DNA from: an uncultured Eubacteriales bacterium
GTDB taxonomy: Bacteria > Bacillota > Clostridia > Oscillospirales > CAJFTT01
Direction: 5' to 3'
Length of the DNA: 54,046 nucleotides
Assembly (NCBI GenBank): GCA_949284545.1
Contig: CASDVX010000069.1
Location: 1 to 54,046 of the forward strand
Shown here: in pieces, positions 1 through 54,046 of the stretch
Layout: each line of letters opens with the position of its first letter
Position numbering within the stretch: position 1 is the stretch's first letter
Notes under the pieces: model-generated
The model's input: only the letters and a program-made list of their open reading frames with translations
Database searches by the model: none
Told to the model about the DNA's origin: nothing
Position numbers and translations under genes: made by a program

Positions 1-2468
1 GCGGCGTTGTCCCTTATAGCTTTTACCCTTGTGGCAAAAGCGACGTTTGAAGACTCGTTCTTTATGGTCAGCGTTATAACAGTGGATTCGCCGTCGTCTT
101 CCTTGGATGCGGAAGCGCTGTAGGACGCTTCGCCCAGATCCTTAAGCGCAGTATAATCCTGATCCTGCTTGCCGCGCCAATAATTATTTTCCGACAGAAG
201 GTTCCCGTCACTGTCCACCAACTTCAGCCTGATGAAGTAAACATCCGAAAGAGAAGAATTGTTTTTAAGGTTCGCCCCACCCGTGAAAAGATTAAAGCTG
301 TCCGTGGCAGTAGACCTCGCGGCGTTTACACTCTGGGTCTCGGTATAAACAAGGCTTCCGTCGAGGTTATATATCTCCGCGGTGATTTGCGCGTTGTTGT
401 AATCAATCAACGAATTGTTTATCACCTGTATTTCGCCCGTCGCATAATTGTACTGTACATGAACGACCTCGTTGGCGGACTTGCACCCGAAAAACGCGCC
501 GTTCTCTTCCATGTAGTAGTCGTATGTCTGCCACACAACCGCCGGCCAGCCCTGCTGGCTCATCCACAGCAACGCGCCGCTGGTGGACTCAAACATCCCC
601 ACGTTCCACGCCTCAAACATGGCCTTGAACGTCTCATAGTTTATGAGCTGTGCGTTTCTGCAGAAATCTTCTATGTCCTTGCAGGTCTCAGAACCCTTCG
701 CGCCGTAGCGATCATATATCCAGCTCACATACTTATCAAACTGCTTGTTACCGTACTGGTCGTTATCGGATTCATGGTGATCCCATACGTCGTTTGAGAT
801 GGCAGAAAGGGTGAGGTCCTCCTCTTCGAGGAAATTGCGCAGAGATTCAATATTCGGAATGTTTACGCAGCCGTATTCCGTGGTAAACCCTACGTTTCTG
901 CCGTTTGTAAAGTACCACTCAAGATCCATGATCTGATATGTTATGCCGCCGGTAAGCTCGTCGCTGTTGGAGGCGGATATATACGTGCGGGTCCCGTCAA
1001 GTTCATTTATCTCCTTGGCTATTTTCCAATCAAGAGCACCCGGGGGCGTAATTTCATTAGCGCCTATCCAGAAAGCCAGACACGCGTGGTTGCGTATACG
1101 CTTTATTTTGTCTCTCACATTGTCCATGAACATCCCGGTATCGTTGGGAGTTTCCGGACCGTTAAGCCAAAATTCATCCGCCACCATAATGCCGTATTCG
1201 TCGCAGTACTTATAAAATGCAGGAAAATCACTGGTCCCGTGCCAGCAGCGGATCATTGTGAAGCCTTCCTCCTTGGAAAGACGTATCGCATTCTCAAAAT
1301 CCTTGTCTGTCCAATTGAGCATAGACTCAGGTATTCCCCAGTTGCCTCCGCGGCAGAAAACCCGCTGTCCGTTGACATTCAGGATCATATCGTCCTCGGA
1401 GGTTTGTTCCCCGTCCGACGCCTCGTACTCATAGGAATACTCGCGCACGCCGAAAACCACGTCCTCGGCATCTGAAACGTCGCCTGATTTAAAGTATATG
1501 TTCATCGTATAGAGATCAGGGTCTCCGAGGCCGTTCGGCCACCACAGGTCGGGATCCTTCATGGTGATATCGTCTATCACCACGGAAACCGTCTCGCCTG
1601 CTTCTACGGACACTTTCTTGGAAAACTTATACTTTTTGCCCTCTCCGGAATTCGGCGTGAGCGTTCCGGTAATGCTGCCGGAAACCTTTTTATCGGTATG
1701 GTTGGTAACGTCGGTGGTTATCGTAACGTCGGCCTTATTATAATCCGGCTCGTTAAGATCAGTGGTTATAAACGGGTCATCAAGGGTCACGGCTCCGGAA
1801 GCGGAAAGGTAAACGTCCTTATATATACCCATGTTCCTGCCGGGAATCGCGGGCATCCAGTCCCACGAATTCGAACACAGGAACGACGGCATATCCTTCA
1901 CGTCGCTGTTGCACCAATGGATGTACACCGCAACCGAATTCATCTCGCCTACATTCACGTAGTCGGTTATGTCGAACTGTCCGCGGATAAACGCGCCTTC
2001 TATGCTGCCGACGCTGTTGCCGTTCACAAACACGTCGGCTTTCCAGTTGATTCCGTCGAAGTTCAGCCACACACGTCGTCCGTCATACGACGAAGGCACC
2101 TCAAAGTCCTTGCGGTACCAATAGTCAACGTTGTAATAACTCTCGTCCAGCTTCAGCATATTGTCGCTGTAATACGGGTCCGGGATTAGACCCGCATTAT
2201 AGTAGCTTGTAAGCACCGTGCCGGGAACGGTAGCGTTAAACCAGCCTTCTCCCGTGCTGTATCCGACTTTGCTCAAGTCGCTCCCCTGATCCGAAACATC
2301 CGGTACTCTGGACATGGTCCAGCCGCCGTTCAAGTCCGTGGTCTCCACGTGCTCAACCGCTCCGCTGATAAACAGTGAGCAGCTGCTCGCCGTCATCATC
2401 AGGACAAAGAGCGTGCAGACAGCCATTACCGCAGACAACAGCCGCCTAATGGGGATTTTTCTCATCAT
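1..2468 (-). CDS. Glycoside hydrolase family 2 (beta-mannosidase / exo-beta-D-glucosaminidase-like), secreted; C-terminus runs off the window
   Basis: The minus-strand frame is open from the window edge to ATGATG at 2468. It is missing from the ORF track because it has no stop inside the window. My translation starts MMRKIPIRRLLSAVMAVCTLFVLMMTASSC (signal peptide), then ...NATVPGTVLTSYYNAGLIPDPYYSDNMLKLDESYYNVDYWYRKDF...DLWWPNGLGDPDLY...FCRGGNWGIPE...FWIGANE, colinear with the GH2 at 2607-5450. RBS aaagga lies upstream. Confidence 0.85.
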   Translation of the reverse strand, partial: MMRKIPIRRLLSAVMAVCTLFVLMMTASSCSLFISGAVEHVETTDLNGGWTMSRVPDVSDQGSDLSKVGYSTGEGWFNATVPGTVLTSYYNAGLIPDPYYSDNMLKLDESYYNVDYWYRKDFEVPSSYDGRRVWLNFDGINWKADVFVNGNSVGSIEGAFIRGQFDITDYVNVGEMNSVAVYIHWCNSDVKDMPSFLCSNSWDWMPAIPGRNMGIYKDVYLSASGAVTLDDPFITTDLNEPDYNKADVTITTDVTNHTDKKVSGSITGTLTPNSGEGKKYKFSKKVSVEAGETVSVVIDDITMKDPDLWWPNGLGDPDLYTMNIYFKSGDVSDAEDVVFGVREYSYEYEASDGEQTSEDDMILNVNGQRVFCRGGNWGIPESMLNWTDKDFENAIRLSKEEGFTMIRCWHGTSDFPAFYKYCDEYGIMVADEFWLNGPETPNDTGMFMDNVRDKIKRIRNHACLAFWIGANEITPPGALDWKIAKEINELDGTRTYISASNSDELTGGITYQIMDLEWYFTNGRNVGFTTEYGCVNIPNIESLRNFLEEEDLTLSAISNDVWDHHESDNDQYGNKQFDKYVSWIYDRYGAKGSETCKDIEDFCRNAQLINYETFKAMFEAWNVGMFESTSGALLWMSQQGWPAVVWQTYDYYMEENGAFFGCKSANEVVHVQYNYATGEIQVINNSLIDYNNAQITAEIYNLDGSLVYTETQSVNAARSTATDSFNLFTGGANLKNNSSLSDVYFIRLKLVDSDGNLLSENNYWRGKQDQDYTALKDLGEASYSASASKEDDGESTVITLTIKNESSNVAFATRVKAIRDNA

Positions 2469-2519
2469 TGACCATTCCTTTCATGAAAAAGAGGCTGATT
2501 TTTGTGCATCTTGCCGCCT

Positions 2520-2548
2520 ATTATAACAGATTGTTCTGTGAATGTAAA
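2520..2548 (-). promoter_or_regulatory. Sigma-A type promoter for the secreted GH2 gene
   Basis: The minus strand reads TTTACA, 17 nt, TATAAT (-35 at 2543-2548, -10 at 2520-2525), about 50 nt upstream of the ATG at 2468. The spacer contains the small palindrome ACAGAttgtTCTGT. Confidence 0.5.
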
Positions 2549-2606
2549 CAATTTATTTGTTATTTCGGACGCATTGAAGTCCAGTGTTTTGCGCCTTCGG
2601 TTCGCG

Positions 2607-5450
2607 TCATCGGAATCCCTCGGCGGTTATGCGGCAGGCTGGAACGTTGAGGCCGGAAATTTCAAGTTCAGGAACCGCGCCGTATACGTCGGCTGCGTAT
2701 TTGAGTTCTATCCGCCGTTTTTCGCCGGGCAGCAGCCACACATAATTATCGCTGAAAAAGGCGGGAAGTATCCTGTCGTCCTCTCCTGCAGCCGCGTCTG
2801 ACCTTGCAGCTTTTATCCTCACACACGCCGCCACGGAATTTCCTGAATTTTCAAGGTCAATCTTGCAGCAAACCGTTTCACCGTCCCGGCGCGCTGCTGC
2901 GGCGGCTTTTATCTGAGCAAGGTCAAGTCGGGCAAGTTCTTTGCAATCGCAGTTGAACTTTGACCTCCAATAGAAATTATCGCTTATCGGTTTCCCCTGA
3001 TTATCCTTCATCAGAAGCTTTATGAAATGGACCTTTGAAAGCCCGTCCGCATCCTTTGACGACGTCCCGGCGGCCAGCACCATAAACTGGTAGCACGAAT
3101 AATTCCACATGGTGCCGCGGCGGGTGCAGATAAGCTTTACGTACCTCGCCTCACACTCTTCAAACATCAGGGTGTTAAGGCCGCCGTTTCCGCTGACAGT
3201 CTCTGCGACGGTTTTCCACGTCTCCCCGTCAGCGGAGACGTCAATATGAAAATCCGCCGCATAGGCATTTTCCCAGCTTATCCTCACTCCGTCTATGGCG
3301 TATACGCCCTCAAGGTCCACGCACAGCCAGCCTTCAGGGCTGCCGTCGCAGGTCCACCTGGTTATGTCGTTCCCGTCAAAGGCATTATTCGGGATATCTC
3401 TTTTGTTTTCACACGCAGACGCCGTGCCTTTTTTCCCGGCGGCAATGTTCACTGCAGTGTCTGCAAATATTTTCATTACTTCGACTGCGCTGCCTCCTCT
3501 GACATCCGCAGACGCTTCTCTGGCGAATTTCAGCTCGCCGTCCATGTTGTATACTTCGGCTGTCACTGTGCCGCTGAAATCCGCCGCGGTGTGGTTAACG
3601 GCCTTTACCGAACCCGTTCTGGCGTTCCACTGCACATGGAGCATCTCTGTTGCCTTCTTGGTACCGTAATAGCTTCCGAAGCAGTCCAAATAGTAATCAT
3701 ATATCTCCCATATAAGGGACGGCCACGCCGGCGCGCTCATCCACAGCAGCAGGCCGGAGCACCTGTCAAACATGCCGTCGTTAAAGGATTCGAATATCGC
3801 CTTGTATGTCTCAACGTTCACAAGCTGTGCTTTGCGGCAAAAATCCTCTATGTTGTCTGGACTGCCGTACCGCGCCGTGATTTCGTCGGTATATTTCTTG
3901 CTGTTTTTGTTCCCTATGCCGAAATTATAGTCGTGGTGTTCCCAAACGGGGTTCCCCGCCGGCCAAAGCTCTTCTTTTTTCATCATGCGGCGCATACTTT
4001 CAACGTTCGGTATGGTCTGCGTACCGATTTCCGTGATAAATCCCTCGGCGTGTCCGAAAAACCACGCCGGATCCTGTATGGTATATGTCGTACCTCCGTG
4101 TACGCCGTCGCAGTTAGATGCCGCTATGTACAGTCTTGTGCCGTCCAGCTCCTCAACTGCTTCGGGGAGCTGAACGTCGAGAGGCGCCGGTGGTACGGCT
4201 TCATTCTCCCCGCACCACAATACAATACAACACCTGTTGCGCAGACGTCTGAGCTTGTCTCTTGCGCTTTCCATAAACAGCTGCGGTTCCAGCGGAAGCT
4301 GTTTACCGTGAAGAGCAAAATCCTCAAACACCATTATGCCGTACTTGTCGCATGCATCGTAAAAAACATCAAAGTCGCTCGTCCCGTGCCAGGTGCGTAT
4401 CATATTTATTCCGGCTTCCTTATGCAGCCTTATAGAATCGTATATAAATCTGTCGCTGTGCTTGAGCATCGCATCCGGCATGCCCCAGTTTCCTCCTTTG
4501 CACAGCACGCGCACGCCGTTTATACTAAGTTCAAGGTCATGTCCATCCCTGTCGTATTCAAGCTTCCTGATACCGAATACCACGTTTTCCGACGAAGACA
4601 AATTGCCGCTGTCGTCAAATGTTTCGAGTTCCGCACAGTACAAAGGCTGTCCGCCGTATCCAGCGGGCCACCACACCTCGGGATTAAATACTGTAATTGG
4701 GTTTAACTTTACAGCTTTTGACGAGTGTGCAGGAATAACTACGCTGACGGAAAAATCTTTGTCGGCGGGATGCAGTCTCCCGTGCAGAATGCATTCCTCA
4801 TCCTTATCAGATACATTTTCTATTTCCGCAGATATGTTTACAGTGGCTTTTTTCATATCAGGCAAAACCAGATCAGAAGTCACAAACGGGTCCCTTATAA
4901 CAAGGCTTCCCGTCGCACCCACAGTCACCGGCCTGTACAGGCCCATGTTTCTTCCCGGAATCGCCGGCATAAAATCCCACCCCGCCGAACCGATAAACGT
5001 AGGAGTGTCCAACAGTCCGGAATCGCACCAATGTACATAAACCGCTACCGTCAGAGTCTTTCCGGGCTGCGCAATTTTTGTGATGTTGAATGTTCCGCGT
5101 CGGAAGGCTCCGTTGATGCTTCCGAGCTTTTTCCCGTTTGCAAAAATATCGGCCTTGTGGTTGACTCCGCCGAAATTAAGCCATATGTATTTTCCACCGT
5201 AAGACTCGGGGATTTCCGCTTCTCCCCTGTACCAATAATCGGTGTTGTAGTAGTCCTGATCAAGTTTAAGTATGTTGTCGCTGAAATACGGGTCAGCTAT
5301 TTTCCCGGCTTTTTCGTAACTGTAAAGGACCGTCCCCGGTACCGCAGCGTTTATCCACTGTTCTCCGCATAAAAATGTATTTTGGGATATTTTTTCCCCC
5401 TCATCTTTTACATCCGGAACTCTGGCTATTTTCCAGCTTATTTCACACAT
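2607..5450 (-). CDS. Glycoside hydrolase family 2 with an internal F5/8 type C (discoidin) module; no signal peptide
   Basis: 952-aa ORF with GH2 motifs (AAVPGTVLYSYEKAGKIADPYFSDN, VWWPAGYGGQPLY, LCKGGNWGMPD, WCGENE) and a discoidin-like segment NAFDGNDITRWTC...WLCVDLEGVYAIDGVRISWENAYAADFHIDVSADGETWKTV. The track start at 5465 is TTG. The ATG at 5450 (MCEISWKIARV) has a GGGAG RBS 8 nt upstream. Confidence 0.9.
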   Translation of the reverse strand: MCEISWKIARVPDVKDEGEKISQNTFLCGEQWINAAVPGTVLYSYEKAGKIADPYFSDNILKLDQDYYNTDYWYRGEAEIPESYGGKYIWLNFGGVNHKADIFANGKKLGSINGAFRRGTFNITKIAQPGKTLTVAVYVHWCDSGLLDTPTFIGSAGWDFMPAIPGRNMGLYRPVTVGATGSLVIRDPFVTSDLVLPDMKKATVNISAEIENVSDKDEECILHGRLHPADKDFSVSVVIPAHSSKAVKLNPITVFNPEVWWPAGYGGQPLYCAELETFDDSGNLSSSENVVFGIRKLEYDRDGHDLELSINGVRVLCKGGNWGMPDAMLKHSDRFIYDSIRLHKEAGINMIRTWHGTSDFDVFYDACDKYGIMVFEDFALHGKQLPLEPQLFMESARDKLRRLRNRCCIVLWCGENEAVPPAPLDVQLPEAVEELDGTRLYIAASNCDGVHGGTTYTIQDPAWFFGHAEGFITEIGTQTIPNVESMRRMMKKEELWPAGNPVWEHHDYNFGIGNKNSKKYTDEITARYGSPDNIEDFCRKAQLVNVETYKAIFESFNDGMFDRCSGLLLWMSAPAWPSLIWEIYDYYLDCFGSYYGTKKATEMLHVQWNARTGSVKAVNHTAADFSGTVTAEVYNMDGELKFAREASADVRGGSAVEVMKIFADTAVNIAAGKKGTASACENKRDIPNNAFDGNDITRWTCDGSPEGWLCVDLEGVYAIDGVRISWENAYAADFHIDVSADGETWKTVAETVSGNGGLNTLMFEECEARYVKLICTRRGTMWNYSCYQFMVLAAGTSSKDADGLSKVHFIKLLMKDNQGKPISDNFYWRSKFNCDCKELARLDLAQIKAAAAARRDGETVCCKIDLENSGNSVAACVRIKAARSDAAAGEDDRILPAFFSDNYVWLLPGEKRRIELKYAADVYGAVPELEISGLNVPACRITAEGFR

Positions 5451-5621
5451 TTGCTTCACTCCCAAAGGATTTGATTATGTAATTGTAACAGAAAAAACAC
5501 CTCATTTCAATTAGATTGTGGCTTTTATCTGCTGTTATTTGTCACAAAAATATAACGCTTGATTTGTGCATAATATCTTTTCCGAGGCATATCAATGCTC
5601 ATGAAAAAGGGATACACATAT

Positions 5622-5650
5622 TTGACTTTTCGGCGTTTGTATAATATAAT
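5622..5650 (+). promoter_or_regulatory. Sigma-A type promoter upstream of the tepA-like gene
   Basis: TTGACT (5622-5627), 17 nt, TATAAT (5645-5650). Confidence 0.5.
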
Positions 5651-5757
5651 GCGATGTGTGCAACAAGCGGCGACGGATAATGGAATGTTTTGAGGGAATA
5701 ACATTGTGGCAGACCTGTTTTTACGGTTTGTAAAATTGCCGAAAACGGCGTCAGGAT

Positions 5758-6549
5758 GTGCTTACCACAATGTGCGACGATAACGATATGATTCCGTCCC
5801 CTCCGGAGGTGACCATCCCGCCGGATTCTGTTCCCGATACCGACGGTATGCCGCCGGACGGTGCAGAAAAACCGGATGGACACGGTCCTGCTGACAGCGT
5901 CACTGATCTCTCGTCCGTTACCACAGGCGACGGCCGACATACCATACACTGTCTCACTATTGCCGGCCAGATCGAAGGGCATTACTCGCTCCCGGCACAG
6001 AGCAAATCCACAAAGTATGAGCATATGATACCACAGATAGTAGCCGTGGAGGAAAGCCGGGACATAGACGGTATGCTCGTTCTCCTCAATACCGTGGGCG
6101 GAGATGTCGAAGCCGGACTCGCCATAGCCGAACTGATAGCCGGGATGTCCAAACCTGCAGTTTCGCTTGTTCTTGGCGGCGGTCATTCCATAGGTGTCCC
6201 TCTCGCTGTCAGCGCACGGAGATCCTTTATAGTGCCCAGCGCCACCATGACTATTCACCCGGTCAGGCTCTCAGGCCTGGTTTTGGGGGTGCCGCAGACG
6301 TACCATTTTTTTCAGAAGATGCAGGAGCGTATCACCGATTTTATAATAAGGCACAGCGGGATCTCGGAAGAACGTCTCACAATGCTCATGATGAACACCA
6401 ACGAACTCGTTCTGGACATAGGAAGTGTTTTAGACGGCGAGCAGGCCGTGTCCGAAGGCCTCATAGACGAATTGGGATCGCTCTCCGACGCGCTTTCGTG
6501 TCTGTATAAAATGATTGACGACGCGCGGGAAAATCCCGCGCAGGATTAA
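5758..6549 (+). CDS. tepA: ClpP-fold serine protease-like protein, TepA family
   Basis: The core [80 protein letters not shown] matches the ClpP/TepA fold, with Ser (GHSIG) and His (TIHP) in place. The N-terminus is proline-rich. The start is uncertain (GTG 5758 or ATG 5770). Confidence 0.7.
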
Positions 6550-6565
6550 GGAGCTGTACATAAAC

Positions 6566-7405
6566 ATGGCCGAATACATTGAAGCTGTCATCCTCGGTAT
6601 CATACAGGGGGTAACCGAATTTCTTCCCGTGTCTTCGAGCGGGCATCTTGCCATTGCTCAGTTTTTTATGGAAACGTCGGAAGAACCCCTCCTGATGAGC
6701 ATTCTCCTGCATTTTGCCACTCTGGTAGCTGTGGTGATATGTTTCCGCAGAGATGTTATCGGCATAATCACTGAATTTTTTCTCTGCATAAGAGATCTTT
6801 TTGCCGGCAAATTCAGCTGGAAGAACGCAAACCAGCATCGCAGGATGATGATACTGATAGTAATAGCCACCCTTCCACTGTTTATTGTGCTGCCTTTCAA
6901 GGACGCCGTCGAATCGGTTTCGTCAAATATTTTTGCCGTTGGGATATGTCTTGCAGTCACCGGAGTTCTGCTTTTTGTCAGCGACAGGGTGTCGCGCAAG
7001 GCACACAGGAGCGGAGAAAAAGCGCGAGTGTCGGACGCGTTGGCCATAGGCGTGGTACAGGCGTGCGCAACGCTGCCAGGCCTGTCCCGCTCCGGTTCCA
7101 CCGTTTCTACTGCTCTCATATTGGGACTTGAGCGTGAGTATGCCGTATCTTTTTCTTTTATATTGAGTCTCCCCGCCGTATTCGGTGCCACACTGCTGCA
7201 GGTCGCGGACGCCGTTGAGTCGCATGCGGAATTTAAGGCGTCCTACCTTGTGGGCATGTTCACGGCCTTTGTCGTAGGGATTGCGTCGATAAAGCTCATG
7301 AAGTGGCTGGTTCGCTCCGACAAATTCGGTAAATTCTGCTATTACTGCTTTGCCGTAGCGGCTTTCGCCGTAGGAGTCGGCATTTACTCCATGACCTCGC
7401 ACTGA
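6566..7405 (+). CDS. uppP: Undecaprenyl-diphosphate phosphatase (UppP/BacA)
   Basis: MAEYIEAVILGIIQGVTEFLPVSSSGHL is the signature UppP N-terminus; the protein is a multi-pass membrane protein. AAGGAG RBS at 6547-6552 precedes the ATG at 6566. The track ORF begins upstream at 6515. Confidence 0.9.
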   Translation: MAEYIEAVILGIIQGVTEFLPVSSSGHLAIAQFFMETSEEPLLMSILLHFATLVAVVICFRRDVIGIITEFFLCIRDLFAGKFSWKNANQHRRMMILIVIATLPLFIVLPFKDAVESVSSNIFAVGICLAVTGVLLFVSDRVSRKAHRSGEKARVSDALAIGVVQACATLPGLSRSGSTVSTALILGLEREYAVSFSFILSLPAVFGATLLQVADAVESHAEFKASYLVGMFTAFVVGIASIKLMKWLVRSDKFGKFCYYCFAVAAFAVGVGIYSMTSH

Positions 7406-7442
7406 ACATACTATCAACTTTTTTGAAAGGACGCTCCTACAT

Positions 7443-9986
7443 ATGTCTAACAGCCGCCGTTCTTCCCCGGCACAGCGCAAAAAAAACGCATCTTCCGGAA
7501 CTCACGCCTCTAAAGCCGCGTCCGCCTCAAAAGTTTCGTCGTCAAAGCATCCGTCGGAACGTGATGTGGCAAAGAGGCGTCAGCGCGGCGCGCTCATCGC
7601 CGCCGCTTTTGCGCTCATACTTACTGCCATACTCATAGTCGGGCAGACCGGAGCTGCCGGGAACGGTATAAAATCCTTTTTTGCCGGTCTTTTCGGCTTT
7701 TCGGCTTTTTTGATCCCCGTCATCATTTTTTACGTCGCACTCATGGCGGCGGCGGACAAGCCTACTTCCTCAGTGAAATCGAAGGTTTTTCAGGGGCTCC
7801 TGCTGTTGCTTCTCATATGCGCGGCCGGGCATGTATTTATATTCGGCAAGACCGGACAGGGCGTCCGATTTGAGGATATTTTTTCTGCTGAATACCTTGG
7901 CGGCTTTTTTGACTTCGCGAATATGGGATGGTTTTCCGGCGGAGCCGTTGGTGCCATAGTCGGCGGAAGCATGCTTGTGCTTTTTGACAAGCCCATATCG
8001 ATAGTTATATCTATTGTGCTGATATGTCTGTTCATTCTTCTTGTCGGATCGGTGGGGTTGTCAGACGTCTTAAATTTTTTCCGAAGTGTGTTTGGTTCCC
8101 GAGGCGGCAAAAAGGAATCAATTGTCATTGAAAAAACCGCGGACAAAATTGCCGCATCTGCTTTGGAGGAGACTGAAGGTCATGGCTCACACCGGCGTCC
8201 GAGATTTAATCCTGACGTGGATCTCGGTCCCGGATTTGATGATGCCGGAAGTCTCGCTGACATTCAGGCGGTACCCGCCAGAAAAAAGCCCAGTGTTAAA
8301 TCCACCCCCGCGGATGGCGAGGTCTTTGATATTCCGGAAGCAGAGACGCACGAATCCGCGCATCAGGAGCATGAATTTCAGATTGACGACCTTGTCAGGC
8401 ACGCTGCCGAGAAAGCTGACAAAAGGGAAGAAAAGTCAAGCGAGTCCGACACGCCGGAAATCGAGATACCCGAACAACGCATGGAGCCTGCAGGCATAGA
8501 ATATATATATCCACCCATAAGCCTGCTGAACAAAGGCTCGTCGTCCGGGAGCGGTTCCCCGGAAGAGCTGAAGGCAAACGCGGAACGTTTGGTAGACACT
8601 TTGCGCAGTTTCGGCATTGAAACCAGAGTCCTGAACATATCCTGCGGCCCCACTGTCACAAGGTACGAGCTCCAGCCTGCCGCCGGTGTTAAAATCAGCC
8701 GTATCATCAGCCTGTCTGACGATATAGCTATGAACCTCGCTTCTTCCGGGGTGCGCATAGAGGCCCCTATACCTAATAAATCCGCTGTCGGCATAGAAGT
8801 GCCAAACAAAAAAATAAAAGTGGTGAATCTGCGGGAAGTTATAGATTCAAGCGCGTTCCGCCGCAGCGAAAGTACACTCACTGTAGCGCTGGGGCGGGAC
8901 ATCGCCGGTGCAGTCAAAACGACAGATCTTGCAAAAATGCCTCATTTGCTCATTGCCGGAGCTACCGGATCAGGAAAGTCAGTGTGTATAAATTCGTTCA
9001 TAATAAGTCTGCTTTATAAGGCAAGTCCCGACGAAGTAAAGATGATAATGGTGGACCCGAAAATGGTCGAACTGGGAAACTACAACGGGATACCCCATCT
9101 GCTCATACCTGTGGTCACCGATCCGCGCAAAGCTGCAGGTGCTCTCAATTGGGCGGTTTCAGAAATGACAAAGAGATACAATATCTTTGCGGCGCACAAT
9201 GTTAAAAATATCAGCAGCTACAATCAGCTCGCCAAGTCAACGCCCGAGCTTCTGCCAATGCCCAAAATCGTGATAATAGTCGACGAACTTGCCGATTTGA
9301 TGATGGTAAGCAAGAATGAGGTAGAGGACGCAATAAGGCGTCTGGCCCAGCTTGCGCGCGCCGCCGGCATGCACCTTGTGATAGCAACTCAGCGTCCGTC
9401 GGTAGATGTTATCACCGGGCTTATCAAGGCCAACGTTCCGTCCCGTATAGCCTTTGCGGTATCGAGCCACATTGACAGCCGCACAATACTTGACGGGGGC
9501 GGAGCCGAAAAGCTCTTAGGACGCGGCGACATGCTGTTTGCGCCCATAGGTAACAACAAACCGGAACGCATACAAGGCTGCTTTGTTTCGGAACAGGAAG
9601 TAGACGCGGTTATCAATTTTGTACGCAGCAACTATGCGGTAAACTACGACGAAAATATCCAGGAGGAGATCGAGCGCCTTGCCACAAAGGAGAAAGGGCA
9701 GTCTTCCGACGCAAATGAAACTGAAAACGAGAATCGCGCCGGGGATGAAAAACTAATGGCGGCTATTGAGATAGTGATAAGCGCCGGAACTGCTTCTACC
9801 TCCCTGCTGCAGCGAAAACTGAGTCTGGGATATGCCAGAGCGGCCAAAATAATGGACGAAATGGAAGAACGCGGTATAATCGGCCCGTCTCAGGGAAGCA
9901 AACCGCGTGAGGTCCTTATGTCGCGGCAGCAATGGCTTGAAATGAACATGATGCGCGACTCTCAGCAGCCGCGTGAGGACGCATGA
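7443..9986 (+). CDS. ftsK: DNA translocase FtsK/SpoIIIE
   Basis: 847 aa with N-terminal TM segments, a linker, a motor domain with Walker A (LIAGATGSGKSVCIN) and IVIIVDELADLMM, and a C-terminal gamma domain (SLLQRKLSLGYARAAKIMDEMEERGIIGP). Confidence 0.95.
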   Translation: MSNSRRSSPAQRKKNASSGTHASKAASASKVSSSKHPSERDVAKRRQRGALIAAAFALILTAILIVGQTGAAGNGIKSFFAGLFGFSAFLIPVIIFYVALMAAADKPTSSVKSKVFQGLLLLLLICAAGHVFIFGKTGQGVRFEDIFSAEYLGGFFDFANMGWFSGGAVGAIVGGSMLVLFDKPISIVISIVLICLFILLVGSVGLSDVLNFFRSVFGSRGGKKESIVIEKTADKIAASALEETEGHGSHRRPRFNPDVDLGPGFDDAGSLADIQAVPARKKPSVKSTPADGEVFDIPEAETHESAHQEHEFQIDDLVRHAAEKADKREEKSSESDTPEIEIPEQRMEPAGIEYIYPPISLLNKGSSSGSGSPEELKANAERLVDTLRSFGIETRVLNISCGPTVTRYELQPAAGVKISRIISLSDDIAMNLASSGVRIEAPIPNKSAVGIEVPNKKIKVVNLREVIDSSAFRRSESTLTVALGRDIAGAVKTTDLAKMPHLLIAGATGSGKSVCINSFIISLLYKASPDEVKMIMVDPKMVELGNYNGIPHLLIPVVTDPRKAAGALNWAVSEMTKRYNIFAAHNVKNISSYNQLAKSTPELLPMPKIVIIVDELADLMMVSKNEVEDAIRRLAQLARAAGMHLVIATQRPSVDVITGLIKANVPSRIAFAVSSHIDSRTILDGGGAEKLLGRGDMLFAPIGNNKPERIQGCFVSEQEVDAVINFVRSNYAVNYDENIQEEIERLATKEKGQSSDANETENENRAGDEKLMAAIEIVISAGTASTSLLQRKLSLGYARAAKIMDEMEERGIIGPSQGSKPREVLMSRQQWLEMNMMRDSQQPREDA

Positions 9987-10081
9987 CCGTCTTGTTTTAG
10001 GCAGAGTGGCGCGTGTATCGCATCAGCGATGGCCGTCTCCGAATATTTCAGATCTCAGTTCAAAAAAAGTACGGTGATAGT

Positions 10082-10993
10082 ATGAGAAACGCTTTCGCAA
10101 AAAAGAAACTGTTGATGGTGTCGGCACTGCTCACTGCCGTCGTCTTCCTGTCCGGATGCTTCGATTTTTCCTCGCTGTTCCCTCCCCGCGGAGGTATGCC
10201 TTCCGATTCTTCCTCATCTCTCACGGTGGTCTTCATCGACGTCGGCCAGGGTGACAGCGAACTGATAATCTGCGACGGCAAGGCCATGCTCATAGACGCC
10301 GGGGTTTCCGACGCCGCAGACGACGTGTCCGAATGTCTGTCTTCTTACGGTATAACCGAGCTTGAATACCTTGTTGCCACACACCCGCATTCCGACCATA
10401 TCGGCGGCATGAGCAAGGTAATCGGAGGCGTAACGGTAAATAATGTTCTGATGCCCGACGTTGTCCACGATACGGCTACATTTGAAAAACTTCTCGATAT
10501 GATTGAATTTAAGGGCCTTGAAATCGAAACGCCGTCCCCCGGAGACAGCTTTAATCTCGGAAGCGCCCTATGCACCGTGCTTGCCCCGCAATCCGGCAAC
10601 TATTCCGACCTTAACGACTATTCGCTCGTAATAAGGGTCGAATTTGCCGGACGGAGTGTGCTTTTTACGGGTGATACCGGCAAAAAGCCTCAGGGTGAAA
10701 TGCTTGACGCCGGGTTCGATGTTTCGGCCGACGTTTACAAGGTCGCCCATCACGGCAGCGCCGACAACAATCTTGAAGACTGGGTCTCAGCCGTTTCGCC
10801 TGAATACGCCGTTATTTCCTGCGATGGCAAAAGCTATAATCATCCGCACGACGAAACTCTGGATGTTCTGACCAAATACGGAGTCAAAACCTACAGAACA
10901 GACAGAGACGGCAGCGTAACGCTTACGATAGACAGTTCCGGAAATATGATATTTAAGACCGACAATGCGTCCGCCCGTTTGCTTTCTGCCTGA
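10082..10993 (+). CDS. MBL-fold metallo-hydrolase lipoprotein (ComEC C-terminal-domain-like)
   Basis: MRNAFAKKKLLMVSALLTAVVFLSGC carries a lipobox (LSGC). Then VVFIDVGQGDS, the HPHSDHIGG metal motif and VAHHGS, typical of the ComEC/Rec2-related beta-lactamase-fold domain. Confidence 0.8.
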   Translation: MRNAFAKKKLLMVSALLTAVVFLSGCFDFSSLFPPRGGMPSDSSSSLTVVFIDVGQGDSELIICDGKAMLIDAGVSDAADDVSECLSSYGITELEYLVATHPHSDHIGGMSKVIGGVTVNNVLMPDVVHDTATFEKLLDMIEFKGLEIETPSPGDSFNLGSALCTVLAPQSGNYSDLNDYSLVIRVEFAGRSVLFTGDTGKKPQGEMLDAGFDVSADVYKVAHHGSADNNLEDWVSAVSPEYAVISCDGKSYNHPHDETLDVLTKYGVKTYRTDRDGSVTLTIDSSGNMIFKTDNASARLLSA

Positions 10994-11124
10994 CTTTTTA
11001 TCTGTCCTGCTTGTTCGCTGCTGATTTACACGTCGCCGGGTTTGCGAATGTTTTTACAATAATTAAACCTTTTGTATTTATTTGCCGGTGCACTTTTGTT
11101 TTCTTATTTTATTTGTTTTAATTA

Positions 11125-11153
11125 TTGACTTTTTGTTTCAAAAGTGGTTTAAT
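11125..11153 (+). promoter_or_regulatory. Sigma-A type promoter with extended -10
   Basis: TTGACT (11125-11130), 17 nt, TTTAAT (11148-11153), preceded by TGg. Confidence 0.45.
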
Positions 11154-11189
11154 CGGTGTGTGCAAAAAATTGCATTGGAGGAGATTGTT

Positions 11190-12548
11190 TTGAAAAAAGT
11201 TACCGCATCAATCCTTGCTGCCGCCGTTGCCCTGAGCATGACGGCCGTAGGCGTGTTGCCCGCTTCCGCAGCGGAAACCGCAAGTGTCGAACGGATATTT
11301 GTTTCGACTGATTCTACAATGAACGCTTCAATCCCCGCGAATCTCGCGTTTGACGGCGATGACACAACGCGCTGGGGCACCGGACATCTTGCCAAAGAAG
11401 CCGACAGCGACGTTCCCACCGATCCGCTTTATATAGGCGTGGATTTCGGCGAGTCAGGCGCCACTTTTGACAAGATCACCGTTGATTGGGAAAACTCATA
11501 TTCAGCCCCCTATGAGAACGGCGGCTTCGTGCTGCAGTACTCTAAGAACGGAACAAGCTGGACTGATTTCCCTGCCTCCGGTATGAGCTCGGTGACCGAT
11601 TCCGCACAGCTTCCTTCCGGCGTGCGCCGCAGAGATATCGGGCAGCTTGAGGAGCCCGTGACCGCACGCTTTGTACGTGTTCTCGTTCTCAAGTTTAAGT
11701 CCACCAGCGCCGGTGCGGACAACATCTCGATTTATGAAATGCAGATATTCAATACTGATGAAGCCGCTGACACAAATCTTGCAGTAGCTCCCGAGGGCGC
11801 CGAGATTTACGTCGGAATACCTGAGGTGGAGGTCGCCAAGGGCACTCCGCAGCGCATTATTGTTAATGATTCAAGAATTTACAACGACAACCTTAAGCAT
11901 CAGTGTGCGTTTGACGGCAAAATGGATACCCGCTGGGGAGCCACCGGTCTTGACGTTGATACGGAAAATCCCATCACCATCGGCCAGTATACCCTTTATC
12001 CGTTTGTCACTCCCATATACATCGGACTCGATTTCGGTAACGAGAAAGTGACTTTCGACAAGATAACCGTTGATTGGGAAGCGGCTGCCGCACACAGCTA
12101 CCTTTTGGGCGGGTTCGTAGTTCAGTATTCCGATACCGGTGCTGACGATGATTGGACCACTATTCCCCGTACCTGCTATAGCAGCACCGGATATGACCGC
12201 AGTAAGACTCCTGCGCGTTCGGATACGTTACTGCTTGATCTTCCCGTAACTGCCAGATATGTGCGCGTAGTTTGCCTTGTTCCCATCCATCAGGCACTCA
12301 ATTCCCCGTCGATTTGGGAAATGCAGATGTTTAACACGACCGTAAGCGACACTGAGAATCTTGCTTTGGTTAAGGACGGAATCAGCGTAGAGAAGATTAC
12401 CGACGAGGGCACAGGTCCTGATGATAACAATCCTCCTCAGACCGGCGTTGAATTCTTTGACGTTGTTTGGCTGGCAGTGCTTGTCGCCGCGGCTGTAACA
12501 GTCCTTTGCGTCGTTTTCATCCCTAAAAGGCACCGCGTGCAGCGTTAA
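11190..12548 (+). CDS. Surface protein with two discoidin (F5/8 type C) domains and a PPQTG-type C-terminal sorting signal
   Basis: A TTG start at 11190 follows GGAGGAG. Signal peptide is LKKVTASILAAAVALSMTAVGVLPASA. Two modules carry (A)FDG..DTRWG...IG(V/L)DFG....FDKITVDWE...V(L/V)QYS...ARFVRV/ARYVRV. The C-terminus is NNPPQTGVEFFDVVWLAVLVAAAVTVLCVVFIPKRHRVQR. Confidence 0.8.
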   Translation: MKKVTASILAAAVALSMTAVGVLPASAAETASVERIFVSTDSTMNASIPANLAFDGDDTTRWGTGHLAKEADSDVPTDPLYIGVDFGESGATFDKITVDWENSYSAPYENGGFVLQYSKNGTSWTDFPASGMSSVTDSAQLPSGVRRRDIGQLEEPVTARFVRVLVLKFKSTSAGADNISIYEMQIFNTDEAADTNLAVAPEGAEIYVGIPEVEVAKGTPQRIIVNDSRIYNDNLKHQCAFDGKMDTRWGATGLDVDTENPITIGQYTLYPFVTPIYIGLDFGNEKVTFDKITVDWEAAAAHSYLLGGFVVQYSDTGADDDWTTIPRTCYSSTGYDRSKTPARSDTLLLDLPVTARYVRVVCLVPIHQALNSPSIWEMQMFNTTVSDTENLALVKDGISVEKITDEGTGPDDNNPPQTGVEFFDVVWLAVLVAAAVTVLCVVFIPKRHRVQR

Positions 12549-12575
12549 TTAAGATATCGTTATACGCGGGCCCAA

Positions 12576-12608
12576 AGCAAGGGAAAACCTACATTTTCCC
12601 TTGCTTTT
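12576..12608 (+). terminator. Rho-independent terminator
   Basis: GCAAGGGAAAA, loop cctaca, TTTTCCCTTGC, followed by TTTTT. Confidence 0.6.
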
Positions 12609-12762
12609 TCCAATAGGATCCGACGTCTGTACGCAGTAACTGTCATTTCCCGGCGGGCATTGCCCCGTATGTTTTCTCGAACCGGTGTGCGGCGGTCAGT
12701 CTTCTGTTATTCGCAGCTACCCGTCACTGTATACAGTAAGTATTAACCTGAAAGGGTGTTTG

Positions 12763-13197
12763 ATGCAAATGGATAAACAAATTGTCTATAACGGCATCGG
12801 TCATGTAGCGTTCAACTGCTCCGATCTTGACGTTTCGCTGGATTTCTACTGCAACAAAATGGGCTTTGAGCGCATAATGCACCTCGGCCCGGATTCTGCC
12901 CCATGGCTGGTATATCTCCGCATAGTTCACGGGGTATACATGGAACTGTTCCCCTTCCCGAAAGGGGCAAAAAAATGCGACGATGGCGCCGGCCGCTGTT
13001 ATTCTCATCTGTGTCTTGACGTACCCGACATATTTGCAGCCGTGAGTGTCCTGCGCAGCAGAGGCGTTGAGGTCGAGGATCCTCACATGGGCGGAGACGG
13101 AAATTATCAGGCATGGCTCGCCGATCCCGACGGCAACAGGATGGAGCTCATGCAGATGATGCCGGATTCCATGCAGCGCAAGGCTGACAAAGCGTGA
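12763..13197 (+). CDS. VOC family (glyoxalase/bleomycin resistance/dioxygenase fold) protein
   Basis: MQMDKQIVYNGIGHVAFNCSDLDVSLDFYCNKMGFE...HLCLDV...AWLADPDGNRMELMQ shows the typical VOC paired beta-alpha-beta-beta-beta motifs. The ATG at 12763 is in frame within the track ORF. Confidence 0.75.
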   Translation: MQMDKQIVYNGIGHVAFNCSDLDVSLDFYCNKMGFERIMHLGPDSAPWLVYLRIVHGVYMELFPFPKGAKKCDDGAGRCYSHLCLDVPDIFAAVSVLRSRGVEVEDPHMGGDGNYQAWLADPDGNRMELMQMMPDSMQRKADKA

Positions 13198-13309
13198 AGC
13201 GCAGTCCGGCGTATCTGTTTCACTGCTATATTCATGGCGACCGTGCCGGTACATATGTCGGCACGGTCCGGTCTTTTATAAAATTACGCAAGCATCGGGG
13301 GCACATGTA

Positions 13310-13525
13310 ATGCTTATAGTGGACAGAATAGAAAATTCCATTGCCGTTGTTGAGGACGGCGACAGTTTTTTTAATATCCCGATCTCCGAACTGCCTCCAG
13401 AAACACGCGAGGGCTCTGTGCTGGTTCGTGACGGCGACCGTTACGTGATCGATGCCGAAGCAACGTCACTGCGTTCATCTTCAATAAAAAGCCGTTTTGA
13501 AAGGCTCAAGAAGAAAAGCAGCTGA
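13310..13525 (+). CDS. DUF3006-like small protein
   Basis: MLIVDRIENSIAVVEDGDSFFNIPISELPPETREGSVLVRDGDRYVID resembles the DUF3006 pattern (IVDRFE..AV.E......i....LP....EG.vl). This rests on family recollection only. Confidence 0.55.
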   Translation: MLIVDRIENSIAVVEDGDSFFNIPISELPPETREGSVLVRDGDRYVIDAEATSLRSSSIKSRFERLKKKSS

Positions 13526-13639
13526 ATCCGGAACCGAATTATGTAAAATAAGACGGAGGTTATCCACCTGCCGGCGGCTTATGCTCCGTTTTTTACATAA
13601 AACACGTCTCTCTGTCAATCCTCAATATTTATTATTTTA

Positions 13640-14125
13640 ATGATATACGGTGATCCCATGAAAACGCAACTGAAAGAAATGCTTGGTTTTATGTTTCACT
13701 TCGATTTGAAAAACCTTTTTCTGTCCCCCACCAAAAACAGTATCATACAGCTGTTCAGGTCAGTTTTTGTCGGGGGCATTTCCACAGTCATAGATTTTAT
13801 CGTTTATGCGCTCATGCGTATTCCGCTTCAGGATTTGCAATTTTGTGATCTTATAGCTACTCCCTGCGGATTTATTGTCGGAACCGTGTTTAATTTCATA
13901 GTTTCACGATTGCTGATATTTAACGCAAACGAGTCGCGCGTTGGCATTAAGGCTGAGTTTGCGGGATTTGCTGTTATAGGGGTCATAGGTCTCGGGATAA
14001 AAGAATTACTGATGTTTTTATTTGTAAATTTGCTGTCAATTCACCATTATCTATCATGGATCGTGTCATCATTTCTTGTTCTCGTTTGGAATTTTGCAGG
14101 CAGAAAGCTTGCACTTTACAAATAA
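13640..14125 (+). CDS. GtrA family membrane protein
   Basis: 161 aa with 4 predicted TM segments. FRSVFVGGISTVIDFIVY...NFIVSRLLIFN...WNFAGRKLALYK matches the GtrA-like pattern. Confidence 0.75.
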   Translation: MIYGDPMKTQLKEMLGFMFHFDLKNLFLSPTKNSIIQLFRSVFVGGISTVIDFIVYALMRIPLQDLQFCDLIATPCGFIVGTVFNFIVSRLLIFNANESRVGIKAEFAGFAVIGVIGLGIKELLMFLFVNLLSIHHYLSWIVSSFLVLVWNFAGRKLALYK

Positions 14126-14270
14126 TTTCCGGTGTTCGGTTTTCCCCAAACCAGTTGCATGCAATTTTGCATGAAATTCATTTTCGGCAGCCCCCACCGC
14201 AGAAATTCAAGTATGCGGTCTCTAACTTCGGATTTGGTGCCATACTTTTGGTCAAATCAGACAATATATG

Positions 14271-14299
14271 TTGATATTGCGACTTTTATATGTCATATT
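14271..14299 (+). promoter_or_regulatory. Putative promoter of discoidin paralog 2
   Basis: TTGATA, 17 nt, TGtCATATT. It sits at the position homologous to the promoter at 15237-15265. Confidence 0.35.
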
Positions 14300-14336
14300 T
14301 ATTAACAATATATAACATAGATTGGAGTGAAAACAC

Positions 14337-14981
14337 ATGAAACTGTTGTCCCGCATAGTCTCCGTTGCCGTTTGTGCGTGTATGGTTCTTTCCATAATCG
14401 CAGCTGCCAGTGCGGAATCCGAAAATCTTGCTTACGGCAAGGCTACAATTGATTACGGTAAACATCAGGGTGATAATGTATCCTCGTATATCACCGACGG
14501 GTACAGATCAGGCGACGAGGCCAAGGCCGCCGGTGTGGCAAACGATTCCCGCTGGGCTGCAGAAACTACTCATGAAGATCAGGCTACCACCGGAGAATGG
14601 TGGGTGGGCGTCGATTTCGGCGAGGCCACAACCTTTGACAAAATCGTGATCTATTGGGAAGTCTGCTACGGCAAGCAGTTCAAGATTCAGACTTCAAACG
14701 ACGCAGCAGAATGGACAGACGTCTCGGACGTTATAACCAACAGCTCTGCAAGCAGGCAGGAAATCATCCTTGATAACCCCGCAACCGCCAAATATATGCG
14801 GGTATTTATCACCGAGAAAGACAATTCCTGGGGTGTCTCTATGTACGAGCTTGAAGCCTACAACACTGACGGCGAAACCACCCCTCCCCAGACCGGTGTT
14901 GAGTCTGTCGCCGTTTGGGCTCTCGTTCTTTTCGGTGCTGCATGCATAGCTGTTTTTTGCACTAAAAAGGTAAAGGCCTGA
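14337..14981 (+). CDS. Single-discoidin-domain surface protein with PPQTG-type sorting signal
   Basis: Signal peptide MKLLSRIVSVAVCACMVLSIIAAASA. Discoidin motifs SRWAAE...GEWWVGVDFGEATTFDKIVIYWEVCYGKQFKIQTSNDAAEWTDV...AKYMRVFI...YELEAYN. C-terminus TTPPQTGVESVAVWALVLFGAACIAVFCTKKVKA. GGAG RBS. Confidence 0.85.
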   Translation: MKLLSRIVSVAVCACMVLSIIAAASAESENLAYGKATIDYGKHQGDNVSSYITDGYRSGDEAKAAGVANDSRWAAETTHEDQATTGEWWVGVDFGEATTFDKIVIYWEVCYGKQFKIQTSNDAAEWTDVSDVITNSSASRQEIILDNPATAKYMRVFITEKDNSWGVSMYELEAYNTDGETTPPQTGVESVAVWALVLFGAACIAVFCTKKVKA

Positions 14982-15006
14982 CTTGCTTAACATTCTCATA
15001 TTCAGG

Positions 15007-15045
15007 GGAAGCGTGCACCGTTGCGGGTGTACGCTTCCTTATTTC
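15007..15045 (+). terminator. Rho-independent terminator
   Basis: GGAAGCGTGCACC, loop, GGTGTACGCTTCC (one G-U pair), then TTATTT. Confidence 0.5.
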
Positions 15046-15236
15046 TATGGTGCCTTGGGTTAAATTTTTTGTGAGCCTTGAGTGACCGGTTCAGACATGC
15101 ACGCGTTCGGCGCAAATACTTTACATTAGCAGTATTTTGCCTCCTAGTGAGATTGAAGGTTGAAGTTTCTTAACTATTAAATAATTGATTTTGCAGTTAC
15201 TTTGAAAATTTTTTGCAAAATTCAATATATATATTG

Positions 15237-15265
15237 TTGACATTTAGTCACAAATATGTTATATA
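15237..15265 (+). promoter_or_regulatory. Putative promoter of discoidin paralog 3
   Basis: TTGACA (15237-15242), 17 nt, TGtTATATA (extended -10; hexamer 15260-15265). Confidence 0.45.
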
Positions 15266-15300
15266 TTATGTTAATAAATCCTTTGATTGGAGTGAAAGGT

Positions 15301-15942
15301 ATGAAAATTGCGTCCCGAATAATTTCTGTTGCTCTCTGTGCATGCATGGCGATCTCAATGGCTGTAGCTGCGTCGGCTGCGTCGGAAAATCTTGCCTTAG
15401 GGAAGGCAACCATTGATTACGGTGCACACCAAAACAATCACACCTCGGATAACATAACTGACGGGTGCAATAATCTTGCGGATGCAGATGCCGCGCAGAT
15501 GCCGGATCAGTCGCGCTGGGCTGCGGCGCAAACCACCGACGGTGTTACCACCGGCGAATGGTGGGTAGGCGTCGATTTCGGCGAAGCAACGACCTTTGAT
15601 AAGCTCGTTATCTACTGGGAAGCCTGTTACGGCAAACAGTTTAAGATCCAGACTTCAGATAACGCCTCTGACTGGAAAGATGTCACAACTGTTTTGACCA
15701 ATGATTCTGCGAATGCGCAGGAAATCATTTTGGATACTCCCGCCAACGCAAAATACGTTCGTATATTCATCACCGAAAAGGCCAATCAGTGGGGCGTGTC
15801 CCTGTTTGAGCTTGAGGTATACAACACCAGCGGCGAAGCTGTTCCCCCTCAGACCGGTGTTGAATCCGTTGCGATTTGGGCACTCGTTCTTTTTGGCGCT
15901 GCGTGCATAACCGTTTTCTGCGTTAAAAAAGTAAAGGCATAA
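15301..15942 (+). CDS. Single-discoidin-domain surface protein with PPQTG-type sorting signal (tandem paralog of 14337-14981)
   Basis: The ATG at 15301 follows GGAGTGAAAGGT. MKIASRIISVALCACMAISMAVAASA; GEWWVGVDFGEATTFDKLVIYWEACYGKQFKIQTSDNASDWKDV; C-terminus AVPPQTGVESVAIWALVLFGAACITVFCVKKVKA. Confidence 0.85.
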   Translation: MKIASRIISVALCACMAISMAVAASAASENLALGKATIDYGAHQNNHTSDNITDGCNNLADADAAQMPDQSRWAAAQTTDGVTTGEWWVGVDFGEATTFDKLVIYWEACYGKQFKIQTSDNASDWKDVTTVLTNDSANAQEIILDTPANAKYVRIFITEKANQWGVSLFELEVYNTSGEAVPPQTGVESVAIWALVLFGAACITVFCVKKVKA

Positions 15943-15964
15943 TCAGATACCGAAGTTAATTTTA

Positions 15965-16002
15965 AAGAGGCGCAACGCCATCCGGCGTGCGCCTCTTTTT
16001 TT
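15965..16002. terminator. Bidirectional rho-independent terminator between convergent genes
   Basis: AAGAGGCGCAACGCC, loop, GGCGTGCGCCTCTT, flanked by T-runs on the + strand and A-runs that give a U tail on the - strand. Confidence 0.6.
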
Positions 16003-16108
16003 ATGTTTTTTATACAGATAAAAATGAGTCTCCAGCAGGATTTTATAGAGAAGCGGCAACTGCCGTAACGGCACAGGCTTTTGCCTCGTCTTCACAGGCG
16101 ATGCAGAA

Positions 16109-19100
16109 TCAGTACTCAAACTCCCCTTCGTATACGAGCACCACGTCTCCGGTGAGCAGCACACGTTCTTTAGTGTAATTTACCGTAAGGCTGCCTCCCG
16201 CAAGCTTTACGATCACATCGGTACCGCTGTCACACAGCCCGTTTTCAACCGCAGCGGCTACCGCTGCGCATGCTCCGGTGCCGCAGGCAAGCGTCTCACC
16301 GTTTCCGCGCTCCCACACCCTCATACGCAGATAATTTTTGCTTACCGCGCGCACAAATTCCGTGTTTATCCTCTGCGGAAAAAGCTCCGAATATTCAAAT
16401 TTCGGGCCCGTTTCTTTGAGGTCAAGTCCGTCTATTGCGTCGCAGAATACCACGCAATGCGGGTTTCCTACAGACACGCAGGTTATGGAATAATCAGCGC
16501 CGCCTATTTTTACGGGTTTATTTATTATCGTTTCGGTATCTGACACGGCAGGTATATCAGAAGCAAGAAGGCTTGCTCTGCCCATATCCACGGTGACGGA
16601 ACTCACCTTTCCGTCCCTCAGATACAGTTTGAGTCTGTGCACGTTTCCTCCTACTTCGACCGACATGTTTTCGCTGCGTATATATCCCTTGTCATAAAGA
16701 TATTTCGCCACGCAACGTATGTTATTGCCGGCCATTTTACCCTCGCTTCCATCTTTGTTAAAGCTGCGCATTTTCGCGTCGGCTACGGAAGAGCGTTCAA
16801 TCAAAACTATCCCGTCGGAGCCGATTCCGTAATGCGGAGTGCAAAGATTCACGCAAAGTGATTCCGGGCATGTTATCTTGCCATCAAAATTTTCAATGAA
16901 TATATAGTCGTTTCCGCAAGAATGCATCTTTGCAAAATGTATTTTCTGCTTCCAGGATCTCATCGCGTTTATATCGACAAGCTCGGTATTGCTGAAGCTG
17001 AAACGGCTCTCCATTATCTCCGCCAGAGCGTTTGCCGTATCAAGAGAGGTAAAGCATGGAACCCCAAGCTGCATAGCCCGCCGATGGAGCTGAGTGTAAT
17101 CCTCCACCGCCTTGTTTCTGACAGCGCCGGTAAATATCACATAGTTCAGACGTCCGTTTTCCATCAGGTCTACTATTTCGCTCCTGACGCCGTTTCCCGA
17201 AACGCAAACCACCTTTATGCCGAGATTAGCTATGGCGTCCGCCGTGCCGGGAGTGGCATACAGAGTCATTCCCAAGTCGCTGAATCTTTTTGCCACCGGC
17301 AGTATCTCCTGATAGTCGTTTTCCTCAACGCTCATCAGTACCCCAGCGGCGTTTTTACCGCTGTATGACGGCACTGAAAGCCCCGAAGCGCACAGGCCCT
17401 TGAACAATGCCTCGGCGGTGGTTTTGCCGATACCGAGAACCTCTCCTGTGGACTTCATTTCAGGTCCGAGGACGGAATTCGCATCGTTGAGCTTTTCAAA
17501 TGAAAACACGGGTACCTTAACCGCATAGTAAGGCGGGGTACGGTAAAGCCCGGTGCCGTATCCCAAATCCGCAAGGCGGCTTCCCAGCATAACCTTTGAG
17601 GCAAGGTCAACCATTGGAACATTTGTAACCTTACTTATATACGGAACGGTCCTCGACGCTCTGGGGTTTACTTCAATAACGTAGAGCTCGTTTTCGTATA
17701 TAAGATACTGTATATTTACAAGCCCTTTCGTCCCCAGAGCCAACGCCAGCTTTTCCGAGCAGTCACATACTTTTTTCAGAAACTTATCGTTGAGATTGTA
17801 CGGCGGATATACAGCTATCGAGTCACCGCTGTGTATGCCGGCTCTTTCAACATGCTCCATTATTCCCGGTATCAGCACGTCTTCTCCGTCGGAAATAACG
17901 TCAACCTCAAGCTCGGTTCCGGGCATATACTTGTCGATGAGAACAGGATTTTCTATTCCCTGCGCCAGTATTCTGTCCATGTATTCCGACGTTTCCGACT
18001 CGCATCTTGAAATTGTCATGTTCTGCCCGCCGATGACATACGACGGCCTCAAAAGCACCGGATACCCGAGCTCCTCCGCGGCTTTCAGCGCCTCGGCCTT
18101 TGCCGTCACGCCCATTCCCTTCGGCCTTCTTATCCCGAATTTTTCAAGGAGAGCGTCAAAACGGCTCCTGTCCTCGGCTATGTCTATCCCTTCCGCGGAT
18201 GTTCCGAGTATCTTTATGCCGTTGCGGTCCAGATACCCTGTGAGCTTTATGGCGGTCTGTCCGCCGAACGCTACCACAACTCCTACCGGATTCTCAACCT
18301 GTATCACGTTCATTACGTCCTCGGGACACAGAGGTTCAAAATACAGTCTGTCTGCGGTATCGTAATCGGTGGATACCGTCTCGGGGTTGTTGTTGATGAT
18401 GACCACGTCGTATCCCATTTCCCGCAGAGTCCATACGCAGTGCACGGAGCTATAGTCAAACTCTATCCCCTGCCCTATGCGTATCGGGCCTGAGCCGAGT
18501 ACGACCACCACCGGCTTGCCGCTGCGTCTGAAGGCTCTCGCTTCGCACACGCCCCCCGCGCAGGAATAGAAATACGGCGTCTCCGCGTCAAATTCCGCGC
18601 CGCAGGTGTCCACCATCTTATAGCTCATCTTAAACTCCGGCAGTTCCTTTTGGCCGGATATGCGCCTGATTGCATCATCGGTATATCCCATTTTCTTTGC
18701 CTGTCCGTACGTCTTTTCCGACAGGTCTCCGGACGCCATAACCGCTTCGAAATCAGCAAGTTTTTTCAGCTTGTTTATAAACCACTCGTCTATCATGGTT
18801 ATCCGATGTATTTCTTCTGTGGTTACTCCGGATTTAAGCGCCTCAAACACGGTAAACAGCCTGTGATCGTTTTGCTCGGCAAGCCGTTCAATTACAGGCT
18901 TATCCGAAAGCGGCGCAGCGTTTAGGGTATCCAGCGAGATCTCCGCTCCACGGACAGCCTTCATAAGCGCCGACTCAAAGCTGTGGCCTATGGCCATCAC
19001 CTCGCCCGTAGCCTTCATCTGTGTGCCGAGCTCCCTGCTGGAACCTGCAAATTTGTCAAACGGCCACTTCGGAAGTTTGACTACAACGTAATCAAGCGTC

Positions 19101-20143
19101 GGTTCAAAGCAGGCGCAGGTTTTTCCTGTGATGTCGTTTTTAATTTCGTCAAGGGTATAACCCAGGGCAATTTTAGTCGTGATTTTTGCAATAGGATATC
19201 CCGTAGCTTTCGACGCAAGCGCCGACGAACGCGAAACTCTGGGGTTGACCTCTATAACGGCGTATTCGAAGCTCTCAGGATCGAGCGCAAACTGGCAGTT
19301 ACATCCTCCGACTATTCCTATCTCGGAAATCATGTTGAGAGACGCAGAACGGAGCATCTGATACTCCTTGTCCGCGAGCGTAAGCGCCGGGGCCACAACT
19401 ATCGAGTCACCGGTATGCACTCCCACCGGGTCAAAGTTTTCCATTGAGCAGACAGCTATCACGTTGCCGGCGCTGTCCCGCATCGTCTCAAACTCGATTT
19501 CTTTCCACCCGGATATGCATTTTTCCACCAGCACCTGTGTTATGGGCGACATATCCAGACCGCTGCGGGCTATTGTTTGAAGTTCCTCCGGGCTGTGAGC
19601 TATCCCGCCGCCGCTGCCTCCGAGCGTAAATGCGGGACGCACGATGACCGGATACCCTATCTCGTCGGCTATCTTAAGCGCTTCCGGAACGGTCTCCGCA
19701 GTATCGGACGGCACCACGGGCTGGCCGATTTTTTTCATAGTGTCGCGAAAAAGCTCCCTGTCCTCGGCTTTTTCTATGGCATCTATCCCGGAACCCAGCA
19801 GCTTTACTCCGTATTTTTCAAGCGTACCGTTTTTTGAAAGCTGCATAGCTACTGTGAGCCCGGTCTGTCCACCGAGCCCGGCGAGCAGTCCGTCCGGGCG
19901 CTCCTTTTCGATTATACGGGCTACCGTTTCGGCGTTCAGCGGCTCCAGATATATTTCGTCCGCTAAATTCTTATCGGTCATTATGGTAGCGGGGTTCGAG
20001 TTTACCAGAACTACGTTTATACCCTCATCCCGGAGGACCCTGCATGCTTGGGCTCCCGCATAGTCAAATTCGGCGGCCTGTCCTATGACTATCGGGCCCG
20101 AGCCTATCACCAGAACCTTGCGGACTGAATTATCTTTAGGCAT
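16109..20143 (-). CDS. carB: Carbamoyl-phosphate synthase large subunit fused in frame to a C-terminal diaminopimelate-epimerase-like (DapF-fold) domain
   Basis: 1344-aa ORF. The first ~1060 aa are canonical CarB (MPKDNSVRKVLVIGSGPIVIGQAAEFDYAGAQAC..., two ATP-grasp halves, an MGS-like C-terminal domain). The last ~280 aa (16112-16963) read ..KIHFAKMHSCGNDYIFI...SFNKDGSEGKMAGNNIRC...VGNPHCVVF...WERGNGETLACGTGACAAVAAAV, which are DapF motifs. No stop codon separates the two parts. Confidence 0.9.
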   Translation of the reverse strand: MPKDNSVRKVLVIGSGPIVIGQAAEFDYAGAQACRVLRDEGINVVLVNSNPATIMTDKNLADEIYLEPLNAETVARIIEKERPDGLLAGLGGQTGLTVAMQLSKNGTLEKYGVKLLGSGIDAIEKAEDRELFRDTMKKIGQPVVPSDTAETVPEALKIADEIGYPVIVRPAFTLGGSGGGIAHSPEELQTIARSGLDMSPITQVLVEKCISGWKEIEFETMRDSAGNVIAVCSMENFDPVGVHTGDSIVVAPALTLADKEYQMLRSASLNMISEIGIVGGCNCQFALDPESFEYAVIEVNPRVSRSSALASKATGYPIAKITTKIALGYTLDEIKNDITGKTCACFEPTLDYVVVKLPKWPFDKFAGSSRELGTQMKATGEVMAIGHSFESALMKAVRGAEISLDTLNAAPLSDKPVIERLAEQNDHRLFTVFEALKSGVTTEEIHRITMIDEWFINKLKKLADFEAVMASGDLSEKTYGQAKKMGYTDDAIRRISGQKELPEFKMSYKMVDTCGAEFDAETPYFYSCAGGVCEARAFRRSGKPVVVVLGSGPIRIGQGIEFDYSSVHCVWTLREMGYDVVIINNNPETVSTDYDTADRLYFEPLCPEDVMNVIQVENPVGVVVAFGGQTAIKLTGYLDRNGIKILGTSAEGIDIAEDRSRFDALLEKFGIRRPKGMGVTAKAEALKAAEELGYPVLLRPSYVIGGQNMTISRCESETSEYMDRILAQGIENPVLIDKYMPGTELEVDVISDGEDVLIPGIMEHVERAGIHSGDSIAVYPPYNLNDKFLKKVCDCSEKLALALGTKGLVNIQYLIYENELYVIEVNPRASRTVPYISKVTNVPMVDLASKVMLGSRLADLGYGTGLYRTPPYYAVKVPVFSFEKLNDANSVLGPEMKSTGEVLGIGKTTAEALFKGLCASGLSVPSYSGKNAAGVLMSVEENDYQEILPVAKRFSDLGMTLYATPGTADAIANLGIKVVCVSGNGVRSEIVDLMENGRLNYVIFTGAVRNKAVEDYTQLHRRAMQLGVPCFTSLDTANALAEIMESRFSFSNTELVDINAMRSWKQKIHFAKMHSCGNDYIFIENFDGKITCPESLCVNLCTPHYGIGSDGIVLIERSSVADAKMRSFNKDGSEGKMAGNNIRCVAKYLYDKGYIRSENMSVEVGGNVHRLKLYLRDGKVSSVTVDMGRASLLASDIPAVSDTETIINKPVKIGGADYSITCVSVGNPHCVVFCDAIDGLDLKETGPKFEYSELFPQRINTEFVRAVSKNYLRMRVWERGNGETLACGTGACAAVAAAVENGLCDSGTDVIVKLAGGSLTVNYTKERVLLTGDVVLVYEGEFEY

Positions 20144-21197
20144 GCCTGTTCCCCTCCATCATATCGATAAATCTGTCAAACAAAAACTCCGTATCGTGCG
20201 GCCCGCCGCACGCTTCCGGATGAAACTGGACCGTAAAGCAGTTAAGTCCCGGGTACTCCATTCCCTCGCAGGTGCCGTCGTTGGCGTTCACAAACGTTAT
20301 TTTGCCGTTTTTTACGCTGTCACCCACCACCGCATACCCGTGATTCTGGCTGGTTATAAATGTCCTGCTGCCGTTTACTTCCTTGGCCGGCTGGTTACCG
20401 CCTCTGTGGCCGTATTTCATTTTTACTGTCCTGCCGCCCATTGCCAGTGCGGTCAGCTGGTGGCCGAGACATATCCCGAATACCGGCACCTTGCCAATAA
20501 ATTTCCTTATCTGCTCAATGGCAAACGCATTGTCTTCAGGGTCGCCCGGCCCGTTGGACAGCATTATCCCATCAGGATTCTCAGCAAGTATATCCTCCGC
20601 CGAAGCGCTGCATGGCACAACCCTGACCTCACAGCCTCTGTTGCAAAGGCTCCTGATTATGTTTTTCTTCGCTCCGTAATCTATCAGTGTCACGGAATAC
20701 TTTTTTGCTCCGCCCGCAGGATATACTTGCGTCTCCGGCGTGCTCACCTGCTCCACGACATCCTTCACCCTGTATTCCCTCAATTTTGAGAGATCGGAAG
20801 GAACCTCGTCGCAGATCATGGCATTCATCACGCCTTCTTCGCGTATCGTTCGGGTAAGCTCTCTGGTGTCAACTCCGCAAATGCCGCAGATCCCGTTGTT
20901 CTTCAGAAAGGTATCCAAAGTGTACCTGCTTCTGAAATTTGACGGCGTATCGCAGCACTCTCGCACGACATATCCGCGAGCTGCGCATTTTCCCTCAAAG
21001 TCGTCCTCGTTCACTCCGTAGTTGCCTATCAGCGGGAACGTTTGTATTATTATTTGACCCGCGTAGCTGGGATCGGTAAGCGTTTCAGTATAGCCGACCA
21101 TACCGGTCGTGAAAACCAGCTCGCCCATCCCGTCGCAGTCCGCGCCTATGCGTTCGCCTTCAAATACCCTGCCGTTACTCAATATCAGATAAGCCAT
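20136..21197 (-). CDS. carA: Carbamoyl-phosphate synthase small (glutaminase) subunit
   Basis: MAYLILSNGRVFEGERIGA...; class I amidotransferase motif PVFGICLGHQL; 8-nt overlap with the carB start. Confidence 0.95.
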   Translation of the reverse strand: MAYLILSNGRVFEGERIGADCDGMGELVFTTGMVGYTETLTDPSYAGQIIIQTFPLIGNYGVNEDDFEGKCAARGYVVRECCDTPSNFRSRYTLDTFLKNNGICGICGVDTRELTRTIREEGVMNAMICDEVPSDLSKLREYRVKDVVEQVSTPETQVYPAGGAKKYSVTLIDYGAKKNIIRSLCNRGCEVRVVPCSASAEDILAENPDGIMLSNGPGDPEDNAFAIEQIRKFIGKVPVFGICLGHQLTALAMGGRTVKMKYGHRGGNQPAKEVNGSRTFITSQNHGYAVVGDSVKNGKITFVNANDGTCEGMEYPGLNCFTVQFHPEACGGPHDTEFLFDRFIDMMEGNRHA

Positions 21198-21271
21198 CCT
21201 TACACATCCTCCCGGTCAAAACAATACAACGCCGACTGTGCGTCACCCGCCGCGGTCGGGACTCCTGTCTG

Positions 21272-22255
21272 TCACAGTGTAGCGGCCATGACCGCCTTTA
21301 TTGTATGCATTCTGTTTTCAGCTTCGTCAAACACAATCGACCTGCCGCTTTCAAATACTTCGTCCGTCACTTCCATGCAATCTATGCCGAATTTGTCAAA
21401 AACATCTTTTCCCGTTTCGGTCTTCAGGTCGTGGAACGCGGGAAGGCAATGCATGAATCTGCATCCGTCGCCGGCAATATCCATCAGCTCCGAGGTCACG
21501 CGATAAGGTGAAAGCGCTTCTATGCGCTCTTTCCACACGCTTTCCGGTTCCCCCATGGAGACCCATACATCCGTGTAAATAACATCCGCTCCCTTTACGG
21601 CTTCTTTAGGATCTTCAATGAAATTCAGTTGGGCGTCCGTCTCAGCTGCCAAAGACCTGCACGCGGACACAAGCTCAGGGGACGGGAAATAGGCTTTGGG
21701 GGCGCAGGCGGTAAAACGCATCCCCATTTTCGCGCATCCCACCATAAGCGAATTGCCCATATTGTACCTGGCGTCTCCCATATATACCAGCTTTTTCCCG
21801 GCAAGAGACCCGAAATGCTCTCTTATAGTCAAAAAATCCGCGAGTATCTGAGTCGGATGCCATTCGTTTGTCAGACCGTTCCATACCGGAACACCCGCAT
21901 AACGAGCGAGCTCCTCAACAATTTCCTGCCCGTATCCCCTGTACTCGATACCGTCAAACATTCTTCCGAGAACTCTCGCCGTATCGGCAATGCTTTCCTT
22001 TTTGCCTATCTGAGAGCTCTTCGGGTCGAGGTACACGGGATGTATGCCCAGATCGGCGGCAGCTACCTCAAACGAACAGCGGGTGCGAGTGCTGGTTTTT
22101 TCAAATATCAGCGCAATATTTTTCCCCTGGAACATTCTGTGGGAAATGCCCTCTTTTTTTTGCTTCTTGAGCTGCGCCGCCAGATCCAGCAGTCCGCCTA
22201 TTTCCTCCGGGGTAAAATCGAGCAATTTCAAAAAACTTCTGCCTTTAAGCTGCAT
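21272..22255 (-). CDS. argF: Ornithine carbamoyltransferase
   Basis: [21 protein letters not shown] and HCLPAFH motifs. Confidence 0.9.
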
Positions 22256-22319
22256 TTTCAGACCGCCTTTACAAATTTATTGTTTGCCTGCGCACCGCGC
22301 ATGCCGTCCGGCACATCCA

Positions 22320-23492
22320 TCATATGCCTTCACCGCACACCGACGCAATTGTCTCGGCCGCTTCCGTGAGAAGCTCCGCGGGTATGTTAAGCGCCGGCAA
22401 CAAGCGCACCTTGTTTTTAGCCGTCAGGCACAGCACGCCCCTGCCTATGCATTCTCTGACTACATCGGCGGCAGGCTTTACCGTTTCAAGCCCTATCATG
22501 AGCCCCATTCCGCTTACCGACAGTATCCCTTTTCTGCCCTCAAACAGTTTCCTCGCCAAGCGACCCTTCTCCGTCACGCTTACGAGAAACTCGTCGGTAA
22601 GCCTGTTTATTACGGATACAGCGCCCGCGCAGCATACAGGGTTCCCTCCGTATGTGGAACCGTGGTCCCCGGGCTCGAAAATGTCGGCCGTTTTGCTCCC
22701 AAACAGTGTAGCGCCTATGGGGAGTCCGCCGCCCAGCCCCTTTGCCGTCGTGACTATGTCGGGATCTATCCCGAAATTCATATAAGAATATAATTTACCC
22801 GTTCTGCCGTTTCCCGTCTGAACCTCATCAATTATGAGAAGCACGTTTTCCCGCTGTGCAATTCCGGCGGCGGCTTTTATGTAGTCCCCGTCCAGAGGGA
22901 GCACCCCGCCTTCTCCCTGTATGCACTCAAGCATTACAGCCGCGGTCTTGTTGGCCGCTACGGCGTTTTCAATAGCTGCGATATCGTTTGCGGGAACGTA
23001 TTCAAAGCCGGATGTCAGCGGCCTGTACAGCTCGTGGTAATGATCCTGACCCGTCGCCGCAAGAGTGGTGATAGTTCTGCCGTGAAAGCCGTTTCTCACG
23101 GTAACAATTGTGTAATGGTCTTCGCCCTTACACTTTGCCGCGTATTTTCTGGCTGCTTTAATGGCACATTCATTGGCCTCCGCTCCGGAATTTGAAAAAA
23201 ACACTTTTTTCATGCCGGTTTTTTTGCAAAGAATCTCTGCAAGTTCAACGCACGGCGAAGTGTAAAAAAGGTTTGACATATGCTGCAGCTTGGCTGCCTG
23301 AGACGATACGGCGGCTACCCATTCGTCATCCGCCGTTCCGAATAACGTCACCCCTATGCCCGACGTCATATCTATGTATCTTTTACCCGCTGTATCGTAA
23401 ACTTCAGAGCCTTTCCCACGGCATATTTCAACCGGGAATCGGTTATAAGTGCCGGCAATATACTCCTTGTCCTTTACCATTATTTCGCTCAT
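22320..23492 (-). CDS. argD: Acetylornithine aminotransferase
   Basis: Class III aminotransferase (SNSGAEANECAIKAARKY, IIDEVQTGNGRTGK, TTAKGLGGG) in an arg operon context. Confidence 0.9.
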   Translation of the reverse strand: MSEIMVKDKEYIAGTYNRFPVEICRGKGSEVYDTAGKRYIDMTSGIGVTLFGTADDEWVAAVSSQAAKLQHMSNLFYTSPCVELAEILCKKTGMKKVFFSNSGAEANECAIKAARKYAAKCKGEDHYTIVTVRNGFHGRTITTLAATGQDHYHELYRPLTSGFEYVPANDIAAIENAVAANKTAAVMLECIQGEGGVLPLDGDYIKAAAGIAQRENVLLIIDEVQTGNGRTGKLYSYMNFGIDPDIVTTAKGLGGGLPIGATLFGSKTADIFEPGDHGSTYGGNPVCCAGAVSVINRLTDEFLVSVTEKGRLARKLFEGRKGILSVSGMGLMIGLETVKPAADVVRECIGRGVLCLTAKNKVRLLPALNIPAELLTEAAETIASVCGEGI

Positions 23493-23528
23493 GTTAAGTC
23501 CTCCAGACGCGGCCGCAAACGCGCGTGA

Positions 23529-24398
23529 TTATCTTTTTGTCCCGGTGACCATGGTTCCGGCGCCTTCGTCGGTGAGAAGCTCCATGAGAATGGAGTGCGG
23601 CACCCGCCCGTCCATTATTACGACGTTTTTAACGCCGCGGCTTATGGCTTCTATACAGCAGTCTACCTTAGGTATCATGCCGCCGGAAACAATGCCTTTT
23701 GAATAAAGCTCTTTGGCTTCCTCCGTAGTGAGTTCGGTTATTATACTTGACGGGTCATTCTTGTCCCGCAGTATTCCTGCTATGTCGGTCATCATTATGA
23801 GCCGTTCCGCGTTCATGGCTCCGGCTATATGCGCCGCGGCCGTATCGCCGTTTATGTTGTACGCGTTCCCTTCCCTGTCGCAGCCGACGGTGGATATCAC
23901 GGGGATGTATCCCTTTTCCAAAAGGTCGGTGACCGGTCCTATATTTATTCCGGTTATATTCCCAACATATCCAAGTCTTTCGTCCTTTATCTCGGCTTCG
24001 ATCAGCCGCCCGTCCATTCCGGATATCCCTATCGCCCTGCCGCCCTTCATCTCAAGAAGATTGACAAGCGTCTTGTTCACCTTGCCCGTCAGCACCATTT
24101 GGACTATGTCCACGGTTTCCTTATCCGTAACGCGCAGTCCGTCTACAAATTCGGGCTTTTTGCCCAGCTTATCCATGACTTCCGTGATCTCCGGGCCTCC
24201 GCCGTGGACAAGCACTATCTTTACTCCGATGAGCCACAGCAGGACTATATCCTCCATGACCTGCTGCTTCAGCTTATCGTTTATCATTGCGTTCCCGCCG
24301 TACTTTACCACAACTATTTTCCCGTTATATCTCTTTATGTGCGGCAGCGCCTGGGTAAGCACCTCCGCCCGTTGAAGGTTTGAAAAGCAGTTATCCAT
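23529..24398 (-). CDS. argB: Acetylglutamate kinase
   Basis: KIVVVKYGGNAM, VLVHGGGPEI and NINGDTAA motifs. Confidence 0.95.
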   Translation of the reverse strand: MDNCFSNLQRAEVLTQALPHIKRYNGKIVVVKYGGNAMINDKLKQQVMEDIVLLWLIGVKIVLVHGGGPEITEVMDKLGKKPEFVDGLRVTDKETVDIVQMVLTGKVNKTLVNLLEMKGGRAIGISGMDGRLIEAEIKDERLGYVGNITGINIGPVTDLLEKGYIPVISTVGCDREGNAYNINGDTAAAHIAGAMNAERLIMMTDIAGILRDKNDPSSIITELTTEEAKELYSKGIVSGGMIPKVDCCIEAISRGVKNVVIMDGRVPHSILMELLTDEGAGTMVTGTKR

Positions 24399-24409
24399 TT
24401 TTATCCACC

Positions 24410-25624
24410 TTAAGTTCTGTAATCTCCGTTTATTTTCACGTAATCATAGGTAAGGTCGCATCCCCATGCCGAAGCCTCGGCGTTACCCATGTTAAGTGAC
24501 ACGAGTATATCGATTTCTTTTTCCAGAAGTATCTCTTTCGCCTTTTCCTCTGAAAAGCTTACGCCTGAACCGTTTTCGCACACAACCACCGTTCCTTTTG
24601 CGGAGGAAAACGACACGCCTATTTTGCCTATGTCCACAGCTGCTCCGCTGTAGCCGATAGCGCACAGGACGCGTCCCCAGTTGGCATCGGCTCCGAACAT
24701 GGCTGCCTTCAGCAGACTGGAACATATCACGCTCTTCGCAACGGTTTTGGCAGTTGCGGTATCGGGCGCTCCGCTTACCTTGCATTCCAGAAGCTTTGTG
24801 GCGCCTTCCCCGTCGCCTGCGATCATTCTGCACAGATGTACGTTGACCGTGTTAAGAGCCTTCATGAACTCACGGAAATCATCTCCGTCACACGCAATCT
24901 CATCATTGCCGGCAAGCCCGTTTGCCATCACGGCAACCATGTCGTTGGTAGATGTGTCCCCGTCAATGCTTATCATGTTGAATGTATCAGACACATCTTC
25001 CGAGAGAGCCTTTTGAAGCATTTCCCGGGATATGGCTACGTCCGTAGTTATAAACACAAGCATAGTGGCCATATTGGGGTGTATCATGCCGCTGCCCTTC
25101 GCGATACCTCCCATCCGGCATTTTCTGCCGCCGACCGTGAATTCCACCGCTATCTCTTTTTTTACCGTATCTGTCGTCATTATAGCCTCCGCAGCGTCGC
25201 TCCCTCCGTTGTAAGAAAGCGCGGAAGAAAGCATAGGCATCCCGGATGCTATAGGCGAAATGTCCAGCGGCTGACCTATTACGCCCGTAGAGGCTACTAT
25301 AACGTCGCTGCTGCGTATGCCGGTGGCTTCGGCGGTAAGGCGGCTCATCTCTTCCGCTATTTCGGCTCCGTCGGCATTGCATGTATTTGCGTTTCCGCTG
25401 TTGCATATCACCGCACGGGCCACACCGTCTTGAATATGTCTGCGGGTCACCTCTATCGGGGCACCCTTAACAAGATTTGTCGTATAAACCGCCGCCGCCG
25501 CGGCCGGTACATCGCTGACTATCAGCGCCAGATCCTTTTTCATATGATTCTTGCGTATACCGCAATGTATGCCGGCAGCCTTAAAGCCTTTTGCCGCGCA
25601 AACTCCGCCGGAAATCAGTTCCAT
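24410..25624 (-). CDS. argJ: Bifunctional glutamate N-acetyltransferase / amino-acid acetyltransferase
   Basis: GFKAAGIHCGIRKN...; autoprocessing site ATMLVFITTD; C-terminus DLTYDYVKINGDYRT. Confidence 0.95.
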   Translation of the reverse strand: MELISGGVCAAKGFKAAGIHCGIRKNHMKKDLALIVSDVPAAAAAVYTTNLVKGAPIEVTRRHIQDGVARAVICNSGNANTCNADGAEIAEEMSRLTAEATGIRSSDVIVASTGVIGQPLDISPIASGMPMLSSALSYNGGSDAAEAIMTTDTVKKEIAVEFTVGGRKCRMGGIAKGSGMIHPNMATMLVFITTDVAISREMLQKALSEDVSDTFNMISIDGDTSTNDMVAVMANGLAGNDEIACDGDDFREFMKALNTVNVHLCRMIAGDGEGATKLLECKVSGAPDTATAKTVAKSVICSSLLKAAMFGADANWGRVLCAIGYSGAAVDIGKIGVSFSSAKGTVVVCENGSGVSFSEEKAKEILLEKEIDILVSLNMGNAEASAWGCDLTYDYVKINGDYRT

Positions 25625-25736
25625 ATCCGTTCACCGTTTCTTTGACTAAACAAAGATCCTTTCTTCCTCTGTTGATTTATTCTGTCACGGGCAGACTGCG
25701 GCCCGAATATGCGTACCTATGAAATCCGGCGCGGGT

Positions 25737-26660
25737 TCAGCACTCCAGGCCGGTTGTCTCATCGGCGCCCAGGACTATATTCATATTTTGTATCGCAGCG
25801 CCGGACGCGCCTTTTCCCAGGTTGTCATAACGCGCCACAAGAAGTATCCTGTCATCGTTCCCACACACCGTTATCTGCATATCGTCCCTCCCGGACAGCG
25901 CCGCTGCGGACAGAAACCCTTTTTCATCGCAGTTCTCCGCGTATTTTACAAGCCCGCTTGTATATGCGTCCCTGTACACGCTGCGTATATCCTCTGCCGT
26001 ACCCGAAATGTCAGCAGAAAACAGCGGCACCGTTACCTCCATACCGCTGTAAAACGGCGCGACCACCGGGCAGAACACAGGGCTTCTTGTCAGTCCGCAA
26101 ACGGCGGTCATTTCCTTAAGGTGCTTGTGAGTCTGAGTCAGGCCGTACTGTCTCGGCGCCGAAAGTAGGACGGAATTGCCCGATGCCTCGTATTCCGATA
26201 TCATGGATTTCCCTCCGCCGGAATACCCGGTCAGGGAAAAACAGCTCAGTCCCGCGTCTCTGCTTAATATGCCGGCTGCAATCAGCGGGTTTACAAGGGC
26301 TATAAATCCGCTTGCGTGGCATCCCGGATTTGCAATACGCTTGGATGCCGCTATTCTTTCGCGCATACCTGAGAGCTCGGCGAATCCGTACGTCCATCCC
26401 GGCGATGTCCTGTGCGCAGTAGACGTATCTATTACCACCGTGTCCGGGTTCCCCACCATCGACACCGCTTCCTGCGCCGCCGCGTCCGGCAGACAGAGAA
26501 ACGCAATATCAGCAGCGTTTAACGCCTCTTTCCTCGCCGAGGGGTCTTTTCTCCTGTCTTCCGGCAACGTTATCAGTGAGATATCCTTTCTGCCCGACAG
26601 TCTGTCAAATATGCGCAGTCCGGTGGTTCCCGCGCTGCCGTCAATGAAAATATTCGTCAT
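25737..26660 (-). CDS. argC: N-acetyl-gamma-glutamyl-phosphate reductase (short type-2 form)
   Basis: MTNIFIDGSAGTTGLRI...NPGCHASG (catalytic Cys). The ATG at 26660 follows GGAGGAATC. The track ORF extends upstream to 26711 without an RBS. Confidence 0.9.
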   Translation of the reverse strand: MTNIFIDGSAGTTGLRIFDRLSGRKDISLITLPEDRRKDPSARKEALNAADIAFLCLPDAAAQEAVSMVGNPDTVVIDTSTAHRTSPGWTYGFAELSGMRERIAASKRIANPGCHASGFIALVNPLIAAGILSRDAGLSCFSLTGYSGGGKSMISEYEASGNSVLLSAPRQYGLTQTHKHLKEMTAVCGLTRSPVFCPVVAPFYSGMEVTVPLFSADISGTAEDIRSVYRDAYTSGLVKYAENCDEKGFLSAAALSGRDDMQITVCGNDDRILLVARYDNLGKGASGAAIQNMNIVLGADETTGLEC

Positions 26661-26717
26661 GATTCCTCCGACTTGCGAGACACCGCCCTGCGTTAAAACG
26701 TAGGACGGCATCGGCTT

Positions 26718-27938
26718 TTATTTATTCTTTGCATCCACCATGGCCTGAACCTTGATGGGCAGGCCGTAAAGATTGATAAATCCTTCCGAATCCTTCTGAT
26801 TGTAATCGCTTTCGCCGAATGTGGCTATCTCCTCACTGTAAAGTGAGTACGGGCTCCAAACCCCGGCATTTATCATGTTGCCCTTGTAGAGCTTCAGGCG
26901 AACTTTGCCGGTGACCTTTTCCTGTGTCTTGTCCACAAAGGCGCTGAGAGCCTCGCGCAGAGGCGTGAACCACTGTCCGTTATATACCAGCTCCGCGAAC
27001 GTGACCGACAGCTTCTGCTTTTCGTGCATGGTCATTTTATCAAGACAGATAGATTCAAGCACACTGTGCGCCTTGTAGAGGATGGTCCCCCCCGGGGTCT
27101 CGTACACTCCGCGGCACTTCATGCCGACAAGCCGGTTCTCAACTATATCAAGGATACCGATACCGTTTTCGCCGCCGAGTTTATTGAGCTTAAGAATTAT
27201 ATCCTTGGCGCTCATTTTCTCCCCGTTCAGCGCGGTCGGAACGCCCTTTTCAAAATCAAGCTCGATGTATGTCGGCACATCGGGTGCGTCTATCGGAGAA
27301 ACGCCCATTTCAAGGAACCCTTTTTTCTCGTACTGAGGCTCATTCCCGGTATCTTCAAGGTCAAGCCCCTCATGGGAAAGGTGCCACAGGTTTTTATCCT
27401 TGGAATAGTTAGTCTCGCGGTTTATCTTAAGAGGCACGTTGTGCGCTTCGGCGTATTCTATCTCTTCCTCGCGGGATTTGAGCGACCATTCTCGCCACGG
27501 TGCGATTATCGGCATATTGGGTGCGAAATGCTTGATCGTAAGCTCAAAACGCACCTGATCGTTGCCTTTTCCGGTGCATCCGTGACATATGGCGTCAGCC
27601 CCCTCCTTGAGCGCTATGTCCACAAGCCCTTTCGCTATGCAGGGGCGCGCATGGCTCGTTCCCAGCAGATATTCCTCGTACACGGCCCCGGCCTTCATTG
27701 TGGGTATTATATAATCGTTTACGTATTCGTCCGTCAGGTCAAGTACGTACAGTTTAGAAGCGCCGGTCTTTATCGCCTTTTCCTCAAGGCCTTCCAGCTC
27801 GTCCGCCTGGCCCACGTTTCCGGATACTGCGATCACTTCGCAGTCGTTGTAATTCTCCTTCAGCCACGGGATGATAATCGAAGTATCAAGACCGCCTGAG
27901 TACGCAAGAACCACTTTCTTTATGTTTTCTTTATTCAT
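26718..27938 (-). CDS. argG: Argininosuccinate synthase
   Basis: [34 protein letters not shown]. Confidence 0.95.
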
Positions 27939-27952
27939 AAACAGCGCCTCCG

Positions 27953-27966
27953 TGAATAATTATGCA
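27953..27966 (-). promoter_or_regulatory. ARG-box-like operator (proximal), between the promoter and the argG RBS
   Basis: The minus strand reads TGCATAATTATTCA, against the remembered ARG box core TGAATwwwwATTCA (one mismatch). It lies immediately 5' of the GGAGG RBS. Confidence 0.45.
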
Positions 27967-27988
27967 TTGTTTCACCTGATATGCGCAA

Positions 27989-28017
27989 ATTATATACCAA
28001 TTAACCTCAGTTGTCAA
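27989..28017 (-). promoter_or_regulatory. Sigma-A type promoter of the arg operon
   Basis: The minus strand reads TTGACA (28012-28017), 17 nt, TATAAT (27989-27994). Confidence 0.55.
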
Positions 28018-28027
28018 GGGTAATGTT

Positions 28028-28041
28028 CGAATATTTATGCA
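28028..28041 (-). promoter_or_regulatory. ARG-box-like operator (distal), abutting the -35
   Basis: The minus strand reads TGCATAAATATTCG, which shares TGCATAAwTATTC with the proximal box. Confidence 0.4.
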
Positions 28042-28145
28042 GTTTACAAAGTGTTTTCAAATTCGCCGCGTGCGCCCGCAGATGCGCGGTTAACGTCAGA
28101 AAACCGATGCAAATCAGTCTGTTTTAACATGTTGTCCGCGCACGG

Positions 28146-28189
28146 AAAAAGCGGAACGTTCCTCCCAAGAGACGCACGTCCCGCTTTTT
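28146..28189. terminator. Rho-independent terminator downstream of the CotH-domain gene
   Basis: AAAAAGCGGAACG, loop, CGTCCCGCTTTTT (one mismatch). A/T runs lie on both sides. Confidence 0.55.
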
Positions 28190-28232
28190 CAATACGCAAT
28201 ATTGTATAAACCAGTTTACGATACAGTGCAAA

Positions 28233-31073
28233 TCAACTCTCACGATGAGACTTCTTCATCCTTTTCGCCACTTTGACGGCCGCAAAGGCGGCAGTCGCAA
28301 CCGCCACAAAGCCCAAAACTATCGACCCTGTTTTTGCCGCCGTATACAGCGTCTCCCGGCCTTCGGCGTCCAGCAGCCCGTCCCCTGAGCCTGATTGTTT
28401 CACCGGCGCAAGTTTGCGCCCCGCAACGGCAAGCTCCGCCGTGGCAGTGTCTATGGAAGACTGTGTCGCAGCAGCGTCATCAAGAGTTTCTTCGGCGGAA
28501 GCCATCGCCGCGGCAAAAGATTGGTAGGTTTCTTCCGTGAAGCCGCTCTCCTCAATGTCCGAATAGAAGGAACACAGCGATTCAAGAAGGACTTTGGTGG
28601 GATCCTTCATAACAGCGTCAATGATCATGTCCCACATTTCCTTGATGTTGCCGCTGCTTTCTTCCGCCGCCGCGGCAGTGTTCAGAAGCTCCCGGGACAC
28701 GGTGTACAGCTCCCCTATCGCCGCCATTACCTTGAGTTCCTCAGTACCGATGTTGTCTCGGCAAAGTATTCCGTATATTCGGAGAAGATCCATTGCCGCA
28801 GCGTTGATCTGTTCCGGAGATGCGTCCGGGTCCCCGTATATCATATTGCCGTGTGAAACCGTGTTGTCGTAAGTGTCCTTAACGGCCTGACACGACAGGT
28901 TCGCCGACGACTTCACCTGTGCCCCCGTCGCCAGCGCTATTGCCCTTTCCAACACCTCACGATTTTCCTCGGTAGACACAACGATTACAAAATCCGCAGA
29001 AACCACCACGTCCTTCGCAGGCATAACGAAAGAATTTCCGGAAAGTGCGGTGCCGTCCACGGTTATCCTGCCCAGTCTGTAGCCGTCATCCGGCGCGGCG
29101 GACACATTTATGACGGTGCCGGCCACAGCGCTGTCTGCGCTGAGAGATATGCTTCCGTTGCTTATATCCCCATCCACAAAAAGGGAAAAGTACTCGTCCG
29201 CAGGAGCTGGTTCACCTGAATCCGAGGCAAACGTAACGGTAAATGTGCAGCTTTTGCTTATATACGGGGTGGTATATATCCCCAAACTTATTTCATCCGT
29301 GACATCGCGTCCGTCAAATACGGCTTTTTCTATTCTGTAGCCCTCATCTGCTGAAATTATGAATTCAATGCTTCCTCCGTCCGTTACCGCATAGCTTCCG
29401 TCGGAAGGCTCAACCGTCCCCTTACCGCTTATTGCTACCGACACCGTGTGCGGCTTGACCTCATCGGAATCGAGAAGCCATTGCCCGTCAAGCCACTCAA
29501 GCCGTTTTTCGAGCCACTGTTTGAGATACTCTACACCTTCTCTTATTTCCGAAGGTTCAAGATATTTGACGTTGTTTTCCGCAGAATTGAGCATATACGC
29601 CGCATAATAATCAATCTTCGCCAACATATTTTCGATCACGGTATATCTGTATTCAGTGTATCGCTCCATCAGGGCGTTTCTGAACGATTCCTTCTCGTAA
29701 AGCGCCTCAAACCATGGGCATGATGGCTGTATTGTCATGAACTTTGTGGTAGTGTTGCCAAACGGCGTGCCGGATATGGTAACACCGCTTCCTCTGTCGT
29801 CGTTATTCCAGTCCGCAACCCCGAAGGCGATATCGAAATCCCATAGCGATGTGAATTCCAGAACATCCGAGCCCGAGCGAACAAGGAAAAATGAACTTGT
29901 TTTCAGGTCACCGTCCACATTTTTTGAAACTTCCTGCATGATTATGAAGTCAAGCCACGAGTCAAGATCTATATACCGCAGATACGCAGTTTCCGAATCC
30001 GACATTATGGCGTTGTGCACATTATTGACTATATCCGATATCTTTTTCTTCATGGCAGAGTCTGCGGTATCCGGGTCCTTAAACACAAAAATATCCTTCT
30101 GTCCGGAGCTGTTCGGATGCCCTAAAAACGGCGCTTCAACGTAAATATCGCTGGAACTCATTTTTCCGGTGACCGTCTTTTCAAGCAGGTAAGCTCCGTT
30201 TACATTATCAGGCGAAGCTTCCGTTTCGTTTATTTTTGTTTTGGATATTCGTATCCTTTCACACAATGTGTATATCCCGTTAAATTGTCCGTTGAGATAC
30301 ACTTCCACGGGTTCGGCTTTGACCATATAATCTATTCCCTTCAGATCCTGGCCGGCCGAATACATTATGAGATTCCTCACCAGCGAGGCATCGAGTACCG
30401 TGGACACTATGGCGTATTTCCTTGTAGCAGGTATGTCGAGCAGCGACACATCTTTTTCAAAGTTTATGGAATACGGCTTTTGCTCCTTTTCCCACGAATA
30501 GTTTCCCCGGCCTTTTACCTGACCGCTCCCGACAAAATTTCCGCTGCTGTAGTTCTTTGTACCCAGCTCGAGCCTTACGTCGCAGTCCACCCAGTTTTCC
30601 TTGGTGACCCTCTCAAAGCTCCCGGAAATGTCAAGATAGAGCTTGGGCATTTCTTCGGCAGTAGTGTTTATGCACACATTCTTAAGTGTGGAAAACTTGA
30701 CGGATTTACCTCCTGACGCCGTGTATTTGAAGGTGACGCTGTTCGATCCCTTGGACACGACCAGGGAACCGGAATCCCCGTCAAACACCGAGGAATACTC
30801 CTCGCAATAGCTCCAACCTTCCTCAAATCTCACCGTAAAAGTGATAGTCCTTGTTTCCGAAAAAGTAAAATAGCCGTTTTTATACAGAACGCCCTTAACG
30901 TATAAATTATCCATATCGCTGTCGCTTATGTACGCTCCGTCTCCGAGCTGCGGTTCAATATAATAAATGTTGCCGTTCGCCGCCGCAAAGGAATCGTATG
31001 CCGACTCCGGAAACACGGAGCAAAAAAGCACCGCCGCAATGAATCCTGCAATCATTTTCCGTAACGCTCTCAT
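28233..31073 (-). CDS. Large CotH kinase-family surface protein with InlB-B-repeat-like modules and a C-terminal membrane anchor
   Basis: Signal peptide MRALRKMIAGFIAAVLFCSVF. CotH-like core (VKGRGNYSWEKEQKPYSINF, VYLNGQFNGIYTLCERI, GAYLLEK, WDFDIAFG). Two repeats resemble ...GYRIEKAVFDGRDVT / ...GYRLGRITVDGTAL. An Ala-rich helical region follows. C-terminus AAKTGSIVLGFVAVATAAFAAVKVAKRMKKSHRES. ATG at 31073 (track start GTG 31079). Confidence 0.8.
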   Translation of the reverse strand: MRALRKMIAGFIAAVLFCSVFPESAYDSFAAANGNIYYIEPQLGDGAYISDSDMDNLYVKGVLYKNGYFTFSETRTITFTVRFEEGWSYCEEYSSVFDGDSGSLVVSKGSNSVTFKYTASGGKSVKFSTLKNVCINTTAEEMPKLYLDISGSFERVTKENWVDCDVRLELGTKNYSSGNFVGSGQVKGRGNYSWEKEQKPYSINFEKDVSLLDIPATRKYAIVSTVLDASLVRNLIMYSAGQDLKGIDYMVKAEPVEVYLNGQFNGIYTLCERIRISKTKINETEASPDNVNGAYLLEKTVTGKMSSSDIYVEAPFLGHPNSSGQKDIFVFKDPDTADSAMKKKISDIVNNVHNAIMSDSETAYLRYIDLDSWLDFIIMQEVSKNVDGDLKTSSFFLVRSGSDVLEFTSLWDFDIAFGVADWNNDDRGSGVTISGTPFGNTTTKFMTIQPSCPWFEALYEKESFRNALMERYTEYRYTVIENMLAKIDYYAAYMLNSAENNVKYLEPSEIREGVEYLKQWLEKRLEWLDGQWLLDSDEVKPHTVSVAISGKGTVEPSDGSYAVTDGGSIEFIISADEGYRIEKAVFDGRDVTDEISLGIYTTPYISKSCTFTVTFASDSGEPAPADEYFSLFVDGDISNGSISLSADSAVAGTVINVSAAPDDGYRLGRITVDGTALSGNSFVMPAKDVVVSADFVIVVSTEENREVLERAIALATGAQVKSSANLSCQAVKDTYDNTVSHGNMIYGDPDASPEQINAAAMDLLRIYGILCRDNIGTEELKVMAAIGELYTVSRELLNTAAAAEESSGNIKEMWDMIIDAVMKDPTKVLLESLCSFYSDIEESGFTEETYQSFAAAMASAEETLDDAAATQSSIDTATAELAVAGRKLAPVKQSGSGDGLLDAEGRETLYTAAKTGSIVLGFVAVATAAFAAVKVAKRMKKSHRES

Positions 31074-31141
31074 TGGCACCGAACCCTTTCCTGGATAAAT
31101 ATTACGTCAATAGCCACAATTTTAAGGTGTCCGCGTCTGGC

Positions 31142-31170
31142 ATTATACTACACATTGCTTAAAAAGTAAA
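31142..31170 (-). promoter_or_regulatory. Putative promoter of the CotH-domain gene
   Basis: The minus strand reads TTTACT, 17 nt, TATAAT. Confidence 0.4.
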
Positions 31171-31217
31171 TAAAATAAACATGAATTTCAAATTCCTCGG
31201 GTTAAGCCGTCGATTTC

Positions 31218-31246
31218 TTGACAAAATGAGCGCACTGTGGTAAACT
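31218..31246 (+). promoter_or_regulatory. Putative promoter of the SCIFF locus
   Basis: TTGACA (31218-31223), 17 nt, TAAACT, preceded by TGg (extended -10). Confidence 0.5.
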
Positions 31247-31321
31247 CAGGCACGGATATATGTCTTATGCGGCTCAGTTCGGCCGGATGCGGCAAATAAT
31301 TTCAGTATGGGAGATGTTTTC

Positions 31322-31468
31322 ATGAAGAGAATTAAGACCATCGAGACTCGCAATCTCTGCGAAAGCGCCAGGTCCGGCGGCTGCGGCGAATGTCAGACCT
31401 CCTGCCAGTCGGCCTGTAAAACGTCCTGCGGCGTGGCCAATCAGAAGTGCGAGAAATCAAAAAAGTAA
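31322..31468 (+). CDS. scfA: SCIFF (six cysteines in forty-five residues) ranthipeptide precursor
   Basis: Not in the ORF track (48 aa). My translation is MKRIKTIETRNLCESARSGGCGECQTSCQSACKTSCGVANQKCEKSKK. The core GGCGECQTSCQSACKTSC.V.NQ.CE is the SCIFF signature. A GGGAGA RBS precedes it, and the gene sits directly upstream of its maturase. Confidence 0.9.
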   Translation: MKRIKTIETRNLCESARSGGCGECQTSCQSACKTSCGVANQKCEKSKK

Positions 31469-31476
31469 AACAACAG

Positions 31477-31506
31477 AAAGCCGCCGGAAACGAAGGCGGT
31501 TTTTTT
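31477..31506 (+). terminator. Intrinsic terminator/attenuator hairpin between precursor and maturase
   Basis: AAAGCCGCC, loop ggaaacgaa, GGCGGTTTTTTT, about 20 nt before the maturase ATG. Confidence 0.5.
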
Positions 31507-31526
31507 GTGCAAAGGCAGGCAGACTT

Positions 31527-32909
31527 ATGGTACATCAATACAAGCTTAACGGATACAACATTGTTCTGGATACCTGCTCGGGGTCGATACACGCCGTTGA
31601 CGACGTGGCGTACGACATCATCGAAGGATATAAAACCATGCCCGAAGACGATCTTGTCAAAAACATCTGTTCAAAATACAGCGGCATTGACGGAGTGGAC
31701 GAACAAGAGGTCCGCGACTGTCTGGAGGACGTAAAAGGGCTGGAACGCGAAGGCAAGCTGTTCAGCAGGGACACTTTCGAGCCGCTCGCCGGGCAGTTCA
31801 AGGAACGCAGTTCTGGGGTGATAAAGGCCATGTGTCTTCATGTGGCTCATACATGCAACCTTAACTGCTCCTACTGCTTTGCCAGCCAGGGAAAATATCA
31901 CGGCGAGCGCGCTCTCATGTCCTTCGAGGTAGGCAGGCAGGCTCTGGATTTCCTTATCCGCAGTTCCGGCAGCCGGCGCAATCTCGAGGTGGATTTTTTC
32001 GGCGGCGAACCTCTTATGAACTGGGATACGGTCAAGCGTCTGGTGGCATATGCACGCAGCGTTGAGGACAGTCACGGCAAAAAATTCCGTTTCACGCTCA
32101 CCACCAACGGAATGCTCATAGACGACGATGTGATAGATTTTTGTAACCGCGAGATGAATAACGTCGTTTTGAGTCTCGACGGGCGCAAGGAAATACACGA
32201 CAGGCTTCGAGTGGATTATGCGGGCAACGGCAGCTACGACAGGATTGTGCCCAAGTTCAAGAAGTTTGTTGAAAAGCGCGGGGATCTGGAATACTATATG
32301 CGCGGCACCTTTACTCACGCTAATCCCGATTTCACCAAGGACTTATTCCACATGGCGGATCTGGGATTCAAGCGTCTCAGCATGGAACCTGTGGTATGCC
32401 CGCCGGGTGATCCTGCCGCACTGACCGACGGGGATATCGCCGTCGTTCTCAGAGAATATGAAGTCCTTGCCGCGGAAATGCTCAAGCGCAGAAAAGAGGG
32501 CAGGCCGTTTGTTTTCTATCATTACATGATTGATCTCACCGGCGGTCCGTGCATATACAAGCGGCTTTCCGGTTGCGGAAGCGGTACTGAATATGTGGCC
32601 GTCACACCGTCCGGCGATCTGTATCCCTGCCATCAGTTCGTCGGGGAGGACAAATTCAAGCTGGGTGATATATGGAACGGTATCGTCAACGAAGAGTGCA
32701 GGAATATGTTTCGTGACTGCAACGTATATTCCCGCAGCGAGTGCAGGGACTGCTGGGCAAGGCTCTACTGTTCCGGCGGATGTGCGGCCAACGCGTATCA
32801 CGCCACCGGCAGCGTGAATGGAATTTACCGTCAGGGCTGCGAGATGTTTAAAAAACGCATGGAATGCGCCATCATGCTGCAGATAGCAGAGAATGAGAAA
32901 GACGCGTGA
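31527..32909 (+). CDS. scfB: Radical SAM/SPASM thioether-forming SCIFF peptide maturase
   Basis: MVHQYKLNGYNIVLDTCSGSIHAVDD (typical SCIFF maturase N-terminus). CNLNCSYC is the radical SAM CX3CX2C motif. The C-terminal SPASM cysteines are CRDCWARLYCSGGCAANAY. Confidence 0.95.
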   Translation: MVHQYKLNGYNIVLDTCSGSIHAVDDVAYDIIEGYKTMPEDDLVKNICSKYSGIDGVDEQEVRDCLEDVKGLEREGKLFSRDTFEPLAGQFKERSSGVIKAMCLHVAHTCNLNCSYCFASQGKYHGERALMSFEVGRQALDFLIRSSGSRRNLEVDFFGGEPLMNWDTVKRLVAYARSVEDSHGKKFRFTLTTNGMLIDDDVIDFCNREMNNVVLSLDGRKEIHDRLRVDYAGNGSYDRIVPKFKKFVEKRGDLEYYMRGTFTHANPDFTKDLFHMADLGFKRLSMEPVVCPPGDPAALTDGDIAVVLREYEVLAAEMLKRRKEGRPFVFYHYMIDLTGGPCIYKRLSGCGSGTEYVAVTPSGDLYPCHQFVGEDKFKLGDIWNGIVNEECRNMFRDCNVYSRSECRDCWARLYCSGGCAANAYHATGSVNGIYRQGCEMFKKRMECAIMLQIAENEKDA

Positions 32910-34231
32910 TGGATACACCGATATTTGATTTCGTACGCTCATATGCAGAAAGCGGCGTTTCCAGACTGCATATGCCCGGCCACAAGGGAAGCGGTCCTCT
33001 CGGCTGCGAATCTCTTGATATTACCGAGATACACGGGGCGGATTCGCTTTTTGAGGCCAGCGGGATAATAGCCCGAAGCGAAAGAAACGCGTCTGCGCTT
33101 TTCGGCACCCGGGGCACATTCTATTCTACCGAGGGTTCTACCCACTGTATAAAGGCAATGCTTACCCTTGCCGCCGTGTACGGCGGTAAACATATCCTTG
33201 CGGCGAGAAATGTCCACAAATCGTTTGTTCACGCGGCGGCGTTGCTGGATATCGATGTAGACTGGATCTTTTCATCCCGTCCGGCGGGTCTTTTAAGCTG
33301 TCCGCTGACCGGCGGCGATGTGGAGCAGGCTCTTAAAAACGCACGGGCGCCTGTGGCGGCAGTGTACATAACGTCTCCGGATTATCTGGGGATAATGCAG
33401 CCTATCGACGAGATATCGGAGGTATGCGGCCGTTTCGGCGTACCGCTGCTTGTGGATAACGCCCACGGCGCGTATCTGCGCTTTTTGCCCGATTCACTGC
33501 ATCCCATGGATCACGGGGCCTGTATGTGCTGTGATTCCGCTCACAAGACGCTTCCCGTGCTGACCGGCGGAGCGTATCTGCACACGTCCTGTCATCCGTG
33601 CGCGGGGGATGTCTCCTCGGTGCGCAGGGCACTTTCCCTGTTCGGCTCCACAAGCCCTTCGTATCTCATCCTCCAGTCACTCGATCTTTGCAACGACTTC
33701 CTCTCAAAAGGATTTAAAAAGGCGCTCGCCGACACCGCCGAACGGGTTGCAGCAATTAAAAAAGCTCTTATCGGTCTCGGGTGGAGCGTGGAAAATACCG
33801 AACCTCTGAAAATCACCGTGCGCGCCTGTGCTTCCGGCTTTACAGGTGCACAGCTGGCGGACAGACTCCGTTCCTTTGGTGTCGAATGCGAATATTCCGA
33901 CGGGGAGTACGTTGTTCTCATGTTTTCTCCTCACAACCGAGATATCGACTACCGGCGCGTTTTGTCCGCGTTCCCCGAGAGCGGCAGCCCGGTGCCTGTT
34001 GCTGATTCGGGAACGGCACCTTCCCCGGTGACGGCGATGAGCATACGCCGGGCGGTGCTGTCGCAATGCGAGGAAATTCCGGTCTCACGGTCTGTGGGCA
34101 GGGTCTGCTCCTCCCCTGCGCTGTCGTGTCCCCCGGCTGTTCCGATAGCCGTCAGCGGTGAACTTATCAGCGAAGATGTTGCAGCGTTGCTACTAAAATA
34201 CGGCGTGAGTACTGTAAGCGTGGTCAAATAG
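32909..34231 (+). CDS. Orn/Lys/Arg decarboxylase-family PLP-dependent enzyme
   Basis: RLHMPGHKG, STEGSTHCIKAM and DSAHKTLPVLTGGAYLH (PLP lysine) are motifs of the Orn/Lys/Arg decarboxylase major domain. The ATG at 32909 overlaps the scfB stop (TGATG); an alternative GTG lies at 32906. Confidence 0.8.
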   Translation: MDTPIFDFVRSYAESGVSRLHMPGHKGSGPLGCESLDITEIHGADSLFEASGIIARSERNASALFGTRGTFYSTEGSTHCIKAMLTLAAVYGGKHILAARNVHKSFVHAAALLDIDVDWIFSSRPAGLLSCPLTGGDVEQALKNARAPVAAVYITSPDYLGIMQPIDEISEVCGRFGVPLLVDNAHGAYLRFLPDSLHPMDHGACMCCDSAHKTLPVLTGGAYLHTSCHPCAGDVSSVRRALSLFGSTSPSYLILQSLDLCNDFLSKGFKKALADTAERVAAIKKALIGLGWSVENTEPLKITVRACASGFTGAQLADRLRSFGVECEYSDGEYVVLMFSPHNRDIDYRRVLSAFPESGSPVPVADSGTAPSPVTAMSIRRAVLSQCEEIPVSRSVGRVCSSPALSCPPAVPIAVSGELISEDVAALLLKYGVSTVSVVK

Positions 34232-34241
34232 CCTTTATGTC

Positions 34242-34285
34242 AAAAAAACAGCCCGTTCTGCTGTAAGCAGAGCAGGCTGTTTTTG
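34242..34285. terminator. Bidirectional terminator between convergent genes
   Basis: AAAAAACAGCC..TTCTGC, loop, GCAGAG..GGCTGTTTTT. Confidence 0.55.
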
Positions 34286-34304
34286 TTCGTGTCGCGCTGC
34301 ACTT

Positions 34305-35924
34305 TCAGCCGTCTCTCAGCAGAACACAGCCTGAGCATATGTCCGAAATAACGTCGATGCCGTTTGTGTCGGAAATAAGGTACTGCACCGCCGAAGCGTA
34401 AAACGAGGTATCTGTCTCGGTTTCGGTAATTTGCATATCTTCTCCCTTAAACGGCGGCGTCGATATCCCCACTGACGCGCCTTCCGTCATATCACCCGAA
34501 AGAAGTATAAGTTTTCCGTTCGGAAGGTAAAGATTACTGCTCGTTTCGCCCGTCACCGATACCTTATTGTTTCCGGTTATTATCGGGGTCCCTTCAAGCT
34601 TTACCGTCCCCTCTGAACAGTTGACGCCGCCTCCGTTCCCATTTTTCGCCCGACATCCGGTGATCGTCCCTCCGTTCATGGCAAGCTCTCCCCCGTCCGC
34701 CACCAAAATTCCTCCCCCGCCGGAAGCTGAGCAGCCTGTTATATCACCTTTTGTATATATAATCCGTCCGTAGCTGAACACTCCTCCGCCGAACGCCTCT
34801 GTTGCGCAACCGGCTATCATGCCGCCGTTCATTCTCAGCGTTCCGTCAGGAGCCGCGAATACTCCGCCCCCTCCGTCCCATGGGATGGATTTCTCCGTGC
34901 CGTCTGTATACAGCATCATCCCCGCGGCAAAGCAGTTTTCCACGGCCGCGCCCTCGCCGAGCAACACGGTTCCGTTTAAAATGTATATGCCTCCGCCGTT
35001 TGCAGCTGCACTGCATCCGTAAACGGTCCCGGTTATCTCTGACATTTTGCAGTTTGAATAAATACCACCGCCGTTATTAAGTGCCGAGCAGTTCTTCAAC
35101 ACCCCTCCCGTCATTTCAAAGGCACCGTCGAGACCAACGTAAACTCCGCCGCCGTTTACGGCTGCCGTGCAGCCCTCAATCGTTCCTCCGGACATACGGA
35201 ATCTGCCGTCCGGTACGTATATGCCGCCGCCGGAATCCGCCGTACAATCCTTCACGGTGCCTCCCAACATATAAAACGTGCCTGAAACGCACACTCCGCC
35301 TCCGACTGTAAGTGCCGAGCCACTGTATTCGGAACCCGTGCCCCCCGCAACCGCTCCCGTCCGGAACGCAGGGTAAAAGGAACTGTCCTTAAGAGTGAGT
35401 GTACTGCCGCTTTCGACTGTGATCACACTGCTTTGCCCCGTTCCGATAAGCTTGTGACCGTTAAGCTCTATGACCACGTCCGCCCCGGTCGGGATCGTGA
35501 TATCCAACCCGTTAAGCTCCAGATCCTCTTTCAGAGCATAACTTCCTGACGATAAAACTCCGCCGGAAACAGGGATCGTCTCCATTTTTGCGATTTCGTC
35601 AGAGGGGCAGTACGCTTCTATGACTTCGTTTATAACGGTTTCCTGTTCTACCGTCAGTCCCGCCGGTATTTGCCTTTCCAAATCATAGATGGCCTTTATC
35701 GTCTCAAAAACCGTTCGCGCGGTAACTTCATCGAAGGGATCGATATCGGACGGAGCAGGCAATTCATTTATCATTTTTTCCGCCTGTATCTCCGGCCCGG
35801 TTTTTGCAAGCGTCTGCACAGCTCCGTTCTGATTACCCGCGCCGTGTACAACGGCTGCAACAGTCAGCGCAATTGCCGATACAACACACAGGGACGTTAT
35901 AATTGCAAGATTTTTTCTTCTCAT
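34305..35924 (-). CDS. Secreted/anchored parallel beta-helix repeat protein (GGG[IV][YF] ... C[ST]A repeats)
   Basis: The ATG at 35924 follows AGGAGAAAGAGGG. MRRKNLAIITSLCVVSAIALTVAAVV is a signal/anchor. About 8 repeats of ~25 aa follow, e.g. GGTVKDCTADSGGGIYV, GGTIEGCTAAVNGGGVYV, GGVLKNCSALNNGGGIY, VYGCSAAANGGGIYI, GGMIAGCATEAFGGGVF, GDITGCSASGGGGILV, GGTITGCRAKNGNGGGV. Confidence 0.7.
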   Translation of the reverse strand: MRRKNLAIITSLCVVSAIALTVAAVVHGAGNQNGAVQTLAKTGPEIQAEKMINELPAPSDIDPFDEVTARTVFETIKAIYDLERQIPAGLTVEQETVINEVIEAYCPSDEIAKMETIPVSGGVLSSGSYALKEDLELNGLDITIPTGADVVIELNGHKLIGTGQSSVITVESGSTLTLKDSSFYPAFRTGAVAGGTGSEYSGSALTVGGGVCVSGTFYMLGGTVKDCTADSGGGIYVPDGRFRMSGGTIEGCTAAVNGGGVYVGLDGAFEMTGGVLKNCSALNNGGGIYSNCKMSEITGTVYGCSAAANGGGIYILNGTVLLGEGAAVENCFAAGMMLYTDGTEKSIPWDGGGGVFAAPDGTLRMNGGMIAGCATEAFGGGVFSYGRIIYTKGDITGCSASGGGGILVADGGELAMNGGTITGCRAKNGNGGGVNCSEGTVKLEGTPIITGNNKVSVTGETSSNLYLPNGKLILLSGDMTEGASVGISTPPFKGEDMQITETETDTSFYASAVQYLISDTNGIDVISDICSGCVLLRDG

Positions 35925-35985
35925 GCCCTCTTTCTCCTTTTTTCTCGGACCGATCATCCGTTCACTCCCGGCGGGACCCGGCAAT

Positions 35986-36558
35986 TTAACTGCGGTTAAA
36001 TTCGCCGTTTGTCTTCTCCTGTTTGTTGCCCTTTTTACCCGGTATAATCAGCGCACATACGATTCCCGCGCCTACGGCGCATCCCAGTATGTTCAGAAAC
36101 ATGTCGGTAACAGAACAGTGACGTCCGGGTACAAACAACTTGCCCATTTCGCTTCCCACAGAAAAAGCCAGGCATACTCCAGCCGACCAAATACAGGCTT
36201 TGTATCGTTTGTCCGTTGACACGAAAAACGCCGTCCATATTGCCGCAGATGTCACTAAAAACACGCCCACATGGGCCGCGGAACGCAATCCGTCAAACAC
36301 GTACATATAGTAGGTTTGTCCCGGAAGCCTGAACAGTTTAAGAGTAAAGCGGGTAATGGCGGCACTTATCTCCGTGGTGCCCGATATGTCCTGGGATGAC
36401 AAAAACAGGCCCAGGGCGCACCACATGATCGCCGCGCTCCATGCAAAAAATATTTTTCGTCGGTTGCCCTTCAATCCGTCTTTTCCCCCTGTCCGTTTAG
36501 TCGGCTGTACTTTCTGCCGAAGCGCGTCCGTGTGCTTTGTCCCACGTCGCCGGCTCAC
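35986..36558 (-). CDS. VanZ-like family membrane protein
   Basis: Four TM segments and the C-terminal motif GKLFVPGRHCSVTDMFLNILGCAVGAGIV, typical of VanZ-like proteins. The GTG start overlaps the cpsD stop (GTGA). Confidence 0.65.
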   Translation of the reverse strand: MSRRRGTKHTDALRQKVQPTKRTGGKDGLKGNRRKIFFAWSAAIMWCALGLFLSSQDISGTTEISAAITRFTLKLFRLPGQTYYMYVFDGLRSAAHVGVFLVTSAAIWTAFFVSTDKRYKACIWSAGVCLAFSVGSEMGKLFVPGRHCSVTDMFLNILGCAVGAGIVCALIIPGKKGNKQEKTNGEFNRS

Positions 36559-37259
36559 TGTTTTTTTCGGTTTACCACAAATCCGAGTATCTTTACTTTC
36601 AGGAACTCAAGCCGTTTTATCGCTTCGTCAAGATCTCGGCGGTCGCAGTGATCAGGCCTGACGACCAAGACCACACCGCTCAGCAAATTTGAAATTGCGA
36701 GCCCGTCGCTCACTTCCGTCACAGAAGGGAGATCAACAACAATGTAATCGAATCCTTCCGACAGAACAGACAGCGTACGCCTCATGTTTGCGGAGGACAG
36801 CAGCTCGCACGGATTCGGAGGCACATTTCCGGCCGGCAGCACACTTAACCCGTCTGAAAGCACCGAGTGCCTGACGGATTCGTCCAGTCTGCCCACTCCC
36901 GCCAGAACTTCCGAAAGTCCGGGAGTACTGTCTATTTCAAGCAGGGGGCCGAACAGCGGCGAGCGCATGTCGGCTTCGATAAGCAGCACTGCCTTTTTTG
37001 CCTCGGCCAACGAATATGCTAGGTTAATTGCAGTGGTGCTCGCTCCTTCCCCCTTTGACGCGCCGGTAATACCTATTATTTTGCATTGGCTCACGTCAGA
37101 GATGCTGAACACAATATTTGTCCTCAGGAGTTTGTAAGCCTCCCGGCCCGCCGAGCTCAGCCTTTCTCCGATAACTTCCCGCTGGTCTGCGATGTGCTTC
37201 AGCTCTGATTTGCGGGTTTTGCCGCCTTTTGCGCCGCCTTTTTCTTTCCCGCGCATCAT
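36555..37259 (-). CDS. CpsD/CapB-family tyrosine-protein kinase (BY-kinase catalytic subunit)
   Basis: Walker A ITGASKGEGASTTAINLA, LLIEADMRSP and IVVDLPSV. The ATG at 37259 forms an ATGA overlap with the upstream stop and follows GGAGGAGG. Confidence 0.9.
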   Translation of the reverse strand: MMRGKEKGGAKGGKTRKSELKHIADQREVIGERLSSAGREAYKLLRTNIVFSISDVSQCKIIGITGASKGEGASTTAINLAYSLAEAKKAVLLIEADMRSPLFGPLLEIDSTPGLSEVLAGVGRLDESVRHSVLSDGLSVLPAGNVPPNPCELLSSANMRRTLSVLSEGFDYIVVDLPSVTEVSDGLAISNLLSGVVLVVRPDHCDRRDLDEAIKRLEFLKVKILGFVVNRKKQ

Positions 37260-38014
37260 TTGTCCTCCTCCGCCTTGCCGTATGAGCAGCCGCACTTGCG
37301 GTTATTCCGTGTCCCAATCGATTTGAAATGATCGGGAATGACTGCAAGCAGCGGAAACTCGTATTCCCGAATGATACATCCTTCGTCGCGCACGACGGTG
37401 TCAAGCATCGCCCGTACAGTGATTAAGGCAGAAGCGGAAAGCGCCCCGAGCATAAAACCGATGACGAGATATTTCAAAGTCCCGGGAGACACTCTTTCAC
37501 TCGGAACGATCGCGTAATCCACAACTTTGACTGAACTCCCGTCCGTAATATCTGAAACCATGCCCGGCAGCACTTTTACTATTCCGTTTGCTATCCTCTC
37601 CGCTTCCTGCGGGTCATTGCTCGTAACCTTTACATTGAAAATTTCGGTACCGTTCACGGCGGCTGATGACACCATATCCTTCAGCTGCTCGTAGGTATAG
37701 TCAAGATTTTCATTTTCAATGACCTGATTCAGGGTCGACCTGGTTTTCAGTATGATTGCGTACGTGTCCGCCAGGCTCTGCGCTGCCGTCAACTCCGAGG
37801 AGCTTATGGAACCTGATGCGTCTCCGCCGTAATAAGACCGGTTGCTGACATACATGAGCGCTTCCGCCTCATAAACAGGCGTTATCATGTATTCGGAAAA
37901 CGCATAACCCGCTCCGCCGAAAATCAGCGCCGCGAGAATAATCGCCCACGCGCGGCGCCGTAACGCTTTCAAAATGAGAAAGACATTCAGTTCATAGTAC
38001 TGCGAATTCTTCAT
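37256..38014 (-). CDS. Wzz/CpsC-type chain-length determinant (BY-kinase transmembrane modulator)
   Basis: MKNSQYYELNVFLILKALRRRAWAIILAALIFGGAGYAFSEYMITPVYEAEALMYVSN with a second C-terminal TM. The ATG at 38014 follows GGAGA. The track start is 38053. Confidence 0.85.
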   Translation of the reverse strand: MKNSQYYELNVFLILKALRRRAWAIILAALIFGGAGYAFSEYMITPVYEAEALMYVSNRSYYGGDASGSISSSELTAAQSLADTYAIILKTRSTLNQVIENENLDYTYEQLKDMVSSAAVNGTEIFNVKVTSNDPQEAERIANGIVKVLPGMVSDITDGSSVKVVDYAIVPSERVSPGTLKYLVIGFMLGALSASALITVRAMLDTVVRDEGCIIREYEFPLLAVIPDHFKSIGTRNNRKCGCSYGKAEEDK

Positions 38015-38066
38015 TTTTTCTCCGTTTCCCCTTTTTCTCGGCTTTTTCTTCATATGACGAGATCCG

Positions 38067-39269
38067 CTACTTTGTTCCTGCCTGTGATTTCATTTTACCT
38101 ATAAGCTTTCTTATACCGGCGCGGAGTTCCGGGGGGAGTTTACCAAATACATTCCTTATTCTCCATTCCGCTGTAGAACAGTATTTATCAGCCCAACTGT
38201 CGTAACCGCCTTCAGTTATTTCCCTGTAAACGGTATCACGTGAAGCCGGACGTTCTGCCGGTCGGTTCAGGTTGACATTTACCCGTTTTATCCACTCGGT
38301 TCTGCTGCGGACGAGGATCATTTCCCACTCAATCCGTTCCTTGTACGACAATCCCTTTGCGGTATTGAAAGTCAGTATCGAAACCCCACTGATATTCTTC
38401 AGTTCAGGGTGAAATTTTTCCACCGACCAATAATCGGCAAACGTAAAGTCGCTCACGCGCATTTCGGCCGCATACGGGCACCGGTAACAGCATTCTCTGT
38501 ATGTCTCAGCTTTCAAAAAAGCCGAATAATATGGATCAAGCGCAGCGGAGCCCCATATTGTCTTCTCGGATTTGAAAAGGCTGAAGGAGTAACGCAGACT
38601 TGTTTCCCCGGGAACCAACTTACTGCGAAATCTGTATTTACTGACTTTCCCCCGTTTTTTTCTCTCAAGCCAACCGATATGTTGTTTAAACAGTGAAGGG
38701 CTTGGCACACCGTGACATACAAAATCTGCGGTAAGCAGATTATCATATTTATCTCCGAGGTATGTTTTCAGTCCCGCATTCTGGCACGGAGTACCCGTAT
38801 AAAGCACATATCCCCCCATTTCCAGGATCTCCTTCACAGCCGAATACGTATCGCATGTGTCGCTCTGCACGTATTTTGAACCTCTGCAGGCAGGCAACAG
38901 GCGCGGATCCGATACCGTCACTTGCCTTGCAGAGAATCTTTCGTCCAGCACACACCCAATCACTGTTCCGTTCATTCCGAAAACCGTATGTGCAAGCGCG
39001 GTAAAAGCGCCTCCGCTGGAACTGTCCAACAGGACCCGTTCGTCTTTGTGAAAGGCCGCACATACTTCCAGGGGGCGCGTACATTCTACGCGGTTCTGCG
39101 CCGGGCATGCTTTCCGGCAGTTTCCGCAGCCCACGCATTTTTCCTCATCAATGTAAGGAAAATAAAAGCCTTCTTCGTCGGGTTTCATTGACACCGCTCG
39201 GAAAGCGCAGGCCTGTTCGCACGCCCTGCATCCTGTACATTCCGACATGTCCGCAAGTACTGCCTTCAT
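38067..39269 (-). CDS. FrhB-like (coenzyme F420 hydrogenase/dehydrogenase beta subunit family) protein with N-terminal 2x[4Fe-4S] ferredoxin motifs
   Basis: CTGCRACEQAC...CVGCGNCRKACP dicluster motifs, followed by an FrhB-family body (GGAFTALA..., YTGTPCQ). Confidence 0.75.
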   Translation of the reverse strand: MKAVLADMSECTGCRACEQACAFRAVSMKPDEEGFYFPYIDEEKCVGCGNCRKACPAQNRVECTRPLEVCAAFHKDERVLLDSSSGGAFTALAHTVFGMNGTVIGCVLDERFSARQVTVSDPRLLPACRGSKYVQSDTCDTYSAVKEILEMGGYVLYTGTPCQNAGLKTYLGDKYDNLLTADFVCHGVPSPSLFKQHIGWLERKKRGKVSKYRFRSKLVPGETSLRYSFSLFKSEKTIWGSAALDPYYSAFLKAETYRECCYRCPYAAEMRVSDFTFADYWSVEKFHPELKNISGVSILTFNTAKGLSYKERIEWEMILVRSRTEWIKRVNVNLNRPAERPASRDTVYREITEGGYDSWADKYCSTAEWRIRNVFGKLPPELRAGIRKLIGKMKSQAGTK

Positions 39270-40456
39270 ATCCTCTGCCCCTCCAGAGCCGCTTTAAGAA
39301 ATTTTTTTGCGGCTGACCGCTCACTGTCCAGCACACAATCTATGTTGTCAAAGTCGATCGGCGCACATTCTTCTGCAGGCTTTTCCCCGTCTATAAACCG
39401 GTCCGATATATTCATCCGCTTTAGAATGGATGTTATTCGCTCGGATTGATCCAGGATCGATATGATACGCCGAGATTTGTCCGATGAATAAAGATAATTA
39501 CGGTGGAATATCCGCATTTCTTTATGAAACAACAGCGAAAACGCCAGCGCATGGAAAGAATCGGAGCAGACCTCGTCGGCACCGTCTAGAAGCTCAAGGT
39601 AGTCCCACGGGCTTCCGCCTTCAAAGGTCACATTTTTCATTTTTCTCAGCCGCTCGTAATCGCTGGCGAACGCCACTACGGACATACCCTTATCAACGCG
39701 GGATTTTAGATGCTTTATGGCGGTATCGCCGGGTTCGTTGAGAAAATAGCAGAAAATATAGGGCTTTGAGAAACGGCGCATACCGTTTTTGGCTGTATAG
39801 TATTTGCGCCATTGATCCGCCGTCAACTGAAGTACCGGATCTATCACCCTTACAGCCTGACGACCCGTAAGCTCCTCCACCGTATCCACACCGGACTGTT
39901 CTCGCACCGACAAGCAGCGGTATTCCCCGATATCCCTTGCAAACCGACGTCTGTTATAGCGTGCCACGGTTCCGGTTCCGAAGCTGGGCGCCCAGGCTAT
40001 TCTTTTGCTTTTCGGCGCAAATTTCAAAAAATAAACGTCGTTTCTCAAAAACCAGCTTCCGTTCCATATTTGATCGCTTCCCGAAATAAACGCCGCAAAT
40101 TCGTCGCTTCTGGCTACCCTTTTCATCTCTGTGTATGTAAGTTTTACCGAAAAGATATCCTCCTCGACAAACTGCTGCAGCCCTTTGAAATCGCTTTCTC
40201 TCAGAGCTGTCAGGGCCGTTTTTCGCTTGGACTGCATCATACACAGAAACCCTCTGGCATGCGTAGGGTGCACAGCTGCTTTTGCCAACGCTTTGATAAG
40301 ATAGAACATCTTTCGCCAAACGCCGTTCTTCTCGCTTTCTCTGAAAAGCACGCATGAATATCCTGCTTGTTCAACCACTCTCTGTGTTGCAAAGCACTGC
40401 AGTGCTGAACCGTAATTATAGTTATAGAGCGTCACCTGGCCGACCTTGCGACTCAT
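39266..40456 (-). CDS. Polysaccharide pyruvyl transferase family protein
   Basis: MSRKVGQVTLYNYNYGSALQCFA...ISGSDQIWN matches the PS_pyruv_trans pattern. The ATG at 40456 follows GGGTGA. The track start is 40492. Confidence 0.8.
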   Translation of the reverse strand: MSRKVGQVTLYNYNYGSALQCFATQRVVEQAGYSCVLFRESEKNGVWRKMFYLIKALAKAAVHPTHARGFLCMMQSKRKTALTALRESDFKGLQQFVEEDIFSVKLTYTEMKRVARSDEFAAFISGSDQIWNGSWFLRNDVYFLKFAPKSKRIAWAPSFGTGTVARYNRRRFARDIGEYRCLSVREQSGVDTVEELTGRQAVRVIDPVLQLTADQWRKYYTAKNGMRRFSKPYIFCYFLNEPGDTAIKHLKSRVDKGMSVVAFASDYERLRKMKNVTFEGGSPWDYLELLDGADEVCSDSFHALAFSLLFHKEMRIFHRNYLYSSDKSRRIISILDQSERITSILKRMNISDRFIDGEKPAEECAPIDFDNIDCVLDSERSAAKKFLKAALEGQRI

Positions 40457-40497
40457 CTTAGTATCACCCAGCCGTTTGTTTTCACATTTCATCGTTT

Positions 40498-41760
40498 TTA
40501 TTTTTCTTTCACCGTCTCGTTAAATCGTATCTGCCTGACAAGTGAGCAAGAAAATAATATCCTCAGTACCATCAATATGAACTCCGTTACATTTCTAAGT
40601 ATCGTAAGATTATCAAGCGAAAATACATTGCACACGGCAAGCGCCGCAAGACCCGCGATCTGAACCGCCGCAGCCACCACGGTAGTAAGCGTGGTTTCAC
40701 GTTCCTTCCCCATGGCTCCTAGAAGCGGGAAGCCCAGCATCTGCGCGACAAATGAAAATAACAGCATCGGCGTCAGGTGCTGCAGCACGGGTACCGCTGC
40801 AAGATACTCCTCTCCCGCTATCACGTTTACCGCCAAACCCGCCAGCCGGTATAACACCGCACACCCCGCCGCAACAGCCGGCAGTAAGTATACCGTTACC
40901 TGAAGCACAATTTTGTGATCCTTCTTTTTCGCAACATGGGGATATATGCTTGTGGCTATGGGATCATACATGGACTGTACCGCCTGGACCACCTGGAACG
41001 CCACGCCCCAGTAGGCTATTTCAACCGTAGGCATACCTACAATGCCCATAACAAATGTACTGGTTATTGAAAGCGCAGTGCCGGCAAAAGTGGACATGAA
41101 ATATACCGTAGACTCTTTTAGCTCCGCCACGGCTTCTCTAACCCCCGACAACGAAAACCCGTATCCCATTCTGCGAACCATGTGCCGGTTTGTCTGAAAC
41201 GCCGAAACAGCTGTTCCCAGCAGATACGCCACCGGCACCATTATAATTCTGTCGTCGTCGCTAACTATTATAAGAATCAAGACCGCCGTGACTATTTTTG
41301 CTGTTATGTACCGTACGGTGACACCTTCCATCTTTTCCAATCCACGGTACAGAAAGTCCGGAACAAATATTTGCACCGCCGTGGCCGCATAGTACAGGAT
41401 CGTGAGCGTGGGATTCTGCCTGAGCAGGTCAACCAAAAGTATCATGGGAACCAGCAGTATCAGCCCGGCAATAACAAGTATTATTTTGGCTGTATACACC
41501 GCCGAAACCGTTTTTTCTATAAATTCACGGTCGCCGCGGTTCTGAGCAATCTTTTTCGTAGCGGAAAAATTAAATCCAAAATCAAACAGAAGTATAAAGT
41601 ATCCCATAACCGGTGTAAGATACGATATCACGCCGTACGCATCCGGTCCCAGCCTTCGTGTCAGACATGCCGTTATGATAAGGGGAAGAATGAATTTTGC
41701 TCCCGTCATTATGTACAAAAAAAACGTGTTTCTTGCCACTAACCTGTTGGACGCCTTCAT
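40498..41760 (-). CDS. wzx: Wzx-type oligosaccharide flippase (MOP superfamily)
   Basis: 420 aa, about 12 TM segments. N-terminus NTFFLYIMTGAKFILPLIITACLTRRLGPDAYGV is typical of polysaccharide biosynthesis flippases. Confidence 0.85.
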   Translation of the reverse strand: MKASNRLVARNTFFLYIMTGAKFILPLIITACLTRRLGPDAYGVISYLTPVMGYFILLFDFGFNFSATKKIAQNRGDREFIEKTVSAVYTAKIILVIAGLILLVPMILLVDLLRQNPTLTILYYAATAVQIFVPDFLYRGLEKMEGVTVRYITAKIVTAVLILIIVSDDDRIIMVPVAYLLGTAVSAFQTNRHMVRRMGYGFSLSGVREAVAELKESTVYFMSTFAGTALSITSTFVMGIVGMPTVEIAYWGVAFQVVQAVQSMYDPIATSIYPHVAKKKDHKIVLQVTVYLLPAVAAGCAVLYRLAGLAVNVIAGEEYLAAVPVLQHLTPMLLFSFVAQMLGFPLLGAMGKERETTLTTVVAAAVQIAGLAALAVCNVFSLDNLTILRNVTEFILMVLRILFSCSLVRQIRFNETVKEK

Positions 41761-43139
41761 TGGGCCAACCCTTTCTTACGGTTCTCCGTATCTATCCGGT
41801 TTTGAAAAACGCCTAAGGGGCCCAGATCGTCCGCACGCTTCTTTCCTGCCCACGTCCGTTTCGTGTACCCGTAACCGAGAGCATTTGTTTCTTCTGAAGC
41901 AGGCCCTGCAGGGAACCCGGCAGCGACCTCCTGTCTACTCGGTTCCAGCCCGAAGACCAACAATATGCCGATGTAATATGTCATTGATATTATACTTGTC
42001 ACGTTTGCCACGAGCATCAGCGCGCAAAGCAGGCACGCCGTTATTCTTGATACTCCTCTGCAGCGCACGGCGACCGAGAGCATTGCCGCGTAGTAAAGCA
42101 CAACTCCTGTTATTCCGGAACAGTAAATCAGCTCCATCAATCCGGTAAAGTATTCGTCAGGCAAACTTGCATATCCCAGTCCGAACACAAGTTGCCGGCC
42201 GCTCATCGGCGTGATATATGTGTCCCAGTACAGCGTTCTCCCCCAAATGGCGTTATAGCTGTCCGCGGAGTATTCTATCGGTGAGAATACCCTCAGTATG
42301 GACGAACGGAAAAACTCAAGCTGAAACAGGACTGCCAGTATAACCGCCAACCCGACAATCAATCCCGAGATTTTTACTATTTTCTCGGCAAATCCGGACC
42401 TGCGTATTTCGTGTGCAATATACAGTAGCCAGATGCCTCCGGAAAGCATTATCCCCATGCCGGATGTCGTAGCCACCATTCCCGCAGATATGAATATCGC
42501 TGCCGGTACTTGCCGTTCGCCGTGGAACAGGCAGAGAAGAAGCGCAACAAAGGAATATTGCGTAAGGTGGGACGGTTCAAGAAAAAAGGCGGAAGGGCGG
42601 TACAGGTCGCTCACCTCCTGGTAACCGGTCAGGATCTCGCCGCGGTAATATTGCAGGCTGTCGAGGCACAACTCAGGCGCAATACAAGGAATATGCACGC
42701 CGAACACATAATGGACGGCTGTTTGCAGAATTGTAAGCAGCGAGGCAAGGACCGCAATGACAACTATGTACTTTTTCAGATATGCTGCATTGACCGCCCC
42801 GGTGGAAAAGGCGATCACATGGACGATTATCAACATGGTCTGTATCATGTTTACCGGGTCCTCGGCGCTTTTTACCGCTGTATAAGCGAGATAAAGGACA
42901 AAGGGCACCATGATTTTGGCTATTTGATACTGTCGCGAGTTTCGCAGTACACCGTTAAAGATAACTGCGGCGGCATAAAAAAAGCTTACAATTATCATTG
43001 CCGTGGACACGCCTATCCCTATTACCGGTACCTTATACATCATGAGCACCGGCAAAACGGCAATAAAAAGCGCGTATCCTCTTCCGGGAGCACCTGCTGT
43101 GGGAAGTGCCCTGAATCTGCCCGTCGCAGCGACTGCCAT
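41757..43139 (-). CDS. wzy: Wzy-type O-antigen/EPS polymerase-like membrane protein
   Basis: Polytopic membrane protein with no soluble-domain motifs, located between the GT and the flippase. The ATG at 43139 follows AGAGGTGA. The call rests on context and topology only. Confidence 0.6.
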   Translation of the reverse strand: MAVAATGRFRALPTAGAPGRGYALFIAVLPVLMMYKVPVIGIGVSTAMIIVSFFYAAAVIFNGVLRNSRQYQIAKIMVPFVLYLAYTAVKSAEDPVNMIQTMLIIVHVIAFSTGAVNAAYLKKYIVVIAVLASLLTILQTAVHYVFGVHIPCIAPELCLDSLQYYRGEILTGYQEVSDLYRPSAFFLEPSHLTQYSFVALLLCLFHGERQVPAAIFISAGMVATTSGMGIMLSGGIWLLYIAHEIRRSGFAEKIVKISGLIVGLAVILAVLFQLEFFRSSILRVFSPIEYSADSYNAIWGRTLYWDTYITPMSGRQLVFGLGYASLPDEYFTGLMELIYCSGITGVVLYYAAMLSVAVRCRGVSRITACLLCALMLVANVTSIISMTYYIGILLVFGLEPSRQEVAAGFPAGPASEETNALGYGYTKRTWAGKKRADDLGPLGVFQNRIDTENRKKGLAQ

Positions 43140-43197
43140 CTTTTTATCACCTCTTAAGTATAAACGTTCCGTACGCTTTTGCCGACAGCCAGTCTTT

Positions 43198-44319
43198 TCA
43201 TCCCTCTTGCATGAGAATTCTTTCAAGATGCACTGCTTCGGTTTCAATATTAAAAGGTCCCGTTTTTGCAGCGTCGTTCCACTTAGTCCGTTCCGGCAAA
43301 ACGGCGCATTCTTTGAGTATCCTGTCCGCCCAGCTCCCCGGTGGATCGCTCAGCGGTATGAAGTGCATTATTTCATCCGAAAATCCCACGATTTTCGGCA
43401 CCGCGCCGGCTGAAGCAAAGCAGTGAAGCCCCGACGCCTGCGCCTCAACGAGAACTATCCCCAGTCCTTCGGACAGCGAAGGCAGTATGAGGCAGTCCAT
43501 CGCCTGATATATTTCGCTAAGGTCCGTTCTTCTGCCGAGAAAGTGCACGCTGCCGGCAATTTGCATTTTTTCTGCCTTCTTTACCATTGCATCCCTGCAA
43601 TCGCCGTCCCCGACGACCAGAAACACCGCCCCGTTTTTCCTCTTACTGATTTCGTAAAAAACATCCATCAGGAAATCCGGATTTTTTTCGGTGGAAAGAC
43701 GACCTGCAAATCCTGCGGCAAACTCTCCGCCTATCCCCATCTCCGCGCGCTTTTTGTCCCGCACGGCCTGCGAAAACCTGTATTTTTCCACCTCTACGCC
43801 GTTATATACCGTTTCGGCGCGACTTGGTCCGGAAAATTTTTTCCCAAACATGAAGCGGCCGGATTCTTCCGAATTTGTCAGCCTTATGCATTTTATCAGA
43901 CCCAATATTTTTCTGCACGTCACATGCAAGAGCCTGTAAAGCATTCCTCTGCCCGGCATACCGCTGTTATGAGCGTGCATGACTATGCGGTAGTTTAATA
44001 GCCTGCACATTGCGACGGCGGAAGTATGGCACATGGAAAAAAGGTTGAAGTAGGCTACATTGTGGTCTTTCCTTGCCGCCTTTGCGGTCTTCCACGATTC
44101 ATGCAAAAATTTCAGCGGGTTTTTCCTGTACGAGGTAACCATGTATATCCTGCCGCCTTTTGCACGTATGCGGTCCGCGTGAACGCATCTTTCTCCCACT
44201 ATCACGTAATCGAACACGCATCTCTCGCTCATATGCTCGCTCATGCCGAGCACAAAGCTTTCTATGCCCCCGGACACCTCGCCGGACACGCCGTATACCA
44301 GCACCCTCATCGTTTTCAC
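43198..44319 (-). CDS. Glycosyltransferase family 4 (GT-B, GT1 superfamily)
   Basis: MRVLVYGVSGEVSGGIESFV... and the C-terminal motif LPSLSEGLGIVLVEAQASG (the E-x7-E region). Confidence 0.85.
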   Translation of the reverse strand: MKTMRVLVYGVSGEVSGGIESFVLGMSEHMSERCVFDYVIVGERCVHADRIRAKGGRIYMVTSYRKNPLKFLHESWKTAKAARKDHNVAYFNLFSMCHTSAVAMCRLLNYRIVMHAHNSGMPGRGMLYRLLHVTCRKILGLIKCIRLTNSEESGRFMFGKKFSGPSRAETVYNGVEVEKYRFSQAVRDKKRAEMGIGGEFAAGFAGRLSTEKNPDFLMDVFYEISKRKNGAVFLVVGDGDCRDAMVKKAEKMQIAGSVHFLGRRTDLSEIYQAMDCLILPSLSEGLGIVLVEAQASGLHCFASAGAVPKIVGFSDEIMHFIPLSDPPGSWADRILKECAVLPERTKWNDAAKTGPFNIETEAVHLERILMQEG

Positions 44320-45551
44320 CTGTATACTGCCGTACGCGGGAAGGTCTCGGCCCGGTCCAAAACTATGCGCCTACCCTGCTCTGAGGAAAGGTACGCGGCA
44401 TAAACCACCTTTACGGTGTCCTTTGCCAGCTCAAAGCCTGATTTGGGTTCCCGGTCAAACGCCACCGATTCCATAAAATCCTGCATTTCGTTGGTGTAGC
44501 CTCGTATGATCTCGTCAGCTATAAAAGGGTTGTTCCATCCGCATTTGCTTGTCAGCATCTCCGATATGTAAACGTCATCGAGTCCGTCCTCATCAAGCAT
44601 ATAGCTGCTCATAATGTTGTTTAAGGTCAGTGTGCAGGTGATGGCCGCGTCGTTGCAGTAGAGCTCGACCTGGTTTTTGCTGCCGCCGAGCAGCGTGTCA
44701 CAGGCGATCGTCACAGCGCGCGTCCCGTCGGAAAATTCCACTATGCACGTGCTTGTATCCTCCACGTCCTGCGGTTTTGCTGCGATGTGACGGTGCTCAT
44801 ATTCGCTGAGCCCGCCCGTTACACAGGTCATATCCGCAACCACGCTTTTGACGCTTATTTCCTTTCCGGAAGCAAGCGCTTCCTGCCGCTTCAGCCACAG
44901 CATCGCGGAAAGCGGATGCGTACCCGTGCGTATGAACGTTCCCCCGCCTGTTTTTGACCATTCTCCGGCCACGGCGGAGCTTGACCCTTTGAGACTTTCT
45001 TCGCCTTTCATATAAAGTATCCTGCTTTTTTTTGCCGTTACGATCTCCGCCGCCTTGAGTATTGCAGGCGCGTAAACAAAGTTTTCCGCATACATCAGCC
45101 GTTTTCCCGAAATCTTCATGGCGCTTTCAATGCGTTCCATGTCTGCAAGGCATGACAGGTACATTTTTTCCTTGGACACGCTGCCGACCGGGCAGGAGTC
45201 GCCCGCCCTCCCGAAATAGCCGGTAAGGGGTTTTTCACATATAACGTGCTTGCCGTTTTCAAATGCCCGTATGGCTTCCTCGGCATGCATATACGGCGGT
45301 GTGCATATATCCACGACATCCACTTCCGGGTCGTTCAGAATGTCGTTATAATCCGTTGTTATGCGTTCGAAGGGATAGCGGCCCACTGCGTCCAAAAGCT
45401 GCCGTTCCCTGCGCGCGAATATCCATTTATACCGTATGCCGATCCCGTGCACGCCTCTGTATCCGCTCATATGTAATTCCGCGCCGCGTCCTGCGCCCAG
45501 CATGGCTATTGTAACTTTTTCGGTCATGTGTCCACCCCGGATCCTTGTCAT
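44316..45551 (-). CDS. Gfo/Idh/MocA family NAD(P)-dependent oxidoreductase
   Basis: KVTIAMLGAGRGAELH (Rossmann), VDICTPPYMHAEEA, VICEKPL. ATGA overlap with the upstream stop. Confidence 0.85.
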   Translation of the reverse strand: MTRIRGGHMTEKVTIAMLGAGRGAELHMSGYRGVHGIGIRYKWIFARRERQLLDAVGRYPFERITTDYNDILNDPEVDVVDICTPPYMHAEEAIRAFENGKHVICEKPLTGYFGRAGDSCPVGSVSKEKMYLSCLADMERIESAMKISGKRLMYAENFVYAPAILKAAEIVTAKKSRILYMKGEESLKGSSSAVAGEWSKTGGGTFIRTGTHPLSAMLWLKRQEALASGKEISVKSVVADMTCVTGGLSEYEHRHIAAKPQDVEDTSTCIVEFSDGTRAVTIACDTLLGGSKNQVELYCNDAAITCTLTLNNIMSSYMLDEDGLDDVYISEMLTSKCGWNNPFIADEIIRGYTNEMQDFMESVAFDREPKSGFELAKDTVKVVYAAYLSSEQGRRIVLDRAETFPRTAVYR

Positions 45552-46414
45552 TGCCCTGCGGTTTCCGCCCGGGCGATAAAGCTGTCTTCTCCGTGCTCGT
45601 TTCTCAGCCGCTCTCTTAATTTCAGCGTTTTGCGCACGTCGGACATGAGGGCCGCAAATTCGGCCGGCGTCAGCTGCTGATTGGCATCGCTCAGGGCATC
45701 GCGCGGGGACGGATGCACCTCTATCATCAGTCCGTCGCAGCCGGACATGATAGCGCTGAGAGACATTGACGGGACCAACCCGGCGCGCCCGGTGGCGTGG
45801 GACGGGTCTGCGATAACCGGGAGATGCGTCAGCTCCCTCAGCGCCGCGATCGCGCTCACGTCAAAGGTATTTCTCGTGTACGTCTCCACGGATCTTATCC
45901 CCCGCTCGCAGAGTATCACGTTGGGGTTCCCTTCCTTCATGATATATTCCGCGCTGCCAAGCCATTCCTCTATGGTACTCGACATGCCCCGCTTGAGGAG
46001 GACGGGCTTCCCGCTTCTTCCTGCCTCCATCAAAAGAGAAAAATTCTGCATATTTCTTGACCCTATCTGAAGAATATCCGCATATTCCGCCACAGCGTAA
46101 ACGTCCCTGGTGTCCAGCACCTCGGTGATTACCGGGAGCCCTACGGCCTGTCCTGCGCGCCGGAGGTATTGAAGGCCCGTTTTCCCCAAACCCTGAAAGC
46201 TGTAGGGCGACGACCTAGGCTTATACGCGCCCCCGCGAAGTATGTTTGCCCCTGCGTCCTTTACCTTAACTGCTGTTTCCATGATCTGTTCTTCCGACTC
46301 AACCGAACAGGGTCCCGCGATAACGGCGAAGTCCCTGCCTATTACCGTATCTCCCACGGGTATATAGGTCGTTAATCCGTTTTCTTTTTTTTGAACCATG
46401 GGTAACTTCTGCAT
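45548..46414 (-). CDS. 3-deoxy-7-phosphoheptulonate (DAHP) synthase, type I-beta family
   Basis: IAGPCSVES, LRGGAYKPRSSPYSFQGLG, QIGSRNMQNF, KPVLLKRG, ILCERGIR, DPSHATG and IEVHPSP match the remembered type I-beta DAHPS motifs. The ATG at 46414 follows GGAGTGGAG. The track start is 46474. Confidence 0.85.
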   Translation of the reverse strand: MQKLPMVQKKENGLTTYIPVGDTVIGRDFAVIAGPCSVESEEQIMETAVKVKDAGANILRGGAYKPRSSPYSFQGLGKTGLQYLRRAGQAVGLPVITEVLDTRDVYAVAEYADILQIGSRNMQNFSLLMEAGRSGKPVLLKRGMSSTIEEWLGSAEYIMKEGNPNVILCERGIRSVETYTRNTFDVSAIAALRELTHLPVIADPSHATGRAGLVPSMSLSAIMSGCDGLMIEVHPSPRDALSDANQQLTPAEFAALMSDVRKTLKLRERLRNEHGEDSFIARAETAGQ

Positions 46415-46556
46415 TTTCTCCACTCCTGCCGTAACGTTTAGGTGTTCCCTGCTCTGGCCTGCCGCAATGTTCACCGCCCGCGGCAGCCGCGGACGTAAAA
46501 ACGCTTCTGTTGCGGCAGGTATGCGGACAGCAGGCCGGCGCCCTTCCCATATGTTT

Positions 46557-54046: not shown

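What the first reader, a model, noticed from the sequence alone, without database searches (positions are those of the whole stretch)
16109..16963. carB is fused in frame to a DapF-like domain whose first catalytic cysteine is replaced by alanine
The carB reading frame does not stop after the MGS-like allosteric domain. It continues (..TELVDINAMRSWKQKIHFAKMHSCGNDYIFI..) into a complete ~280-aa diaminopimelate-epimerase fold. DapF motifs are present (F.KMH..GND, GNPHCV, ERG.GETLACGTGACAA). However, the canonical (E/Q)CGNG.RC motif, where Cys73 in Haemophilus numbering is one of the two acid/base residues, reads KMAGNNIRC here. The Ala codon GCC is at 16730-16732 and differs from TGC at two positions, so a single base error is unlikely. 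The second catalytic Cys (LACGTG) is retained. An epimerase lacking one of its two bases should be inactive as a racemase. My inference is that this is a ligand-binding pseudoenzyme appended to the allosteric end of CPSase, possibly sensing a diamino acid such as ornithine, DAP or lysine. I do not know of a described CarB-DapF fusion.
Basis: partly seen in the sequence, partly recalled or inferred. Interest (0 to 1): 0.7.

Follow-up and report, generated by a model that had tools for sequence, protein, structure and literature searches.

The report
CarB fused to cysteine-less DapF domain
The arginine-pathway carbamoyl-phosphate synthetase of this gut Clostridial bacterium carries a conserved extra domain, derived from the cell-wall and lysine enzyme diaminopimelate epimerase, that has lost one catalytic cysteine but kept its whole binding pocket, so it most likely binds a ligand rather than catalysing epimerisation.

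Summary
ORF 16109-20143 (-) encodes a 1344-aa protein: a complete CarB (residues 1-~1060) joined in frame to a complete DapF fold (1068-1344). Ala1138 (GCC, 16730-16732) sits exactly where DapF has catalytic Cys73. Cys217 is retained as Cys1287.

It is not an error. The identical protein occurs on three independently assembled contigs. Sixty-two species-level genomes, all gut or rumen Clostridia MAGs, carry the same uninterrupted fusion at the end of an arg operon, and Ala is present in 63 of 63 sequences. The domain is under purifying selection (dN/dS about 0.01-0.2). All 12 DapF pocket residues are invariant.

The fusion family is larger than this clade, reaching Treponema, Syntrophomonas and Chitinivibrionia MAGs. 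Some members keep both cysteines (P0125, in a plain carA-carB bicistron). Residue 73 switched between Cys and non-Cys at least 7 times. Fourteen members lack both cysteines yet keep the DAP-contact residues.

In the window's clade the allosteric domain has also lost the UMP-binding Lys993.

Best reading (confidence 0.45): a non-epimerising, DAP-pocket ligand-binding domain attached to the allosteric end of CPSase. Whether ligand binding regulates CPSase is untested. I could not determine whether these genomes carry another dapF. No paper describing this fusion was found.

The parts
16109..20143 (-). carB::dapF-like fusion ORF, 1344 aa
   Evidence: The ORF is listed and translated. The identical protein occurs on 3 independent contigs.
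16964..20143 (-). CarB part (residues 1-1060): two ATP-grasp units, the oligomerisation domain and the MGS-like allosteric domain
   Evidence: NF003671 scores 1445 bits over residues 1-1047 and TIGR01369 scores 1404 bits. The C-terminal part aligns to E. coli CarB 1A9X residues 765-1051.
16994..17353 (-). MGS-like allosteric domain (residues 931-1050) with a degenerate nucleotide-effector site: E. coli K954->Y944 (17312-17314) and K993->G983 (17195-17197)
   Evidence: Pfam PF02142 covers residues 946-1032. Lys993 is described as crucial for UMP binding in PMC6245113.
16943..16993 (-). Junction (residues 1051-1067): the CarB tail NTELVDINAMR, a short linker SWKQK, and the first DapF strand. It contains the in-frame ATG at 16961-16963.
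   Evidence: The motif and spacing are the same in all CarB-DapF fusions examined, including the Cys-retaining ones. pLDDT is 64-74 here. I saw no Shine-Dalgarno-like sequence upstream of the ATG when reading the sequence.
16109..16942 (-). DapF-like domain (residues 1068-1344, plus the stop codon)
   Evidence: TIGR00652 scores 267-272 bits. The best PDB sequence match is DapF 2OTN at 8.6e-66. The AlphaFold2 model has pLDDT 88.6, and Foldseek finds DapF structures at target-normalised TM 0.86-0.91. dN/dS is 0.01-0.2.
16730..16732 (-). Ala1138 codon (GCC) at the position of catalytic Cys73
   Evidence: Ala is present in 63/63 full-length sequences (62 orthologs plus the window) and in every top-120 homolog in which the motif could be read.
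16721..16723 (-). Asn1141 codon at the position of Gly76, a clade-specific change next to Ala1138 in the first helix turn
   Evidence: Asn is present in 60/63 clade sequences. Canonical DapF has Gly or Ala here.
16283..16285 (-). Cys1287 codon (TGC), the retained second catalytic cysteine (Cys217)
   Evidence: Cys is present in 63/63.
20136..21197 (-). carA (glutaminase subunit); its stop overlaps the carB start by 8 nt
   Evidence: See (NF009475, 449 bits).
21272..27938 (-). Upstream arginine operon genes argG-argC-argJ-argB-argD-argF
   Evidence: The same order argF-carA-carB::dapF is found in the related loci.

Best explanation
The gene encodes the large subunit of the arginine-operon carbamoyl-phosphate synthetase. 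A domain derived from diaminopimelate epimerase is attached, through a linker of about 5 residues, to the C-terminal tail of its allosteric domain. What is shown: the fusion is real, old and widespread, and in this clade the first catalytic thiol (Cys73) is always Ala. Every residue that contacts diaminopimelate in DapF is invariant, and the domain evolves under purifying selection. What is inferred, step 1: without the thiol on the L-face the domain cannot interconvert LL- and meso-DAP. What is inferred, step 2: it still binds DAP or a very close analogue without turning it over. What is inferred, step 3 (least certain): the open-to-closed movement that DapF makes on ligand binding is passed to the adjacent allosteric domain. 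That domain has lost the UMP/IMP-binding lysines in this clade, so CPSase activity or oligomeric state would respond to the DAP pool. On this reading the domain is an enzyme turned into a sensor or regulatory module. The sign of any regulation is unknown.
For: The fusion and its domains are established. Ala lies at the Cys73 position in alignments to solved DapFs. Ala is present in 63/63 and G76N in 60/63. N11, N64, G74, N75, N157, H159, N190, E208, R209, C217, G218 and T219 are all invariant, whereas only 27% of the domain's columns are invariant. dN/dS of the DapF-like part is 0.01-0.2, close to that of the CarB core. Mean pairwise identity is 71%, against 69% for the allosteric domain. Across 154 fused sequences, residue 73 is A 82, C 45, G 13, S 13 and N 1, and residue 217 is non-Cys in 15. 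The DAP contacts stay at 149-154/154 even so, including 13-14/14 in the 14 sequences that lack both cysteines. Residue 73 switched between Cys and non-Cys at least 7 times on a neighbour-joining tree. All fusions share the same junction and spacing, so the fusion predates the Cys loss. All 9 clade-specific substitutions lie in DapF domain I, the half attached to CarB. The allosteric domain is remodelled: K993->N/G, K954->Y and E892->V. Operon context is constant. An E. coli DapF C73A/C217A double mutant has no detectable activity, and DapF is already known to act as a protein-binding activator of RppH (PMC6061791).
Against: No binding or kinetic data exist. The pocket residues could be conserved because they stabilise the fold rather than because they bind a ligand. 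Cys217, His159 and Glu208 are kept in 63/63, which a pure sensor would not obviously need. I could not see model coordinates, so contact between the DapF-like and allosteric domains is not shown; pTM is only 0.72 and linker pLDDT is 64-74. I know of no physiological reason why arginine-specific CPSase should sense DAP. I could not check whether these genomes make DAP at all or carry another dapF, ddh or dapF2.
Confidence: 0.45

Rival explanations
1. The domain is still an enzyme that works with a single thiol. One possibility is a slow or water-assisted DAP epimerase, in which Asn1141, His and Glu position a water molecule in place of the missing thiol. Another is a new one-base reaction such as elimination, dehydration, or stereospecific protonation of a DAP-like substrate. 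Precedents are trans-3-hydroxy-L-proline dehydratase (Cys/Thr in the proline-racemase fold) and arylmalonate decarboxylase (Cys/Gly in the Asp/Glu-racemase fold).
For: Cys1287 (C217), H159 and E208 are invariant in the clade. Asn replaces Gly76 right next to Ala73 in 60/63 sequences. Foldseek also retrieves 3-hydroxyproline dehydratases as more distant fold relatives. The review PMC8142540 describes one-Cys variants with altered or unidirectional chemistry, and elimination reactions catalysed by DapF. If the genome has no other dapF, this gene would have to supply the activity.
Against: Sister fusions have lost both cysteines (S/S, S/A, S/T, G/S) while keeping the pocket, which argues that catalysis is not what selection maintains in this family. 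DAP has no beta leaving group for an elimination reaction. The pocket is unchanged from DapF, so there is no sign of a new substrate. The E. coli C73A/C217A mutant is inactive.
Confidence: 0.2
2. The domain is a structural relic. An ancestral bifunctional CarB-DapF lost epimerase function, for example after duplication into pyrimidine-type and arginine-type paralogues or after another route to meso-DAP was acquired. The domain is kept only because CarB folding, stability or oligomerisation came to depend on it. It has no ligand role.
For: Cys-retaining fusions exist in a plain carA-carB bicistron, whereas the Ala type sits in arg operons, which is compatible with paralogue specialisation. DapF proteins are dimers and dimerisation matters for activity (PMC6061791). 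Catalytic residues were lost repeatedly.
Against: All 12 pocket residues are invariant where only 27% of columns are, and they are kept even in the forms lacking both cysteines. A scaffold role alone does not predict this. dN/dS is as low as in the catalytic CarB core.
Confidence: 0.2
3. The DapF-like part is made as a separate protein from the in-frame ATG at 16963, so the fusion is only apparent.
For: Met1061 is conserved in the window's clade. Many database entries are 284 aa long.
Against: The 284-, 272-, 386-, 408- and 449-aa entries match in-frame Met positions of ORFs truncated at contig edges. The one 284-aa case on a long contig that I examined is caused by a run of N inside carB. I saw no Shine-Dalgarno-like sequence upstream when reading the sequence. 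In other fusions the Met is replaced by Leu. This segment resembles the normal C-terminal tail of CarB.
Confidence: 0.03
4. The fusion or the Ala is a sequencing or assembly artefact, or the gene is a decaying pseudogene.
For: None was found.
Against: The identical 1344-aa protein occurs on three independent assemblies. Sixty-two orthologous intact ORFs exist. Ala is present in 63/63. The domain is under purifying selection.
Confidence: 0.01

Closest known systems
Diaminopimelate epimerase DapF (EC 5.1.1.7; TIGR00652, PF01678; structures 2OTN, 9MRO, 2GKE)
   Same: It has the same two-domain fold, with target-normalised TM 0.86-0.91. The score is above the equivalog cutoff. All DAP-contact residues and the second catalytic Cys are the same.
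   Different: Cys73 is Ala and Gly76 is Asn. The domain is fused to the C-terminus of CarB and is encoded in an arginine operon rather than with lysine or cell-wall genes.
Cys-retaining CarB-DapF fusions (for example P0125, 1349 aa, Oscillospiraceae MAG GCA_050950425.1, annotated only as 'carbamoyl-phosphate synthase large subunit')
   Same: They share the same architecture, junction motif and spacing, and the DapF parts are 53% identical.
   Different: They keep Cys73 and Cys217 and the allosteric Lys954 and Lys993. P0125 sits in a stand-alone carA-carB bicistron, and two other fusions (L082, Cys-retaining; L084, Ser/Ser) lie next to pyrG; none of these is in an arg operon. They are presumably truly bifunctional.
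Carbamoyl-phosphate synthetase large subunit CarB of E. coli (1JDB, 1A9X), regulated by UMP, IMP and ornithine through the C-terminal allosteric domain
   Same: All CarB domains are present. CarA is adjacent with an overlapping stop/start, which suggests translational coupling. Ser948, Thr974, Thr977, Thr1042, Glu783 and Asp791 are kept.
   Different: Lys993, Lys954 and Glu892 are replaced, and there are 280 extra residues after the allosteric domain.
Enzyme-derived regulatory modules: the chorismate-mutase-like domain fused to Bacillus and Geobacillus DAH7P synthase, HisZ (an inactive HisRS paralogue that regulates HisG), and E. coli DapF as activator of RppH (the first two from my own knowledge; the last from PMC6061791)
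   Same: In each case a domain with an enzyme fold that binds a pathway metabolite or a partner protein is used to control another enzyme. Catalytic residues are dispensable.
   Different: Here the donor and recipient pathways (DAP/lysine and arginine) are not obviously connected, and regulation has not been demonstrated.
One-base descendants of two-base racemases: trans-3-hydroxy-L-proline dehydratase, arylmalonate decarboxylase, and the Thr/Cys Asp/Glu racemase EcL-DER (PMC8142540 and my own knowledge)
   Same: One of the two acid/base residues is replaced and the other is kept.
   Different: Those enzymes changed their substrate pocket. Here the pocket is unchanged, and relatives have lost both cysteines.

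Membership tests
Diaminopimelate epimerase (DapF, EC 5.1.1.7) | Two-domain DapF fold and a sequence-family match | tested here: met
   TIGR00652 scores 267 bits against a cutoff of 115, and Pfam PF01678 matches twice. Foldseek finds DapF structures at target-normalised TM 0.86-0.91.
Diaminopimelate epimerase (DapF, EC 5.1.1.7) | A pair of catalytic cysteines (Cys73 and Cys217) acting as acid and base | tested here: not met
   Position 73 is Ala1138 in 63/63 sequences, and Cys217 is kept as Cys1287.
Diaminopimelate epimerase (DapF, EC 5.1.1.7) | DAP-contact residues N11, N64, G74, N75, N157, N190, E208, R209, G218 and S/T219 | tested here: met
   All are invariant in the clade.
Diaminopimelate epimerase (DapF, EC 5.1.1.7) | Interconversion of LL- and meso-DAP, or complementation of a dapF mutant | not testable with these tools
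   This needs an enzyme assay or complementation experiment.
Carbamoyl-phosphate synthetase large subunit (CarB) | Two ATP-grasp synthetase units, the oligomerisation domain and the MGS-like allosteric domain, with carA adjacent | tested here: met
   NF003671 scores 1445 bits. Pfam finds CPSase_L_D1 x2, D2 x2, D3 and MGS. carA overlaps the carB start by 8 nt.
Carbamoyl-phosphate synthetase large subunit (CarB) | Nucleotide-effector site of the E. coli type (Lys954, Thr974, Thr977, Lys993) | tested here: not met
   K954->Y and K993->G (N in the clade), while T974 and T977 are kept. The role of Lys993 is described in PMC6245113.
Carbamoyl-phosphate synthetase large subunit (CarB) | Ornithine site (Glu783, Asp791, Glu892, Thr1042) | tested here: inconclusive
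   E783, D791 and T1042 are kept, and E892->V in 63/63. The residue list apart from Thr1042 comes from my own knowledge.
Pseudoenzyme or ligand-sensor domain | Catalytic residue(s) lost while the fold and binding pocket stay under purifying selection | tested here: met
   
Pseudoenzyme or ligand-sensor domain | Demonstrated ligand binding, and an effect of that binding on the partner enzyme | not testable with these tools
   This needs ITC or thermal-shift measurements and CPSase kinetics.

The most novel reading that the evidence does not exclude
CarB-DapF is a widespread but undescribed family of carbamoyl-phosphate synthetases in which an epimerase domain has been converted into a diaminopimelate sensor, more than once. 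This would give arginine-pathway CPSase an allosteric input from the cell-wall and lysine precursor pool. In the window's clade that input would replace the classical UMP/IMP site.
Probability: 0.3. Interest if true: 0.75.

Novelty: new variant of a known kind. Interest (0 to 1): 0.6.

Why it matters
CPSase is a textbook allosteric enzyme, and its known effectors are UMP, IMP and ornithine, plus N-acetylglutamate in animals. A conserved extra domain that has the complete diaminopimelate pocket but lacks a catalytic thiol, welded onto the allosteric domain, would be a new regulatory input. It would also be an unexpected link between arginine synthesis and the cell-wall and lysine precursor pool in abundant gut and rumen Clostridia.

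The family contains both-cysteine, one-cysteine and no-cysteine members with an unchanged pocket. That makes it a natural series for studying how an enzyme becomes a sensor.

There is also a practical consequence. These proteins score above the DapF equivalog cutoff, and fragments are named 'diaminopimelate epimerase' in public records. Metabolic reconstructions of these MAGs may therefore credit them with a DapF activity that the Ala, Gly and Ser forms probably lack.

Tried and rejected
1. A second dapF near the fusion. tblastn with canonical DapFs against the window and all 80 related loci found only the fused copy. Whether dapF, ddh or dapF2 co-occurs therefore stays open.

2. 'Stand-alone' 284-aa Ala-type proteins. 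These are artefacts of contig edges and scaffold gaps.

3. A second carB copy in the flanks of the related loci. None was found.

4. A test for the same MAG carrying both Cys-type and Ala-type fusions, using assembly and accession numbers. The few accessions I obtained do not match, and I judged the approach too unlikely to succeed to pursue it.

5. A relocated catalytic cysteine. The clade-specific Cys1092 and Cys1097 lie in the first helix of domain I, which I believe is on the outside of the barrel. I could not measure distances because model coordinates are not returned, so this is neither shown nor excluded.

6. Regulatory RNAs. Rfam found nothing in the window or upstream of the Cys-type carA.

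7. Literature. Six text searches found no description of a CarB-DapF fusion.

8. Loss of Cys73 as a consequence of loss of the nucleotide site. This is rejected, because 31 fusions lack Cys73 but keep both Lys954 and Lys993.

9. Citrulline as ligand, by analogy with O-ureidoserine racemase. I considered this, but the pocket is DapF-like throughout, so DAP remains the simplest candidate. It was not tested.
Full report
**1. The observation**

The minus-strand ORF 16109..20143 is uninterrupted and encodes 1344 residues.
- NCBIfam's CarB equivalog NF003671 covers residues 1-1047 at 1445 bits.
- The DapF equivalog TIGR00652 covers residues 1068-1342 at 267 bits, against a cutoff of 115. Pfam finds both DAP_epimerase halves.
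- The codon at 16732-16730 is GCC (Ala1138). The ATG for Met1061 is at 16963-16961. The TGC for Cys1287 is at 16285-16283.
- phmmer against PDB sequences aligns 'SEGKMAGNNIRC' with 'SEGKSCGNGLRC' of B. anthracis DapF (2OTN, E = 8.6e-66) and with 'SEPEMCGNGIRC' of the cyanobacterial enzyme 9MRO. The Ala therefore occupies the position of catalytic Cys73.
- An AlphaFold2 model of residues 927-1344 has mean pLDDT 88.6 and pTM 0.72. Its DapF-like part superposes on solved DapFs at target-normalised TM 0.86-0.91.

**2. It is not an artefact**

- The identical 1344-aa protein is encoded on three independently assembled contigs: an NCBI record, ENA ERZ17292905 and Logan SRR29429240.
- A scan of one genome per GTDB species found 176 candidate stretches that encode a relative of the junction plus DapF part. 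The best 80 loci are all gut or rumen Clostridia MAGs, at 67-78% identity.
- Sixty-two of these loci contain an uninterrupted ORF of 1332-1349 aa.
- Apparent stand-alone 284-aa homologues are artefacts. Their lengths equal the distance from in-frame Met codons to the stop. The one case on a long contig that I examined has a run of N inside carB.

**3. Conservation within the clade**

- Across the 63 full-length sequences, mean pairwise identity is 81% for the CarB core, 69% for the allosteric domain and 71% for the DapF-like part.
- Nei-Gojobori dN/dS of the DapF-like part in 25 closely related pairs is 0.01-0.2, close to the CarB core.
- Position 73 is Ala in 63/63. Position 76 is Asn in 60/63, where canonical DapF has Gly or Ala.
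- The following residues are invariant: N11, N64, G74, N75, N157, H159, N190, E208, R209, C217, G218 and T219. Only 27% of the domain's columns are invariant, so all 12 being invariant by chance has probability about 1.6e-7.
- Nine positions distinguish the clade from 90 canonical DapF representatives: E1084, N1085, C1092, S1095, C1097, A1138, N1141, R1176 and F1342. All lie in DapF domain I, the half joined to CarB. The naive probability of this is about 0.001.

**4. The wider family**

- An exhaustive search of 50%-identity representatives showed that the next relatives include CarB-DapF fusions that keep Cys73. P0125 is a complete 1349-aa example with motif CGNAIRC. Others have Gly at this position.
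- All fusions share the junction NTEL[VI]DIN.[ML]R followed by five residues and then the first DapF strand. The first part of this motif resembles the normal C-terminal tail of CarB, on my reading of the E. coli sequence. The identical spacing still points to one fusion event that predates the loss of Cys.
- In 154 fused sequences that include both the allosteric and DapF parts:
  - residue 73 is A 82, C 45, G 13, S 13 and N 1;
  - residue 217 is C 139, S 10, A 3, Y 1 and T 1;
  - N64, N157, N190, E208 and R209 are kept in 149-154 of 154.
- The 14 sequences that lack both cysteines still keep these five contact residues in 13-14 of 14.
- On a rough neighbour-joining tree, parsimony needs at least 7 switches between Cys and non-Cys at residue 73 and 5 at residue 217.
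- Source names for the non-window fusions include Treponema sp. (Gly/Cys), Chitinivibrionia (Gly/Cys), Syntrophomonas (Ser/Thr and Ser/Ala) and Oscillospiraceae (Cys/Cys).

The catalytic residues are expendable in this family and the pocket is not. That is the main argument for a binding, non-catalytic role.

**5. Context and the allosteric domain**

- In the window's clade the gene always closes an arginine operon, (argG-argC-argJ-argB-argD-)argF-carA-carB::dapF.
- The Cys-retaining P0125 sits in a plain carA-carB bicistron. Two other fusions, L082 (Cys-retaining) and L084 (Ser/Ser), lie next to pyrG.
- Aligned to E. coli CarB, the window's clade has:
  - K993->N or G (Asn in 54/63; the window itself has Gly);
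  - K954->Y (53/63);
  - E892->V (63/63);
  - S948, T974, T977, T1042, E783 and D791 unchanged.
- Lys993 is described as crucial for UMP binding, and Thr1042 binds ornithine (PMC6245113).
- Cys-retaining fusions keep both lysines. However, 31 fusions without Cys73 also keep both, so the two losses are not strictly linked.

**6. Interpretation**

Most likely (confidence 0.45), the domain no longer epimerises but still binds DAP or a close analogue. Held on a very short tether against a remodelled allosteric domain, it would act as a regulatory or sensor module of arginine-pathway CPSase. Loss of activity, ligand identity and coupling to CPSase are all inferences.

Supporting precedent: an E. 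coli DapF C73A/C217A double mutant has no detectable activity, and DapF acts as a protein-binding activator of RppH (PMC6061791).

Rivals:
- **A single-thiol enzyme (0.2).** Cys217, His159 and Glu208 are invariant and Asn76 was gained. One-base descendants of two-base racemases are known (PMC8142540; Foldseek also retrieves 3-hydroxyproline dehydratases). Against this, relatives have lost both cysteines and the pocket has not changed.
- **A structural relic (0.2).** It would have been left after paralogue specialisation or after another route to meso-DAP was acquired. The invariance of the pocket argues against it.
- **Separate translation from Met1061 (0.03).**
- **Artefact (0.01).**

**7. 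What I could not do**

I could not search the whole genomes for a canonical dapF, ddh or the PLP-dependent dapF2. The last is a validated replacement for DapF in some Firmicutes (PMC9026213 and bioRxiv 10.1101/2024.10.14.618325). Only the fused copy is present in the window and in about 1.3 Mb of related flanks. Model coordinates are not returned, so I could not examine the interface between domains or the position of the clade-specific Cys1092 and Cys1097.

**8. Novelty**

Full-length members are annotated as 'carbamoyl-phosphate synthase large subunit' and fragments as 'diaminopimelate epimerase, partial'. Six full-text searches found no description of the fusion or of its cysteine-less forms. 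I rate it a new variant of known kinds: CarB, DapF, and regulatory domains derived from enzymes.

Noticed in passing
window 16994-17353 (-); codons 17195-17197, 17312-17314 and 17513-17515: The allosteric domain of this CarB has lost E. coli-type effector residues: K993->G (Asn in most of the clade), K954->Y and E892->V. S948, T974, T977 and T1042 are kept. Cys-retaining CarB-DapF fusions keep both lysines.
   Followed up: partly
L084 9613-11989 (JGI 3300024493, Ga0264413_105193): This gene encodes only the C-terminal half of CarB (from about residue 504), the allosteric domain, and a DapF-like domain with Ser at both catalytic positions. pyrG follows 12 nt later, and no carA or N-terminal CarB half lies upstream. 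It could be a split CarB or a truncated remnant.
   Followed up: partly
proteins P0256 (776 aa) and P0235 (427 aa): Other DapF fusion architectures exist: DapF followed by a Mur-ligase (MurE/MurF-like) module, and a GNAT acetyltransferase followed by DapF.
   Followed up: no
L088 1-12063 (JAQXGO010000057.1): In this MAG the fused carB-dapF gene lies convergent to the cell-division and cell-wall cluster ftsZ-murA-murG-ftsW-mraY-murF-murE-pbp. This may be coincidence.
   Followed up: no
L025, L027, L044, L046 (record titles): Four bins whose contigs carry this Clostridial arg-carAB::dapF operon are titled Collinsella aerofaciens, Bacteroidaceae, Phascolarctobacterium succinatutens and Escherichia coli. 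All belong to one '_cleanbin_' series, so the bins are probably mislabelled.
   Followed up: no
window 11082-15942 (+): A run of ORFs containing F5/8-type-C (discoidin) domains (11082-12548, 14337-14981, 15256-15942) with a GtrA-like membrane protein (13640-14125), convergent with the end of the arg operon. A GH2 glycosidase with the same domain lies at 2607-5465 (-).
   Followed up: no
window 31527-34231 (+): A radical SAM/SPASM protein (31527-32909) overlaps by 4 nt an ORF with an Orn/Lys/Arg-decarboxylase fold (32906-34231). This is an unusual pair next to an arginine operon.
   Followed up: no
window 28233-31079 (-): A 948-aa CotH-kinase-like protein with InlB B-repeat and FIVAR domains lies immediately upstream of argG, separated by a 294-nt intergenic region. 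No Rfam family reaches its threshold anywhere in the 54-kb window.
   Followed up: partly
window 36555-51600 (-): A long same-strand polysaccharide-synthesis locus (Wzz-like, ParA/tyrosine-kinase-like ATPase, FrhB-like Fe-S protein, pyruvyl transferase, flippase, GT1 and others).
   Followed up: no
window 16851-16870 (-), residues Cys1092 and Cys1097: Two cysteines in the first helix of the DapF-like domain (TCPESLC) are specific to the Ala clade, at 98-100%. Cys-retaining fusions have Ser at both positions. Their role is unknown. A relocated catalytic thiol seems unlikely but could not be excluded without model coordinates.
   Followed up: partly
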